A stretch of 60,144 nt of DNA, the filler included. It is 7 parts of 7 records of this genome, joined end to end, with 100 filler letters (N's around TTAATTAATTAA, not from the genome) between each part and the next. Parts side by side here need not be neighbours in the genome. Positions count along the whole stretch, not along the records: positions 8,658 to 17,123 come from SRR31147125_601; 6 more parts are not named here. One strand, 5' to 3'. The position numbers and the translations under genes were made by a program. Positions within the stretch are counted from its first letter, which is position 1, and each line of letters opens with the position of its first letter. Under the pieces are notes generated by a model. It saw only the letters and a list, made by a program, of their open reading frames with translations. It was not told where the DNA came from and made no database searches. Below, in pieces: positions 1 through 60,144 of this stretch.

Positions 1-77
1 GGGGGGATGAACGGTAATCATGAATGTTTATTAGATCATCAAGGAGCAACTTGAGTCCTTATGCCACGGCTTAAATG

Positions 78-1061
78 TCATGAAAATTGATGAAGGTAGA
101 CGCGGCGTTCCAAGACAAAGACACTTCCAGGTTCCGATTTTGCTCGCTTCTTTCCTTCAGAACACGCATCGTTGACTTGAATAAATTTTTCAAAATGGGA
201 TGCCGTGATATCAACGCCGGCCATGCTGATACTCACCAGGGGAAATGTGCGTTCCTCTCCCCGGCGGTCAAAGGAGACAATGGATTTTCGTTGTTGATCT
301 TCAGCCGTGTAGAACCGGGGAATGCCCTCGTCAAATCGCTCGATAATGGTTTGACTCACCGCCTCTACGTGTTCCATGGGTAGGGTGAAGACAAAGTCGT
401 CGCCGCCGATATGACCGATGAAAAAATCATCAATGCCGCTCTCTTGAAGGCTCTTTTGGAGGGTGGCGCTGTTGAAGAGAATCAGCTCATCCCCTTTGGC
501 AAATCCGTACTTGTCGTTGTACGCTTTAAAATAATCCAGATCCGTATAAATGACGCAGATGTTCTCTTTTTGCACCAGGGCGGACTCAATCCGGCGGGCG
601 ATGCTGTTGTTGCCGGGGAGCCCCGTTAACGGGCTCGCATCCAACGCCATGCTGTAGAGGCGCTTGAGTTCCGTCATGGCATTGCTGAGCTTCAGGTGGT
701 TTCGAATTCTGGCCCTCAGGATCGGCGGACTGACCGGTTTGGTGATGTAATCCACCGCCCCGAGATCAAGCCCCCTGGTCTCATCGCCCACCTGATTTCT
801 GGCGGAGATGAAAATGATGGGGATATCGACCAGCATCTTGTCTTTTTTCAAGCGGGAACAGACTTCGTAACCGTCCATTTCCGGCATGACAATATCCAGA
901 AGGATGATGTCCGGGCGAATCTCCCCGGCAAGCTGAATGGCCTTTTTCCCGGTTTTTGAGAAGAATGTATCATACTCGTTGCGGAGAAGATCAATGAGGA
1001 TTTTGATGTTGTCAAGGGCGTCATCGACAATCAGTACTTTGTAACGGCGATGGTTATCCAT
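78..1061 (-). CDS. Response regulator: N-terminal REC plus GGDEF-family domain (GGDDF variant)
   Basis: REC motifs LIVDD, LLDIVMPEMDG, KP. Cyclase motifs PLTGLPGN, DLDYFKAYNDKYG..GD, HIGGDDF. Confidence 0.88.
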   Translation of the reverse strand: MDNHRRYKVLIVDDALDNIKILIDLLRNEYDTFFSKTGKKAIQLAGEIRPDIILLDIVMPEMDGYEVCSRLKKDKMLVDIPIIFISARNQVGDETRGLDLGAVDYITKPVSPPILRARIRNHLKLSNAMTELKRLYSMALDASPLTGLPGNNSIARRIESALVQKENICVIYTDLDYFKAYNDKYGFAKGDELILFNSATLQKSLQESGIDDFFIGHIGGDDFVFTLPMEHVEAVSQTIIERFDEGIPRFYTAEDQQRKSIVSFDRRGEERTFPLVSISMAGVDITASHFEKFIQVNDACSEGKKRAKSEPGSVFVLERRVYLHQFS

Positions 1062-1072
1062 ATCGAGATATC

Positions 1073-4000
1073 CTAAGGCGTCTTGGAGAAATGAGCAAAA
1101 ACACGATGGAGAAGATCCAGGGCCGCGTCAAAATCAAGCGATGAGATGCGTTGAGTCATTTTTCGGGCATCTTCAAGGGCGGCAACGGATTCATACTGCA
1201 TGATGAGATCGATCTGCTCCATTGCCATGGCATTGTTGGCTTCAAGCAGTGAGTGAAGGGTTCTCAATTCATGGAGCAACTCGGTTTCGTCTCCAATAGA
1301 TGAAAAAGAGGGCTCTTTTTCATCCTGATCCGAGGGCGTTGATGGCGTAGCGTGGGATCCATGAGTCACGTTGGCGCTTGCCGCTGAGGGTTTGAGGGAC
1401 CCGGAGGGGGCGCTGCTGTCGTTGGATGAGTCTGGAAGATCGGTAATAGAGGCGTTGGCCGTATTTTGCTTCAGCCAGTTTTCAATGGCCGCGCGTCCCT
1501 TTTTGAGTTCGGTTTCAAATTGGTCAAGCCACTCCCAGGCAGATGCATTTTTATCCATGAGTGAGGTCGGCAACTTATCCTGTTGCGCCTGCACCGGCAA
1601 GTCCGTTTCTTCGTGTCGGGTCCTTCCATCCTGGAGAATTTCTTCGACTGTTTCATGGGCTCGATTTCCATTGCCTGCTTCGGGCAATTTAGCCGCGGAA
1701 CCGTCATATCGCCGGTCCATGAGGAAATGTTCAAACAGACCGGCACGATGAAAGACTCTGGTGAGCCCGATATTCCCGCTGACGCCCTTGATATAGTGAA
1801 TCAGTTTGGCTGCATGTTCAAAACCCGCCTGATGAAGTGCCTGCTTGACTTCATCCGTCTTGGACTCGATTTCAGATAGATACTGTTTTAATAAATCCCG
1901 ATAGAGTCCCAGATTCCCGGCTAGACGTTTGATTGCCGACGGCGTATCGAGAATCGGGCCGCTCACTGTTCCGGCGATGGGAGATGCCGGGTTTTGAAGC
2001 GGTTGGGAGGAATCGGAGTTCTCTTGGGCGGAGTGCGTTTTGAAATATACCATAACCGGATCCGTCCCGTTTTCTCCATTGGTTTTTCTTTCTCTGATCG
2101 GTGAAAGAGTATCCGGGCTTGCGAGGGATTGAGAGACGGATGACTCAGGTGTCGGGAAAGACGGAGGAGGCTTTGGGGGGGATAGGGTGGACTGAGACAC
2201 TTCCGATTCGTTGAAAATGGATCTCCTCTTTTTTTCCGCCTGTGTCAAATCGGTTTGAGCAGGATGAGACGATGAACCGGGAGAAAGGGTCTTTGACAGA
2301 ACTTGGAAGAGAAGGTCCGGATCGATGGGTTTGCAAATATAGTCATCCATTCCCGCATCCAGTGCCAATTGACGATTTTCATCATTGCAGTGGGCGGTCA
2401 TGGCAATGATGGGGACCTTGTCGAGATATTGCCGGATTTTTGTCGTGGTTTCATAGCCGTCCATATCCGGCATGCTCAGGTCCATCAAGATGGCATCAAA
2501 GGGCTCCTCAAAGCCATCGCCACTGCCCTGGCGCCACTGGATGCCGATTGAACCAGCACCCCCAATTTCCCCAGAAGTTCGGTGCCGATCTGCCGGTTGA
2601 TGCTGTTGTCATCCACCAGAAGGATCTCTTTCCCCTTAAACGGCTTGTGATCCAACGTATCGATGCAGACCCGCTCCGACAGCCCCATGCGTCGTTTTTC
2701 ATTACTGAAGATATCCATGAGGGAATCGAACAGAATGCCGAGATTGATGGGCTTGGAGATGAAGGCGTGGATCCCGGCATCGTTGGAATGGCTCATCAAC
2801 TCCCCATCCTTGTCAAATGCAGAGATGAGAATGATGGGGAGGGTCTCCAACTGAGGCTCTTTTCTGATGATCTCGGCCAGTTCGATGCCGTTGATCTGCT
2901 TCATGTGCCAATCGGTGATTAATAGATCGAATCCGTCGGGCTTGCCCATCCGCTCCCGGAGCATCTTCAGGGCATTCTCTCCGGAATCCGTCGAAACGAC
3001 ACGGCATCCGAAGTTTGTCAGCATTTTTTCCAGAACGTTCAATGAGACGGAATTGTCATCCGCCAACAGGATATTGAGTCCGGCAATTTGCATGGGGACC
3101 GACAGTTTGCGATGGTGCTCCTTGGGTTGCAGTTCCAGATCCACTTCAAAGGTAAAGGTGCTGCCCTCCCCTTTTTTACTTTCAACCCAGATGGTGCCGT
3201 TCATCAGCTCCACCATTTTTTTGCAGATGGCCAGGCCCAGTCCGCTGCCGCCGTATTTTCGAGAGGTGGATGACGATTCCTGGGTAAATGAGTCAAACAG
3301 TCTTGGCAGCATCTTTTCTGAAATCCCGATACCGGTGTCGGAGACGGCAAAGCGAATGGTGGTATGATCTTTGGTCTGATTGATGAGGTTGACCTTGATG
3401 AGAATCTGGCCGGCGTCGGTGAATTTCACGGCATTGCTGAGCAGGTTGGAGAGAATTTGTCCCAGGCGAAAGGGATCGCCGATGACAAACCAGGGCACTT
3501 TATCGTCAAAGAAGAGAAGCAGTTCGATGAATTTCCGGGAGGCATCATGGTAGAACATGCCCGAGATCTCATCCAGCATCTGGGGAAGCTCAAAGGGCGT
3601 GTGTTCCAGATCGATCCGCCCCGCTTCGATTTTGGAGTAATCCAGGGTATCGTTCAAAATTCGAAGTAGTGCATTGGATGAAGCGTGGATTTTTGTCAGG
3701 TAATCCCGCTGTTTTAGTGTCAGATCGGTTTTCAATGTGAGATCGCTCAATCCGATCACGGCGCTTAAGGGAGTCCGTATTTCGTGGCTGATGTTGGCTA
3801 AAAATTCGCTTTTATGCCGGGAGAGAAGCTCCAGTTCCTTATTTTTCAGTGCCAATTCGGCATGGGCCTCAGCCAGGTGATTCTGGGTTTCTTTCAATTC
3901 AGAAATATCCACGGCAATGACACACATCACCACCCGTCCGTCCGGCCAGGTGATGGCTTTGCTTTGAATCTGATACCAGCAATCGTCTACCTCATCGAAA

Positions 4001-4254
4001 TGGTCATAGGTGAGGCTGTTGCCGTTGGGTCGGAGTCGATCATCCAATACCGCGTTCATCCTGCAGAAAATGCATTGGGTATCTGAATCGTAAAGCGCTT
4101 TATGACAGATTTGTCCACAATAGTTTGCCCCTCTGAGCCTGATCATGACCCGGTTCATGTGAATAATTTTCATGGTTTGGACATCAATCACATAGACGCC
4201 GAACGGCATGACATCGAACATAGTTTCGATGAGGGTATTTTCATTTAACTGCAT
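1073..4254 (-). CDS. Hybrid sensor histidine kinase (PAS-like, HisKA, HATPase, REC, REC, HPt), ~1060 aa, split by a 1-nt frameshift near 2510
   Basis: H-box EFLANISHEIRTP, N-box NLLSNAVKFT, DTGIG, GGSGLGL. Adding one base near 2510 joins ORFs 2485..4254 and 1073..2488 and rebuilds the second REC (..EEPFDAILMDLSMPDMDG). HPt motif IHYIKGVSGNIG. Confidence 0.88.
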
Positions 4255-4385
4255 GGTACACCTGTTTCGGATCTCTCTTTGACTTACAAAGCCCCATAAT
4301 CAAACCTTCCCTTCCCCCAATTCTTGTCGGCCCTGTCGAAATGAACAATCCTTTGATGACAGGGACATGGGGTGTGGGGGTTCCG

Positions 4386-4772
4386 TTAAAGGTTGACCTT
4401 CCAGAATTTTTCCAGAATACGATCAATGGATTCTTTGAGCTTCTCTTTTTTAATGGGTTTGATCACATATCCCAATGCACCGGCCTCAATGGCCTCGATC
4501 ACCATCTGTTCCTGGCCGTGGGAGGTCACCACAATGATGAGTGCGTTCTCATCATGTTCACGGATTTTTCGGGTCGCCTCGATTCCGTCCATGTCCGGCA
4601 TGGTAATGTCCATGGTGACAAGGTCGGGTCTGTTTTCTTTATATTGTTCCACGCCCGCTCTTCCGGTTTTAGCGCTCTGTCCGACCGTGTGGCCCAGATC
4701 TTCAATCATTTTCGTCAGTTTTTTGATGGTAATGGCGGAATCGTCCACCACCATGATATTGAGGGAAGGCAT
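4386..4772 (-). CDS. Single-domain CheY-like response regulator
   Basis: 128 aa with VVDD, MDITMPDMDG, T87-equivalent (VVTS) and KP. Confidence 0.9.
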   Translation of the reverse strand: MPSLNIMVVDDSAITIKKLTKMIEDLGHTVGQSAKTGRAGVEQYKENRPDLVTMDITMPDMDGIEATRKIREHDENALIIVVTSHGQEQMVIEAIEAGALGYVIKPIKKEKLKESIDRILEKFWKVNL

Positions 4773-4774
4773 GT

Positions 4775-5314
4775 CTATTCTCCGGATGGGGTTGAAGTTG
4801 CGCTGTTCAAATCGGAAAGGGTATGGTGCGATTCACTCTGTTTGGGAGCAATGCAGAAAATATTCATGCTCCCGTGAATGGAGTGCAGCTCAGTGGCAAA
4901 AAACTCCGCACTTTTACTTTTGGCAATGCTTTTGGCTTCCGTGATCATGATGGGCGGCGTCAATGTCACCTTGTTGAGCCCACCAAAATCGGCTGTGGCA
5001 TTGCCTACCACAATGTTGATCATATCCCCGGCCGTCTCTTCCATATAGTCCTGACGTTCGTCCGGATCCAGATCCAGTTCATCCGTGTAGATCCGAAAAA
5101 TTTTGTCGATAAATCTCTTTTCATAGCTGAAAATCACATTCATGTTGATTTCGCCGCCGAGGGTAATCACCGTGGTGAGATAGCGGAGGGTCAGCCGATG
5201 ACCGGGAACACGGGTCGTCTGCCGTCCTTCAATTTCAATTTCCATCTCATCCCGTAAGAACGAGATGACGCGCTCCGAGACAATCTCAATGAGCTTTTGG
5301 GTGCGGATAGCCAT
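4775..5314 (-). CDS. cheX: CheX-family aspartyl-phosphate phosphatase
   Basis: CheX-like core EETAGDMINIVVGNA (ExxN-like motif, here DxxN) and LTPP. ATG at 5314 is preceded by AGGAG; the ORF is open to 5383. Confidence 0.75.
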   Translation of the reverse strand: MAIRTQKLIEIVSERVISFLRDEMEIEIEGRQTTRVPGHRLTLRYLTTVITLGGEINMNVIFSYEKRFIDKIFRIYTDELDLDPDERQDYMEETAGDMINIVVGNATADFGGLNKVTLTPPIMITEAKSIAKSKSAEFFATELHSIHGSMNIFCIAPKQSESHHTLSDLNSATSTPSGE

Positions 5315-5460
5315 TGATTGCTGAACTCCTTCCTGTCTATTTGAACGCCGGATAAACGATGGGGAAACGGGGACAACTTTCAAATCCGTCCCTGTTTGCC
5401 CGGTTTAACCAAGGCTTTCGATGTTCGTTTTAAAGTACGCCACTCATGGGTGTCATACCG

Positions 5461-8195
5461 TTAAAGTGGAATTCTGAATATAAATTGTGTGCCTTTGTCA
5501 ATTTCCGTTTTGATCTCTATTTGACCGTTGAGTCGCTCCACCTCATGCTTGACGGCATTGAGCCCGACGCCCCGACCCGACAGTGCTCCCACCGCTTTGG
5601 ATGTGCTGAAACCGCTGGAGAAGATGAGATTGATGAGCGCTTCATCCGACGCCTGTTTCACCTCATGCAGGGTCATCAGATTTTTTTGTACCGCCCGTCC
5701 TTCAATGGCGTAGAAGTCGATTCCCCGGCCGTCGTCCGTGATGCGGATCTCCACCGCTTCCAAGGGGCCTTCAACCGATCTGACATCACACCTGATAGTG
5801 GCGGATTCGGATTTCCCGGCGGAGATGCGCTCCTCCGGAGTCTCAATACCATGATCCAACGCATTTCGAAACACATTGACAAGGGATCGGGTGAGTGGTG
5901 TGAATCGCTCCGGATCCACTCGAACGGCCTCGCCCTCCACCTGAAATGGCGTGATCTGTTTCCCGGCTCGTCGGGCATAGCGCAAAATTCCGTCCACATG
6001 ACCGTCCAACAGCGACTTGAGCGTCACATAACGGATACGACTCACCGCCGTCAAAAGATGCTGCAGGACGTTGCCGACGCTCAATCCGGCATCTCCATTC
6101 AAGCTGTCCCAAGGCGGGGCTTCTCCGGGCAGGGTAATTGCTCCCTCGCTCATGAGCAGTTTTCTGGCCATCTGCTCCATTTTCATGGCATGATCCCGCC
6201 CAATGGAAATCTGCTTATGGTGCGTCATGAAGGCGTCTCCGAGGATCTCCCGGATAACGGAAAGATCCTGATCCAGGGCTCTTTCTTTCTGAAATTCCAT
6301 GACAAACAGTTCAATGGCTTCCTGGGGCGGGGCGTTCATCATGAGCATTTCCGACAATCGACTCTCCATGGTGTGGAGAAACTTCGGCAGGGCGATGAAA
6401 TCCTGTTGGGCAAAGAGTCCTTTAAACGTATGTACCGGTCGATAGATATCGGAAATGAGGGGTTTATTGTCAATCGACGGATTCCCATGACTGTCACTCT
6501 GTTCAATGAAGCCATTGAACAGCTCCGGGAGTTTACGGGATTTAAATTGCCTGTACTCATCGATGATGGCAAAAAAATCTTGGGAATCCCGGACAGCTGC
6601 CACTACGAATTTCAATCGTTGTCTTTCGGTCTCCACATCCTTCTCAAGTTGTTTCTCCCGGCTCAAGTCCGTGAGGATCATCATTATTTTCGGGCCGTCG
6701 ATGATTTGATATTCCGCTTTCACATGTTTGTTGCCAATGAGATAGCACGGTTTGAGTATGGATAGGTAGAGTTCCTGTTTCAAATCCAAGGGTTCGTTAA
6801 TGGCAAGTCTCACTGTTTTTTCAAGTAGGGCTTTTGCCGTCGCATCGTTTTCTCCATCAAGGAAGAGAAGATCGCAGATATTTATTCCGGACGCAGGTTT
6901 TTCAAAAATCGCCTCACACTCCCGGCTCATCTCGGGGTCCACAATCAAATCCTCTCCAAATGAGAGAAACCCTTGACCGGAGTTATCCAGAAACTCCCCT
7001 TTGGCTTTTGAGGCTTTTTCAGCAACCTTCATGGCGGTTTCCACCTCTACGTAGGCTTTTTGAATCTTTTGCTCCGCCTCATGAAGCTGACGATTTTTTT
7101 GATCATCATCATTAGAAAGAGGGAGACGACCAAGGCAATGGCGGCAAATCCTCCGATAATGGGGAGAATCCGTTTTAGGACATAGGCGCTGTCAAATCCG
7201 TGTTCAATATGAACCGGAATCCAGCTGTTGCTGATTTCCAATCGGGTGGACTCTGGAATCTCGGCAAGTGTTTTTTCCAGGATGGATACCATGAGGGGCC
7301 ACTCCTTTTTTACCCCCATTTTCATCCGAACCTCAGGCCAGCCGCTGTTGGCTGCAATTTTCAGATTGTTCCAGCCGTTTTCGGCAATGAGAAATCCCCC
7401 GACGGCCGCACTGGTGAGGGCTGCATCTGCCTCACTCAGATGTACCGCCTTTATGGCATTGGGATTGGTTTGCACAAAAACGAATTCAATGTTGAGGTCG
7501 GAATGTTCATTTTTCAGTTTACTGTAAGCAACCTGGGTTTTGTCAACAGCCACCCGTTTGCCGTCCAGATCCTGAATCCTATGTATCGGTTCACCATCCT
7601 TACGGGTGACGATCACCAGCTGAAATGCAAGATAGGGGTCTTGGATGAATGTGAGAAACGCTTCCCGATCTTTCCTTTGAGCCAGGCAGGGGAAGAGATC
7701 CACCTCTCCCTTTTTTGCCAATTCAACCCCCTCTTTAAATGGGACATCCAGTAACCGGAGTGTCAAGCCGAGACGCTTTTCCAGAATTTGGATGTAGGCT
7801 TTGACAATGCCGTCGGCAGCACCGTCTTTTATAAATGAAACCGGAATGAATTTTGGAGGGATGACGTAGCGGATGGGCGTGTCTGAAATGGATTGAAGCC
7901 ACTCGATTTCTTGATTCGTCAGCGTTTCTGGGTACTCTTGTGCTTCAATTCCGTTTTGGGGATTCAGTGAGAGCATCCCAAGAAAAGCAAAAAGGAAACT
8001 CAGCGCTTTAACCCGACAAAAAATGTTGAAATGTAAAAATGAATTGGATCTGTCAGAGTGTTCAAAGGATTTTATCAGGTTGATCAGGCAGAATACCATA
8101 TTCACGGCCCCCATCATTTCATATAGCGTATACTGCATTAAAATCGATCTGTTCAATGCGCTGTTCATTGTCCAGCCAACATATTTGTCTACCAC
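5461..8195 (-). CDS. Membrane sensor kinase: periplasmic solute-binding (SBP_bac_3-like) domain, TM, PAS-like region, HPt-like His and CheA-type HATPase with no CheW domain. Split by a frameshift at T7 7094-7100
   Basis: One extra A joins 7047..8195 to 5461..7044 (..IKKNRQLHEAEQKIQKAYVEVETAMK..). HPt motif YRPVHTFKG. CheA-type boxes RNALDHGIE, DDGRGID, FSSGFST, GRGVGL; the protein ends at GTQFIFRIPL. True start uncertain. Confidence 0.8.
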
Positions 8196-8557
8196 ATTTG
8201 ACTTTTGTTGAACAATAGTAAATGAAAAAAACAGCGCCGTACCAAAAAGATTGAAATCGGGGGAACCACAGATATATCCCCCGATTACGAGCGGCTATCA
8301 GAGTAAAAACAAGATCATTGTGTATTAATTTTGTTTTAAAGCTTTATTCTGATCTTGATTGGAAATACAAAATTATTATCTCTAATTCTTTTATTATTGC
8401 GGATAAAAAACGTTGGATGAGAAAACAAAAAAAATATTATTGAATTTTATACAAAATTGTGTTATCCACAGCCACAATAAATGATATCTAATATTTTAGA
8501 TGTTTGATTTTTAAATGGTTTTTTATATGAACTCGAGAGTCATAACTTCTCATTTTT

Positions 8558-8657
8558 NNNNNNNNNNNNNNNNNNNNNNNNNNNNNNNNNNNNNNNNNNN
8601 NTTAATTAATTAANNNNNNNNNNNNNNNNNNNNNNNNNNNNNNNNNNNNNNNNNNNN
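8558..8657. other. Artificial contig spacer N44-TTAATTAATTAA-N44
   Basis: Six-frame stop linker between N runs; base composition changes across it. Confidence 0.99.
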
Positions 8658-8659
8658 TT

Positions 8660-8872
8660 TTTGCTGAACACAACGATTTTTCTTTCGACTACGAAAACGA
8701 AACCATTTTACCTTCGAACACCCAAAACAAAAAGACTCCCATTTTTGCAGAACAAGTTGACACTCCCGATACCAGGTTTAATATTTTTACCATAAACCGC
8801 AAATTACGCTCGTACGGCGAAGCTGTAAATTTTATTAATGCAGAAGCAGATAAGATGTATAAAAGTGCTTAG
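8660..8872 (+). CDS. 3' fragment of a hypothetical protein, truncated by the contig start
   Basis: Open frame FAEHNDFSFDYENE...EADKMYKSA* from the contig edge to TAG at 8872. Confidence 0.5.
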   Translation, partial: FAEHNDFSFDYENETILPSNTQNKKTPIFAEQVDTPDTRFNIFTINRKLRSYGEAVNFINAEADKMYKSA

Positions 8873-9012
8873 TTTTTGTAAATCGTTTAAGCATAAAAAA
8901 AGCTTGCCCCACCTATCTTTTCCAATTATTTTTTTGGTCTCTTTTCCCTCGCAATTTTACCGAGATTAACGCTTTCAGAATACAGTTCAACTCCTTTGAG
9001 CTTGAAAAACAA

Positions 9013-10251
9013 CTACTCCTTTTTAGTTAAACTTAAAACCGTAATTTCTGGAGGCATTCCAATTCGTGCAGAATAAATTACATGGCCAAAGCCACGGTTT
9101 ACATAAAGCAACTTACCGTTTTCCAGGTACAGCCCTCCCCATTTAGGATATTTAAATTTAGAGGGGCTCCATTCGAAATTACCAATTTTAATGCCCATTT
9201 GCATTGCATGAGTATGCCCCGAAAGAGTTAAATCTATATTATAATCATTTGTAACTTTTGCATCGAAAAAAGAAGGATCGTGCGATAGTAATATTTTAAG
9301 AGAATCCTCAGCAACATTTTCGATAGCCTTTTCAATGTCGCCCTCCTGTGGGAAAGGTGGATAGCCCCAATTTTCGATACCGAGCAAAGTAATAAAATCG
9401 CCGTTTAAGTTAATTTTTCTATGCTCGTTCATTAAAATATCGAAACCTATTTCCTTGTGGTGATTAATTATTTTTGAGAGGTTCTCTTCAGGGGAATCGA
9501 CTTTATTCCAGTGAAAATAATCCTTCCCGCTATACGAATGATTTCCGGTTACCGAATACATTCCGTATTTCGCTTTTAATTGTTTTAACACCGGGGAAAA
9601 TTTCACCACCTCGTCGGCATGAACTGTTATCAAATCGCCTGTAAATAAAATAATATCCGGATTTTCTTTGTTCACCAAATCTATTCCACGTTGCACGTGT
9701 TTCATGTTTCCAATAAAACTGCCAATATGCAAATCGGAAATCTGAACAATTTTAAAATTATTGAATGAAGAAGGAAGGTTTTCGAATTCTAAGGGTACTC
9801 TCTTGATTTTAAAATTAAACCTGCCCCACACAATTCCAACTAATACTGCCAACATAATAAAACCTGAAACCGTAATTCCTGTCAAAACCATGAATTTGTT
9901 TACGGATAACCACGCTGAGCTATAGCTCATTGCCACATCGATAAACAACCATAAAAAATCGGATAAAATTAGAAAAGCAATAAAAAAGAACTTTGGGAGA
10001 TAAAAGAGTAAAAATGAAGCAAAGAACAGCATCACTTTTTTAAATCCTTCAGGAGAAATATTTTTAGGTTTGAAAATAAAAATTCCTGAAAAGCCCAAAA
10101 TAAAAGACAAAGGAATGAACAAAAAAAATATTTTGAAGATATTGTTTTCATGAAACGGTAAAGCAGTTAGTCCCCAATAACTATAAATATCTACCAATAA
10201 AATAACCAGAAAAAATACACTTACAACTATATAATTCTTAAGTTTTTGCAT
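9013..10251 (-). CDS. Membrane-anchored calcineurin-like metallophosphoesterase (YkuE/YaeI-like)
   Basis: N-terminal TM helices; motifs SDLH, TGD, GNH, LSHDP, GHTH, NRGFG. Confidence 0.9.
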   Translation of the reverse strand: MQKLKNYIVVSVFFLVILLVDIYSYWGLTALPFHENNIFKIFFLFIPLSFILGFSGIFIFKPKNISPEGFKKVMLFFASFLLFYLPKFFFIAFLILSDFLWLFIDVAMSYSSAWLSVNKFMVLTGITVSGFIMLAVLVGIVWGRFNFKIKRVPLEFENLPSSFNNFKIVQISDLHIGSFIGNMKHVQRGIDLVNKENPDIILFTGDLITVHADEVVKFSPVLKQLKAKYGMYSVTGNHSYSGKDYFHWNKVDSPEENLSKIINHHKEIGFDILMNEHRKINLNGDFITLLGIENWGYPPFPQEGDIEKAIENVAEDSLKILLSHDPSFFDAKVTNDYNIDLTLSGHTHAMQMGIKIGNFEWSPSKFKYPKWGGLYLENGKLLYVNRGFGHVIYSARIGMPPEITVLSLTKKE

Positions 10252-10289
10252 AATTAATTGTACTGTTTGGTTTTTAACAATTGTAGCTA

Positions 10290-11140
10290 TTAACGGTAAT
10301 CATCCGGATAATCTGTAATTACCCCATCCCAATTACTCATTTCTGAAGCCTGGCAAGCGCTTTTTTTTCCACACCCCAGGCATTTGCTTTCTTTCCATTT
10401 GCATGTATTTTTTTCAAAAAAGCATTCCCCGAAAGCAATTTATGCATGTTAAAGGCACTGGCATATTTATATTTATTAAAACTGAAATAAGTAATTTTCC
10501 CATCGAATACAAAAGGTAAAAAGCGAAATTTGAAAAAGAATAATTTTTGAAGTTCTATTTCCGGTGCATATTTATTTATTTCGCTAAGACTCTCATCATT
10601 AAAAGATTGCACTACACACCACTTTTCAGCTCGAAACTTGCGAATAGCATTTACAACTTCTTTTTCAATTCCGGTATTCACATTTGATTTTTCTTTTATT
10701 TCAATCAACAGTTTCGATTTTGCATTAACTCGTTTAATCACCTCCTCCAAAAACGGAACTTTTATTTCACTACTCCGACTCCCGAATTTATTATCAACAT
10801 TTAATAATTTTATGTACGATGAGTTCAACTCGGAAATTTCGCCCGTTCCATTTGTCGTTCCGTTCACCGTGTAATCGTGCATAACAATTATTTCATTGTC
10901 TTTGCTTAAATGAACGTCAATTTCAATACAATCAGCTTTTGCACGTAATGCAGAATCTATTGCAGGTAAAGTATTTTCAGGTGCAACTCCTGAGGCTCCG
11001 CGGTGGGCAATTATATAAAGGTTTTTTACTAAGTCGCCCGATGTAGGTTTGCTTACAAAAAATTGAATGGGAACAAATAGTAATCCCAACAGTATCAGTA
11101 CAATGAATAGTATTAAAAACAAATTCATAACGCGCTTCAT
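10290..11140 (-). CDS. Glycerophosphodiester phosphodiesterase (GDPD family) with N-terminal anchor; 3' frameshift near 10361-10368
   Basis: AHRGAS..PENT, EIDV, HD, IEIK, QSF. The conserved terminal DGVITDYP is in the shifted frame ending at 10290. Confidence 0.9.
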
Positions 11141-11143
11141 AAT

Positions 11144-14100
11144 TTATGTTCTTATGCCAAACAGCCTGTTAAATGCTATTCTTATTACATTATCGAACCA
11201 GCTAAAATAATCTTTTACTTCGCCACCGGCCTTAAAACTATCGATAAAAAATTTCCCAACGGCCTCGTCATGCAGCAATCCCCATATAATAAAATTTCCA
11301 AACTTGTGGGTAAGTAAATCCCCAATGCTCTCGTGAGATTGATTATAAGACATTAAATCTTCGCGGAAAGTATCCATTTCGGGAAAATCGGAATGAGCTA
11401 ATTTATGATGGATGAAATATGCAACTTCGCGTGGGTAATAACTTTTTATGGTACCAATCATGCTGCACAAATAAGGTCGCAAATCCATCTGGTATTCTTC
11501 ACGTTCACATTTTTTTCTGTCGAAATTCATAATTTCGCGTTCGTGTTTGAAAAGGCCAATAACATAATCGAACAACTGAATTGCACTTTTGGGTTTTCCA
11601 AAATCGGTAACAAGAGTGGCTATATTTTCGATACAATAGTAGAGCAATTCTTTATCTTTTCTTTTAAACGCCATATCAATCAAATTCCGAAAAACAGGTA
11701 GCGGATAAGGATCTCCCGGACGAGTTCCTCCATCGCCGTAATGCTTGCAATAGGCCGCTCCGTACCAGTTTAAAGGATATTGTTTGTAAGGCAACCCTTT
11801 GTTTGCCTGTTCGTTTTTGTGTGCATAAAACAATCCTTTACATCGTTTCGACCATTCTTCTGTTAGATTAGAAAATACATCAAATGCTTCCATATTTGGA
11901 TTATCCGATTTTTCAATGGAATGGAACAATACATACAACATCGACATTTGCATGTAGTCTAAATAGGGCTGGTCGGCCGGTTTATTCACCACATCCATAA
12001 TTATTGGTTTTATACGTTCCCAATCGGCCCAACCCTGCACAACCAGAACCCGCTCAATAAGAAAATAACTAAAAGCATCTCCGGTATCGATTCCTTTTTT
12101 TAGTACATCGTGAAATTGTTCGATACCTGTAATTTGAGGATTGAGAAAAGGAGTGATGTTTGTAAAATTTCTTCGATGCCATTCATCATCTGCACCATCT
12201 GCCGGAATGTTTTCCCAAAAATTCTGATACTCAATTCCGTTATTTACATATGCCACCTGAACCACAGCTTGCCGGCTCATAAAAAACTTTAAAAAGGGCA
12301 TAACAACCTTTATTATTGTAAAGTTTATGGTGAGTTTTTTCAGAATATCAGTCCAGGTCTTTTTAATTTCATCGCTAAGTTTATAATCGTTTCTTTCAAT
12401 AAGCGCATCAATAACCATTAAAAGGCTAAACCTGCCTGCCGGTTCTACAAATGCTTGCTGAAATTCTTTCCGTTTAGAGCCGCTTGCAAGCGATAAAAGT
12501 GAGGTGTCGAGAATATTTCCGGATAAGTGACTAAGAATTTGCTTTCCTATTTCGACATTATATTTTGATATGTAATAAATGTACAGCGAAACATTATCGC
12601 GAACTTTTGCCAACGGATCTGACATTGCTTTCCACAATAATTCGAAAGGAGAATTGTAGCCTTCAAACAAATTCTTTTCGTAGATAGGCGATTTGAAAAT
12701 TTCGTAGATAACCTGGACCGCAATTTTTCGCACCTGTATTACTGGTTTTAGTTTCTCCTGAAGCACCTCTATTTCCTGGTTTAAAGATTGTATCTCGCTT
12801 ATGGTTAATTTATTTTTACCCTTGTTCCCTTTTTCAATAAGAGCTTCTTTTTTTGTAATCTCTTCGCCAATTGGGCCACTCTCCTCTCGCTCGTATTCCA
12901 GTAATTGTTCTACTATAGAACAAACATCTTCGTAATTATCTGTAATTAACGACGAGAGCGTATTCATAACCAGCTGAGATGCTCCATATACCGTACTGTT
13001 TGCAAGATCAATTAAAGTGTATGGATCTCCACCCGTTCGGTAATAATCTAAAACCAAAGCATGACGCAACGCATCGTTAATTACGGCATAGCCTTTCATG
13101 TCGTTTAATTCTTGCTCGTAAGCTTCTACCGGAATAGACAAACCTTTTCGTAGTCCTTCGGTTTCGTCCTGTACAAAAATTCTCGCGTACATGTACTCAT
13201 GAAACCTTTCGTATGTAAAACGAAATTCTTCTCGCGGGGTAGTTTTTTCAACTCTTAAAAAGCCTGCGTCAAGTAGAGTCATAGCCGGCTCCCGCCATTC
13301 CATTGTTGCACCTTTAAACAGCTGGCTTGCCAGTTCATTCAGTTCGTTCGATTCATTTTCGCAAGCCGCATAAAGTTGCTGCATAATAAGCGAATCTGTT
13401 TTTCGGTTTCGCATAACCCGGGTAAAATCTTCTAAAATCATTTTCTGAAGATTTCCACTTTTACTCTCCGACAGTTTCTGTATTCGGGCTTCAAACAATT
13501 TAACTGAATCGAATTGCTGAATATTTTCCGGCAAATTGCCATTTGCATAAATCTGGCAAGCCATTTTTAAAACCATTGGGTCGTGCAATCGCGAGAGCGC
13601 ATAAGCATATTGCGGTTCGTGCAATGTTTCTATTGTTGTAGAGAGGCCAAATTTTTGTTTGTATTTAGGATAAACATCATCAAATTCTTCATCCGAAAAC
13701 CCTTTTAACGAAATGCTTTCGCGTTGCTCAATATCAGGAATATCATCGGAAGTAAAATAAACGGGCAGGTTTAATGTATCTTCTTCTGAACGAATGGCTT
13801 CCTCCCAGGTATATGTTCTACAAGTAATTAACACTTTAAACGCATCGTATTCGTTAAGCATCAGCAAATTATCAATTGCATGCAAAAGAACAACGGCTCC
13901 GTTTTGTTCCGTATCGCCATTGTAATTTAAACACTCATTAATTGCATCGAAAAAAACACAACCTTCGATTTGCTTTTTTTTGCCAGTTTATTAAGGCTCT
14001 CCAGCGTTTTTTTGATGGGAGTTTTAGGTTCACCAATTAATTCTGAAATGGCTTCTTCAATGCTTATTTGCGAAAATATTTTACAATTGAAGGTTATAAC

Positions 14101-15362
14101 CGGCATTCCTTCCTCAACAAATTTTTCAGCAAAATTGCAAATTAGGTTGGTCTTTCCCGAACCTGCGTTTCCCAATAAAACAAAGGCTCTTTTTTCGTCG
14201 AGATTAAAGAAATAATCCCATGCTTTGCTAATCTCTTTTCTTCCAACATAAATACTCGTGTCGTATTTTTCAATCCGCATTTGCCCCAAAAACTTGTTTG
14301 TTTGCTGAGTTAAACGCTCCTTATATTCATCCCAACTTTTTCCGCTGGCTATTTCAATTTTATAATTTTTGCCAATATTTATTTTGTCAAGAACATCATT
14401 AAGAAAAGATACAAAGTGGTCTTTAAAAAGCTCGGTGGTTTTCTTCTTCGCTTTTAAATCGGGCGAAATGTAAACCATCTTTTTTAAGTTCTTTTCGTGA
14501 ATGGACTGGAATAAATATATGGCCCGTTCTTTTTCAGCACCATCTTGTATGGGCAGGTAAATAACAAACGGAGTTATGGCCACAACCTCATCGTCCTTAA
14601 AATGATCGAAATCGTCAATTTCCCGATGAACGAGGTAATATTTTTCGCGTTCCAGTTTATGGTCTGAAAAAATAATTACCCCCACATCACTAAGCCGTGA
14701 ACTTTTTAAAGGAATTACTGCATATTTTCCGGGAGTTTTTTCATCGTTAATAATTTTATCAACCGTAAAAGTGGTTAATTTGGCCAGTGGAGCCATGGCT
14801 TCCAGCATGCGAAACATTCTGGGCTCAATTAGTTTCAATCCATCAGCATATAACTGTTCATCAAGCGAGGTGTCGTGTCCTAAATAAGTATTTCGAAAAT
14901 ATGCAATGCCCTTATATTCTTCTGCTTTTTTGAGCTCCATCCCTGAAGAATATTTCCTTTGGGCTCTGTAATCATTTCATAAAGGCTTGCAATTAATGGT
15001 TCGTCAGGAATCAAATTATGTGCTTCTTTAACTAAAACAATAAATACTCCATTAATCCAACCACCTGTCGACAACGGTTTTTCGACTATGCTGCTGGCAA
15101 CTTGCTGCAATTTTTCAGTAAAGGAAATTTTGCGGTACTTTATTAAACTAAAAATTAAACTCGAACAATATTGAGCCGAGATTTCGTAAAAATCAATGTA
15201 ACGCTTAAATGCTTTCGAATACTCTTCCTGAACAACATTCATTTGGTAGTCGCGCAAAATAGAAGCAATTGAATACGGAAATGTTTTATAAACTTTATTT
15301 AGTTGAATTTCAAAAATCTCTAAATCATCAGGAGAATAACTGGCAACAAATTTATCGTACAT
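11144..15362 (-). CDS. Large STAND/NACHT-type NTPase (~1,400 aa) with N-terminal HEPN-like domain and long C-terminal helical region, split into three ORFs by frameshifts at 14926-14931 and 13950-13956
   Basis: One added base in each homopolymer fuses 14880..15362, 13927..14940 and 11144..13885. Walker A GNAGSGKT (14149-14172); restored Walker B VVFFFDAINE; sensor-1 KVLITCR; DPMVLKM; winged-helix motif FTYERFHEYMYAR; FRNTYLGH near the N-terminus. Confidence 0.82.
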
Positions 15363-15577
15363 AATTGGTGGTTTTCCGATTGCAGGTTTGGATTATGAAA
15401 CTGATTGTAACTTTTGCTAAAAAGATAATTATATTTTTTAGAACGACACATAATTTGTAATTGAATCATAAAAAAAATTAAACCAAATAAATATTATTGC
15501 AAAATAGAAGTGACTGATACTTTTCAATTTATACTAAAATTTGTTTCTTTGTTTAAGACCAAACAAAATCAATACCT

Positions 15578-16897
15578 ATGGGAAACTGGAGCAAATTAGC
15601 ATCTGCAAAACCCGAAAGTGCCTTATCCATATTTTGCGGAGTTCTTGAATATTCAGAAGATATATTAGAAAAAATACTAGACGGCGAAACGTTTGGTTTT
15701 GAAAAATGGCAGACACATATTAAAATTATGAATATGAGTTCGGCCGAAATTCTAAAAGGCTTTAGCAAGTTTTATTACGACAGTTTTGTAAACACAATAT
15801 TTCCGGATGTAGACAACAAAGAAAAACAGTATTACAACAAAAAATTTGCAGATCAGACCATTCGCCTTTCAAAAAAAATTGACACTGTTTATCCTGTAAA
15901 TTTCAGGAAGGGAAAAGAAAACGTGGCTCTTGACATTAAATTTGAATACCTCGATTTATATTTCTTTCCACACGGAATTGTTTTATACTGTTTTAAATGC
16001 GATTTAAAAGATTTCACTCTTGATGAAATTACTCTTATAAACAGTCAGCTTCGGAATATTGGTGGCAACCCTGACACTAAGTTTATAACCGATTTACTTT
16101 CTTTTTTAAACCCAATTGAAGGACAAGAACAAGAAAAAGATTTTGTGATTTTCGGGAATAAGTTAAAGGTATATTCCTTAATTGAACACAATGAAAACTT
16201 ATCGGAAGTTGAAGAAGACAATTTACTGTACGACATGGCCGCTTGCGCGCCAGTTGGGGCTGCCGCAGGAGCAAATTCTTTTTTTAGCCCTTCGGAAGAA
16301 TACTACGAACAGTTAATGACCAGTAATAAAATTTCGGTATTTAAAAACTGGAAAGGAATGGCATTGGTAGACTCTTTTACTTGTTTGTTTAGAAAAGGCG
16401 CCTTAGATAATTTCACCTGGGAAATTGCTTATTTCAATTTACTATATATTCATTCGCTATACAAAAAGAATTTTTTATTTAAAATTAATAAGGAGTTTTA
16501 CGCCAAAGGTGCCAATCAACAAAAACTGGAAGATCTGTTTTTCGATTTTAACAAATACTACAATCAAACACATATTTCGTACAACTTCCTTCCTCCAATT
16601 ATTTACAAAAAGATACTTTTTTCGTTGGCTATAAACGAAGAATTAGATCTTTTAAAAGACGGGATTGAAAGAGCGAATGAAAAACACAAGGAGAAGCGCG
16701 ATAGAATGATAAACAACATTTTAACTGTAATCGCACTGTTAACCATATTTTCTGTAATTTGGGATTTATCGGAATGGCTAAATAAACTAATTGCAGGAGA
16801 AACACATACATATCTTATTATAAGTGGTACACTTTCCGGATTGGTTACGCTAACACTAATACTGTTTCTCATAAAAAATTACAAAAGAGAACATTAA
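15578..16897 (+). CDS. CorA-like membrane protein (large soluble domain, long helix, two C-terminal TM helices, no GMN motif)
   Basis: 439 aa. Charged stalk EKHKEKRDRMINN followed by TM1 ILTVIALLTIFSVIW and TM2 YLIISGTLSGLVTLTLILFLI. Family assigned from topology only. Confidence 0.6.
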   Translation: MGNWSKLASAKPESALSIFCGVLEYSEDILEKILDGETFGFEKWQTHIKIMNMSSAEILKGFSKFYYDSFVNTIFPDVDNKEKQYYNKKFADQTIRLSKKIDTVYPVNFRKGKENVALDIKFEYLDLYFFPHGIVLYCFKCDLKDFTLDEITLINSQLRNIGGNPDTKFITDLLSFLNPIEGQEQEKDFVIFGNKLKVYSLIEHNENLSEVEEDNLLYDMAACAPVGAAAGANSFFSPSEEYYEQLMTSNKISVFKNWKGMALVDSFTCLFRKGALDNFTWEIAYFNLLYIHSLYKKNFLFKINKEFYAKGANQQKLEDLFFDFNKYYNQTHISYNFLPPIIYKKILFSLAINEELDLLKDGIERANEKHKEKRDRMINNILTVIALLTIFSVIWDLSEWLNKLIAGETHTYLIISGTLSGLVTLTLILFLIKNYKREH

Positions 16898-16963
16898 ACC
16901 AGCTACAAAAAGAACAAATCCTGCAGGTATAAAAAATCCAATTAATCAACTAAATTCTCAAAT

Positions 16964-17095
16964 ATGCTTTTCGGGAAATCAAAAGAAGTTAAAAATTACA
17001 AGCTTAAAAGCATTAAAACCTTTGCCTGGGATCGAGTAATGGGCAAGAATAGAAAATACCGAAAAGTTTTTGATAAAAACGAAATTAATTATTAA
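16964..17095 (+). CDS. Probable 5' fragment of a larger gene at the contig end
   Basis: MLFGKSKEVKNYKLKSIKTFAW...KYRKVFDKNEINY, with a stop 28 nt before the contig end. Confidence 0.35.
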   Translation: MLFGKSKEVKNYKLKSIKTFAWDRVMGKNRKYRKVFDKNEINY

Positions 17096-17123
17096 AAATT
17101 GCTAGTCCGTAATAGTGCCACGA

Positions 17124-17223
17124 NNNNNNNNNNNNNNNNNNNNNNNNNNNNNNNNNNNNNNNNNNNNTTAATTAATTAANNNNNNNNNNNNNNNNNNNNN
17201 NNNNNNNNNNNNNNNNNNNNNNN
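17124..17223. other. Artificial contig spacer
   Basis: N44-TTAATTAATTAA-N44. Confidence 0.99.
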
Positions 17224-17425
17224 TACAAAACATTTATTTTGGACAAGAGTGATAAAATATATAAAATATTTCATCTCTGGCACATTTGCCAAATTTTTAT
17301 TACATTGTCCGAATTAATTAACAAGAAAATTCTCTTTGAATTTTAACAATATATTGCTAATCTGAAAGAGAAAAACGAGGCCCATATTCTCCTGGCCTCG
17401 ATATGGATGGTAGAGGTTGTAAATC

Positions 17426-18283
17426 ATGGAATTGAACGGTACAGGATTGGTACTCGAAGGTGGAGGACTACGGGGTGTGTATACGTCTGGAGTTCTTCGG
17501 TTTTTTATGGATAAAAAGCTCTGGTTTCCCTATGTCATAGGTGTTTCGATGGGGGCATGTAATGCTGCAAATTATATATCCAAACAACCGGAACGGAACC
17601 GAATCGTTAACATACGCTATGTCAATGATCCGAGATACCTCAGTTATGTTCGTCTTTTAACAAAAGGCGAATTGTTTGGAATGGCTTTTATTTACAAAAC
17701 AATTCCATTCGATTTGGTTCCATTTGATTTTGATACTTTTAATAACAACTCGCAAAAGTGTATTACAGCTGTAACAGATTGTTTTAGCGGTGAACCTGTC
17801 TATTTTGAGAAAAAGGATATTGGCGACGATTATTTTGAAATATTAAAAGCGTCGACAAGTTTGCCTTTTATATCAAAACCAATACACTATAACGGCCGGA
17901 TCTTTATGGATGGAGGTATTTCTGATTCCATCCCGATTCGTAAAAGTATTGCAGATGGCAATAAAAAAAATGTGCTTATCCTCACACAGCCCAGGGATTA
18001 TAAAAAGTCTCAGGAAAAATTGACAAAATATAGCACATTATTTTATTCCAGGTACAAAGGACTTTGTGAAGCCCTGGAAAACCGTCACATCAGGTATAAT
18101 GAAACAATGGATCTGATAAACCAGCTTGAATCGAACGGTGATATTTTTATCATCAGGCCACAGCATTCGCTTAATGTCGGCCGCGCAGAGAGAAATAAAG
18201 ACAAGCTATACAATACCTATGATGTTGGCTACTCTGATGCCTCAAAAACATACAACGACCTGTGCTCCTACTTGGAATCTTGA
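17426..18283 (+). CDS. Patatin-like phospholipase
   Basis: GGGLRG oxyanion loop, GVSMG nucleophile elbow, DGG motif. Confidence 0.92.
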   Translation: MELNGTGLVLEGGGLRGVYTSGVLRFFMDKKLWFPYVIGVSMGACNAANYISKQPERNRIVNIRYVNDPRYLSYVRLLTKGELFGMAFIYKTIPFDLVPFDFDTFNNNSQKCITAVTDCFSGEPVYFEKKDIGDDYFEILKASTSLPFISKPIHYNGRIFMDGGISDSIPIRKSIADGNKKNVLILTQPRDYKKSQEKLTKYSTLFYSRYKGLCEALENRHIRYNETMDLINQLESNGDIFIIRPQHSLNVGRAERNKDKLYNTYDVGYSDASKTYNDLCSYLES

Positions 18284-18339
18284 GAAAATAATTTTACTTT
18301 ACATGATATTTGTTTTTTAGACACCCATAAGGAGGACTT

Positions 18340-19890
18340 GTGAGTCTTAAAACTACTAATAATGTCAGTCGTAGAAATTTTTTAAAAACCACAGCCACCA
18401 TTACAGCCGGGATGTCAGCTCTGACTTATAGCCATTGTCAAAGAGGGCCTAAAGATAAAAGACCCAACATTCTCTACTTGATGACAGATCAGCACAGGGG
18501 CGATTGCCTGGGCTGTGCCGGTAACAGTGTTATAAAAACTCCACATATGGATTCCATAGCCCAAAATGGTGTCCGTTTTTCCAGCGCATATAGCTCCACT
18601 CCAAGCTGTACACCTGCCCGAAGTGCTCTGCTTACAGGTATGTCACCCTGGCACCATGGTATGCTGGGTTACGGCCGCGTTGCACCACAATATCCAATCG
18701 AGTTACCCCAGGCTATACGTGATGCCGGTTATTATACATTTGGTATTGGCAAAATGCACTGGTTTCCGCAAAAATCATTACATGGATTCCATGGTACACT
18801 TGTGGATGAATCCGGCCGGGTGGAAACAAAAGATTTTATAAGCGATTACCGTCGCTGGTTCAGAGAAAAAGCACCAACCATGAATCCTGACGCGACAGGC
18901 ATAGGCTGGAATGACTATCGAGCTGGTGTCTACGCTCTCCCGGAAGAATTACATCCGACAACCTGGACCGGAGATACAGCAGTCAATTTTATCAAAGAAT
19001 ACGACAAACAGCAACCGTTTATGCTGAAAGTATCTTTTGCCAGACCCCATAGTCCATACGATCCGCCCAAACGGTTCATGGATATGTATAAAGCTGAAGA
19101 TATGCCGGCTCCGGCAATCGGTAAATGGGCGAAAAAATTCGCCAAACTGGAAACACCTCCCTCATTCAGTCTCTGGCATGGAGATCTGGGCCTGACCCAG
19201 GCCCAAAGAGCCCGCCAGGGATATTACGGTTCCATAAGCTTTATAGACGAACAAATCGGTCGGATAATAAAAGCCCTTAAAAAAAGAAAATTATATAACA
19301 ATACCCTCATCATCCTTTTTTCTGACCATGGAGATATGCTGGGAGATCATTATCATTGGCGTAAAACCTATGCCTATCAGGGTTCAGCCCATATCCCCAT
19401 GCTACTGCAATGGCCGAAAAGTATGGAGATGGATGATAAACGGGGAAAAACGCTTCCCCAGCCTGTAGAACTCAGAGATGTCCTGCCAACCTTTCTGGAT
19501 ACGGTCGGAGCCCCGATTCCTGACATTGTTGATGGCCAAAGTTTGTTAAATTTGGTCAGAGGGCAAACACAAAACTGGCGACCTTTTATCGATCTGGAAC
19601 ATGATGTCTGTTACAGCGAGGAAAACCACTGGAACGCACTCACAGACGGACACATCAAATATATTTTCAACGCCTATGATGGCAGTGAACAATTATTTGA
19701 TCTGCAAAAGGATCCACATGAAATAAACGATCTCGCGACAGAAAAAGCATATTCTGAAACACTTGTATTATGGCGCAATAGACTGGTAGAGCATTTATCC
19801 GAACGCGGTAAGCCATTCGTTTCCAATGGCAAGCTGTTACGTCGGCGCAAAGGAATGCTTTATTCACCCATGTATATTAAACACGTCTAA
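18340..19890 (+). CDS. Tat-exported Cys-type (formylglycine) arylsulfatase
   Basis: SRRNFLK twin-arginine signal; CTPARSALLTG signature; GKMH; SDHG. GGAGG RBS before the GTG. Confidence 0.92.
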   Translation: MSLKTTNNVSRRNFLKTTATITAGMSALTYSHCQRGPKDKRPNILYLMTDQHRGDCLGCAGNSVIKTPHMDSIAQNGVRFSSAYSSTPSCTPARSALLTGMSPWHHGMLGYGRVAPQYPIELPQAIRDAGYYTFGIGKMHWFPQKSLHGFHGTLVDESGRVETKDFISDYRRWFREKAPTMNPDATGIGWNDYRAGVYALPEELHPTTWTGDTAVNFIKEYDKQQPFMLKVSFARPHSPYDPPKRFMDMYKAEDMPAPAIGKWAKKFAKLETPPSFSLWHGDLGLTQAQRARQGYYGSISFIDEQIGRIIKALKKRKLYNNTLIILFSDHGDMLGDHYHWRKTYAYQGSAHIPMLLQWPKSMEMDDKRGKTLPQPVELRDVLPTFLDTVGAPIPDIVDGQSLLNLVRGQTQNWRPFIDLEHDVCYSEENHWNALTDGHIKYIFNAYDGSEQLFDLQKDPHEINDLATEKAYSETLVLWRNRLVEHLSERGKPFVSNGKLLRRRKGMLYSPMYIKHV

Positions 19891-19999
19891 TATTCAGAAT
19901 CCGATTCGCTTAATATACTCCTCATAATTCTGAAACCTGTTCTCATTATGTATCCTATATTGTCACTATTAAATTTGATAAATATGACGGAGAATAATA

Positions 20000-21424
20000 A
20001 TGTCTATCCAGGTTCAGTGGAAAAAAGGAAGATTCAAAAGAATCCTCTTTAGCAATACAACACTTTTTTTACTATTCCTATCAATTAGCACATTACCGGC
20101 ACAGCAGAAAACAAAATCAGTTTATATATCCATGGGAGAGGCCATCTCAAGGGCACTCTCCCAAAACAATCAGGTTCGATCCAGTCAGTTTGCTGTAAAA
20201 CGGGCAATATGGAACCAAAAAAATGCATGGACGCAGTTATTACCCTCGCTCAGTCTCAGTTCCACTTATACCCGCATTGATGACCGGACCTTTGCGGAAA
20301 GAGATTTTCGCCGTTATTTACCGCCGGAACTGGCCAATCAAATCCCTCAAACGGTTTTTCAAACATCATACTATACCTCCCTCGATGTGACAGTGCCTCT
20401 TTTTAATGGCGCCCTGCTAAATAATATCTCAATTGCAAATGCCAATAAAAACATTGCCGTTCATATGAGTAAATCAACCCGGGAGAGTATCATCTTTCAG
20501 GTAATAAGCAATTATTTAAACGTATTACAGAGTAAAGAGATCTTAAAATTGGAACAGGACTATCTAGATCTGTCCCGGTTAAATTATGAAAAAGCAACCC
20601 GTCTTTATAATGCCGGGCGTTATTCCATGACCGAGGCTCTGCGCTGGAAAGTGGATTTTCAGCAGCAAAAAAGTAAAGTAACGGGTATGGAATCTATCCT
20701 GCGAAACAACATGGCCCTTCTTAACCGGCTCCTGAGCAGGGACATGCATGAGCCAATTGACATTGAAAATAAAATTCCGGATAAATTACTCCAGGAAAGT
20801 AAAAGAGTGCAGCAATTATCCGACAAGGATATACTTGATTTGATACTTGTTGATGACGCCACACTCATCCGAATTAACGCCGCACTTGCAGCCGCTTTTT
20901 CCAATAAAGAAACGAGCAGGTTATTGTACCGCAATTCCTATACGGATTTTATGCCAACTGTTTCGGCGAGCTACTCGTACGGTTGGCGCGAAAACAATAC
21001 TATTTATCTGGATGACTATTCTCCAACCACATTTATGATTCATTTCAGATTTCCTCTTTTCAAAAGTTTTCAAAACTACACCACTCTTAAATCTTCCTAT
21101 TATGCCTTTCGGGAAAGCCAGGAAGAATTTTATGATCAGCTGCAGGACACACGCCTGTTCCTCACAGAAATCTCGAACAAGATCATTGAACTGAAAACAC
21201 AACTGGAACTCTCCGAGGCAAACGTCGAATACAATGAACACAATTATCGCGTCGTAAACCAGCAAAAAGAAAAAGGACTCGTCTCAAACATTGACTTTAT
21301 TGATGCAAAGCTGAATCTGCAGGACGCAAAGCTCACTCACATAAGTAATCACTATAGTTTTATTTCTGCCATGGTCGAGCTTTATTATCTACTAGGTAAT
21401 ATTGAAAATATTATCGAGTACTAG
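20000..21424 (+). CDS. TolC-family outer membrane efflux protein
   Basis: Signal peptide, OEP-like repeats (LLPSLSLS, VPLFNG, GLVSNIDFIDA), directly upstream of MFP and RND genes. Confidence 0.88.
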   Translation: MSIQVQWKKGRFKRILFSNTTLFLLFLSISTLPAQQKTKSVYISMGEAISRALSQNNQVRSSQFAVKRAIWNQKNAWTQLLPSLSLSSTYTRIDDRTFAERDFRRYLPPELANQIPQTVFQTSYYTSLDVTVPLFNGALLNNISIANANKNIAVHMSKSTRESIIFQVISNYLNVLQSKEILKLEQDYLDLSRLNYEKATRLYNAGRYSMTEALRWKVDFQQQKSKVTGMESILRNNMALLNRLLSRDMHEPIDIENKIPDKLLQESKRVQQLSDKDILDLILVDDATLIRINAALAAAFSNKETSRLLYRNSYTDFMPTVSASYSYGWRENNTIYLDDYSPTTFMIHFRFPLFKSFQNYTTLKSSYYAFRESQEEFYDQLQDTRLFLTEISNKIIELKTQLELSEANVEYNEHNYRVVNQQKEKGLVSNIDFIDAKLNLQDAKLTHISNHYSFISAMVELYYLLGNIENIIEY

Positions 21425-21558
21425 TTCACGTAATTATTTTTAAAAATCACTCATTTTTATACCGTAATAAATGCAAAAAACGAGAAGAATATCATAAGCA
21501 TTATCATGTACGGCTTTAACTATACCAATAATGGGACAATTATTATTTCATCAGCAAA

Positions 21559-22695
21559 ATGAGGTTTGAAATGTTATTCAAATCTATGAAAATCGCCACA
21601 AGCATGACGGTCATACTATTCCTTTTTCATTCATGCCAGCAAAAGCCTGCCGACAAGGATGCTTTGGCAGAAACAGACATGAGCTCGAATCAGATCCAAA
21701 ACGAAAAAAGAGTACCGGTTGAAGCCCTTGTCATCAAGGCAAAAAAACTTGAACAAAAGCTACCGCTAACAGGTGTGCTAAAACCCATTCATTCTGTTGA
21801 CATAATAGCCGAAGTTTCGGGCAAGGTAAAATCGATCAACAAAAAGTTGGGAGACACGGTATCCACAAAAGATACGCTGGCCATTATTGATGACAGGATT
21901 CCCCTCAGTCAGTACCGTCAGGCACACTCGCAAGTTTTATCCGCTGAGAATAATCTTAAAATCGCACAACTCAATCTAAAAAGCGATAAGGAATTGTTGG
22001 AAAACGAGGATATCTCGCAGTTGGCCTATGAAAATTCGTTACTGGCTGTAAAAACAGCTGAGGCCAGTCATCTTTCGGCGTTGGCGAATTTCAGCTTTCA
22101 GGAAAAACAATATCAGGATACAAGAATCGTCTCTCCTATCAAAGGTCTTATTTCCAGAAAATATATTGAATTAGGCACGATGGTCACTCCAAACATGCCT
22201 GTTTACCGTGTTGTTGATCTGTCGTTCTTAAAAATCGAGGTGAGCATTCCACAAACATTGATAAACCGCGTTCAGATTAGTAGCCAGGCTCAGATTATCA
22301 TTTCCGCACTCAACAATCAGGTTTTCAACGGTGTTGTTCGATATATATCACCTCAGGCAGATGAAAAATCCGGCGCGTTTACAGCTGAAACTCATGTTAA
22401 AAATTCGTCTGATTTAAAAATTCGTGCCGGAATGACAGCCAAAATAGATCTACACATAACCGGATCAGAAAAACGACTTGTCGTACCTGAATATGCTTTG
22501 GTTTCCAGAGACGATAAAAAATACGTTTACAAAATAGAGAAAAAGACCGCACGGTTAACCCCCATCTCCATCAATGAATCCTATGGCTCACAAATCCCTG
22601 TGGATAAAGGTTTAGCTGAAGGGGATTCCATCGTCATTGTCGGGATGAAAAACCTTGGAGTAGAAACCAAAGTAAACATTGAATCGATTCAATAA
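21559..22695 (+). CDS. RND efflux periplasmic adaptor (MFP)
   Basis: Lipobox-like HSC, AEVSGKV, SPIKG, IRAGM, GLAEGD. Confidence 0.9.
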   Translation: MRFEMLFKSMKIATSMTVILFLFHSCQQKPADKDALAETDMSSNQIQNEKRVPVEALVIKAKKLEQKLPLTGVLKPIHSVDIIAEVSGKVKSINKKLGDTVSTKDTLAIIDDRIPLSQYRQAHSQVLSAENNLKIAQLNLKSDKELLENEDISQLAYENSLLAVKTAEASHLSALANFSFQEKQYQDTRIVSPIKGLISRKYIELGTMVTPNMPVYRVVDLSFLKIEVSIPQTLINRVQISSQAQIIISALNNQVFNGVVRYISPQADEKSGAFTAETHVKNSSDLKIRAGMTAKIDLHITGSEKRLVVPEYALVSRDDKKYVYKIEKKTARLTPISINESYGSQIPVDKGLAEGDSIVIVGMKNLGVETKVNIESIQ

Positions 22696-22727
22696 AGTTG
22701 TGCCTGTCTAAAAGAGGTATTTAAATT

Positions 22728-25700
22728 ATGTCAATCGCCAACTTTTCCGTAAAAAATCCAGTACTCGTTAATTTATTAATGATTGGATTATTTATTCTTG
22801 GCACTGTATCATTATTTCGCATGCCTACAGAGTTGAATCCTCAGGTTGAATTTAACTGGGTCTTTGTTACGGTTATCTATTCAGGAGCGGCCCCAACGGA
22901 AATAGAAAACCTGATAGTCGACCCAATCGAATCCGAAATTCAGGATGTTGACAAAATTTCCGAAATCCAGTCCACTGCCGGAGAAGGCTATGGGTTTGTC
23001 CTTGTTAAATTTGAAGACATGTCGGACAGTGAATTTCGCGAGCGATTAGCTGACATTAAAACCGAGATTGACAAGGTTGACCTGCCTGAAGAAGCAGAGG
23101 ATCCACTCATTGAAGATTTTGACAGTGGTGATTTTTTACCCATTATCACAATAAATTTAGCATTTACGATTCCTGAGGATAATGCTCAAAAAATAGCGGA
23201 AGAATTTGAGGAAGATCTTAAAGATATTTCAGGCGTTGCCAAAGTCCAGGTTTCCGGATTTGCACAAAGAGAGATCTGGATTGAAGTCGATCCGGTTAAA
23301 TTGAACACCTTGCAGGTGACTTTTGATGAAATAATAATAGCCCTTAAAACACGGAATCTAAATATACCGGGCGGCAATATCACTTTTGGCAAATCAGAAT
23401 ATCTTATTCGGTCTTTGGGTGAATATGATTCCATATCTGAAATTGAAAACACCATCATCCGCATATCTGCTAATGGTGATTTTATAAAAATAAATGATGT
23501 GGCGACTGTGAATGATCGTCGTGAGGAGATGCCTATTCTCTCACGAATGAATGGTTTGAATTCTATTACCTTTTCAATATCCAAGAAAAGTGATTCCAAT
23601 TCTATTGAAGTTATTGATCAAATAAAAGAGGTTGTCCGGGAATATGAGGCAACCGTGCCGGATGGTATTAATTTTGGCTGGACCAATGACAATTCCGTCT
23701 ATATAAATCGCATCATCAGAGTATTGCGTAACAACGCAATCACCGGTATGGTGCTGATTTTTCTTGTGCTCTTTTTATTTCTGGGCAAAAGTAATGCCTT
23801 TTTAGCTTCTTTAGGCATCCCAATCTCATTTTTTGTGACTTTTATTTTCATGTATGCCTTTGGCTATTCATTGAATGGCAGTACGTTATTTGCGCTTGTT
23901 ATGGTTTTGGGTATTATTGTTGATGATGCCATCATTGTTATTGAAAATTGTCATAGACACCGATTATCCGGTCATAATTCGATAAATGCGGCGGTGATCG
24001 GTACGAACCAGGTAGCAAGACCTATTCTGTCCTCAATTGGCACCAACATTGCCGCCTTTTTGCCATTAATACTCCTTCCCGGCATTATGGGAAAATTCAT
24101 GCGTATTATTCCCCTGGTGTTTTCACTTGCTCTTATTGCTTCATTATTCGAAGCTTTCTTCCTTCTTCCCTCCCATTATGCGGATTGGACTATCGGATCA
24201 TCCATTTATAAAAAGGGAGAAAAAAGATTTTTTCTGGTCCTGCAAAAAGCATATGGACACTTTTTAATTAACGTTCTAAGAAAACGATACCTGGTGCTAT
24301 TCATTCTGATTCTTCTCCTGATATCGTCCATAGCTCTGATCCCATTCATAGGTGTCGAAATGTTTGGAGATGAAGATTTTGACCAATTTGCTGTCCTGGT
24401 CAAATTTCCCGAAGGCACCAGTCTTGAAGAATCAAATCGCATAATGAAAAAATTTGAAGCCGAGGCGCTAAAATTACCCAAGTCAGAAATTCAGGATGTG
24501 ATCGTGAATGTTGGTCTGTTACAAGGTAACGAGGAGTGGCTCACCAAAAAGAATGTGGCTCAGATTATCGTTCAGCTCAAGCCGAAAGAGGATAGGTCCA
24601 AAACAATCGATAAAACGCTTGATATGATGCGAAATAGCGTTCAATCGATAAGTGGACCTATTTCATTAGAGTTTGAAAAGGTATCAGGTGGCCCGCCTGT
24701 CGGGAAACCCATTTCCGTAAAGGTCCAGGGTAAATATCTCGATGACATAAAAATGGCTTCATTGGCTTTACAGGATTCCATACGAACGATCAAAGGTACT
24801 TTTGATATCAGTGACGATTTTCCACCTGGAAAACAGGAAATAAAAATCATCGTCGATGAAGATAAAGCAGCACTTTTAGGATTTAACACACAATATGTCG
24901 CCATGAATGTTCGATATGCATTTGATGGTATAGAAGCAACCGAATATCGGGATGGCGACGATGAGATCGATGTCATTGTTAAATACAGTCAAAACAACCG
25001 CGCCTCTGTACAGGATGTCCTAAATCTGCAACTTTCAAACGCGTCCGGCCAAACTGTGGCACTCAGAGATATGGTCAAATTTGATATCAGACCTGGTCCA
25101 ACTGAGATTAAAAGATTTGACCAAAAACGAACCATTATGGTCACCGGTGAAATAAACGAGACGGAAACAAGCCTTGATGAAGTAAATCTAAGCCTGAGTA
25201 AATTCTTTCCTCAAATTGAAAAAGAATTCCCGGGTGTCACGATCGAAATAGGCGGCCAATTTGAAGAATTTCTCAATATTTTCCAGGATATCACTTCTCT
25301 TTTTATTATAAGCCTCATTCTGATTTTTTTAATTCTTGGTTTTCAATTCAATTCCTACACTCAACCCCTGGTGATTCTGACAACCGTACCATTTGCCATC
25401 ATCGGCGCTATGCTTGGATTACTTGTATCAGGCAATCCATTCAGTATTATTTCTTTATACGGATTTGTTGCTCTGGCTGGTATCGTTGTAAATGATGCCA
25501 TCGTTATGGTGGATTTTATTAACAAACGTCGCCAGGGCGATAATCTGAGCCGATTGAAATACTGGAGAAGTCTTGTTTACTCTGGTCGTATTCGTTTGCG
25601 GCCAATCATTCTGACGTCCTTAACAACCATATCAGGACTGCTTCCCATGGCATTTGGTATTGGCGGAACATCTGAGATGTGGTCACCATTGGCAAATGTT

Positions 25701-25805
25701 ATACTGTTTGGCTTGTTAATTTCAACCATTTTAACACTCCTGGCTGTTCCATGTTTTATTAGTATTTTGGATGATATCAAACGCACCAGGAAAAAACTTG
25801 AATAA
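22728..25805 (+). CDS. RND efflux permease (AcrB/AcrD/AcrF family)
   Basis: 1025 aa, 12-TM pattern, GIIVDDAIIVIEN and RLRPIILTSLTT motifs. Confidence 0.95.
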   Translation: MSIANFSVKNPVLVNLLMIGLFILGTVSLFRMPTELNPQVEFNWVFVTVIYSGAAPTEIENLIVDPIESEIQDVDKISEIQSTAGEGYGFVLVKFEDMSDSEFRERLADIKTEIDKVDLPEEAEDPLIEDFDSGDFLPIITINLAFTIPEDNAQKIAEEFEEDLKDISGVAKVQVSGFAQREIWIEVDPVKLNTLQVTFDEIIIALKTRNLNIPGGNITFGKSEYLIRSLGEYDSISEIENTIIRISANGDFIKINDVATVNDRREEMPILSRMNGLNSITFSISKKSDSNSIEVIDQIKEVVREYEATVPDGINFGWTNDNSVYINRIIRVLRNNAITGMVLIFLVLFLFLGKSNAFLASLGIPISFFVTFIFMYAFGYSLNGSTLFALVMVLGIIVDDAIIVIENCHRHRLSGHNSINAAVIGTNQVARPILSSIGTNIAAFLPLILLPGIMGKFMRIIPLVFSLALIASLFEAFFLLPSHYADWTIGSSIYKKGEKRFFLVLQKAYGHFLINVLRKRYLVLFILILLLISSIALIPFIGVEMFGDEDFDQFAVLVKFPEGTSLEESNRIMKKFEAEALKLPKSEIQDVIVNVGLLQGNEEWLTKKNVAQIIVQLKPKEDRSKTIDKTLDMMRNSVQSISGPISLEFEKVSGGPPVGKPISVKVQGKYLDDIKMASLALQDSIRTIKGTFDISDDFPPGKQEIKIIVDEDKAALLGFNTQYVAMNVRYAFDGIEATEYRDGDDEIDVIVKYSQNNRASVQDVLNLQLSNASGQTVALRDMVKFDIRPGPTEIKRFDQKRTIMVTGEINETETSLDEVNLSLSKFFPQIEKEFPGVTIEIGGQFEEFLNIFQDITSLFIISLILIFLILGFQFNSYTQPLVILTTVPFAIIGAMLGLLVSGNPFSIISLYGFVALAGIVVNDAIVMVDFINKRRQGDNLSRLKYWRSLVYSGRIRLRPIILTSLTTISGLLPMAFGIGGTSEMWSPLANVILFGLLISTILTLLAVPCFISILDDIKRTRKKLE

Positions 25806-25917
25806 AAATGCACAACAATCAAAAGAATCCAGGGAACCATTTTGTTGTTTCATTGCCATTTTTAGGTTCGCTTTCTTTTGTTCGAGCGCATTTAAAACAA
25901 ATGAATTTAAAAATATC

Positions 25918-25946
25918 TTGACTATTTACGAATTTTTTGTTAAGCT
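25918..25946 (+). promoter_or_regulatory. Putative sigma70 promoter for ssb
   Basis: TTGACT, 17 nt, TAAGCT with an extended TG, about 50 nt upstream of the ssb ATG. Confidence 0.45.
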
Positions 25947-25995
25947 TTGAAGCTTAATTAACAAGAATTTTTCATTTTTTTTGAGAGGGGGCCCC

Positions 25996-26439
25996 ATGGC
26001 ATATGACAGCAAAGGCACTCTTAACAAAGTGATGCTCATTGGTCGCTTAGGCTCTGACCCGGAGTTAAAATATACGGCTTCAGGCGCAGCCGTTTTGACT
26101 ATCAATGTGGCAACAAATACCAGTTATAAATCTCAGGATGGAAATCAAACAGACCTTACAGAATGGAATCGCGTGGTTATCTGGCGCAAACTGGCAGAAA
26201 TTATTGCCCAATATGCAAAAAAGGGAAACCGGGTGTATGTTGAGGGACGTTTGCAAACCAGATCATGGGATGATAAAGATGGTAATAAAAGGTACACGAC
26301 GGAAATAGTGGCTGATAATATGCAGTTACTGGAAAGTCGTGCAACAGGTGGCGCCACAGAGACATCTGCCCCACCAACACCTTCGGACGTTGATTATTCT
26401 CAACCCACAGCTGATGAGGGAGATGATCTTCCTTTCTAG
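25996..26439 (+). CDS. ssb: Single-stranded DNA-binding protein
   Basis: [22 protein letters not shown], acidic tail DDLPF. Confidence 0.97.
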
Positions 26440-26588
26440 ACCATCAACAACATTTGTCCGGCACATGACAGCAAAAGAATATGACTGATGTCTTGCTGGT
26501 TATCTGTCTTAATTTATTATCGTTTGAATTGAGAATAAAAATCCGAGGTCTTTTGACTTTGGATTTTTTTTCTCTGAAGGAGGTGGCT

Positions 26589-26993
26589 TTGTCTCACTAT
26601 TCAGATTTAATCAGACAAGCACAAAAAGCTCTGGAATTTGCACACGCTCCTTTTTCACATTTTTCTGTTGGGGCCGCTGTACGCACCCACACCGGTAAAG
26701 TTGTCAAAGGCTGTAATGTTGAAAACAGTTCTTATGGACTTTCAATGTGTGCCGAAAGAATTGCCATATTTAAGGCGATATCTGAGGGAGAGAATAAATT
26801 CCAGGCTGTTGCGATTGTCTCATCCAATGGTAAATTGTGCCCACCATGTGGAGCCTGCAGACAGGTTTTGTGGGATCTTGCGGGAGATATCGATGTGGTG
26901 ATGGAAGACGAAAACAATACGATTCATGTACATAAACTTTCAAAATTATTGCCTTACGCTTTTGACCAGGGATTTTTACCGGATGAACAATAG
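26589..26993 (+). CDS. cdd: Cytidine deaminase (homotetrameric type)
   Basis: NVENSSYGLSMCAE and PCGACRQ zinc motifs. TTG start after AAGGAGG; the ORF is open from 26481. Confidence 0.93.
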   Translation: MSHYSDLIRQAQKALEFAHAPFSHFSVGAAVRTHTGKVVKGCNVENSSYGLSMCAERIAIFKAISEGENKFQAVAIVSSNGKLCPPCGACRQVLWDLAGDIDVVMEDENNTIHVHKLSKLLPYAFDQGFLPDEQ

Positions 26994-27609
26994 AAATAAG
27001 AAAAAAAGTACTTTTATTCTGGGTGTTGCAGGTGCATCCGGCTCTGGCAAAAGTTTTTTTGCCGATCGGATTTTTTCATCTTTAACATCAAGGAAGGTCA
27101 TTATCCTTTCGCAGGATTATTACTATAAAGATTTATCGTCGATTCCTCCTGCACAAAGAGCTTTGTATAATTTCGATCATCCGGATGCCATTGATTTTGA
27201 CTTGCTCATTGAACATATCGGGTTACTTAAAAAGCACCAATCCATACAACACCCAATCTATGATTTCACTGTTCACAACCGTAAAAAAGAATCTGTCACT
27301 GCAGGTCCGGCAGACATTGTCATCATCGATGGGATCTTAATCTATGCGCTGCCAGAGATTAGAGATCTATTCGATTTTAAAGTTTATATTGAGACACCTG
27401 CGGACATCTGTTTTATTCGTCGCCTGCAACGTGATACACTGGAAAGGGGCCGTACGATGGAATCCGTTATTTCACAATACCTGGAAACCGTCAGACCCAT
27501 GTATGAACGTTTTGTATTACCAACCAGAAAATATTCAGACCTGGTCACCAGAGGTGAAGGTGATATGGAAAAAGCACTACAACTTATCTTGCAGGAAAAG
27601 CTAAGATAA
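26983..27609 (+). CDS. udk: Uridine kinase
   Basis: GASGSGKS, QDYYYK, NFDHPDA, RRLQRD..ERGR. Confidence 0.93.
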   Translation: MNNRNKKKSTFILGVAGASGSGKSFFADRIFSSLTSRKVIILSQDYYYKDLSSIPPAQRALYNFDHPDAIDFDLLIEHIGLLKKHQSIQHPIYDFTVHNRKKESVTAGPADIVIIDGILIYALPEIRDLFDFKVYIETPADICFIRRLQRDTLERGRTMESVISQYLETVRPMYERFVLPTRKYSDLVTRGEGDMEKALQLILQEKLR

Positions 27610-27679
27610 AAACTAAAATACCGTCATATACCGATAGTCAAGAGAATAATACTTTTTTACATTTTTTAGTAAGATTAAA

Positions 27680-27895
27680 ATGGTGCATTTGGGAAAAATA
27701 TTATTTATAACCGGGCTCTTGATCGCCCTGGTCGGCGTCGTTATTCTGATAACAAACCGATCAGGACTACATTTCGGCAAACTACCGGGAGATATTCTTT
27801 TTAAAAAAGGTCATGTAACCATCTATGTCCCGATTGTTACTTCTATTATTTTTTCGATCGTGATCTCTTTCATATTATGGCTATTGAGAAAATAG
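27680..27895 (+). CDS. DUF2905-family small membrane protein
   Basis: 71 aa, two TM helices, GKLPGDI and YVPIVTSI motifs. Confidence 0.85.
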   Translation: MVHLGKILFITGLLIALVGVVILITNRSGLHFGKLPGDILFKKGHVTIYVPIVTSIIFSIVISFILWLLRK

Positions 27896-28011
27896 AAATT
27901 CTTTTTCTACCATTTGTGCGAAATAGATGCTATTACCTGACTTTTCATCTTTCAATGAATATGATTTAACAATTATTCCAGTACTTTCGATTATACTAAA
28001 GGAGAGATTTC

Positions 28012-28584
28012 ATGCTACATATTGCGCCAAAAGGAATTGGATGGATTGAAGTCATTTGTGGTCCCATGTTTAGCGGCAAAACCGAGGAACTGATTCGTCG
28101 AATAAGAAGAGCTGAATTTGCCAGATTAAAAACGATTATTTTCAAACCGCAAATTGATGATCGTTATTCAAAAAACGATGTTGTCTCTCATAACGCCCAG
28201 CGTATTTCCTCAACACCTATTTCATCCGCTGATGAAATTAAAGATAAAGCAATGGATGCCCAGGTCATTGGCATTGATGAAGCACAATTTTTTGGTATGG
28301 AATTAATTGATATTGCACAAGATCTCGCGGATCAAGGGAAACGTGTTATAATAGCCGGACTGGATCAGGATTATACCGGCAAACCATTTGAACCGATTCC
28401 TCAACTTTTGGCGATAGCAGAATACATTACAAAAACCCTGGCCATTTGCGTCAAATGCGGCAACCCGGCAAACAGAACGCAACGGCTTAGTACAGATGCT
28501 GAACGTGTTGTTGTTGGTGCCACGGATATTTATGAGGCACGCTGCCGCTTTTGCCATGAAATATTCGTTTCGGATAAAAAATAA
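28012..28584 (+). CDS. tdk: Thymidine kinase
   Basis: [23 protein letters not shown], zinc motifs CVKC and YEARCRFC. Confidence 0.96.
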
Positions 28585-28608
28585 ACGCACCCATTACAGG
28601 AGTTATCC

Positions 28609-28785
28609 ATGAGATTTATTGGTTTAATCGGAATAGCCGTTTTACTGGGCATTGCCTATCTTTTCTCAACAAACAAAAAAGCTGTCAAACCTCGTATCCT
28701 GATCTGGGGTCTTTCATTACAAGTTCTATTTGCACTGATTATCCTAAGTGAGTCTATATTATCCTGGACCGGGATGTTTCTTTTT
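28609..28785 (+). CDS. nupC: NupC/CNT-family nucleoside transporter, 5' fragment
   Basis: GLIGIAVLLGIAYLFS.NKKAV...WGLSLQ is typical of a CNT N-terminus; salvage-gene context; truncated. Confidence 0.8.
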
Positions 28786-28885
28786 NNNNNNNNNNNNNNN
28801 NNNNNNNNNNNNNNNNNNNNNNNNNNNNNTTAATTAATTAANNNNNNNNNNNNNNNNNNNNNNNNNNNNNNNNNNNNNNNNNNNN
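28786..28885. other. Artificial contig spacer
   Basis: N44-TTAATTAATTAA-N44. Confidence 0.99.
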
Positions 28886-28887
28886 AT

Positions 28888-29487
28888 AGGGATACTGATC
28901 TAAGGTTGTTCTTGTTTAATATTTTTAAACACAAGCCAGATCTGCGCAACGATTTTGATTATCCACCATTAACAAAATTTTACCTTAAAAAGGTGCCATT
29001 TATGTTTTTTGGAGGGAAAAATTCAAAAGTAAGGTTGCACCAGGATATGGATTGGTCGAATGTATTTCTTACCCAACTGCATGGCCGAAAAGAAGTAGTA
29101 TTGTTCCACCCAAAATACTCAAAATTACTCTACCGATATCCATTTGGAGTGCATAGTTCTGTTGATGTAGAAAATCCGGACTATGATAAGTTTCCGGCTT
29201 TAAAACATGTAGAAGGGATGCGTTGTATTTTAGAACCCGGAGATACCCTTTTTGTTCCAAGTGGCCATTGGCACTATATAAAATATCTAGACGGTGGATA
29301 TGCCATTAACCAACGCGCTCTTAATCCCAATCAATTGTATTGGCTAAAAGGATTATGGCATGTCGCTGTTTTATCTACTATTGATGATATTATGAGGTAT
29401 TTCTTTGGAGACAATTGGTTTAAAAGAAAAGCAAAAAAAAGTAAAGACCTGGCTGAACTTGAAATGGCAAAGGTTGCTATTGCTTAG
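28888..29487 (+). CDS. JmjC/cupin-like Fe(II)/2-oxoglutarate oxygenase, 5'-truncated
   Basis: FFGG....LHQD, GRK, LEPGDTLFVPSGHWH (HxD...H facial triad). Confidence 0.85.
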   Translation, partial: RDTDLRLFLFNIFKHKPDLRNDFDYPPLTKFYLKKVPFMFFGGKNSKVRLHQDMDWSNVFLTQLHGRKEVVLFHPKYSKLLYRYPFGVHSSVDVENPDYDKFPALKHVEGMRCILEPGDTLFVPSGHWHYIKYLDGGYAINQRALNPNQLYWLKGLWHVAVLSTIDDIMRYFFGDNWFKRKAKKSKDLAELEMAKVAIA

Positions 29488-29527
29488 TAGAAAGTTAATA
29501 TGTTTAATCTTTAATTCGTTTCGCATT

Positions 29528-29728
29528 ATGTTAGAGCATCAAAAAATAGTTTTAAAAGGAGTGTGTAATGACAAAAGATTATTTAAAAAAGAATTAATTA
29601 AATCACTTGCATGGTTAAATGCTCATGAGCTTACTCAATTAAGATTGTGGTTGCGTGAGAATTTTTACCATCAACATGCTGATGTTATAAAGGAAGTATT
29701 ATATCCAAAATATCAGGTTGCTTCATAA
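29528..29728 (+). CDS. Small conserved hypothetical protein of Bacteroidota type (66 aa)
   Basis: MLEHQK.VL..V..D..LFKKEL.K...WL pattern, followed by a terminator. Confidence 0.7.
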   Translation: MLEHQKIVLKGVCNDKRLFKKELIKSLAWLNAHELTQLRLWLRENFYHQHADVIKEVLYPKYQVAS

Positions 29729-29751
29729 TAATTCAAAGTTCGTTTTAGTAC

Positions 29752-29787
29752 ACTGCCAGTTCATTTATACAATAAAGAACTGGCAGT
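29752..29787. terminator. Intrinsic terminator between convergent genes
   Basis: ACTGCCAGTTC / GAACTGGCAGT 11-bp inverted repeat. Confidence 0.7.
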
Positions 29788-29818
29788 TTCTATTATAAAC
29801 CAAAACAACCTTAAGACT

Positions 29819-30778
29819 TTATTTTATTTCTTGCCGCATAAAACTAACATAAGACAAAACAAAGCAAAGTACCGTAAAAGAAATAAGTACTATTAGTTGA
29901 GGCCAAACTAACAGCAAACTCTGTCCAGCAGGAATAGGATTAGGTATTGCTCCTTGCATTTGTTGCATTGTTAAAGGCCCCAAACTCCGAATAGAAGGTA
30001 TTAACAATCCTGTAGACGCATCACTAAATAATTGATTTGGCGCAAATCGCAAAACACCAAGTTTTATGTTTTCTCCTGCCACAGATAAATTACCCGACGG
30101 AACAAGCGCCTTAAATATTACATCTACAATCATGGAATAAAAGACAGAAAAAAACAACCAAACCCCAATACTTGTTAACGCAGAAGTTGCTGATTGCTGA
30201 AATTTAACTGAAAATAAAATTGAGAGATTTAGCCAAAAAGCTATATAAATAACCCCGGCAAACGTAAACAGGATAATTCGCGCAAATTCTTCGGGTGTTG
30301 GCGGAATACCTATTGACACAAGCCCTATTCCCATTACTGAAAAACTTAGGGAGAATAACATTGCAGTAATAATAATTAACGATGCAATGAACTTTGCATT
30401 AATAAAATAATCTCTTGGAATTGGTTGTGCCATTATTCGACTAATCGTACCTCTTGCGTACTCAGAATTTACAGCATCAAAACCTAAACTTATACCTAAT
30501 AATGGTCCCAGAAAGGCAATAAAAATAAAATACGATGGAAGCGTTCCGTCTGAAACCGTATATAATTTTAAAAAAACATATATATCTTCAGGTTTCGCAT
30601 TTTTTAAAGCTTCACTAATGTTTGTTAGTGCAGAATACATCGAACCTAAGCAGGTTAATGCAATAATTGAAATTAGAATATAAAATCTCCAGCTTTTAAT
30701 ATGATCAGCAATTTCCTTATTAACGATAACCCAAAATGGATTAATTGTTTCTTTCTTGCTTAAAATATTAATTTTCAT
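29819..30778 (-). CDS. ABC-2 type transporter permease
   Basis: Six-TM pattern; GFDAVNSE...GT...MAQPIPR motif. Confidence 0.9.
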   Translation of the reverse strand: MKINILSKKETINPFWVIVNKEIADHIKSWRFYILISIIALTCLGSMYSALTNISEALKNAKPEDIYVFLKLYTVSDGTLPSYFIFIAFLGPLLGISLGFDAVNSEYARGTISRIMAQPIPRDYFINAKFIASLIIITAMLFSLSFSVMGIGLVSIGIPPTPEEFARIILFTFAGVIYIAFWLNLSILFSVKFQQSATSALTSIGVWLFFSVFYSMIVDVIFKALVPSGNLSVAGENIKLGVLRFAPNQLFSDASTGLLIPSIRSLGPLTMQQMQGAIPNPIPAGQSLLLVWPQLIVLISFTVLCFVLSYVSFMRQEIK

Positions 30779-31736
30779 GGTTTATACCTCCTTCAAAATA
30801 TTTATTATAAATATCATCAAGCCCGTATTCCTTTTTTATCAGGGAGAGAAGTCCCAGGTTTCTATCCACAATTGTTTTTGCTATTTCTGCACTTACATCA
30901 TCTACACACTCAATATAACAAGTACCACTGTCGACCATTACATCAGTAATACCATTCAATTTCTTTAATGCATTACCAATATCATAATCATTACTGTTTT
31001 TATTTCTCAATTCTTTTATGCCTGCTTCAATCATTATGGGACTTCCAGAAAATAATTTCTCAGAAAGGCTTTGGATATTTCCTTCAGCAATTAATTTTCC
31101 TTTTACAAATAGGCCTACTTTATCGCAAACCTGTTGCACCTGATGAAGATGATGCGATGAAAACAAAACGGTAATCCCATCTCGTTTGCTTAAATCAACA
31201 ATCTGCCCGAGCAATTCTTTCATCCCTTTGGGATCGAGTCCGAGAGTAGGTTCGTCCAGAATAATTACCTTGGGTTGCTTTATAAGAACATCAGCCAAAC
31301 CCAGGCGCTGTTTCATACCCCTTGAATATGCTCCTGTCTTTTTGTTTGCATCTTGTTCCAAACCAACCATTTTGAGCAATTCCTTTGTCCTTTTTTGGGC
31401 TTCACTATTTATTAGTTTATTTAGTCGAGCTGTATATATTAAATTGTCAAAACCCGACATGTTGTTATAAAACCCAACATCTTCGGGCAAGTACCCAACT
31501 TTTTGTTTTACTTCTATTGGATGTTTTGCTGATGATAATCCACATACATTCACAGCACCTCCAGTTGGCTCTGTTAGTCCCAATATCATGCGAATTGTAG
31601 TTGATTTTCCTGCTCCATTTGGTCCCAGAAGGCCAAATATCTCTCCTTCTTTGATACTCAAGTTAAGGTCATCAACTACCGTTACAGAGCCGTATTTCTT
31701 CGTTAGCCCTGTAATCTCAATTATATTATTATCCAT
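30768..31736 (-). CDS. ABC transporter ATP-binding protein
   Basis: GPNGAGKST, YSRGMKQR, ILDEPT, SSH. Confidence 0.95.
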   Translation of the reverse strand: MDNNIIEITGLTKKYGSVTVVDDLNLSIKEGEIFGLLGPNGAGKSTTIRMILGLTEPTGGAVNVCGLSSAKHPIEVKQKVGYLPEDVGFYNNMSGFDNLIYTARLNKLINSEAQKRTKELLKMVGLEQDANKKTGAYSRGMKQRLGLADVLIKQPKVIILDEPTLGLDPKGMKELLGQIVDLSKRDGITVLFSSHHLHQVQQVCDKVGLFVKGKLIAEGNIQSLSEKLFSGSPIMIEAGIKELRNKNSNDYDIGNALKKLNGITDVMVDSGTCYIECVDDVSAEIAKTIVDRNLGLLSLIKKEYGLDDIYNKYFEGGINHEN

Positions 31737-31739
31737 GAT

Positions 31740-32888
31740 CTACCTCCTTCCGTATTTTCGGAACAGATAAATTATAATTCCAATTGTGATTAGTATAATT
31801 AGTATTCCAATCCAACCCCAAATCATCGGAGTTTTTACCATTACGCGGAAAGCTATCTTGGATTCAGCCTCTGGAGTTTTGGCTGTAATATTTGTAATGT
31901 AATCACCAGCAATTGCCTTTTTATCAGCTTTTATTTTTACATCTACATTTGTAACACTACCAGGTTCTATTATAGGAAGTTCTTCGGGATCGAATGTCAC
32001 TTCCCACCCTGATGGTTTTGATGACATTAATTTAACATCTGTTAACCTGGCAGATCCTGTATTCTTCACAATTAAGTTCACAATTTTTTCATCGCCAGCA
32101 GTAAGCTTGGTACTAACAAGCCCCCTTGGCGTTGTTAGTTCTAATTCAAAATTACCTGTAACGATAACCTCAAGTTCTAATTCAGCAGATGTTGCGTTGG
32201 TTGTTGCACTCACCGGTATCTTATATGTACCTGCCGGTATACTTTGTGGCGGTTTTATTTCTATGCTTATATCTTTTGCAGTGTTTGGCTCAATTTCTAC
32301 CGATGTAGCTTGCTGATAATTTGGCTTAAACGTAACCCTCCATCCGCGTGGAGCTCTATGTTTAAGGGCGTATAACTGTTTCTCACCGGTTCTGTTCTTT
32401 AAATTTGTTTTGAACGTAAAATTAGACTTGGAATGGCCTTCCATGTTAACCTGTTCGGTTGTAAATTCAGTTTTATAAGAACCCTGCTTCGAAACATTTA
32501 CTATTAATGGTAAAACAGCACTTCCGGCTTTTACTTTAATGCTATAGTTGCCCTTGTTTACTTTTAAGGGCACCTCTACTTTTAGTGATAATTTTTTCTT
32601 TTCGCCAGGCAATACTGAAATCTGCTGAACATTGTACGAACCAGATTGCAACGTATAATCCCAGGTTTTAGGAACTCCGGAAATTAAAACATCTAAGTTT
32701 TGAACCGTTTCACTGTTATTGATTACATCAATACTATAATCAATAGACTCACCGGGCGGAACAGAGATTTTTGTATTGGTAGTGTATAAGGTAACATTGT
32801 TTTGAGCTAATGCGATTTGGTTGGTTAATGTTATTATTCCAATTACTGAAGATAATAACATACGAAAAACAAGTCTTTGTGTTATCAT
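31740..32888 (-). CDS. NEW3 (NPCBM-associated)/COG1470-type Ig-like repeat protein with C-terminal TM anchor
   Basis: Signal peptide; three repeats of the V.N.....P.GW...F.P type; C-terminal TM followed by RKYGRR. Confidence 0.8.
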   Translation of the reverse strand: MITQRLVFRMLLSSVIGIITLTNQIALAQNNVTLYTTNTKISVPPGESIDYSIDVINNSETVQNLDVLISGVPKTWDYTLQSGSYNVQQISVLPGEKKKLSLKVEVPLKVNKGNYSIKVKAGSAVLPLIVNVSKQGSYKTEFTTEQVNMEGHSKSNFTFKTNLKNRTGEKQLYALKHRAPRGWRVTFKPNYQQATSVEIEPNTAKDISIEIKPPQSIPAGTYKIPVSATTNATSAELELEVIVTGNFELELTTPRGLVSTKLTAGDEKIVNLIVKNTGSARLTDVKLMSSKPSGWEVTFDPEELPIIEPGSVTNVDVKIKADKKAIAGDYITNITAKTPEAESKIAFRVMVKTPMIWGWIGILIILITIGIIIYLFRKYGRR

Positions 32889-32927
32889 ATCTACTTCTCC
32901 TATTAATTAGTTGGTTAAACAACGCGG

Positions 32928-32935
32928 CAAAAATA
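32928..32935 (-). promoter_or_regulatory. Bacteroidota-type -7 promoter element
   Basis: TATTTTTG(C) matches TAnnTTTG about 40 nt upstream of the NEW3 gene. Confidence 0.4.
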
Positions 32936-33092
32936 AAAATCAAGTTTTTTTCTGCAATGGCAGGATGCGTATGACACACTTGTATTTTAAAATAAATCTA
33001 AGTAAATCAATGAATTATTTGAGTGTTAAAAAATGTTAAGAGATATAAAACAATCCAACTATTCACAAATAAACATAAAGTCTAATAAATAA

Positions 33093-33121
33093 CAAACATC
33101 TGAACAGAATCCAGATGTTTG
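33093..33121 (-). terminator. Probable terminator after the OmpA-family gene
   Basis: CAAACATCTG / CAGATGTTTG inverted repeat about 40 nt past the stop at 33160. Confidence 0.55.
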
Positions 33122-33159
33122 CAATCATAATCTAAGAAAATTCTTTCCGGAAATCGTTT

Positions 33160-35403
33160 CTAGTAATTAACAACCGTTATTTCTGTACGTCTGTTTGCTT
33201 GGTGTTCATCTTCTGAACATTCTATGCCATTTACGCACCGGTTCTTAAGTCTTGTTTCGCCATAACCTTTTGCTGAAATCCTACTTCTGGCTATTCCCTG
33301 GCTTACAATATAATTTACGGCAGACTCAGCCCTTTTTGCGATAATACCTGATTATAACTGTCCGATCCTCTCGAGTCTGTATGTGAGCCAAGTTCAAGGG
33401 AAATATTCATGTAGTCTTTCATAAACTCAACTATCTTATCAAGCTCTATGGCAGCATCCGGTCTAATATTCCATTTATCTAAATCATAATAAATATTCGG
33501 GATTTCAATAGATTTTCCAACAGCAATTTCTTCCATCTCTGCCTCAATATATTCCTCTACATTTATCCAACCCGGTTCCATATCTTTTGTTGATATCTTT
33601 CCGTGCTTCGTGAAGTAACCCTCTTTCTTAAATACGATATCGTAGTCTGTCTCTGGTAATAAAAGCTGCCTGAATTTACCGTAATCATCCGTAATTTTGG
33701 TTACATCTTGCTTTCCACTCCTGGCAGTGATTATAACATCTACATCCTTTATTCCTTCCCTGGTTTCTTTTTGGTAAATTAAGCCATAAACGCCCCATTG
33801 CTTAATTTCATCAAGGTAGATATCAACGTAATATTTTGAGCCTTCAACTTTAGTTTTGTCTACAAATATTTGCTCTTCTGCTCGTTCGAAACTATCCTTT
33901 GCAGCATTTATTTTCAAATAGATATCTGGCGATACCAACAACTCAAAATTTCCATTCTCATTACTAATTGTGTCAAGCATTTTTATCTGTCCATCATCAA
34001 AAACGTTGACACTAGTATTGGGTAAAATGGTACTGTCTTCGCTGCTCTTCGTTGTTCCAATTAATGTTAACAAGGGTGAATGTTTATTTACAAACTCGAA
34101 CCTGTAAATATCATCATCTCCCGCGCCACCTGCTCTGTTAGAAGCTATATAACCATAGGCACCACCTTTTTTTAAGGTAAAAGCTAAAATCGTCATAAGA
34201 ACTATTTAACGGGTACCCCATATTAATAACAGCATAGTTACCCGGTGAATATTCTGCTGCCATAAAAATATCTAACCCACCAATTCCTAACAGACCATTT
34301 GATGAGAAATACAGGAAGCCCTCTTCATCAAAGAACGGGAACATTTCTTCACCTTCTGTATTAATATCCGGGCCCAGGTTAACAGGTTCAGACCAGGTTG
34401 AATCTATTCTTTTGATGTAATAAATATCAGAACCTCCATATCCTCCAGGCATATCTGAGGCAAAAAACAAAGTAGAATTATCGGGTGAAATGGCTGGATG
34501 TCCACATGAGTAATCTATACTATTAAAAGGAAACTCCTGTAGCTTCTCCCACTCTATACCAGTTCTTTTTGCATGATAGAGCATGAAGTGGTTTTCATCG
34601 TCTTCACCCTTCTTTGGAATCCCATTTTGAAAATTGTTGCGTGTAACAAATACCTCTTCCCCGTTCGGACTGTAACAAATTGGTCCATCGTGATACCGTG
34701 AGTTAACTCCTGTTGACAATAGGCGAATTTTGTTATTTGGTATTGAGCTATCAATTGATGTAGTAAAAACATCCAGATACGGATCCCCTTTCCAGGGATA
34801 TATAAATTGAATAAATGTTGGGTCTGGTCTTCCTGATGTGAAAATTATTTGGTCATCAAGCTCTATGGCACCAAAATCAGGGTATCTCGTATTGAAATAA
34901 ACAGGTTCTAAAATATAATCTTCACTTCGCTTTAATTCTCTTGCGAATCGTGCTGATTCTAATTGCAAGGTAGCCCGCGAATCATTCTCATTCAATTCTT
35001 TATATTTTGAAATCCACTTATCTGCCTCTATATATTTTTCATTGTATTTTAACGATTGTACATAGAGATAAATGTCTTCTGCTGTTGCTTCATTATTCTC
35101 AACAAGCATATTAAAATGTTCTTCTGCTTTTACCGGATCATTAATTTTGTAATAAGAAATTGCCAAATTCCGGCGTACAGATGCCGGGGAGAATCCCTTT
35201 GCAATTAGCTTCTCATATTTTTCAATTGCCTCAATATATGCCAAGCCATCGAATTTTTTATCAGCCTGTTTGTGTATTATATTGGTAAAGAGGGAGCCAG
35301 AACCTTCATCATCTTTTTCTACTGGATTGCCATTTGCACCAATTGCAACAATACAGAAAATTCCAATTAAAATATAGGGTAAATTCTTAGTAAACATTTT
35401 CAT
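33160..35403 (-). CDS. PorE-like OmpA-family protein (TPR, PD40/WD40, carboxypeptidase-regulatory-like, OmpA_C), ~747 aa, with frameshifts at 34167-34173 and 33333-33337
   Basis: PD40 motifs (LFFASDMPGGYGGSDIY, GGLDIF). OmpA_C NIYYDLDK, SHTDSRG, and in the shifted frame RAESAV..GYGE..NRRTE, ending at 33160. Confidence 0.88.
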
Positions 35404-35415
35404 TTTTTTTGATGG

Positions 35416-36345
35416 TTAGAAATAACGTGGTGATTTCACTTTTTCTTTGCGGAAGCCGGCAAAATCGAAGCTTAAGAGAATCTCATGCCCGCCATTTGTT
35501 ACATGATCCATTTCTGAAATTGTAATGTCGTACGAGTAGCCAACAATTATTTGACTTGTTACCTGCATTTCAAATAACAATGAAATGGCATCTCCAACCC
35601 GGTATGTTGTCCCTAACCAAAGTTGATCTTTAAATACTGCCTGTGCAGTAAGATCAACAGATGGTGTGACACCATCAACAAATTTTGCCAGGAAAGAAGG
35701 CTTAAACTTAAAATCCTCGCTCATATCAAAAACATAACCCGATGTAACAAAATAATGTAGTTTTAATTTGCTTTGAACATCTGTAACAGTATTATTATAT
35801 AATTCTGATTTCAATAGTTTTGGAACAGAAAACCCAAAATAATATTTATTGGTATAGAGGTACATCCCGGTTCCAAAATTTGGTTGTAAGTTCTTACTGT
35901 AATCACGATCAAAAGAATTATCTACCTCATTTACTGATAATGAAGCAAGACCTACATAATAGTTGTAAATCCCACCCTTTATCCCTAACGAAAGTGTAAG
36001 GTTATCGGTGAGTGTTACCCGGTGTGCATAATTCAAATTAAAGTATGTATTGGTTACAGGTCCAATATTATCTGCAATCAGTGATGCACCTAATCCCATT
36101 CTTCTATCCTTAATGGGTGAATGCAATGCAAATGTATGGGATCTTGGAGCCCCATCAAGGCCAACCCATTGCAGCCTGGAGAGCATGAGCGCGTTTAATG
36201 CATCGCGTGTACCCGTATAGGCGGGGTTTACAGCCATCATATTAAACATGTATTGAGAATATTGAGGCTCCTGTTGTGCGTTTGTAGTTTTCAATGTACA
36301 GAAAACCAATAGTATTGTTGCTGCTGATTTTATTAAATTCTTCAT
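35416..36345 (-). CDS. Type IX secretion system PorP/SprF-family membrane protein
   Basis: QQEPQYSQYMFN...NPAYTG, QWVGL.GAP, GYSYD, GGHE, C-terminal SPRYF. Confidence 0.93.
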   Translation of the reverse strand: MKNLIKSAATILLVFCTLKTTNAQQEPQYSQYMFNMMAVNPAYTGTRDALNALMLSRLQWVGLDGAPRSHTFALHSPIKDRRMGLGASLIADNIGPVTNTYFNLNYAHRVTLTDNLTLSLGIKGGIYNYYVGLASLSVNEVDNSFDRDYSKNLQPNFGTGMYLYTNKYYFGFSVPKLLKSELYNNTVTDVQSKLKLHYFVTSGYVFDMSEDFKFKPSFLAKFVDGVTPSVDLTAQAVFKDQLWLGTTYRVGDAISLLFEMQVTSQIIVGYSYDITISEMDHVTNGGHEILLSFDFAGFRKEKVKSPRYF

Positions 36346-36360
36346 TTTGATTCTTTGTTT

Positions 36361-36612
36361 TTAGCGATTCAGGTAAACATAACCGGTTAATCGTTCATTG
36401 TGATCATTTATTATGACATGATAGAAATACGTGCCAGTAGGCAAGTCTTTTCCATTTGCCATATTAGAATTTGATTTTCCATCCCAATCGTTAGCATAAC
36501 GGTTATTTTCATATACAATATTACCCCACCTGTTGAATATTAAAATTGAAACTCTATCGTATTGCTCTATACCTGGTATTACAAAATAATCATTTACACC
36601 ATCATTGTTAGG
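36361..36612 (-). CDS. 3' end of a T9SS substrate with a type B (gliding-motility/CHU_C) C-terminal domain
   Basis: Manual translation PNNDGVNDYFVI...IFNRWG.....WDG.....LPTGTYFY.....GYVYLNR*; directly upstream of PorP/SprF. Confidence 0.9.
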   Translation of the reverse strand, partial: PNNDGVNDYFVIPGIEQYDRVSILIFNRWGNIVYENNRYANDWDGKSNSNMANGKDLPTGTYFYHVIINDHNERLTGYVYLNR

Positions 36613-36613
36613 G

Positions 36614-36713
36614 NNNNNNNNNNNNNNNNNNNNNNNNNNNNNNNNNNNNNNNNNNNNTTAATTAATTAANNNNNNNNNNNNNNNNNNNNNNNNNNNNNNN
36701 NNNNNNNNNNNNN
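36614..36713. other. Artificial contig spacer
   Basis: N44-TTAATTAATTAA-N44. Confidence 0.99.
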
Positions 36714-36780
36714 TTTTTATTTGGATAAGATTTTTATAGATAACTCATAAGATATGAAGGTTGTTTACAAATGCTATGAT

Positions 36781-38056
36781 CTATTTACATTCAGCCTCAA
36801 AGATGTATATTTGTTCGTCTGTGATTGAACTGTCATCAATTTGAATCATGCGTCTATCGTGAAGTTTGAAAAAAGCAAATAAACATAAGATTCTTGTGAT
36901 AATTATAAGTGCTTCTAAATAGAGCAGTATTGTATAATGATGATGTACATAAATAAATGAAACAATCAATGAAAAGATGGGTAGTGTGGCATAGCATAAT
37001 AAATAAAATGTATATTTAATATGTTTTTGAAACAAAATAACGACAATAGTTGTAAGTAATACCGATTGAAATAAGAACATAACATGACTAGAATAACTAT
37101 AGTACTTCCATAACTTTATGACTGTATCCATGCTAAAAAAATAAGGGGTCATAGTACCTAATACATGCATTACATATGATGCAATTCCTGAGATGATGAA
37201 AACAATTATAAAGATTTTAATTTAAATAAGTAGTTTCTTTATTTGAGGTAAAGATTTTTTTATATAAAAATATACTGCAAGGAAACTAAAAGCTTGTAGT
37301 AGAGTCATATCTAATGCAAAATACTGTAAAACTTCATATAGTTTATAAAAGTCACTGGCTAAATAGAGTGTATAATTAAAGACCTGTTGTGTATAAAAAT
37401 ATTTATGATTGCCATGGGTATGGAATAAATGATTGGAATGATTAAAAACAAGCTAGCGTTTTTTGTGAGTCCTCTCATTCTTTTAGAGGCATATAGCATA
37501 TCTTCATCATAGTGATTTTTTTCATAAAAAGAAATAATATATAGATGCATAATAAATTGAAAAGTGATAGTAAAATAATGAAAAGATGACAATGTTTGTA
37601 AATATTTTTTTTCGATATATATGAATGGGTTCATTGATAAACTTATAGCTAGCATAAACTCGATGTTTGTGAAGTTGGTAAACAAAAATAATACCACCGA
37701 TCAGTAATAAAGTGGATGTGTTGTTATACGTTATCTTTAAAGATGCAACTTGTTGTGATGCACTGTAAAAATGAATGGCAAAAGCACCATAGAGCATTAA
37801 AAGAAATGATACACCTAAAAATTTTTCATATTGTTGTTCAATGCGTTCATCATGGCATGACGATAAAGGATACCTTTACCGATATATATACAATGAAAGC
37901 AATAAATAAAATAAATCCTTCTACAAGATAATTGTAAAACATAGGGACTTCATTAAGTACTTTAATGATTAAAAACATGAGTGTAATGATTGATATGATA
38001 AAGAGTATTTTCCCTTAAATTTTATTTAATGTTTGTTAAATTCTTTCATCTTTCAT
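36781..38056 (-). pseudogene. Degraded polytopic membrane protein gene(s) downstream of an XRE regulator
   Basis: ATG at 38056 overlaps the HTH gene end and reads MKDERI*QTLNKI*GKILFII... (in-frame TAA). Hydrophobic fragments continue in shifting frames (37522..37797, 37359..37697, 36781..37170). Confidence 0.55.
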
Positions 38057-38252
38057 CTGCGTTCCCCTTCCAAAACAATTCATCTAAAGTCGTGTTTAAT
38101 GCTTTACAAATTGCAATACAAAGTTTAAGAGAAGGATTATACTTTTCCTGTTCAATGAGTACGATTGTTTGTCTAGAAACTTGTATGCTTTTAGCTAAGT
38201 CTGCTTGTGACATATTAAGCAATGCACGTTTTGCTTTCATTTTATGATTCAT
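38046..38252 (-). CDS. XRE/Cro-family HTH transcriptional regulator
   Basis: SQADLA....VSRQTI..IE..KYNPSL.L. Confidence 0.92.
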   Translation of the reverse strand: MNHKMKAKRALLNMSQADLAKSIQVSRQTIVLIEQEKYNPSLKLCIAICKALNTTLDELFWKGNADER

Positions 38253-38410
38253 GTAAACACCTCATGCACATTATACATTATATAAGACAAAATGTAAAAT
38301 ATATATGACATTTATGGTGAAATAGACTATCTTTTCTAAAGCCGCGTGGGACAAGATGATGCTTTGTGATATAATAAAACAAATAAAATGAGTAAAAATG
38401 GGGGATATAT

Positions 38411-39463
38411 ATGAAAAAAATAATAATCATTGCTATCATTTTAATAGCATTAATGAGTTTGTCTAGCTGTACACTCAAAAGTAATTATCAGACATTAAAT
38501 GAGAAAATTAACGAAATTGATTTTGAAGAAACTGGCTATGTGATGATTTCATATGATGAGATTATTGATGGTGATACAAGATATACGAATTCAGATATAT
38601 TATCTGATATACTTGTTCAACAAGAGATAGACGCGGTTCATATAGGGTACAACTGTAAAGTAAGCAAAACTTTGATGTTTGTTTTTGTCAATTATTATAA
38701 AGAAAATGATAACAATAGATATCAAACACTCGTGGTTTATGATTTTGTGCATCATTTGACAATATATGTTGAATCATTATTAACTATTGAGAAGGGTGAT
38801 CAAAATATTTATCAATACATGATTGATGATGCATCAAATTATATACTTTTAAATCAACAAGACGATATCGTATATATTTATAAATACACAGATAGTGAAG
38901 TCAAAAAAGATGAATATGTTCTTTCGGACACGTCTGAGATTACAAGTATGATGACATTGACAACTTATAACCATATATTTATAAGATATTCGATTGAAAA
39001 TGAAGAGTATAAGGTCATAGATGCAATAGATTATGAACATCAAAAACTATATGAGGGTTATTTAAATATAGATTTAATCAATGAAAAGAAAACACTAAAT
39101 ATTAATCATCAAGGCACTGAATATATTGTCGATATTGATGATCATTATATATTATCAATTAAAGATTTAGCATATCAAACATATTTTGAAAGTGAAATCA
39201 TTGAACTATATGATTCATCAAATGTTGGTCAACAGGTAAAAGAAATATGTGCAAAATTAGATATTGATGATGAACCTGAAGATTTTGATTATTTTTTAAC
39301 GGAAAAAGATATTTATGTGTTATTTAGATTTAGAGGAGGACTGTTTATGAAAAATAGTTTTTTTGGAAAAACACCATATTTAATTTTTAGGTTTGACTTT
39401 GATACATTACAATTGATATATATTGGACTAGAAGATGGATTACATGGGATTTATCATGAATAA
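38411..39463 (+). CDS. Hypothetical lipoprotein
   Basis: MKK, hydrophobic stretch, LSSC lipobox; 350 aa, acidic. Confidence 0.7.
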   Translation: MKKIIIIAIILIALMSLSSCTLKSNYQTLNEKINEIDFEETGYVMISYDEIIDGDTRYTNSDILSDILVQQEIDAVHIGYNCKVSKTLMFVFVNYYKENDNNRYQTLVVYDFVHHLTIYVESLLTIEKGDQNIYQYMIDDASNYILLNQQDDIVYIYKYTDSEVKKDEYVLSDTSEITSMMTLTTYNHIFIRYSIENEEYKVIDAIDYEHQKLYEGYLNIDLINEKKTLNINHQGTEYIVDIDDHYILSIKDLAYQTYFESEIIELYDSSNVGQQVKEICAKLDIDDEPEDFDYFLTEKDIYVLFRFRGGLFMKNSFFGKTPYLIFRFDFDTLQLIYIGLEDGLHGIYHE

Positions 39464-39519
39464 TCATGTATAATAAGTATATAAAATAATGAAAGACTTA
39501 AAGAGAAAGAAGTGGAAAT

Positions 39520-40512
39520 ATGTATATTGCAAATAAAGACAGATATAAAAAAATGACATATAAACGTGTTGGTGAAAGTGGGTTATTATTACCGCAATTA
39601 TCACTTGGTTTTTGGCAAAACTTTGGCGAGGAAAAACCTTTTGAAGATGTTAAAGAGATCGTACTTGCTGCATTTGATCATGGGATTACACATTTTGATT
39701 TAGCCAATAATTATGGAATGCCTGCAGGTAGTGCTGAAAGCAATTTAGGAAAAATTTTATCAAACGAATTAAAGCCATATCGTGATGAACTCATTATTTC
39801 AACAAAAGCAGGTTATTTTATGTGGGATGGTCCATATGGCAATATGGGAAGTAGAAAATATTTATTTGCTTCGCTCAACCAATCACTTAAAAGATTACAA
39901 CTAGATTATGTAGATATTTTTTATCATCATCGCCCTGATTATGATACACCTTTAGAAGAAACAATGAAAGCTCTAGCTGATATTGTACATATGGGAAAAG
40001 CACTTTATGTAGGTATTAGTAATTATCCAGCTGATCGTGCAAGAGAAGCTAAAAAGTTATTGAAATCATATGGTGTGGATTTACTGATTACACAACCAAG
40101 TTTTTCAATGTTTAACAGATGGATTCAAGATGAAGGTTTAGTGGATGCAATGATTGAAGAAGGTGTTGGTATCATACCTTTTAGTATATTAGCGCAAGGT
40201 TTACTTACAAATAAATATTTAAATGGTATTCCAAGTGATTCTCGTGCAGGCAAAAAAGATGTGCCTTTCTTAAATGAAAAAGATATTACAGAAGATGTAT
40301 TAATAAAGGTTAGAAAACTCAATGATATCGCTAAAAAAAGAGGTCAGACTCTTGCAGAAATGACAGTGAGTTGGACATGTCAAACAAGGGGTATTACATC
40401 TGTATTACTAGGTGTAAGTAAAATTTATCAATTGATGAGTAACTTAAAAGCATTAGAAAACTTATCATTTACAGATGAAGAATTAAGAGAAATTGAAGAC
40501 ATATTAAAATAA
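39520..40512 (+). CDS. gpr: Aldo/keto reductase, L-glyceraldehyde-3-phosphate reductase (YghZ/Gpr) type
   Basis: LSLGFWQNFG, THFDLANNYG, STKAGY.MW.GPYG, DIFYHHRPD. Confidence 0.88.
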   Translation: MYIANKDRYKKMTYKRVGESGLLLPQLSLGFWQNFGEEKPFEDVKEIVLAAFDHGITHFDLANNYGMPAGSAESNLGKILSNELKPYRDELIISTKAGYFMWDGPYGNMGSRKYLFASLNQSLKRLQLDYVDIFYHHRPDYDTPLEETMKALADIVHMGKALYVGISNYPADRAREAKKLLKSYGVDLLITQPSFSMFNRWIQDEGLVDAMIEEGVGIIPFSILAQGLLTNKYLNGIPSDSRAGKKDVPFLNEKDITEDVLIKVRKLNDIAKKRGQTLAEMTVSWTCQTRGITSVLLGVSKIYQLMSNLKALENLSFTDEELREIEDILK

Positions 40513-40627
40513 CTAGATGGTGAGCCTTTCATTTAGATTTTAATCTAAAATTTTGATATCACGATTTTTGATTATTTTAATATATACATGATGAAATATG
40601 ACAAAAGACATTTAAAATGAGGTTTTT

Positions 40628-41143
40628 ATGATACGTAAACATATATTATATAATCAAGCACAAAGACATTTACTCATAGGTTTTATACTTGTTTTGGCAA
40701 GTTTAGTATTGCTTTTAACATTTCCTATTTTCCAAATAAAATTTGAAACACCTATGCTTTTTGATATAAGTGATGTCTATCATGGGTATCAAATATTTTT
40801 TGATGGCGATACATATCACATGATATTAGATGGACAAGGTTTAAATCGTTTATTTGTGATGTTTGCTATTTTTTTCATATTATTCTTTGTGACATTTTTT
40901 AGACAAAGAGATCGTTATGTGTTAATTATTATACTCATGATTTCTTCATTAATATTATTTGGTAATATTATGGATTTATCTAGATTTTTAGATATTGGAG
41001 AAGATTTAAGATTATACATTAAAGCATTTCATCCAAATGATGCGTCAAGTTTTAAATTAAACAATGCAGGTGCTACAGGTATTGCAGCTATATTAAATTT
41101 TATTGCCTTTTTCATATATTGCATTGTTTTAATTGAAGATTGA
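40628..41143 (+). CDS. Hypothetical membrane protein
   Basis: 171 aa, about four TM segments, GAGG RBS, followed by a terminator. Confidence 0.7.
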   Translation: MIRKHILYNQAQRHLLIGFILVLASLVLLLTFPIFQIKFETPMLFDISDVYHGYQIFFDGDTYHMILDGQGLNRLFVMFAIFFILFFVTFFRQRDRYVLIIILMISSLILFGNIMDLSRFLDIGEDLRLYIKAFHPNDASSFKLNNAGATGIAAILNFIAFFIYCIVLIED

Positions 41144-41171
41144 TATCCATAAAAAATTGTGAAATAATACT

Positions 41172-41199
41172 AAACTCTACAAATTGTAGAGTTTTTTTT
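41172..41199 (+). terminator. Rho-independent terminator
   Basis: AAACTCTACA / TGTAGAGTTT hairpin followed by a T-run. Confidence 0.75.
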
Positions 41200-41207
41200 A
41201 TTTAGTT

Positions 41208-41272
41208 TGTCATAAATTGTATAAGATATGTCATAAATTGTGGTTTAATTGTCGCAAATATTTATATATAAT
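41208..41272 (+). promoter_or_regulatory. Three 21-bp-spaced direct repeats (putative AraC sites) and a -10 box upstream of the SDR operon
   Basis: TGTCATAAATTGT at 41208 and 41229, TGTCGCAAATATT at 41250, TATAAT at 41267-41272. Confidence 0.65.
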
Positions 41273-41317
41273 GAATGCATATCAAACAATATAGATTCAA
41301 ATAAGGAGATTTAGAAA

Positions 41318-42271
41318 ATGAAAAAAGATAATCAATTTGGTCCTCAAGGATGGACACCGGACCGTATAAAGACTTTAAAAGGTAAAACATATGTGATAAC
41401 AGGGGCAACAAGTGGTACAGGATTTGAAGCTGCAAAAATACTTGCTTCAAAAGATGCAAAAGTTGTGATGCTAAATAGAAATCCTAAAAAATCAGTTCAA
41501 GTCATTGAAACAATAAAACAAGCATTGGGTAAAGAAGTTGATCTTTCATTTATTACAATGGATTTATCTATTCAAGATTCAATCAAAGAAGCAACTCAAT
41601 CAGTACTTTCACAATTGGATCGAATTGATGCATTAATATGTAATGGTGCAATCGCTCAAGTACCACAAAGGAAACTGACTGTCGATGGTTATGAAAGCCA
41701 ATTAGGCGTGAATCACTATGGACATTTCACACTTCAAGCACTACTCTATCCATTGATTGAAAAATCATCTGGTCGAATTGTAGTTGTTGGTAGTCTCGGT
41801 TACAATATGGGGTTAAAAACCATTAATTTTGATGATATGAATTGGGATAAGAAGTATACTGGGAATCTTGCGTATAGTCAAAGTAAGCTTGCACAAATCA
41901 TGTCTGTATATGCATTACAAGATAAATTAAAAGTAGCAGGAAAGAAAAATGTAAAAGTTTATGCTTGTCACCCAGGTTCATCAAGAACGTCACTGATTAA
42001 AACAAGTGGATCTAAATTTATGAGATTTTCTTTTTGGCTTATGACTAAATCACCATTAACACAATCAGCTGTTTTAGGTGCTTATCCAGAACTTATGTGT
42101 GCAACAGAAGAAGACTTAGATCAAGAAGCGTTTTATGGGCCAACTGGTCGTTCTAATTGGGTAGGTCCAGTAGGTGCACATCATATAGAAGCACATGCGA
42201 AAGATAAGGCAGTTGCAAAAAAATTATGGGAAATATCAGAACAAGCAACAAATATAAAATGGAAATTTTAA
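41318..42271 (+). CDS. Short-chain dehydrogenase/reductase (retinol-dehydrogenase-like)
   Basis: TGATSGTG, NHYGHF, YSQSK, CHPG. Confidence 0.92.
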   Translation: MKKDNQFGPQGWTPDRIKTLKGKTYVITGATSGTGFEAAKILASKDAKVVMLNRNPKKSVQVIETIKQALGKEVDLSFITMDLSIQDSIKEATQSVLSQLDRIDALICNGAIAQVPQRKLTVDGYESQLGVNHYGHFTLQALLYPLIEKSSGRIVVVGSLGYNMGLKTINFDDMNWDKKYTGNLAYSQSKLAQIMSVYALQDKLKVAGKKNVKVYACHPGSSRTSLIKTSGSKFMRFSFWLMTKSPLTQSAVLGAYPELMCATEEDLDQEAFYGPTGRSNWVGPVGAHHIEAHAKDKAVAKKLWEISEQATNIKWKF

Positions 42272-42289
42272 GAAAGTAGGTAAAGTATA

Positions 42290-43108
42290 ATGAAAGATTT
42301 TAAAAATAAAGTGGTTGTGATTACAGGTGGATCAATGGGTATTGGTAAAGCAATGGCAGATAAATTTGGATCTCTTGGAGCAAAAGTTATTATTAGTGCA
42401 AGAAGAGAACAAAGACTCATTGAAGCGGTTAAAGATCTAAAAAAACAAGGTATTCAAGCAAGTTATAAAACATGTGATGTATCCAAATTAGAAGAAATTA
42501 AAGCATTAGAGCGTTTTGTCATCGAGCGCTATGGTCATATTGATGTCATTGTTAATAATGCTGGAATTACTGGACAAGCTGGCCTTGTTGTTGATATGCC
42601 TATTGAAGCGTTTCAGCAAGTCATTAATGTTAATGTGTTTGGCGTTGTCAATAGTGCAAATGTTTTTGGAAAAAGATTCATCAAACAAAAAACACCTGCG
42701 ATGTTTATTAATATGGCATCTGAAGTAGGGTTATATCCAGTAGGACCGATGATGTCAACATATACAAGTTCAAAATATATGCAACGTGCGATAACGTCTA
42801 TGTTAAAACTTGAGATGCCATCATTTGTTGAAGTATGTGGTATTTATCCAGGTCTTGTGCAATCAGAACTTGGTGGTAGTAAAGATGCAACTGCAGCAGG
42901 CATGCCTACTGCTACTTATGTAGATTTTATATGGCCACAAATAGAAAATGGAGAATTATATATTGTATCCCACCCTTGGGGCAGAGAATATTTTAATGAA
43001 TCAGTACAAAACATTATTCATGCATTTGATCAATATGCACCTCATTATGATGGTGATGATGTCTATGATACACGTTCAATTGCAAAAAAAATGTTTGAAA
43101 ATCAATAA
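42290..43108 (+). CDS. Short-chain dehydrogenase/reductase
   Basis: TGGSMGIG, NNAG, YTSSK. Confidence 0.92.
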   Translation: MKDFKNKVVVITGGSMGIGKAMADKFGSLGAKVIISARREQRLIEAVKDLKKQGIQASYKTCDVSKLEEIKALERFVIERYGHIDVIVNNAGITGQAGLVVDMPIEAFQQVINVNVFGVVNSANVFGKRFIKQKTPAMFINMASEVGLYPVGPMMSTYTSSKYMQRAITSMLKLEMPSFVEVCGIYPGLVQSELGGSKDATAAGMPTATYVDFIWPQIENGELYIVSHPWGREYFNESVQNIIHAFDQYAPHYDGDDVYDTRSIAKKMFENQ

Positions 43109-43111
43109 TAT

Positions 43112-43145
43112 TGGCGCAATCTGTGGTTTTAATGACATGATATGT
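43112..43145 (+). promoter_or_regulatory. Two 21-bp-spaced direct repeats upstream of the AraC gene
   Basis: TGGCGCAATCTGT (43112) and TGACATGATATGT (43133), similar to the 41208-41262 repeats. Confidence 0.5.
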
Positions 43146-43170
43146 GTGATAATATAATATATAATAAGGA

Positions 43171-44157
43171 GTGAAACTTATGTTTTATGATTTTAGATTC
43201 GAAGTTAAATATTTAAATTTATATCAGCACTTGGGTATTCATGTCGCCTCTATTTTGAAACAAGCAGGTGTGCCACCTCGAGCAATTCATAATGAACATT
43301 ATAAACTGACTTTAGAACAGTATAAAGCTGTCCTTGAAAGTTTTGATCGTCAAATTGATGTTGAAAGAATTGTTGAATTTTCAAAAATAGAGTCAAATGT
43401 GATGTTTGTCCCAGAGTTTTTCGCGGGATTATGTGCAGGCAATGGTCATCAATGTATCGAAAGAATTTCAAAATACAAAAAGATTATTGCTCCTATAAAT
43501 ATGGTTGTTGAGTCAAATCTTGAAACTACGACGATAACCTACCAATATCAAGATAAGGATAAATTACCGTTTTCAATGTTAATGAATGCATTTTTAAGCA
43601 TTCTAAGTATAGTCAGACAAGGAAGTGGCAATCCTGATATTAAACCAATTGCTCTATATACAAAGACTAAATATCCACAATCAGCAATAGATTATATGGG
43701 GATTGAACCGACTATTTCAGAAACGAATAAAATAGTATTTAATCATCATGATTTAAATCAACCGTTTGTAACAGAAAATAATTATATGTGGGAGTATTTA
43801 GAAACTGAGTTAAATCAAAGACTAAAAAAAACCTATGATCAACAATCATTTTCGGCACTTGTTAGACAAACACTTATTGAACTTATACCAGGTGGTATAA
43901 GTGATCAAGAACGTATCGCATTTGAATTAGGGATGAGCAAACGAACTTTACAAAGAAAATTAAGCGAAGAAGGTACAACATTTAATCAGCAACTTAATCA
44001 AACCAGGGAATTACTAGTGAGAAACTATTTGAAAACGGGTATGAATCTGGATGAAATAGCTTTTTTAGTTAATTACCTAGATGTGAAATCTTTATCAAGA
44101 GCATTTAAGTCTTGGACAGGTATGAGCGTAACAGCATATAGAAAACAAGTCATTTAA
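43171..44157 (+). CDS. AraC-family transcriptional regulator (long N-terminal ligand domain)
   Basis: IAFELGMSKRTLQRKL...G and IAFLV.Y......RAFKSWTG HTH motifs. Confidence 0.93.
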   Translation: MKLMFYDFRFEVKYLNLYQHLGIHVASILKQAGVPPRAIHNEHYKLTLEQYKAVLESFDRQIDVERIVEFSKIESNVMFVPEFFAGLCAGNGHQCIERISKYKKIIAPINMVVESNLETTTITYQYQDKDKLPFSMLMNAFLSILSIVRQGSGNPDIKPIALYTKTKYPQSAIDYMGIEPTISETNKIVFNHHDLNQPFVTENNYMWEYLETELNQRLKKTYDQQSFSALVRQTLIELIPGGISDQERIAFELGMSKRTLQRKLSEEGTTFNQQLNQTRELLVRNYLKTGMNLDEIAFLVNYLDVKSLSRAFKSWTGMSVTAYRKQVI

Positions 44158-44179
44158 ACTTACAGTGTTTAAAACAAAT

Positions 44180-44210
44180 AAAAATCGAAATTCAGCATTT
44201 CGATTTTTTT
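44180..44210 (+). terminator. Rho-independent terminator
   Basis: AAAAATCGAAAT / ATTTCGATTTTT hairpin with T-tail. Confidence 0.7.
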
Positions 44211-44308
44211 AATAAATATAGAACAATAAAGGTTTTGTGTTGAATCGTTACATAAATTGTGTTAGTCTTGATGTGTATAAAACATACCATAAAAGGAGAT
44301 ATATAAAT

Positions 44309-45301
44309 ATGAATCAAACATTTAAAGCTTATGTAGTACGTGAAGATGAAAACCAAAACTATATAAGAAATATAGAAAATAAAAAAATATCAGATTTACC
44401 TGAAGGTGATGTATTAATTAAAGTTAAATATTCATCACTAAACTATAAAGACGCATTATCGGCAACGGGAAATAAAGGTGTGACAAAACAATATCCACAT
44501 ACACCAGGCATTGATGTAAGTGGTATTGTTGTAGAATCTATAGATGATACATTTAAAGCTGGCGATGAAGTACTCGTCACTGGTTATGATTTAGGTATGA
44601 ATGTATCGGGTGGGTATCAATCATATATCCGTGTACCAAAATCTTGGGTTATTCCACTACCTAAAGGATTATCTCTTAAAGAAGCTATGGTTTATGGGAC
44701 AGCTGGATTCACTGCTGCTTTATCAGTATATAAGCTCATTGAAGGTGGTGTGAAACCATCAGATGGTGCGATTTTAGTCACTGGTGCTACAGGTGGTGTT
44801 GGTAGTGTTTCTGTAAGTATTTTATCTAAATTAGGATATGAAGTCTATGCACTTACAGGTAAAGCTCATGCAAAACAAACACTCATTGATCTTGGTGCAA
44901 AAGATATTATTTTAAGAGATGAGTTTAATGCGCAAAAAGATCGCCCTTTATTGAAAACAAGATGGGCTGGTGTTATTGATACTGTTGGTGGCAAAATTTT
45001 AGAGAAAGCTATCAAAGCAACCCAATATGATGGTGTTGTGACATGCTGTGGTCTGGTCGCATCACCAAACTTAGAACTTACGGTATTTCCATTTATTTTA
45101 AGAGGTGTAAGTTTACTGGGGATTGATTCTGTTGAATGCAAGAAAGATCATCGATTAAAAGTTTGGGAAAAAATAGCAACTGATTGGAAAATTGAAAATT
45201 TAGCTTATCAAGAAATCACACTAGATGAATTGTCGGATAAGATTGATCTCATATTGAAAGGTCAGTTAGTCGGTCGTACAATTGTTAAAATAGATGCATA
45301 A
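44309..45301 (+). CDS. yhdH: YhdH/YhfP-family MDR oxidoreductase (acryloyl-CoA reductase AcuI-like)
   Basis: SSLNYKDA, GTAGFTA, TGATGGVGS, PFILRGV.LLGIDSV. AAGGAG RBS before ATG 44309. Confidence 0.9.
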   Translation: MNQTFKAYVVREDENQNYIRNIENKKISDLPEGDVLIKVKYSSLNYKDALSATGNKGVTKQYPHTPGIDVSGIVVESIDDTFKAGDEVLVTGYDLGMNVSGGYQSYIRVPKSWVIPLPKGLSLKEAMVYGTAGFTAALSVYKLIEGGVKPSDGAILVTGATGGVGSVSVSILSKLGYEVYALTGKAHAKQTLIDLGAKDIILRDEFNAQKDRPLLKTRWAGVIDTVGGKILEKAIKATQYDGVVTCCGLVASPNLELTVFPFILRGVSLLGIDSVECKKDHRLKVWEKIATDWKIENLAYQEITLDELSDKIDLILKGQLVGRTIVKIDA

Positions 45302-45303
45302 TA

Positions 45304-45337
45304 AAAGCCAGATATGTATAAAATCATATCTGGCTTT
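45304..45337. terminator. Bidirectional terminator
   Basis: AAAGCCAGATATG / CATATCTGGCTTT perfect 13-bp inverted repeat between convergent genes. Confidence 0.8.
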
Positions 45338-45358
45338 CTATTTATTTATCACACGTGA

Positions 45359-46108
45359 TTAATCTCTAAATATGCTGATTATAGATTTATAGATTAAAAC
45401 CATTTGTTTTTTAATAGATAACATCAAGTTTTTAATGACGCTTGTGATCACAACAACTAATCTAACTAAATATTTAATACTATGATGATATATCCAACGA
45501 AAAACGATATATAAAAAGTGTTTAACATGGATAAAGATACCTTTAATAAATATATATATAGGACGAAATACTCTTTTTAATAGTTGATAAATCCACTTAC
45601 AAATGATGATGAGTAGTTTTTTTATTTTTATACTTATATGTTTGATAATCTTATAAATAGGACTAAAGATATATATGATGACGTGCCAAATCCATTTTAA
45701 AAAAGAAATGACTAGATGCTTTAAATAGAGATATATCCATCTAAAAAAACGATATATAGGATTAAAAATAATATGTAGTATATGTGAAACCCAAACACAA
45801 ATGCGATACATGATTTGCCAGATAAATTTCAAAATATGGTATATGATTCTAATCATAGGTTTAAAAAGATAAGACAATAATCGATATATTGGCTTAAATA
45901 TTAATAAAAGAAATGATTTAATATATTTAAATATGATAGATAATAAATCTATGATTTGACTAAATAGCCAAATTAATTTATCTGCTATATAATTAATGGA
46001 AGTATCGAAAACTTTAAATAACCATTTACCAAGTTCTGTAACTAGAACAATCACAAAAGCAAATGGATAAATGAGAATACGGAAAAATTTTTTTATATAT
46101 TTAAACAT
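45359..46108 (-). CDS. Hypothetical cationic amphipathic protein built from 11-residue repeats
   Basis: 249 aa; repeats such as IFKPIYRLLSY, IFNPIYRFFRW, IFSPIYKIIKH, VFRPIYIFIKG. G-rich RBS upstream. Confidence 0.7.
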   Translation of the reverse strand: MFKYIKKFFRILIYPFAFVIVLVTELGKWLFKVFDTSINYIADKLIWLFSQIIDLLSIIFKYIKSFLLLIFKPIYRLLSYLFKPMIRIIYHILKFIWQIMYRICVWVSHILHIIFNPIYRFFRWIYLYLKHLVISFLKWIWHVIIYIFSPIYKIIKHISIKIKKLLIIICKWIYQLLKRVFRPIYIFIKGIFIHVKHFLYIVFRWIYHHSIKYLVRLVVVITSVIKNLMLSIKKQMVLIYKSIISIFRD

Positions 46109-46136
46109 AAGGCCCCCTACTTAAAAACTTTATATA

Positions 46137-46484
46137 TTACGCGTTAATTGCATCTTCACTATAGTGCTTACCTAATAATAATTTCTTAATGTTATCTTTT
46201 GATTGAAAACTTGCATACAATACATAAATACTTGCAGTAAAAAAACCAAGTGTCATCATGAAAAAAATCCAAATAGCACTATGAGCAACATGTGATTCTC
46301 GATAAACTATCCATAATGAGAAAAGTACAAATCCTACATACAAATCAACAAAAGATACGATTCCCCAAGGATTATCAAAAAGTGCTGCACCATCTTCAAA
46401 AAAACTACCATTAATAAAGCCATTGAATAATACAATTGTCATTGATAAAGCACCAATGACTGCAAACGCTTTTATAAGTTTCAT
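46137..46484 (-). CDS. DUF1475-family membrane protein
   Basis: NPWGIVSFVDLYVGF...W..YRE motif. Confidence 0.8.
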   Translation of the reverse strand: MKLIKAFAVIGALSMTIVLFNGFINGSFFEDGAALFDNPWGIVSFVDLYVGFVLFSLWIVYRESHVAHSAIWIFFMMTLGFFTASIYVLYASFQSKDNIKKLLLGKHYSEDAINA

Positions 46485-46631
46485 AAAATATCAACTCCCT
46501 TATGATATATATGATATCATATCATATAAAAATATGATAAAAATCTTATTAATTATATGTATTTAGTGTGCTCTGATTAAATACATAATATATACATGTT
46601 ATAATTAAAGTAGATAAAAAGGAGTGGTGAC

Positions 46632-47033
46632 ATGTTAGACTATTTGTTAATGTTTGTTTTTACATTTGTAGTATTTTTTGTGATTGATATTTTATGGTTA
46701 TCTATTTTTGCAAAAAAAACCTATGATAAATATTTAGGGTATTTACTTGCTAAAAAAGTTGTTTGGCCAGCAGCAATTATATTCTACATACTATTTATTA
46801 TTGGGCTTGTTTATTTTGCCATTGCACCTGGTGTAGAAGCATCTTCAATCGGTAAGGTTATATTAAATGGAGCCTTATTTGGATTCTTCACATATGCAAC
46901 GTACGATTTAACAAATTTAGCAACAGTCAGAGACTGGCCACTTAAAATTACAATCATTGACTTAATTTGGGGGACATCAGTTGGTACTTTATCCGCAACG
47001 CTTGGTTATTTATTATTCACACTTATAGCATAA
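46632..47033 (+). CDS. DUF2177-family membrane protein
   Basis: D.LWL, YATYDLTNLAT...WP.....DL.WG motif. Confidence 0.88.
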   Translation: MLDYLLMFVFTFVVFFVIDILWLSIFAKKTYDKYLGYLLAKKVVWPAAIIFYILFIIGLVYFAIAPGVEASSIGKVILNGALFGFFTYATYDLTNLATVRDWPLKITIIDLIWGTSVGTLSATLGYLLFTLIA

Positions 47034-47102
47034 AAGTATAGAGGAGGATCCTAATGGATACGCTAACTTTAAGAAAAGATACTTTTTACCAGTCAATATT
47101 AG

Positions 47103-47202
47103 NNNNNNNNNNNNNNNNNNNNNNNNNNNNNNNNNNNNNNNNNNNNTTAATTAATTAANNNNNNNNNNNNNNNNNNNNNNNNNNNNNNNNNNNNNNNNNN
47201 NN
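47103..47202. other. Artificial contig spacer
   Basis: N44-TTAATTAATTAA-N44. Confidence 0.99.
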
Positions 47203-47251
47203 AAAAAAACGAGTTTATTAGTAATATTATTAGAATTATCTTTCTCATAAA

Positions 47252-48228
47252 CTACAACTCCTCTTTCTTTTTCGATTGAGCAATAAAATATGATATCAAA
47301 AATAAAGCCACACCTAGAAAAAGAAAATATTGATACAGTTCTCTATATTTTTTTATCTTTTCCTCTCTATTTACATCTCGCTTTAAATTTGCAATATCAA
47401 ATATGAATTTATCAATTCCTTCATTAAAGTTATCACTAAAGTAGGATTCTCCATTCCCTATAGTAGATAACTTATCCAATGTTCCCATATTTAATTTTGC
47501 TATAACTGTATTTCCATTTTCATCTTTGATAAAGCCTCGGTTTTCACCTTGAACCACATTTGGAATCAAGCCTCCATCTGTCGTTCCTATTCCAAGTGAA
47601 TAAACCTTTAATTTCTCTTTTTTATTCTTAATAAACTCAATAGAGTTGTTATCGTGTTCGTCTCCATCTGATATCACTAATACTACTTTTTCACTACTTC
47701 CGCTATTATCAAATGATTTATCAGCTAATCTAAGAGCTGCCTCTATATTAGTTCCTCCACCACTAATTAAATCAGTATCTAGTACATCTAAAAACATACT
47801 TGCCATACTATAGTCATCTGTTAATGGCATCTGAATATATGCCGAGCCTGAAAAAGGTATAAAACCAATTCTATCACCTTTGAGATTGTCCAGGATTTTA
47901 GCTATACTTTCTTTCGCTTTAAACATTCTACTTGGAACAACATCCTCAACCAACATTGATTTTGACACATCTATTAGTACATAAATATCTAAACCTTTTA
48001 CTTCAACCTTTTCGTAATCTCTTAGGATTCTAGGTTGAGTAAGAGAGAAAATTATTAAAAATATTCCTAAGCTCATCCCAAACAATGAAAAAAATTCTCT
48101 GTTTTTATGTAAGGATAAACCTAGTTTAGTTTTTATCTCCATTTTTTTCTAATTCCCAAACCAACAAATAATATAATCATGAGAAGTAGAATAAAAAACC
48201 ATGCGTATTTTATATTTCCGTATTCCAC
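47252..48228 (-). CDS. batB: VWA-domain protein, BatB-like; 5' frameshift at 48142-48148
   Basis: MIDAS DVSKSM, PLTDD, GGT, ISDG. The N-terminal TM (GTG at 48228) joins with one extra A. Confidence 0.8.
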
Positions 48229-48252
48229 AATTGTACCCCCGAATCAAACACC

Positions 48253-49227
48253 CTAAGGAATCTTAATATATTTGTTTTTATCCAAATATAAACCAGCACA
48301 AAGAAATAGCAATCCAATAATTACAAAGGACCTATATAACTCTGTGTATAAAAATATCTCGCGTGCTTCTAATTTTGTTTTTTCAAGTTCATTTATTTTG
48401 TCAAATATCTTCTCAAAGCTTTCTGTATCTTTAGCTCTATAATAATTTCCGCCTGTTTCATCTGCCATTTTTATTAATAACTTTTCATCTAAAGCAGTAT
48501 TTTTTACATTTCTAACTCCAAACAAAGTGTTTTGCTTAAAATACTCAGCCCCTACACCAACAGTATATAGTTTAATTCCCATCTCTTTTGATAGAATAAT
48601 GGCATTCTCTGGGCTAATCTCTCCAGCGTTATTTTGTCCATCAGTAACCAAGATTATTATCTTTGACTTAGCTTTACTTTTCTTTAATCTATTAATAGCC
48701 GTTGCAGTTCCTAGTCCAATTGCAGTTCTATTATTATCAATAATATCACTAGTAGACAAGGTTAATAAACTTTGCTTTAACACTTCATAATCTAAAGTTA
48801 ATGGCACCCTCGTATACGCACTTCCAGCAAACACAACTAAGCTAATCCTATCATTTAATCTACCATCAATGAACTTGTTTATTACCTCTTTACCCGCTTC
48901 TAATCTATTTGGTTCAAAATCTTTTTCGAGCATACTTTCTGAAATGTCCATTACAATAACAATATCAATTCCATCTTTTTTTATTTTTTTATTTTGCTCT
49001 ACTTTTTGAGGTCTAATAAGAGCTACGGTAAAAAACAGCATAGCTATAAATATTAGATTTTTTCCAAGAAGATGTTTTCGACTCCTCTTAAGTCCAGCCT
49101 GTTTTATCATCTCAACACTTGGAAAATTAATGCTACTCTTTTTAGATTTTTTAAAAAATAGATATATCAAAATTGGTATTAACAATAAGAAATACCAGCT
49201 AAATACTCTAATTTCCACCTGATTCAC
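48253..49227 (-). CDS. batA: VWA-domain protein, BatA-like
   Basis: MIDAS DISESM, PNRLE, PLTLD, TAIG, TDGQNNAG. Confidence 0.88.
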   Translation of the reverse strand: MNQVEIRVFSWYFLLLIPILIYLFFKKSKKSSINFPSVEMIKQAGLKRSRKHLLGKNLIFIAMLFFTVALIRPQKVEQNKKIKKDGIDIVIVMDISESMLEKDFEPNRLEAGKEVINKFIDGRLNDRISLVVFAGSAYTRVPLTLDYEVLKQSLLTLSTSDIIDNNRTAIGLGTATAINRLKKSKAKSKIIILVTDGQNNAGEISPENAIILSKEMGIKLYTVGVGAEYFKQNTLFGVRNVKNTALDEKLLIKMADETGGNYYRAKDTESFEKIFDKINELEKTKLEAREIFLYTELYRSFVIIGLLFLCAGLYLDKNKYIKIP

Positions 49228-49993
49228 CTTTTTCCTGTTCCATATTTAAGTTCCAACGTTTCTCTTCTATCTTTCCAACTATCTTAATTGCTTCATTTTT
49301 AAATTTTTCTCGTTCAGAACTTAATGTAGATAATGGATTAAATTTCTGTTGATCTAACGTAGAGAGTAGTTTTTCAAGATCTTCATCAATAAGATTGTTC
49401 TGCTCCTGATAAACTCCACTTAGAAACTTTGTTGATAGAGAGCTGTCTAAATATTTTCTAAGTGAATAACTTAACTGAAAATAATACTCCTCATCCGAAA
49501 GCTTTAATATGGAGTTATTAAACTCATCAATAGGAGATAGCTCCTCTTTTTTATTCTTTTTATTCTTATAATACCAATACATTAAAGCCAGTAATGGTAT
49601 TAGTGGAATAAAATATAAAAGCTCAATTGGGTAAGGAGCTTGAAGCTCACCAAAGCTAAGTTTCTCCTCAGAGTTTTCTCCAGAAAATTCTAAATAGATC
49701 TCTTTATCTTCTTCAGAAAGTAAAGATTTCACTTCAACATTTAAAGTTAATCCACCTACAACTATTTTGTGAGTACCTGTTTCATAAATTCTAAAAGAGA
49801 GTAAGTAATCATTTTTATTCTCTTTTAACTCTTCAACTTCATATTTCTCAAAGCTTTTTAACAAACTATCTTTACTAATATTTTTATCGATTTTTAATGT
49901 TATTTTATCTCCAACATTTATCTCCTTAGCATGAACAAATGCAAAAGATAAGCAAAAATAAATAACTGTAACTAAAAACTTTAGATTCTTCAC
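49208..49993 (-). CDS. Hypothetical Bat-operon membrane protein
   Basis: Signal peptide and one internal TM; lies between DUF58 and BatA. Confidence 0.7.
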   Translation of the reverse strand: MKNLKFLVTVIYFCLSFAFVHAKEINVGDKITLKIDKNISKDSLLKSFEKYEVEELKENKNDYLLSFRIYETGTHKIVVGGLTLNVEVKSLLSEEDKEIYLEFSGENSEEKLSFGELQAPYPIELLYFIPLIPLLALMYWYYKNKKNKKEELSPIDEFNNSILKLSDEEYYFQLSYSLRKYLDSSLSTKFLSGVYQEQNNLIDEDLEKLLSTLDQQKFNPLSTLSSEREKFKNEAIKIVGKIEEKRWNLNMEQEKGESGGN

Positions 49994-49997
49994 TTAT

Positions 49998-50811
49998 CTA
50001 CCTCCTCGCCTTAAAGAAGTGAGAAAGTTTTTTAACATAATCTTCTTCAACATTAAGTTCAATTAAATTTCTCATTTTATTATTAAGTCCATTTGCCAGA
50101 TGAATTTCCTCTTTCATATTCTCAAAAGTAAATTCCTCTCCAGTCTCAGAATCTGTAAAAGAGAAAACCGCACCCTTAGGAATAATATCTTTCTGCTCAT
50201 CCTTAATTCTAATTAAAACAACATCATGTTTCGATGAAAGTTTCTGTACATCTTTTTCATAATCTCTATCAAAAAATCCGAAATTATAAACACAATACTT
50301 CTCCTCTTTTGAACTCTGGAAAAATACTGCACTGCGTTTTTTATATCCGTTCCATTACTCTTCGGTTCAAAATCCAAAAGATTATCAATTAATGACAACG
50401 CATGTTTCTTCCCTTTTCTAAGAGGAAGCATTTTTTCAACTTTATCAGTAAATAATATTGCGCCAACCTTATCATCATTTTTTACAGCAGAGAAAGAGAG
50501 AACTGCTGATAATTCAGCTATCAATTCTCTTTTTCTTTTAAATAAATTTGATTTTGATATATCAATCATAAGAAAAAAATTTAACTCTCTCTCCTCCTCA
50601 AACTGTTTGACATAGGTTTTCCTCTGTCTTGCACTTACTTTCCAGTCAATATTCCTAACATCATCGCCAGGAGTATATCTCCTAATATCAGAAAACTCCA
50701 TTCCATTTCCTTTAAAAAATGAGTGATAACCTCCTGAAAATATCTCCTCACTTAGCCTATTTGACTTAATCTCTATCTGCTTTATTTTCTTAAGCAACTC
50801 TTTTTTTGCAT
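49998..50811 (-). CDS. DUF58-domain protein; frameshifts at 50801-50807 and 50271-50276
   Basis: GMEFSDIR.Y..GDDVR.IDW, EERE, ISDF. The restored C-terminus KHDV...DSETGE ends at 49998. Confidence 0.88.
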
Positions 50812-50824
50812 TTTTATCACACCT

Positions 50825-51796
50825 TTATGGTAACTCTACTTCATCAAGCATATTCGCAATAACCTGCTCAACACTTATTTCCTCTGCTTCTGCCTCATAA
50901 GTCAATATCAATCTATGTCTCAGTATATCATACGCTATAGCTCTTACATCGTCAGGCATAACATAAGCTCTGCCAGCTAAAAATGCTTTTGCTTTTGATG
51001 CCTTGATTAGATTTATTCCAGCTCTTGGAGAAGCTCCACATTGAATATAAGAATTTTCTTCTCTAGTCTTAAATATTATATTCAAAATATATTCTTTCAA
51101 CTTCTCATCTATATATATTTCACTAATTAAGTTCCTTAATTCAAAGATATCATCTTTACTAAGCTTTTGACTTAACTCAACCTCTTCCGGACTGCTGTTA
51201 GAGCTAATCATTTCTAATATTTGACGTTCTTCATACCTAGTTGGATACTTTATATTTAACTTCATCATAAACCTATCCTGTTGCGCTTCAGGTAATGGAT
51301 ATGTTCCATCTTGCTCAAGAGGATTTTGTGTTGCAAGAACTAAAAATGGTTTATCCAGTTTAAATGTCGTGTCTGCTATTGTTACCTGTTTTTCCTGCAT
51401 AGCTTCAAGCAAAGCTGCTTGAACTTTTGCAGGTGCTCTATTTATTTCATCAGCTAGAATCAAATTAGAAAAAACTGGTCCATGTTTTGTTCTAAATGAA
51501 GCTGTCTTTTCTTCATAAATCTCAGTTCCTATTATATCTGATGGTAGAAGGTCAGGGGTAAATTGAATTCTGCTGAAATCTAATCCCAAAACCTTTGATA
51601 TTGTGTTTACAGTAAGTGATTTAGCTAAACCTGGCACTCCTTCAAGTAAGATATGCCCACCTGTCAAAACTCCAATTAAAGTTTTATCTATCATTTCCTG
51701 TTGTCCTATTACAGCTTTTGAAATTTCAGATTTAACTTCATCAATTAATAGTTTTTTTTCTTCAACTCTCTGTTGAACTTGTTCCATTTTATTCAT
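50825..51796 (-). CDS. moxR: MoxR-family AAA+ ATPase
   Basis: EGVPGLAKS, RIQFTPDLLPSD, DEINRAPAK.Q, QNPLEQ.GTYPLPEAQ.DRF. Confidence 0.95.
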   Translation of the reverse strand: MNKMEQVQQRVEEKKLLIDEVKSEISKAVIGQQEMIDKTLIGVLTGGHILLEGVPGLAKSLTVNTISKVLGLDFSRIQFTPDLLPSDIIGTEIYEEKTASFRTKHGPVFSNLILADEINRAPAKVQAALLEAMQEKQVTIADTTFKLDKPFLVLATQNPLEQDGTYPLPEAQQDRFMMKLNIKYPTRYEERQILEMISSNSSPEEVELSQKLSKDDIFELRNLISEIYIDEKLKEYILNIIFKTREENSYIQCGASPRAGINLIKASKAKAFLAGRAYVMPDDVRAIAYDILRHRLILTYEAEAEEISVEQVIANMLDEVELP

Positions 51797-52030
51797 TATG
51801 TCCTCCTAGTTTTTGATAAAATACCAGTGGTTACTATTATACCAAATAAAGTCTAAGAAAATTATATTAAATTTTTCTTAGATTTCAAAAAAAATTAAAC
51901 TTTAGCTAGATTTTTTTTCATTTAAATGTTATTATTTCGTGGCTTTTTTAAATTTTTAGTTGAAACGCTAAAATTATTGTTGAAATAAAATGGTTTATAG
52001 AAATTTAAACATAAATATGTGGGAGGAAAA

Positions 52031-52626
52031 ATGCTAAATACTATATTAGAAAACTATTTAAAGTTGTTTTTTATATTAACTCCGTTTTTTATATTATCAA
52101 CTTTTTTATCAATGACAAGTACCTGGAATGTAAAGGATAGAAAAAACCTAGCAATTAGAGTGGTAGTGGCGGTTATGTGCATTACAACCATTCTTATGTT
52201 CGCAGGAAATACTCTTTTTAAGCTTTTTGGAATCACTATAGATTCATTCAGAGTGGGAACAGGTGCACTCTTATTTCTTTCAGCTGTTGGTTTAATTAAA
52301 GGTGGAGAGGTAAACACTCCGTGCCCCAAAACCGACGATATTGCAGTTGTCCCGCTAGCTATGCCAATTGCCGTAGGCCCTGCTTCAGTTGGAACTTTAC
52401 TTGTTATGGGAATTGAGCTAAAATCTATCGAGGAAAAAGTGAATGGTGTTCTTTCACTTTTTTTAGCAGTAATTACTCTTGGATTTCTATTATATACTGC
52501 AGGATATATTGAAAAACTTCTAAAAAAAGAGGTCTAACAATTCTCAGTAAATTAACTGGTTTAATTCTGGCAGCAATGTCAGCACAAATGATTATGAGTG
52601 GAATAAAAGGGTTCTTTAATTTGTAA
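52031..52626 (+). CDS. marC: MarC-family membrane protein; frameshift at 52522-52528
   Basis: FGIT..SFR, AVVPLAMP..VGP. The shifted frame supplies SKLTGLILAA..AQMI, ending at 52626. Confidence 0.88.
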
Positions 52627-52635
52627 ATTCAAACT

Positions 52636-52672
52636 AAAAAAACTAATGAACTTTAGAGTCATTAGTTTTTTT
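52636..52672. terminator. Bidirectional terminator
   Basis: AAAAAAACTAATGA / TCATTAGTTTTTTT between convergent marC and EAL genes. Confidence 0.75.
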
Positions 52673-52683
52673 ATTAGAATATT

Positions 52684-53931
52684 TTATTTCTCTTTTATAT
52701 CTATTGCTAAAATTATGTTTTCGTTAATATAAGCTGACAAGGTCCTACAATAATTTCCTGTGGCAAGTGAAATATAGTTATCACTTATAAAAATATCTGT
52801 CTGATTTGTGTGCAATTTTCTAAAATACTGTTTTAAAGAATGGTCTTCACCTATCTCCGCTGGTGAAAATAGAGAACTTTTATGAATCACTCCTCGTTCA
52901 GATTTAAATAAAGTTTTACTTATCTGAATTCCTTCTTTATCCATAAAATAGATACACTCTATGAAATCATGTTTTTTCATCTCATCCAATAATATATTCT
53001 CTACTTTAGCATATGCCTCTTGTTTAGAATCAAACACTTTTAAGTTTATATTGTCTTTGTTTAATTTTCCTGCTAAACTTTTAAGAATCTCAATATATAA
53101 CTTATTTCTTTTTCTCTCTTCAATATTTTTGTCATATAGATGTTGTTTGAAAATATTATGTAGCTTATCAATAGTTGAATCTGCCACGCTACAAAATTTT
53201 GGCGAAGGTTTTTTTATATAATAACCTTGAAGCATGTCTGTCCTTAGCTCTATTGAATATAGAGCTTCTTCTAATGTTTCAACACCTTCAGCAATTACTA
53301 ATATTCCTGTTTTAATTGCCATATTCGTAATCGATTTAAATACTTCTTGTTTATAATAATCATTTTGAATATTTGATATTAAAAATCTATCAATCTTTAT
53401 AATGTCTGGTTTAATAAGTGGTATTCTATTCAAGTTTGAGTGTCCACTCCCAACATCGTCAAGTGCAGTTAAAAATCCCATGATTTTACATAACTCTGTA
53501 AAGAATAGCAAGTCATCCATCTCATAAACATTTGACTCAACTATTTCAATTACAACGTTACTTCTCTTTATCCCTAAAAAATCAAGTTTTGCTGATAAAT
53601 TTCCTAAACTTTCTTCTAATTTTTGTTTTCCAGCTTCAGTTTCATTTAAATCCGAAACATCATAATTTAAAAATAAGTGTTTATCATCTAACATTAATTC
53701 TTTACTTTTTTCAATAGCAATATTCCTACAAACACTATCTAATTCAAATATCATATTTTGTTTTTTTGCATTTGAGAACAGTTCCTCTGCCCCAATAATA
53801 TCACCATTCTCGTTTATTCCTCTAGAAAGTAGCTCATAACCTATTGTTTTTTTGCTTTTAAATGAGACTATTGGTTGAAATAAGACTTTCAAGCTTCTAC
53901 TCTCTATTATTTTCTCAATATTTAATTCCAT
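52684..53931 (-). CDS. EAL-domain c-di-GMP phosphodiesterase with C-terminal PAS/Cache-like domain
   Basis: FQPI, ELLSR, EIVE, ALDDVGSGHS, IKID, AEGVE, QGY. C-terminal YISLATG..CRT motif. Confidence 0.88.
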   Translation of the reverse strand: MELNIEKIIESRSLKVLFQPIVSFKSKKTIGYELLSRGINENGDIIGAEELFSNAKKQNMIFELDSVCRNIAIEKSKELMLDDKHLFLNYDVSDLNETEAGKQKLEESLGNLSAKLDFLGIKRSNVVIEIVESNVYEMDDLLFFTELCKIMGFLTALDDVGSGHSNLNRIPLIKPDIIKIDRFLISNIQNDYYKQEVFKSITNMAIKTGILVIAEGVETLEEALYSIELRTDMLQGYYIKKPSPKFCSVADSTIDKLHNIFKQHLYDKNIEERKRNKLYIEILKSLAGKLNKDNINLKVFDSKQEAYAKVENILLDEMKKHDFIECIYFMDKEGIQISKTLFKSERGVIHKSSLFSPAEIGEDHSLKQYFRKLHTNQTDIFISDNYISLATGNYCRTLSAYINENIILAIDIKEK

Positions 53932-54149
53932 CTTACTTCTCCTCAATTCCTGTATTTAGTCTAAGAAAACACCTAAATTTCATTATTAAAAATAATTCTC
54001 TCATTTATTTTTATTCTAATTTAACCTAATAAGTCTTTTTTTAATTTTACTATGTTTAACAGATATAATATTATATATCAAATATATCATCTATGTAAAA
54101 TTCATTCTATTTATGAAACCTATTGTTGTTTACAATATTATCAAAAATC

Positions 54150-54177
54150 AAAAAAGACCCCCTAAATATAGGAGGTC
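54150..54177 (-). terminator. Probable terminator after putP
   Basis: On the minus strand GACCTCCTA / TAGGGGGTC hairpin followed by a T-run. Confidence 0.65.
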
Positions 54178-54184
54178 AAATATA

Positions 54185-54908
54185 TTATGCTTGATTTAAT
54201 TTTAACTCTTTTTTTACCTCTGCCTCTACCCCTTCAAACTCTTTAATGATTTCATCATTTTGCTGTGGTATTACTGCATTAATGATAGCTATCACTACGA
54301 AGTTTCCAAGGAAACCTGGTACTATTTCATACATCACTGAACCTAAACCAAGTTTTTTCCAAACAACTAATGTTATCGTCCCAACTAACATACCAGCAAG
54401 AGCTGATTGCCAAGTTGTTTTCTTTGAAAATAATGCCATTATTACTAACGGTCCAAATGCTGCTCCAAATCCTCCCCAAGCATAAGCTACCAAACCTAAT
54501 ACTGAGTTTTTTGGGCTAAGTGCTAAAACTAGTGCAATTACTGAAATTAATAATACGCATAATCTACCCATAAATATTAATTCTTTTTCGCTTGCATCTT
54601 TTTTTATTACTCTTTTATAAAAATCCTCTGTTAAAGTAGATGATGATACTAACAGTTGAGAATCTATTGTTGACATAATCGCTGAAAGTATTGCAGCTAA
54701 AAGTATTCCTCCCACCCAAGGGTTAAATAATTTTGATATCATGAATATAAATACTTTTTCTGCATCAGCATTTGGCATATCTGCAAACATTGGAATAGAG
54801 ATTAATCCAATTGCTATTGCTCCAAATAAAGAGATAAAAACCCAAACTGTTGCGATAGTTATAGATTTCGGAAGTTCCTTAATTGATTTAATACTCATAA
54901 ATCTAACT
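54185..54908 (-). CDS. putP: Sodium/proline symporter, C-terminal part
   Basis: LAAILSAIMSTIDSQLLV, LVAYAWGGFGAAFGP, YEIVPGF. Confidence 0.9.
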
Positions 54909-55008
54909 NNNNNNNNNNNNNNNNNNNNNNNNNNNNNNNNNNNNNNNNNNNNTTAATTAATTAANNNNNNNNNNNNNNNNNNNNNNNNNNNNNNNNNNNN
55001 NNNNNNNN
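54909..55008. other. Artificial contig spacer
   Basis: N44-TTAATTAATTAA-N44. Confidence 0.99.
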
Positions 55009-55905
55009 CCCTCTCCATGGAGTGACAAAATAGGCACGCGATTCTTTATTAGAATCGGTCGTACCATTCATTTGGGTATTGCCGGAAATACCGACACCAT
55101 ATTCTGGAACAAGTTGTCGATTCGTAACAAGACAAATTGCGGAAGATAGTGATGTAAGGTGACTATTGCGGATTTTATTTGATTGAGCCAGGACATCATT
55201 CACCCAGGCTCCGGCGTTATTAACGACCATTTTAGCCCGAATTTCCAGATCTTCACCGGTCAGCACGTCCTTTGCCTTCACACCCTGCACACGGTTGTTA
55301 TCTTGCAAAAATCCGGTTACTTTGACATAATTGGCTACCTCAGCCCCGGCTTTTGCTGCTGATTGAACAAACGCAAGTGCCAGACGCTCTGTATTGTAAG
55401 CCTGTGCGTCGTGCCAAAGTGCGGCTCCTGTGAGCCCCTTTTCATACAGACCAGGAATTAATTTTATAGCTTCGTTTTTCGAAAGAACGCGACATCTGGG
55501 AATAATTTTTTCCGGATCCTCCAGTTGATTGCGGTCAAAGCTTATAATGTCATTTAATCCCATGCCGACAAACATTGCTTCCCGTCCCTTCATGAAATGT
55601 CCATAAGTAGGCATTAAACATGATAAAGGATGAACTAAATGTGGAGCGATCCTCATCAAAACCATTCTTTCACGGATCGATTCCCTCATGCGACGAAAAT
55701 CAGCATTTTGTAAGTAACGCAAACCTCCATGTATCGTTTTCTGGCTATTCGCAGAGGTTCCGGAACAAAAATCATCTTTTTCAACTAACGCGACGGATAA
55801 TCCTCGCAAGGCAGCATCCCATGCGGCGCTCACTCCGTGGATGCCGCCACCAATTATGACAACATCAAATTCACGATTTGTAAGGTTTGCTAAATTCCTT
55901 TTCAT
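55009..55905 (-). CDS. FAD-dependent glycerol-3-phosphate dehydrogenase/oxidase family protein, 3'-truncated
   Basis: IIGGGIHG, RGL, DF.SGTS, IHGGLRYL, ER, APHLV.PL, NAGAW. Confidence 0.88.
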
Positions 55906-56136
55906 TTCTTTCCTCACCCCAGATTAATCGGTCTAATCTCTCCCAACACATTGACTCATTAATAATTGAAAATTTCACTATTGTATATATAAAATTCAAA
56001 TCCTCCTTGTTTATAATTGGTTGTCACCATTTTATAGGATGGAATATTATAAACATGTTCTTTTTCTCAATTATCTCATTCACAATTTACAAGGGTAAAT
56101 ATAAAATCAATGATTGGATTAACTTTATAAGAATAT

Positions 56137-57594
56137 TTAACTGGCCCCATATCCGACCAATACAACAAATAATGTTTTGAACTGAATCTTAAAATCTAAC
56201 CATAATGACCAGTTATCAATATACTCCAAATCCATCTTCATCCATTGATCAAAACTTATTTTATTGCGGCCACTCACCTGCCAGATGCAGGTAATACCTG
56301 GCTTAAGACTTAACCGCCGCCGCTGCCATAATTCGTAATCCTCTAACTCTGTTTCTAAAGGTGGTCGTGGCCCCACAATGCTCATATCCCCTTTTAACAC
56401 GTTAAAAAATTGTGGTAATTCATCAATACTTGTTTTTCTAATAAAATTACCAATTTTTGTTATTCGAGGATCATTCTTTATTTTAAATACAGGTCCGTCC
56501 ATTTCATTCTTTTGCAGCAAATCACTTTTCTGATCCTCAGCATCCACCACCATGGATCGAAATTTATAAAGAGTAAACTTGCGTCCATTTAATCCACAAC
56601 GAATTTGTTTAAAAAACACTGGACCCTTCGAAGTCAACCTTATTCCAAGTGCGACAAAAAACATCAGTGGTGAAAAGATCACTAATGCAATGCTTGCAGT
56701 CACCAGATCAACAACTCGCTTTATAAATAATTGCCACTCTTTGGCAAAAAATGTTTCAAATTCTAAAAGTGGAAAACCATTAAAATCCGTTTGCCGCGTT
56801 CTGGAAATATGGAGATTATATAGATCCAAAGATATCGAAGTAGGAACACCCACTTTTTCACAAGCAAGGATAGCATCCTCTATACGATGTAACCATAACC
56901 TGGGAACGACAAAAATCACTCTGTCAATAACTATTCTGTTTACGATAAATGGGATATCCTGAATTTTACCAATAACTCTGTATCCCTCTATTTCTTTTCC
57001 AAACAAACCATGTTCATCATCGATCAGGCCAACAATACGAAAGCCCCAATTTGAATGATGTTTTACAGTTCGAATAAAATCCTTGGCACGAGCACCAGAT
57101 CCAACTATTAACAAATTCTCCTGATTATGCCCATTTGCCTGAATAAAATCCAGTGTTTTTAAAACAATAAGCTTTTCAACGAGTATTAATCCCAACGCAC
57201 ATAGTGCAAAAACAGCAAAGAATAATCTGCTGGCCCATTCCTCTTTCATTAAAAACAATAAACTTCCTGAAGCCAATGTTCCCCAAACACCTGATACGAA
57301 TAGCAACCATACCAGTTTTTTAATTGAACGTGTCCGAAAATCTTTATAAATACTGTTTATCGAAAACATGCTCACCCAAATAACCGGAAAGCCTAAAAAC
57401 ATCATCCAATAGTTGGACGCAAAAAACCAAAAACCGGAATAAGTGGGACCCAAAGCATAGGCTTTTACACTTATCTGAGCAGCTATCCGAATAAATTCGT
57501 CTAAAAAGTAAGCAACAAAAAACGCCATTAACAATGTTAGAAAATCAATGATTTTCATTATATGGCTAATAAATCTTTCTCTTTCTGAAAACAT
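56137..57594 (-). CDS. Priming polyprenyl-phosphate glycosylphosphotransferase (WcaJ-like sugar transferase)
   Basis: N-terminal TMs and CoA-binding-like domain; KRVVD, KFRSM, DPRIT, DELPQF.NVLKGDMS.VGPRP, KPGIT. Confidence 0.93.
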   Translation of the reverse strand: MFSERERFISHIMKIIDFLTLLMAFFVAYFLDEFIRIAAQISVKAYALGPTYSGFWFFASNYWMMFLGFPVIWVSMFSINSIYKDFRTRSIKKLVWLLFVSGVWGTLASGSLLFLMKEEWASRLFFAVFALCALGLILVEKLIVLKTLDFIQANGHNQENLLIVGSGARAKDFIRTVKHHSNWGFRIVGLIDDEHGLFGKEIEGYRVIGKIQDIPFIVNRIVIDRVIFVVPRLWLHRIEDAILACEKVGVPTSISLDLYNLHISRTRQTDFNGFPLLEFETFFAKEWQLFIKRVVDLVTASIALVIFSPLMFFVALGIRLTSKGPVFFKQIRCGLNGRKFTLYKFRSMVVDAEDQKSDLLQKNEMDGPVFKIKNDPRITKIGNFIRKTSIDELPQFFNVLKGDMSIVGPRPPLETELEDYELWQRRRLSLKPGITCIWQVSGRNKISFDQWMKMDLEYIDNWSLWLDFKIQFKTLFVVLVGYGAS

Positions 57595-57798
57595 AATTCT
57601 TAACCGCTAAAAATCCATATCTCGCATGAGAATAATTTTATTGTTAGAAGATTTCTCACTCTATCCAATCTACTAATACCTTCCTCAAGGCCTATTTGCG
57701 TAACACCATATTTTAGTATTCCTTTATAGTTCTCATAAAAACTATATTTTTCTTTCTACCCTTATGTTTCAGTTGTTTTTCATAAAATTATAGCTATA

Positions 57799-60114
57799 TC
57801 AATAGTTACTATAACTATAATAATTCTGTTCAATATTTGATTCAGTACCATTTAATATGACTCCAATCAAATTAGCCGGAACCGTTTGAAAAACCTCCAT
57901 TCGTTCTTTCGCATAATCCCTGTTTGTGTCATTGGCTCGTATAACTACAGTTACAGCATCGACTTGTGTGCTTAAAACAACAGAATCTGTTGCGGCGTTC
58001 AGAGGTGGAGTATCTATAATTATAAAATCAAATTTTCTACGAGCTTCCTCAATAAATCGTTTTAATTGTAGGGATCCGAGAAGCTCTGCCGGATTCGGCA
58101 TACTTGGACCGCAGCTTATAATAGAAAGATTTGGAGCTGATTGTTGAACAACATCAAAAAGAAGCGCATCACCGCTCAAATAAGTTGAGAATCCGGGTTC
58201 TTTTTTTACACCAAACGAATTATGCAGGACTCCACGTCGCAAATCTGAATCAACGAGTAATGTATTTTTTCCTTGATGAGCAAAAATAAGAGCTAAATTA
58301 CTAGCTGTAAAAGACTTACCATCACCAGGCGCTATACTCGTAATTAACAATACATCAATTTTCCCGGTTTTCTTGGAAAACATTAAACTGGTTCTCAGCG
58401 CTCTATATGATTCATTTATTGGATTGGATGCATAGTCTTTGATGCTTAGCTGATTATCAATATGTCTGATTTTATCAAAATCATTATATTCAGGAATATA
58501 TTTAAAATCAATTTGAGGTATAGCTCCTAACACATTTACTTTTAAAAATTTTTCAACATCTTTGACTGTTCGGATGTTTTTATTAGTCAATTCCAATACA
58601 ACAGACAAAAGTAATCCTAGCATGAAACCCAACCCACCACCGATCAATAATTTTTCTTTTTTACCCATCCCGTTCGAAGAAAGCGGTCTGATAGCCTTAT
58701 CTAAAATAGTTATTTTATCTTCCTTGCTCAATTCAGATATTTGTATTTTATTCATTGCTGAATATAACATGGCGTGTTGATCGACATTTATCTTCTTTTT
58801 TCGCTCAAGCTCTATTAATTGAATTTCATCATTAGGTAATGACTTTAAATGAGCTTGAAGTGCATTCATCTTCGTTCTGGTCTCATTTTCTTCTACGATC
58901 AACTCATGATGAAACTTTCTGGTGAAATCAATTATGCTATTTTGAGTTGCTGTAATTTCTTTTGCAAGCTCTTTTACGTTGGGATAATCAACTGAATACT
59001 CCTTCACCATATCATCATACTCTTTTTCCCTGGATAAAAGAGTCTCTCGTAATATATTCAAAACAGGTTGATCCGACATTGCCGAAGCACTGGCAATTTG
59101 GCGTACAATTAACCGACGATTAAATTCATATGATGAATCTTTTTTTAAATTGTCAAATTGAGCCAAAAGCTGGTCAAGTTGTTCTATTTTTTTGGGTAAC
59201 TCTATTAATGCAATGTCGGAATTTTGTAAACCCTCGCTTAAAGATTTTTTTTCAGCATCTAAGGTCAAAGGATAGCGCTGGTTAAATTTGCGAATATCGC
59301 TATTAATATTTTTTACATTTTCTTCTGCTACTTTTAACTGTCTCTCTAGGGTATTTTTATATTTTGACACATCTCTTTTTGTCAGTTTTAGTGTTTCTTC
59401 CACATATACTTTTGCAATTTGATTCAATTGTTTAGGTAAAATATCAGGATCAGGACCCTGCATCTCGATGGTCATGAATGCACCTGTCCTGCTAAAATGC
59501 ACACTCAAATCACCCATAAGCTTTTTAACTGCTGCTGAAAATTGTTGAACCTTAAAATCGACCTCTTTGGTTTTCATAACAGCATCAGGATTGAAACGAA
59601 AAAATATACCATTAATAGAATATGTAGAATCTACGGCTAGCCGTATTTCTTCACTACCTATTAATACCGGATTTTGATTTTCTGATTTATATAAATGGTA
59701 ATATCCTTCTTCATCAAATTTGATTTTATAATTTCCAGGTACGGGCTCAGTTGAAGTAGAAATTTCTGCAAATAATTCTCCATCCTCTCTATTAAAATCA
59801 TCTCCTAATTCAATAGCTAATCCCATCTTGGCAGTGACTCGCTCAGCAAACGTTCTGCTTCGCATCTCTGTTTGACGTACCATATTTAAAATCTGATCTG
59901 ACTCTTTGGAAAACTCGTCGGTTTTCAACAAAACAGATACCGTATATGATGGGATTTGATCCTTGACCAGGATATATGATATTAGAAAACCCAAAAAAAC
60001 AAGAGATAAAATTATATATTTTTTACCCCATATAGCGCTTTTAATCCTGGATAAATCAAGAAATTCATCTTCGTCTTGCCCTGGTGTTTCTTGAATGATA
60101 TCGAAATCATCCAT
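57799..60114 (-). CDS. wzc: Polysaccharide co-polymerase / BY tyrosine kinase
   Basis: Two TMs flanking a coiled-coil periplasmic region; ESYRALRT, PGDGKS, DSDLRR, IDTPP; Tyr cluster NYYSYSNY. Confidence 0.93.
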   Translation of the reverse strand: MDDFDIIQETPGQDEDEFLDLSRIKSAIWGKKYIILSLVFLGFLISYILVKDQIPSYTVSVLLKTDEFSKESDQILNMVRQTEMRSRTFAERVTAKMGLAIELGDDFNREDGELFAEISTSTEPVPGNYKIKFDEEGYYHLYKSENQNPVLIGSEEIRLAVDSTYSINGIFFRFNPDAVMKTKEVDFKVQQFSAAVKKLMGDLSVHFSRTGAFMTIEMQGPDPDILPKQLNQIAKVYVEETLKLTKRDVSKYKNTLERQLKVAEENVKNINSDIRKFNQRYPLTLDAEKKSLSEGLQNSDIALIELPKKIEQLDQLLAQFDNLKKDSSYEFNRRLIVRQIASASAMSDQPVLNILRETLLSREKEYDDMVKEYSVDYPNVKELAKEITATQNSIIDFTRKFHHELIVEENETRTKMNALQAHLKSLPNDEIQLIELERKKKINVDQHAMLYSAMNKIQISELSKEDKITILDKAIRPLSSNGMGKKEKLLIGGGLGFMLGLLLSVVLELTNKNIRTVKDVEKFLKVNVLGAIPQIDFKYIPEYNDFDKIRHIDNQLSIKDYASNPINESYRALRTSLMFSKKTGKIDVLLITSIAPGDGKSFTASNLALIFAHQGKNTLLVDSDLRRGVLHNSFGVKKEPGFSTYLSGDALLFDVVQQSAPNLSIISCGPSMPNPAELLGSLQLKRFIEEARRKFDFIIIDTPPLNAATDSVVLSTQVDAVTVVIRANDTNRDYAKERMEVFQTVPANLIGVILNGTESNIEQNYYSYSNY

Positions 60115-60144
60115 CAGTATTATGTCCTCTCCCTATTAATTTTT

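Follow-up and report, generated by a model that had tools for sequence, protein, structure and literature searches.

Most descriptions of bacterial STAND sensors such as Avs and bNACHT portray a single protein that recognises phage proteins by binding. Avs2 (AVAST type 2) is built around an NTPase with a helical/winged-helix module, in the order N-terminal effector, NOD and C-terminal repeats, and bNACHT proteins (represented by the NCBIfam HyoA and EruA antiphage NACHT models) are long proteins with an effector-like N-terminus, a NACHT domain and C-terminal repeats. The Avs2 sensor is called clade-specific in the accessible text of PMC13581612. Bacterial fusions of an N-terminal HEPN domain to a STAND NTPase have also been described (Anantharaman et al. 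2013, PMC3710099), with TPR, S1 or cold-shock domains in the examples given in the accessible part of that paper. In type III CRISPR systems, CorA-family membrane effectors are activated by SAM-AMP, according to the accessible text of PMC10600005.

The locus described here lies in a stretch of DNA of 60,144 nucleotides (the window). Its central gene occupies positions 11144..15362 of the minus strand and is present in the window as three ORFs, which amount to 1406 codons after the addition of one base per homopolymer run. The encoded protein almost certainly belongs to the NACHT clade of STAND NTPases and has a conserved GDPD partner.

Reading frame and origin of the two frame breaks

The preliminary description had proposed that three ORFs, hypothetical on their own, become one frame when a base is added in a T6 run and another in an A7 run, and alignment with an intact homolog bears this out. 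The minus-strand ORFs (15362..14880, 14940..13927 and 13885..11144) are in three frames that tile one 1,406-aa homolog collinearly. When P0001 (1406 aa), which is the closest intact homolog, was aligned by tblastn to window positions 11001-15600, it gave three collinear pieces, with residues 1-156 in frame -2 (82% identity), residues 141-471 in frame -1 (87% identity) and residues 462-1406 in frame -3 (90% identity). The frame switches of this alignment coincide with the two runs, both read directly on the plus strand: the T6 run at 14926..14931 (A6 on the coding strand), which is the first frame break, and the A7 run at 13950..13956 (T7 on the coding strand), which is the second and falls within the Walker B strand. 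Each run is one base short, and P0001 is uninterrupted at both places, reading WSSKQAEEY at the T6 break and KVVFFFDAINEC at the A7 break. One additional base at each run yields 4221 nt, equal to 1406 codons plus a stop and thus to the length of P0001, and the Walker B repaired in this way (VVFFFDAINE) is the same in intact homologs. The other motifs quoted at the outset (GNAGSGKT, KVLITCR, DPMVL, FTYERFHEYMYAR and KYDTSIYVGR) were all found in the ORFs of the window gene. This arrangement is not due to chance: the 913-aa piece, used as query, retrieved 37 proteins, and 35 of these are single polypeptides with lengths between 1246 and 1444 aa, whereas the other two are short and come from contigs that measure 2.5 and 1.7 kb. 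The notion of a hidden gene missed by annotation holds for this window, where the gene is split, but not for its intact homologs, which are already in the databases as hypothetical proteins with Pfam NACHT. Altogether, the three adjoining ORFs very probably represent one intact gene with artefactual breaks.

An independent assembly of run X1 produced one contig (2848 nt, depth 6.6) that covers window positions 12616-15461 and differs from the window at only two places, an A inserted behind 13949 and a T inserted behind 14925. Since this contig has one more base in each run and is otherwise identical, the frameshifts look like consensus errors and not like the marks of a pseudogene. Most likely they arose in this assembly as homopolymer under-calls and are not a feature of the organism. 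This reading is based on one contig (depth 6.6), and contigs omit minority variants; run X1, in which 0.98 of the sampled words of the gene were recovered, may moreover be the sample from which the window itself was derived. Real frameshifts, due either to a decaying pseudogene or to slipped-strand phase variation that turns the gene off at both homopolymer tracts, are highly improbable. Both breaks are indeed carried by the window as assembled, and the minority variants of a mixed population could have been dropped by the contigs, but the sole independent assembly of the matching run contradicts the window at precisely these two runs over 2848 nt, both breaks have the same direction (one base missing from a run of at least six), breaks of the same kind are present in another gene of the window, and there are no stop-creating substitutions, with 82-90% identity to the intact homolog over all three pieces. 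That second gene (35415..33160) is likewise split at homopolymers, with one of its breaks inside an OmpA motif, between LSQK and RAESAVNYIV. The window assembly has homopolymer errors that will split further genes too.

Domain architecture compared with Avs2, bNACHT and HEPN fusions

The NACHT/STAND NTPase and its putative helical/winged-helix parts occupy residues ~360-740 (13147..14286, minus strand), as delimited by Pfam, PADLOC and motifs, which comprise Walker A (GNAGSGKT), Walker B (VVFF(F)DAINE), sensor-1 (TCR) and the FTYERFHEYMYAR motif. Intact P0001 reaches 36.9 bits with Pfam NACHT (PF05729; cut-off 26.7) and 37.0 bits with nSTAND3 (PF20720; cut-off 27.2), in agreement with the ~1,400-aa STAND/NACHT NTPase suggested earlier; the split window pieces by themselves give 17.9 bits for NACHT and 18.7 for nSTAND3, both under the cut-offs. 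All 43 aligned members (43/43), down to 27% identity, keep the two Walker motifs and sensor-1.

The best named matches of the protein are the PADLOC and NCBIfam Avs2 models, namely PDLC02164 (E 3.2e-23, P0001 residues 364-734) and NF041813 (E 4e-16). The Avs2 HMM alignment extends through residues 530-734, and the FTYERFHEY motif is invariant. The likeness to Avs that had been proposed stands for this NTPase/winged-helix module, and so does the order of N-terminal effector, NOD and C-terminal repeats, but it does not extend to membership in Avs2. P0001 reaches 58 bits and P0007 34 bits with the Avs2 equivalog NF041813, whose cut-off is 1000 bits, and the PADLOC models align only at profile positions ~286-658 of ~1400-1576, so that the N-terminal 360 and C-terminal 670 residues remain outside the Avs2 models and nothing of an Avs2-type C-terminal sensor matches residues 750-1406. 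Avs2 membership was rejected because of this score and of the N- and C-terminal domains that the Avs2 models do not cover. With bNACHT, the protein shares a Pfam NACHT match above cut-off, a large size, an effector-like N-terminus and C-terminal repeats, but its matches to the bNACHT models are weak and at the P-loop level only (HyoA E 0.015, 12.9 bits for a cut-off of 1200; EruA E 0.016).

The N-terminal helical bundle (residues ~1-195; 14780..15362, minus strand) is HEPN-like as judged from its predicted structure and motif conservation. Its model (m164fea53694b, pLDDT 84.9) has helices at residues 11-195, and the R157-N158-x3-G162-H163 motif, located directly after the first frame break, has the Rx4-6H form of HEPN domains with a polar residue after the R. 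The R...H motif (spacing 4-5) is kept in 39 of the 40 members that cover the site, and R157 and N158 are invariant in 31/31 distinct N-termini. Among the 50 rows of a wide VIA-align search, HEPN proteins account for at least 10 (Z 6.2-8.8): four have HEPN in their titles, another four are Csm6 proteins, and 1wwp and LsoA are assigned to HEPN families via the accessible text of PMC3710099. Individual Z scores (2hsb 8.0, 4nqf 7.5, 3o10 6.9, 8xdj 6.9, Csm6 6.5-6.9) are interspersed with those of GPCRs and designed bundles at equal Z, and a Z of 6-9 is, by the tool's own note, a range that helical bundles reach by chance. Foldseek gave no match to the N-terminal model at E <= 0.001, and none of the Pfam HEPN families matched among 31 N-terminal segments, even at E 10. 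We lean towards the N-terminus being a HEPN-type RNase, with a predicted activity. The protein of one locus (L005) has an additional N-terminal SAM domain; SAM-type domains are common in conflict systems. A HEPN-like bundle with Rx4-6H ahead of a STAND NTPase is what the protein has in common with the HEPN fusions of PMC3710099, from which it differs in that its N-terminus lacks any Pfam HEPN match; as for a GDPD or CorA-like partner, the terms 'glycerophospho' and 'CorA' have 0 occurrences in the accessible text of that paper.

Between the bundle and the NTPase there is a beta-rich middle domain (residues ~197-340; 14344..14775, minus strand), with strands at 197-337 in the model; Foldseek found no match to its fold at E <= 0.001, and the VIA-align rows hardly cover it. 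The C-terminus is predicted to be an all-helical HEAT/ARM-like solenoid of 667 aa (11147..13146, minus strand), a putative sensor or partner-binding domain, whose model (mb1b6bdaa985a, pLDDT 85.4) shows helices throughout and has karyopherin-beta, CAND1 and beta-catenin as its best Foldseek rows (E ~1e-3). A phmmer search with the solenoid retrieved 66 representatives among 1.84 billion, with relatives confined to its own family, and in the long hits (>=1000 aa) it is C-terminal, behind some 645-940 residues. The solenoid is family-specific and not the same domain as the Avs2 sensor. Both the C-terminal domain and the total length are strongly conserved, most members being of 1404-1406 aa with 55-91% identity. 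A candidate N-terminal effector, a NOD and a long helical C-terminal domain follow one another in the protein, in keeping with the effector-STAND-long C-terminus layout first proposed.

Partner genes, neighbourhood and distribution

The gene that starts 3 nt past the NACHT stop (10337..11140, minus strand) codes for a GDPD-family phosphodiesterase with an N-terminal hydrophobic segment (Pfam GDPD, PF03009, 117.4 bits for a cut-off of 23.6). In 44 of 49 loci the NACHT gene has a GDPD gene directly downstream in the same orientation, and this adjacency persists even where the NACHT proteins are only 27% identical. The catalytic residues (H46, R47, E73, D75, H88, E147 and K149) are kept in 49/49, and a hydrophobic N-terminus, signal-anchor or lipoprotein-like, is present in 39/49, so the enzyme appears to be mostly exported, as far as its sequence indicates. 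Because of this apparent export, it is difficult to see how a NACHT protein in the cytoplasm could activate the enzyme directly.

Divergent from the NACHT gene, a 439-aa CorA-like membrane protein is encoded at 15578..16897 (plus strand). Its PADLOC CorA match (PDLC01174) is weak (E 9.2e-5) and covers residues 312-437 only, and Pfam gave no match to this protein; an Atlas cluster in which 27% of the members have PF01544 comes up at rank 22 (score 0.94), and two C-terminal TM helices were read by eye from its sequence. CorA-like homologs are near the module in 25 of the 35 loci with enough upstream DNA, being the first or second gene upstream in 21/35 and just past the GDPD gene in 4 more; at locus L013 there is one CorA-like copy farther away. 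The combination of CorA with a degrading enzyme is presumably a likeness to type III CRISPR CorA effectors: the neighbour matches the CRISPR-associated CorA models of PADLOC, weakly, over its C-terminal ~125 residues, and in both cases a membrane protein is paired with a phosphodiesterase-type gene. Here, however, the phosphodiesterase is a GDPD that is apparently exported, and no cas10 or CRISPR genes were seen on inspection of the ORF maps of the loci. The protein had been presented as stand-alone, a description that these two recurrent neighbours contradict. Conserved GDPD or CorA-like partners find no mention in the accessible text of the Avs literature searched, supplementary tables aside.

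The remaining flanks vary between about 15 groups of loci. The NACHT gene adjoins an MscS channel gene in three Campylobacterota-type loci, and MscS follows it in L007 and L022. In two of these three loci (L007 and L013) the NACHT and GDPD genes form a same-strand operon with genes for a HAD protein, a CDP-alcohol phosphatidyltransferase and an inositol monophosphatase and with two unknown genes, a content that looks like lipid or osmolyte metabolism. The window and L005 have an additional gene for a membrane Metallophos phosphoesterase, and a patatin gene is nearby in the window. A defence-gene neighbourhood had been expected of the homologs, and the survey of the flanks (3 ORFs on each side of 22 representative loci, 108 ORFs in all, by a rough HMM scan rather than by DefenseFinder or PADLOC system calls) points rather the other way: no defence island was seen in these 108 ORFs. 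At a threshold of 1e-8 only 17 PADLOC families matched, none in more than 2 ORFs, and several are generic (AAA+, radical SAM); Pfam identified TonB receptors, PEPCK, UPP synthase and the like.

The NACHT family is small, rare and patchy. In one order (301 genomes) matches were obtained in 3 genomes and are full-length in 2 of these, and at family rank 1 of 90 genomes, the seed genome itself, has the gene; homologs were found in MAGs of Bacteroidales, Prolixibacteraceae, Chlorobiota and Sulfurimonas. The family is horizontally scattered and accessory, and no copy was found at E 1e-10 among 72,556 plasmids and 50,697 phage records.

Possible functions of the module

The overall explanation that we favour, and to which we give an even chance, is an intact NACHT gene with GDPD and CorA-like partners that works as an NLR-type switch with a conflict output. 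The C-terminal solenoid would bind a trigger, the NACHT module would oligomerise in an NTP-dependent manner and thereby gather the N-terminal HEPN-like domains (as in RNase L, Ire1 or Csm6), and the activated RNase would arrest the cell, an output of the conflict or abortive-infection type. Because the solenoid is strongly conserved and both partners are envelope proteins, the trigger is more likely to be the state of these partners or of the envelope, in a guard-like manner, than a variable phage protein. Alternatively, the GDPD and CorA-like partners may constitute a second effector arm directed to the membrane. An anti-phage or conflict role of the module has, in our estimate, slightly less than an even chance, and for the gene set as a whole phage defence and envelope stress are both plausible roles. 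The C-terminal domain and overall length, unusually conserved for a phage sensor, speak against defence, as do the flanks in which no defence island was seen, the lack of any copy among the plasmid and phage records searched, the lipid- or osmolyte-type genes of the L007/L013 operons and the MscS genes of the three Campylobacterota-type loci. It is doubtful that NACHT, GDPD and CorA-like genes make up an undescribed three-gene, envelope-wired NLR-type system. In such a system the conserved HEAT-like solenoid would either stand guard over the CorA-like protein and the exported glycerophosphodiesterase or be gated by them, and the HEPN RNase would be turned on when the envelope or its lipids are damaged, as during phage entry or by lysis proteins, so that a bacterial 'guard' NLR would watch a host envelope component instead of binding a phage protein.

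Two other readings have to be weighed against the favoured switch with conflict output. The module could be a non-immune accessory system for envelope, lipid or osmotic stress, in which the STAND protein would sense a cytoplasmic cue of glycerophosphodiester or phospholipid turnover and regulate the response through RNA cleavage or scaffolding, with the exported GDPD and the CorA-like channel as working parts. GDPD is a metabolic enzyme family, and its intact catalytic residues and usual export signal agree with this possibility, as do the operons of L007 and L013, the MscS gene after the NACHT gene in L007 and L022, the membrane Metallophos and patatin genes, the flanks without a defence island and the strong conservation of the C-terminal domain; in addition, only 198 of 589 STAND clades are classed as defence-associated in the accessible text of PMC13581612. 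We regard it as possible, though on the unlikely side, since such rarity and patchiness across phyla is unusual for homeostasis, the R-N-x3-G-H helical bundle resembles a toxin-type RNase, Avs2 is the closest to the NOD among defence models, and one member (L005) has the extra N-terminal SAM domain. A stand-alone sensor of the Avs/AVAST type, whose C-terminal repeats would bind a phage protein (e.g., terminase) and to which the neighbours would be irrelevant, is very unlikely. It would account for the Avs2 models as best named matches and for the tripartite effector-NOD-repeat layout, but these models are confined to the NTPase/winged-helix module, far under the NCBIfam cut-off, the adjacency of GDPD in 44/49 loci, to 27% identity, is not that of an irrelevant neighbour, and the sensor is far more conserved than would be expected of a phage-protein receptor.

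For the window itself the result is modest, three hypothetical ORFs being one intact gene. In the family, on the other hand, the candidate RNase head, the very conserved solenoid tail and the two partner genes with their envelope association persist among relatives with as little as 27% identity. If a STAND protein is linked to an exported phosphodiesterase for lipid head groups and to a CorA-like channel, it would differ from Avs and bNACHT: if its role is immune, it would extend the anti-phage NLRs to guard-type envelope sensing, and if it is not, it would provide a clean case of a non-immune bacterial NLR.

Split reading frames of the NACHT gene

The NACHT gene occupies the minus strand of the window (11144..15362), where it is read as three ORFs of 160 (15362..14880), 337 (14940..13927) and 913 aa (13885..11144), with a first frame break at a T6 run (14926-14931) and a second at an A7 run (13950-13956), both as read on the plus strand. 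The preliminary description had joined these ORFs into one gene by adding one base to each run, and the motifs that it quoted were all found in the window. The closest intact homolog (P0001, 1406 aa) aligns to the region by tblastn in three collinear pieces, each in another frame (residues 1-156, 82% identity; 141-471, 87%; 462-1406, 90%), and the frame switches fall exactly on the two runs, so that the three ORFs are indeed one gene. P0001 reads WSSKQAEEY and KVVFFFDAINEC across the two breaks, and the repaired gene has 4221 nt, that is 1406 codons. Relatives of the 913-aa piece (37 proteins, headed by P0001 with 91% identity) are single proteins of 1246-1444 aa in 35 cases, the two short exceptions coming from contigs that measure 2.5 and 1.7 kb.

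The sequence was also compared (window 11000-15500) with independently assembled contigs of a public sequencing run (X1), which contains 0.98 of the sampled words of the gene and is possibly the source sample. A contig of 2848 nt (depth 6.6), spanning window 12616-15461, differs from the window solely by an A inserted behind 13949 and a T inserted behind 14925, exactly the two proposed repairs. A second split gene, coding for an outer-membrane type protein with PD40, CarboxypepD_reg and OmpA matches in Pfam (33160-35415, minus strand), runs through three frames with breaks at homopolymers near 34170 (A7, coding strand) and 33330 (A5), the latter cutting the OmpA motif between LSQK and RAESAVNYIV; these breaks are probably consensus errors of the same kind. 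Because of the insertions in the X1 contig and of this second homopolymer-split gene, we consider it very likely that the window consensus carries homopolymer indels and that the NACHT gene is intact in the organism, a reading that draws on a single contig of modest depth from a run perhaps not independent of the window. Another ORF pair (26481..26993 and 26926..27609) was considered as a frameshift and rejected, as its members are different genes, one for cytidine deaminase and the other for uridine kinase.

Domains of the NACHT protein

Taken separately, the pieces in the window do not reach the Pfam cut-offs (17.9 bits for NACHT); P0001 exceeds them for both NACHT (36.9 versus 26.7 bits) and nSTAND3 (37.0 versus 27.2). 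All 43 full-length members of the alignment, the most distant with 27% identity, have retained Walker A, Walker B (DA[IVL]NE) and the arginine of sensor-1. The best named matches of P0001 are Avs2 models, and the PADLOC Avs2 model gives collinear matches on the second and third ORFs of the window. Nevertheless, the match to PADLOC PDLC02164 (E 3.2e-23) is restricted to residues 364-734 (profile positions 320-658 of 1504) and the NCBIfam Avs2 model gives 58 bits, under its cut-off of 1000; therefore, judged by its sequence, the protein has an Avs2-like NOD but differs as a whole and is not an Avs2. A search of PDB sequences with the family profile returned 7 matches at E <= 1, all of the generic P-loop kind found in AAA+ proteins. 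The protein is a new, uncharacterised member of the STAND/NACHT family rather than an Avs2.

The N-terminal region was modelled with the first 380 residues of a Chlorobiota homolog (locus L004; 37-row alignment, pLDDT 84.9, pTM 0.83), which gave a bundle of helices at 11-195 and, after it, a domain rich in beta strands at 197-337. Foldseek found no PDB match to this model at E <= 0.001. Of the 50 rows that VIA-align, a method independent of Foldseek, returned for residues ~26-195, many are HEPN proteins, including 2hsb (Z 8.0), 4nqf (7.5), the sacsin HEPN domain 3o10 (6.9), the HEPN toxin 8xdj (6.9), LsoA (6.9), four Csm6 entries (6.5-6.9) and 1wwp (6.2); Roquin (Z 8.8 and 8.2), HI0074, YutE, SO_3166 and AbiA, which are among the rows too, also have HEPN domains. 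GPCR and designed-bundle rows reach equal Z values, which, as the tool warns, are common for helical bundles. A motif lying immediately behind the first frame break, R157-N158-x3-G162-H163, lends independent support, as it conforms to the Rx4-6H signature of HEPN proteins; an R...H motif is kept in 39 of the 40 members covering the site, and R157, N158, P29, E60, G100 and W102 are invariant in 31 distinct N-termini. Pfam assigned no HEPN family to these 31 segments, and ESM Atlas placed residues 1-200 of P0001 in unnamed clusters, apart from an RnlA-toxin_DBD cluster at 0.78 that was rejected as too weak. Fusions of N-terminal HEPN domains to STAND modules in bacteria were noted in 2013 (PMC3710099). 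On balance, we lean towards a HEPN-type RNase at the N-terminus. Two members are longer at this end: one (L005:5737-10152, plus strand) carries an added extension of ~65 residues matching the sterile alpha motif (SAM, PF07647, E 7.6e-9), and the member at locus L035 is a 1812-aa form with an extension of ~400 residues.

The C-terminal region (residues 740-1406 of the window's own sequence, 39-row alignment) was modelled as an all-helical solenoid (pLDDT 85.4). It is strongly conserved: at dozens of sites, a Trp, Tyr, Asp, Asn, Arg or Cys residue is invariant among 36 sequences. Its likeness to karyopherin-beta, CAND1 and beta-catenin is generic (Foldseek E ~1e-3), with no PDB match at E <= 0.001, and a wide VIA-align search gave generic helical-repeat rows only (Z <= 9.5). 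A phmmer search of 1.84 billion representatives with this domain found no more than 66 proteins, of which 48 reach E <= 1e-30. Hits of at least 1000 aa have some 645-940 N-terminal residues ahead of the domain, which in most of them runs to the C-terminal end. The domain is therefore specific to this family, and the family is small.

Partner genes and neighbourhood

Loci holding relatives of the gene (8 from species genomes and 52 from metagenomes) were compared by calling ORFs and clustering their products by BLAST. In the window, a GDPD gene (10337..11140, minus strand; Pfam GDPD, 117 bits) comes right after the NACHT stop. A GDPD homolog lies directly downstream on the same strand, with gaps of -97 to +64 nt, in 44 of the 49 loci whose downstream DNA extends to 800 nt or more, in a set whose loci are not all independent and include several groups of near-duplicates; the exceptions are L017, L029 and the Campylobacterota-type L007, L013 and L022. 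All 49 GDPD proteins retain their catalytic residues, and 39 of the 49 have a hydrophobic N-terminal segment (some lipoprotein-like), suggesting export of the enzyme; the two Campylobacterota-type copies have no such segment. In L007 (5528-16187) and L013 (1023-11260), GDPD is found upstream of NACHT in one same-strand operon together with HAD, CDP-alcohol phosphatidyltransferase, inositol monophosphatase and two unknown ORFs, and an MscS channel gene is located 3' of the NACHT gene in L007 and L022. Such an arrangement hints at a connection with the metabolism of polar lipids or of inositol-phosphate osmolytes.

Divergent from the NACHT gene is a CorA-like gene (15578..16897; 439 aa, no Pfam match), the C-terminal part of whose product matches the CRISPR-associated CorA models of PADLOC (E 9.2e-5). 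Among the 35 loci with sufficient upstream DNA, a homolog is found one or two genes upstream in 21 and just past GDPD in four more; in L013, a more distant copy lies ahead of GDPD. Co-folding of the 380 N-terminal residues of the L001 homolog with its cognate CorA-like protein scored 0.00 in a run without controls, which speaks neither for nor against contact. The idea of a stand-alone anti-phage sensor does not survive these neighbours; it is replaced by that of the core of a conserved NACHT-GDPD(-CorA-like) module, possibly with a defensive function. A literature search for GDPD or CorA with NACHT or STAND yielded nothing relevant, and the main text of the 2026 Nature STAND survey (PMC13581612) contains no mention of GDPD, glycerophospho, CorA or phosphodiesterase, while its supplementary clade tables may list the family.

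The remaining flanks vary among about 15 groups of loci. A 193-aa ORF devoid of Pfam matches adjoins the CorA-like gene in 7 loci, tblastn finding no homolog in the window, and ORFs of 487-529 aa (cluster c7), with no detectable relationship to the CorA-like protein, adjoin NACHT in L014, L039 and L040 and follow GDPD in L021. A protein of 903-906 aa, in which AAA_lid_6 accompanies two AAA+ domains, adjoins the module in three loci (L002:655-3366, L003:177-2888, L004:15548-18268) and weakly matches the PADLOC TRIP13, DolB and IetA models. Further lipid or phosphoester enzymes surround the module in the window's genome: a membrane Metallophos phosphoesterase downstream of GDPD (9013-10251, minus strand), also adjoining the module in L005 (72% identity), and a patatin-like phospholipase with DUF6363 beyond the CorA-like gene (17426-18283, plus strand). 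GC content drops sharply from 0.48-0.52 over the first 8 kb (1-8200) to 0.26-0.43 thereafter; since homologs of a 589-aa ORF (2485..4254, cluster c13) occur near the module in both L001 and L011, this junction could be native and not the result of a chimera. Scans of the whole window (1-60144) for tRNA, tmRNA and Rfam families found none.

Possible role of the module

The module possibly plays an accessory, conflict-type role, and its function is possibly defensive; the rival explanation is a stress system for the envelope or lipids that has no part in immunity. Members of the protein family occur rarely and patchily: of 301 genomes in the order to which one carrier belongs, 3 match (E <= 1e-20), two of them at full length, the carrier included, and of 90 genomes in the taxonomic family of this carrier only the carrier itself does. 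Among the carriers are Bacteroidales, Prolixibacteraceae, Chlorobiota and Sulfurimonas MAGs. This distribution, the Avs2-like NOD, the SAM domain added in one member and the modelled N-terminal head, which resembles a toxin-type RNase, argue for a conflict role. However, among 108 flanking ORFs (three per side, 22 representative loci) only 17 PADLOC families were matched at 1e-8, each in 1-2 ORFs and some of them generic, and Pfam identified ordinary genes; no plasmid or phage record in the collections searched matched the gene at E 1e-10. The sensor is, moreover, very conserved, the Campylobacterota operons resemble lipid or osmolyte metabolism, and the 2026 survey (PMC13581612) assigns a defence association to only 198 of its 589 STAND clades.

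Most likely, the protein would work as an NLR-type switch, in which a trigger would be bound by the solenoid, NTP binding would lead to oligomerisation of the NACHT module, and this would bring the HEPN-like heads together for RNA cleavage. In view of the conserved solenoid and of constant partners that are envelope proteins, we consider a trigger that would report on these partners, or on the envelope, more likely than a phage protein that varies.
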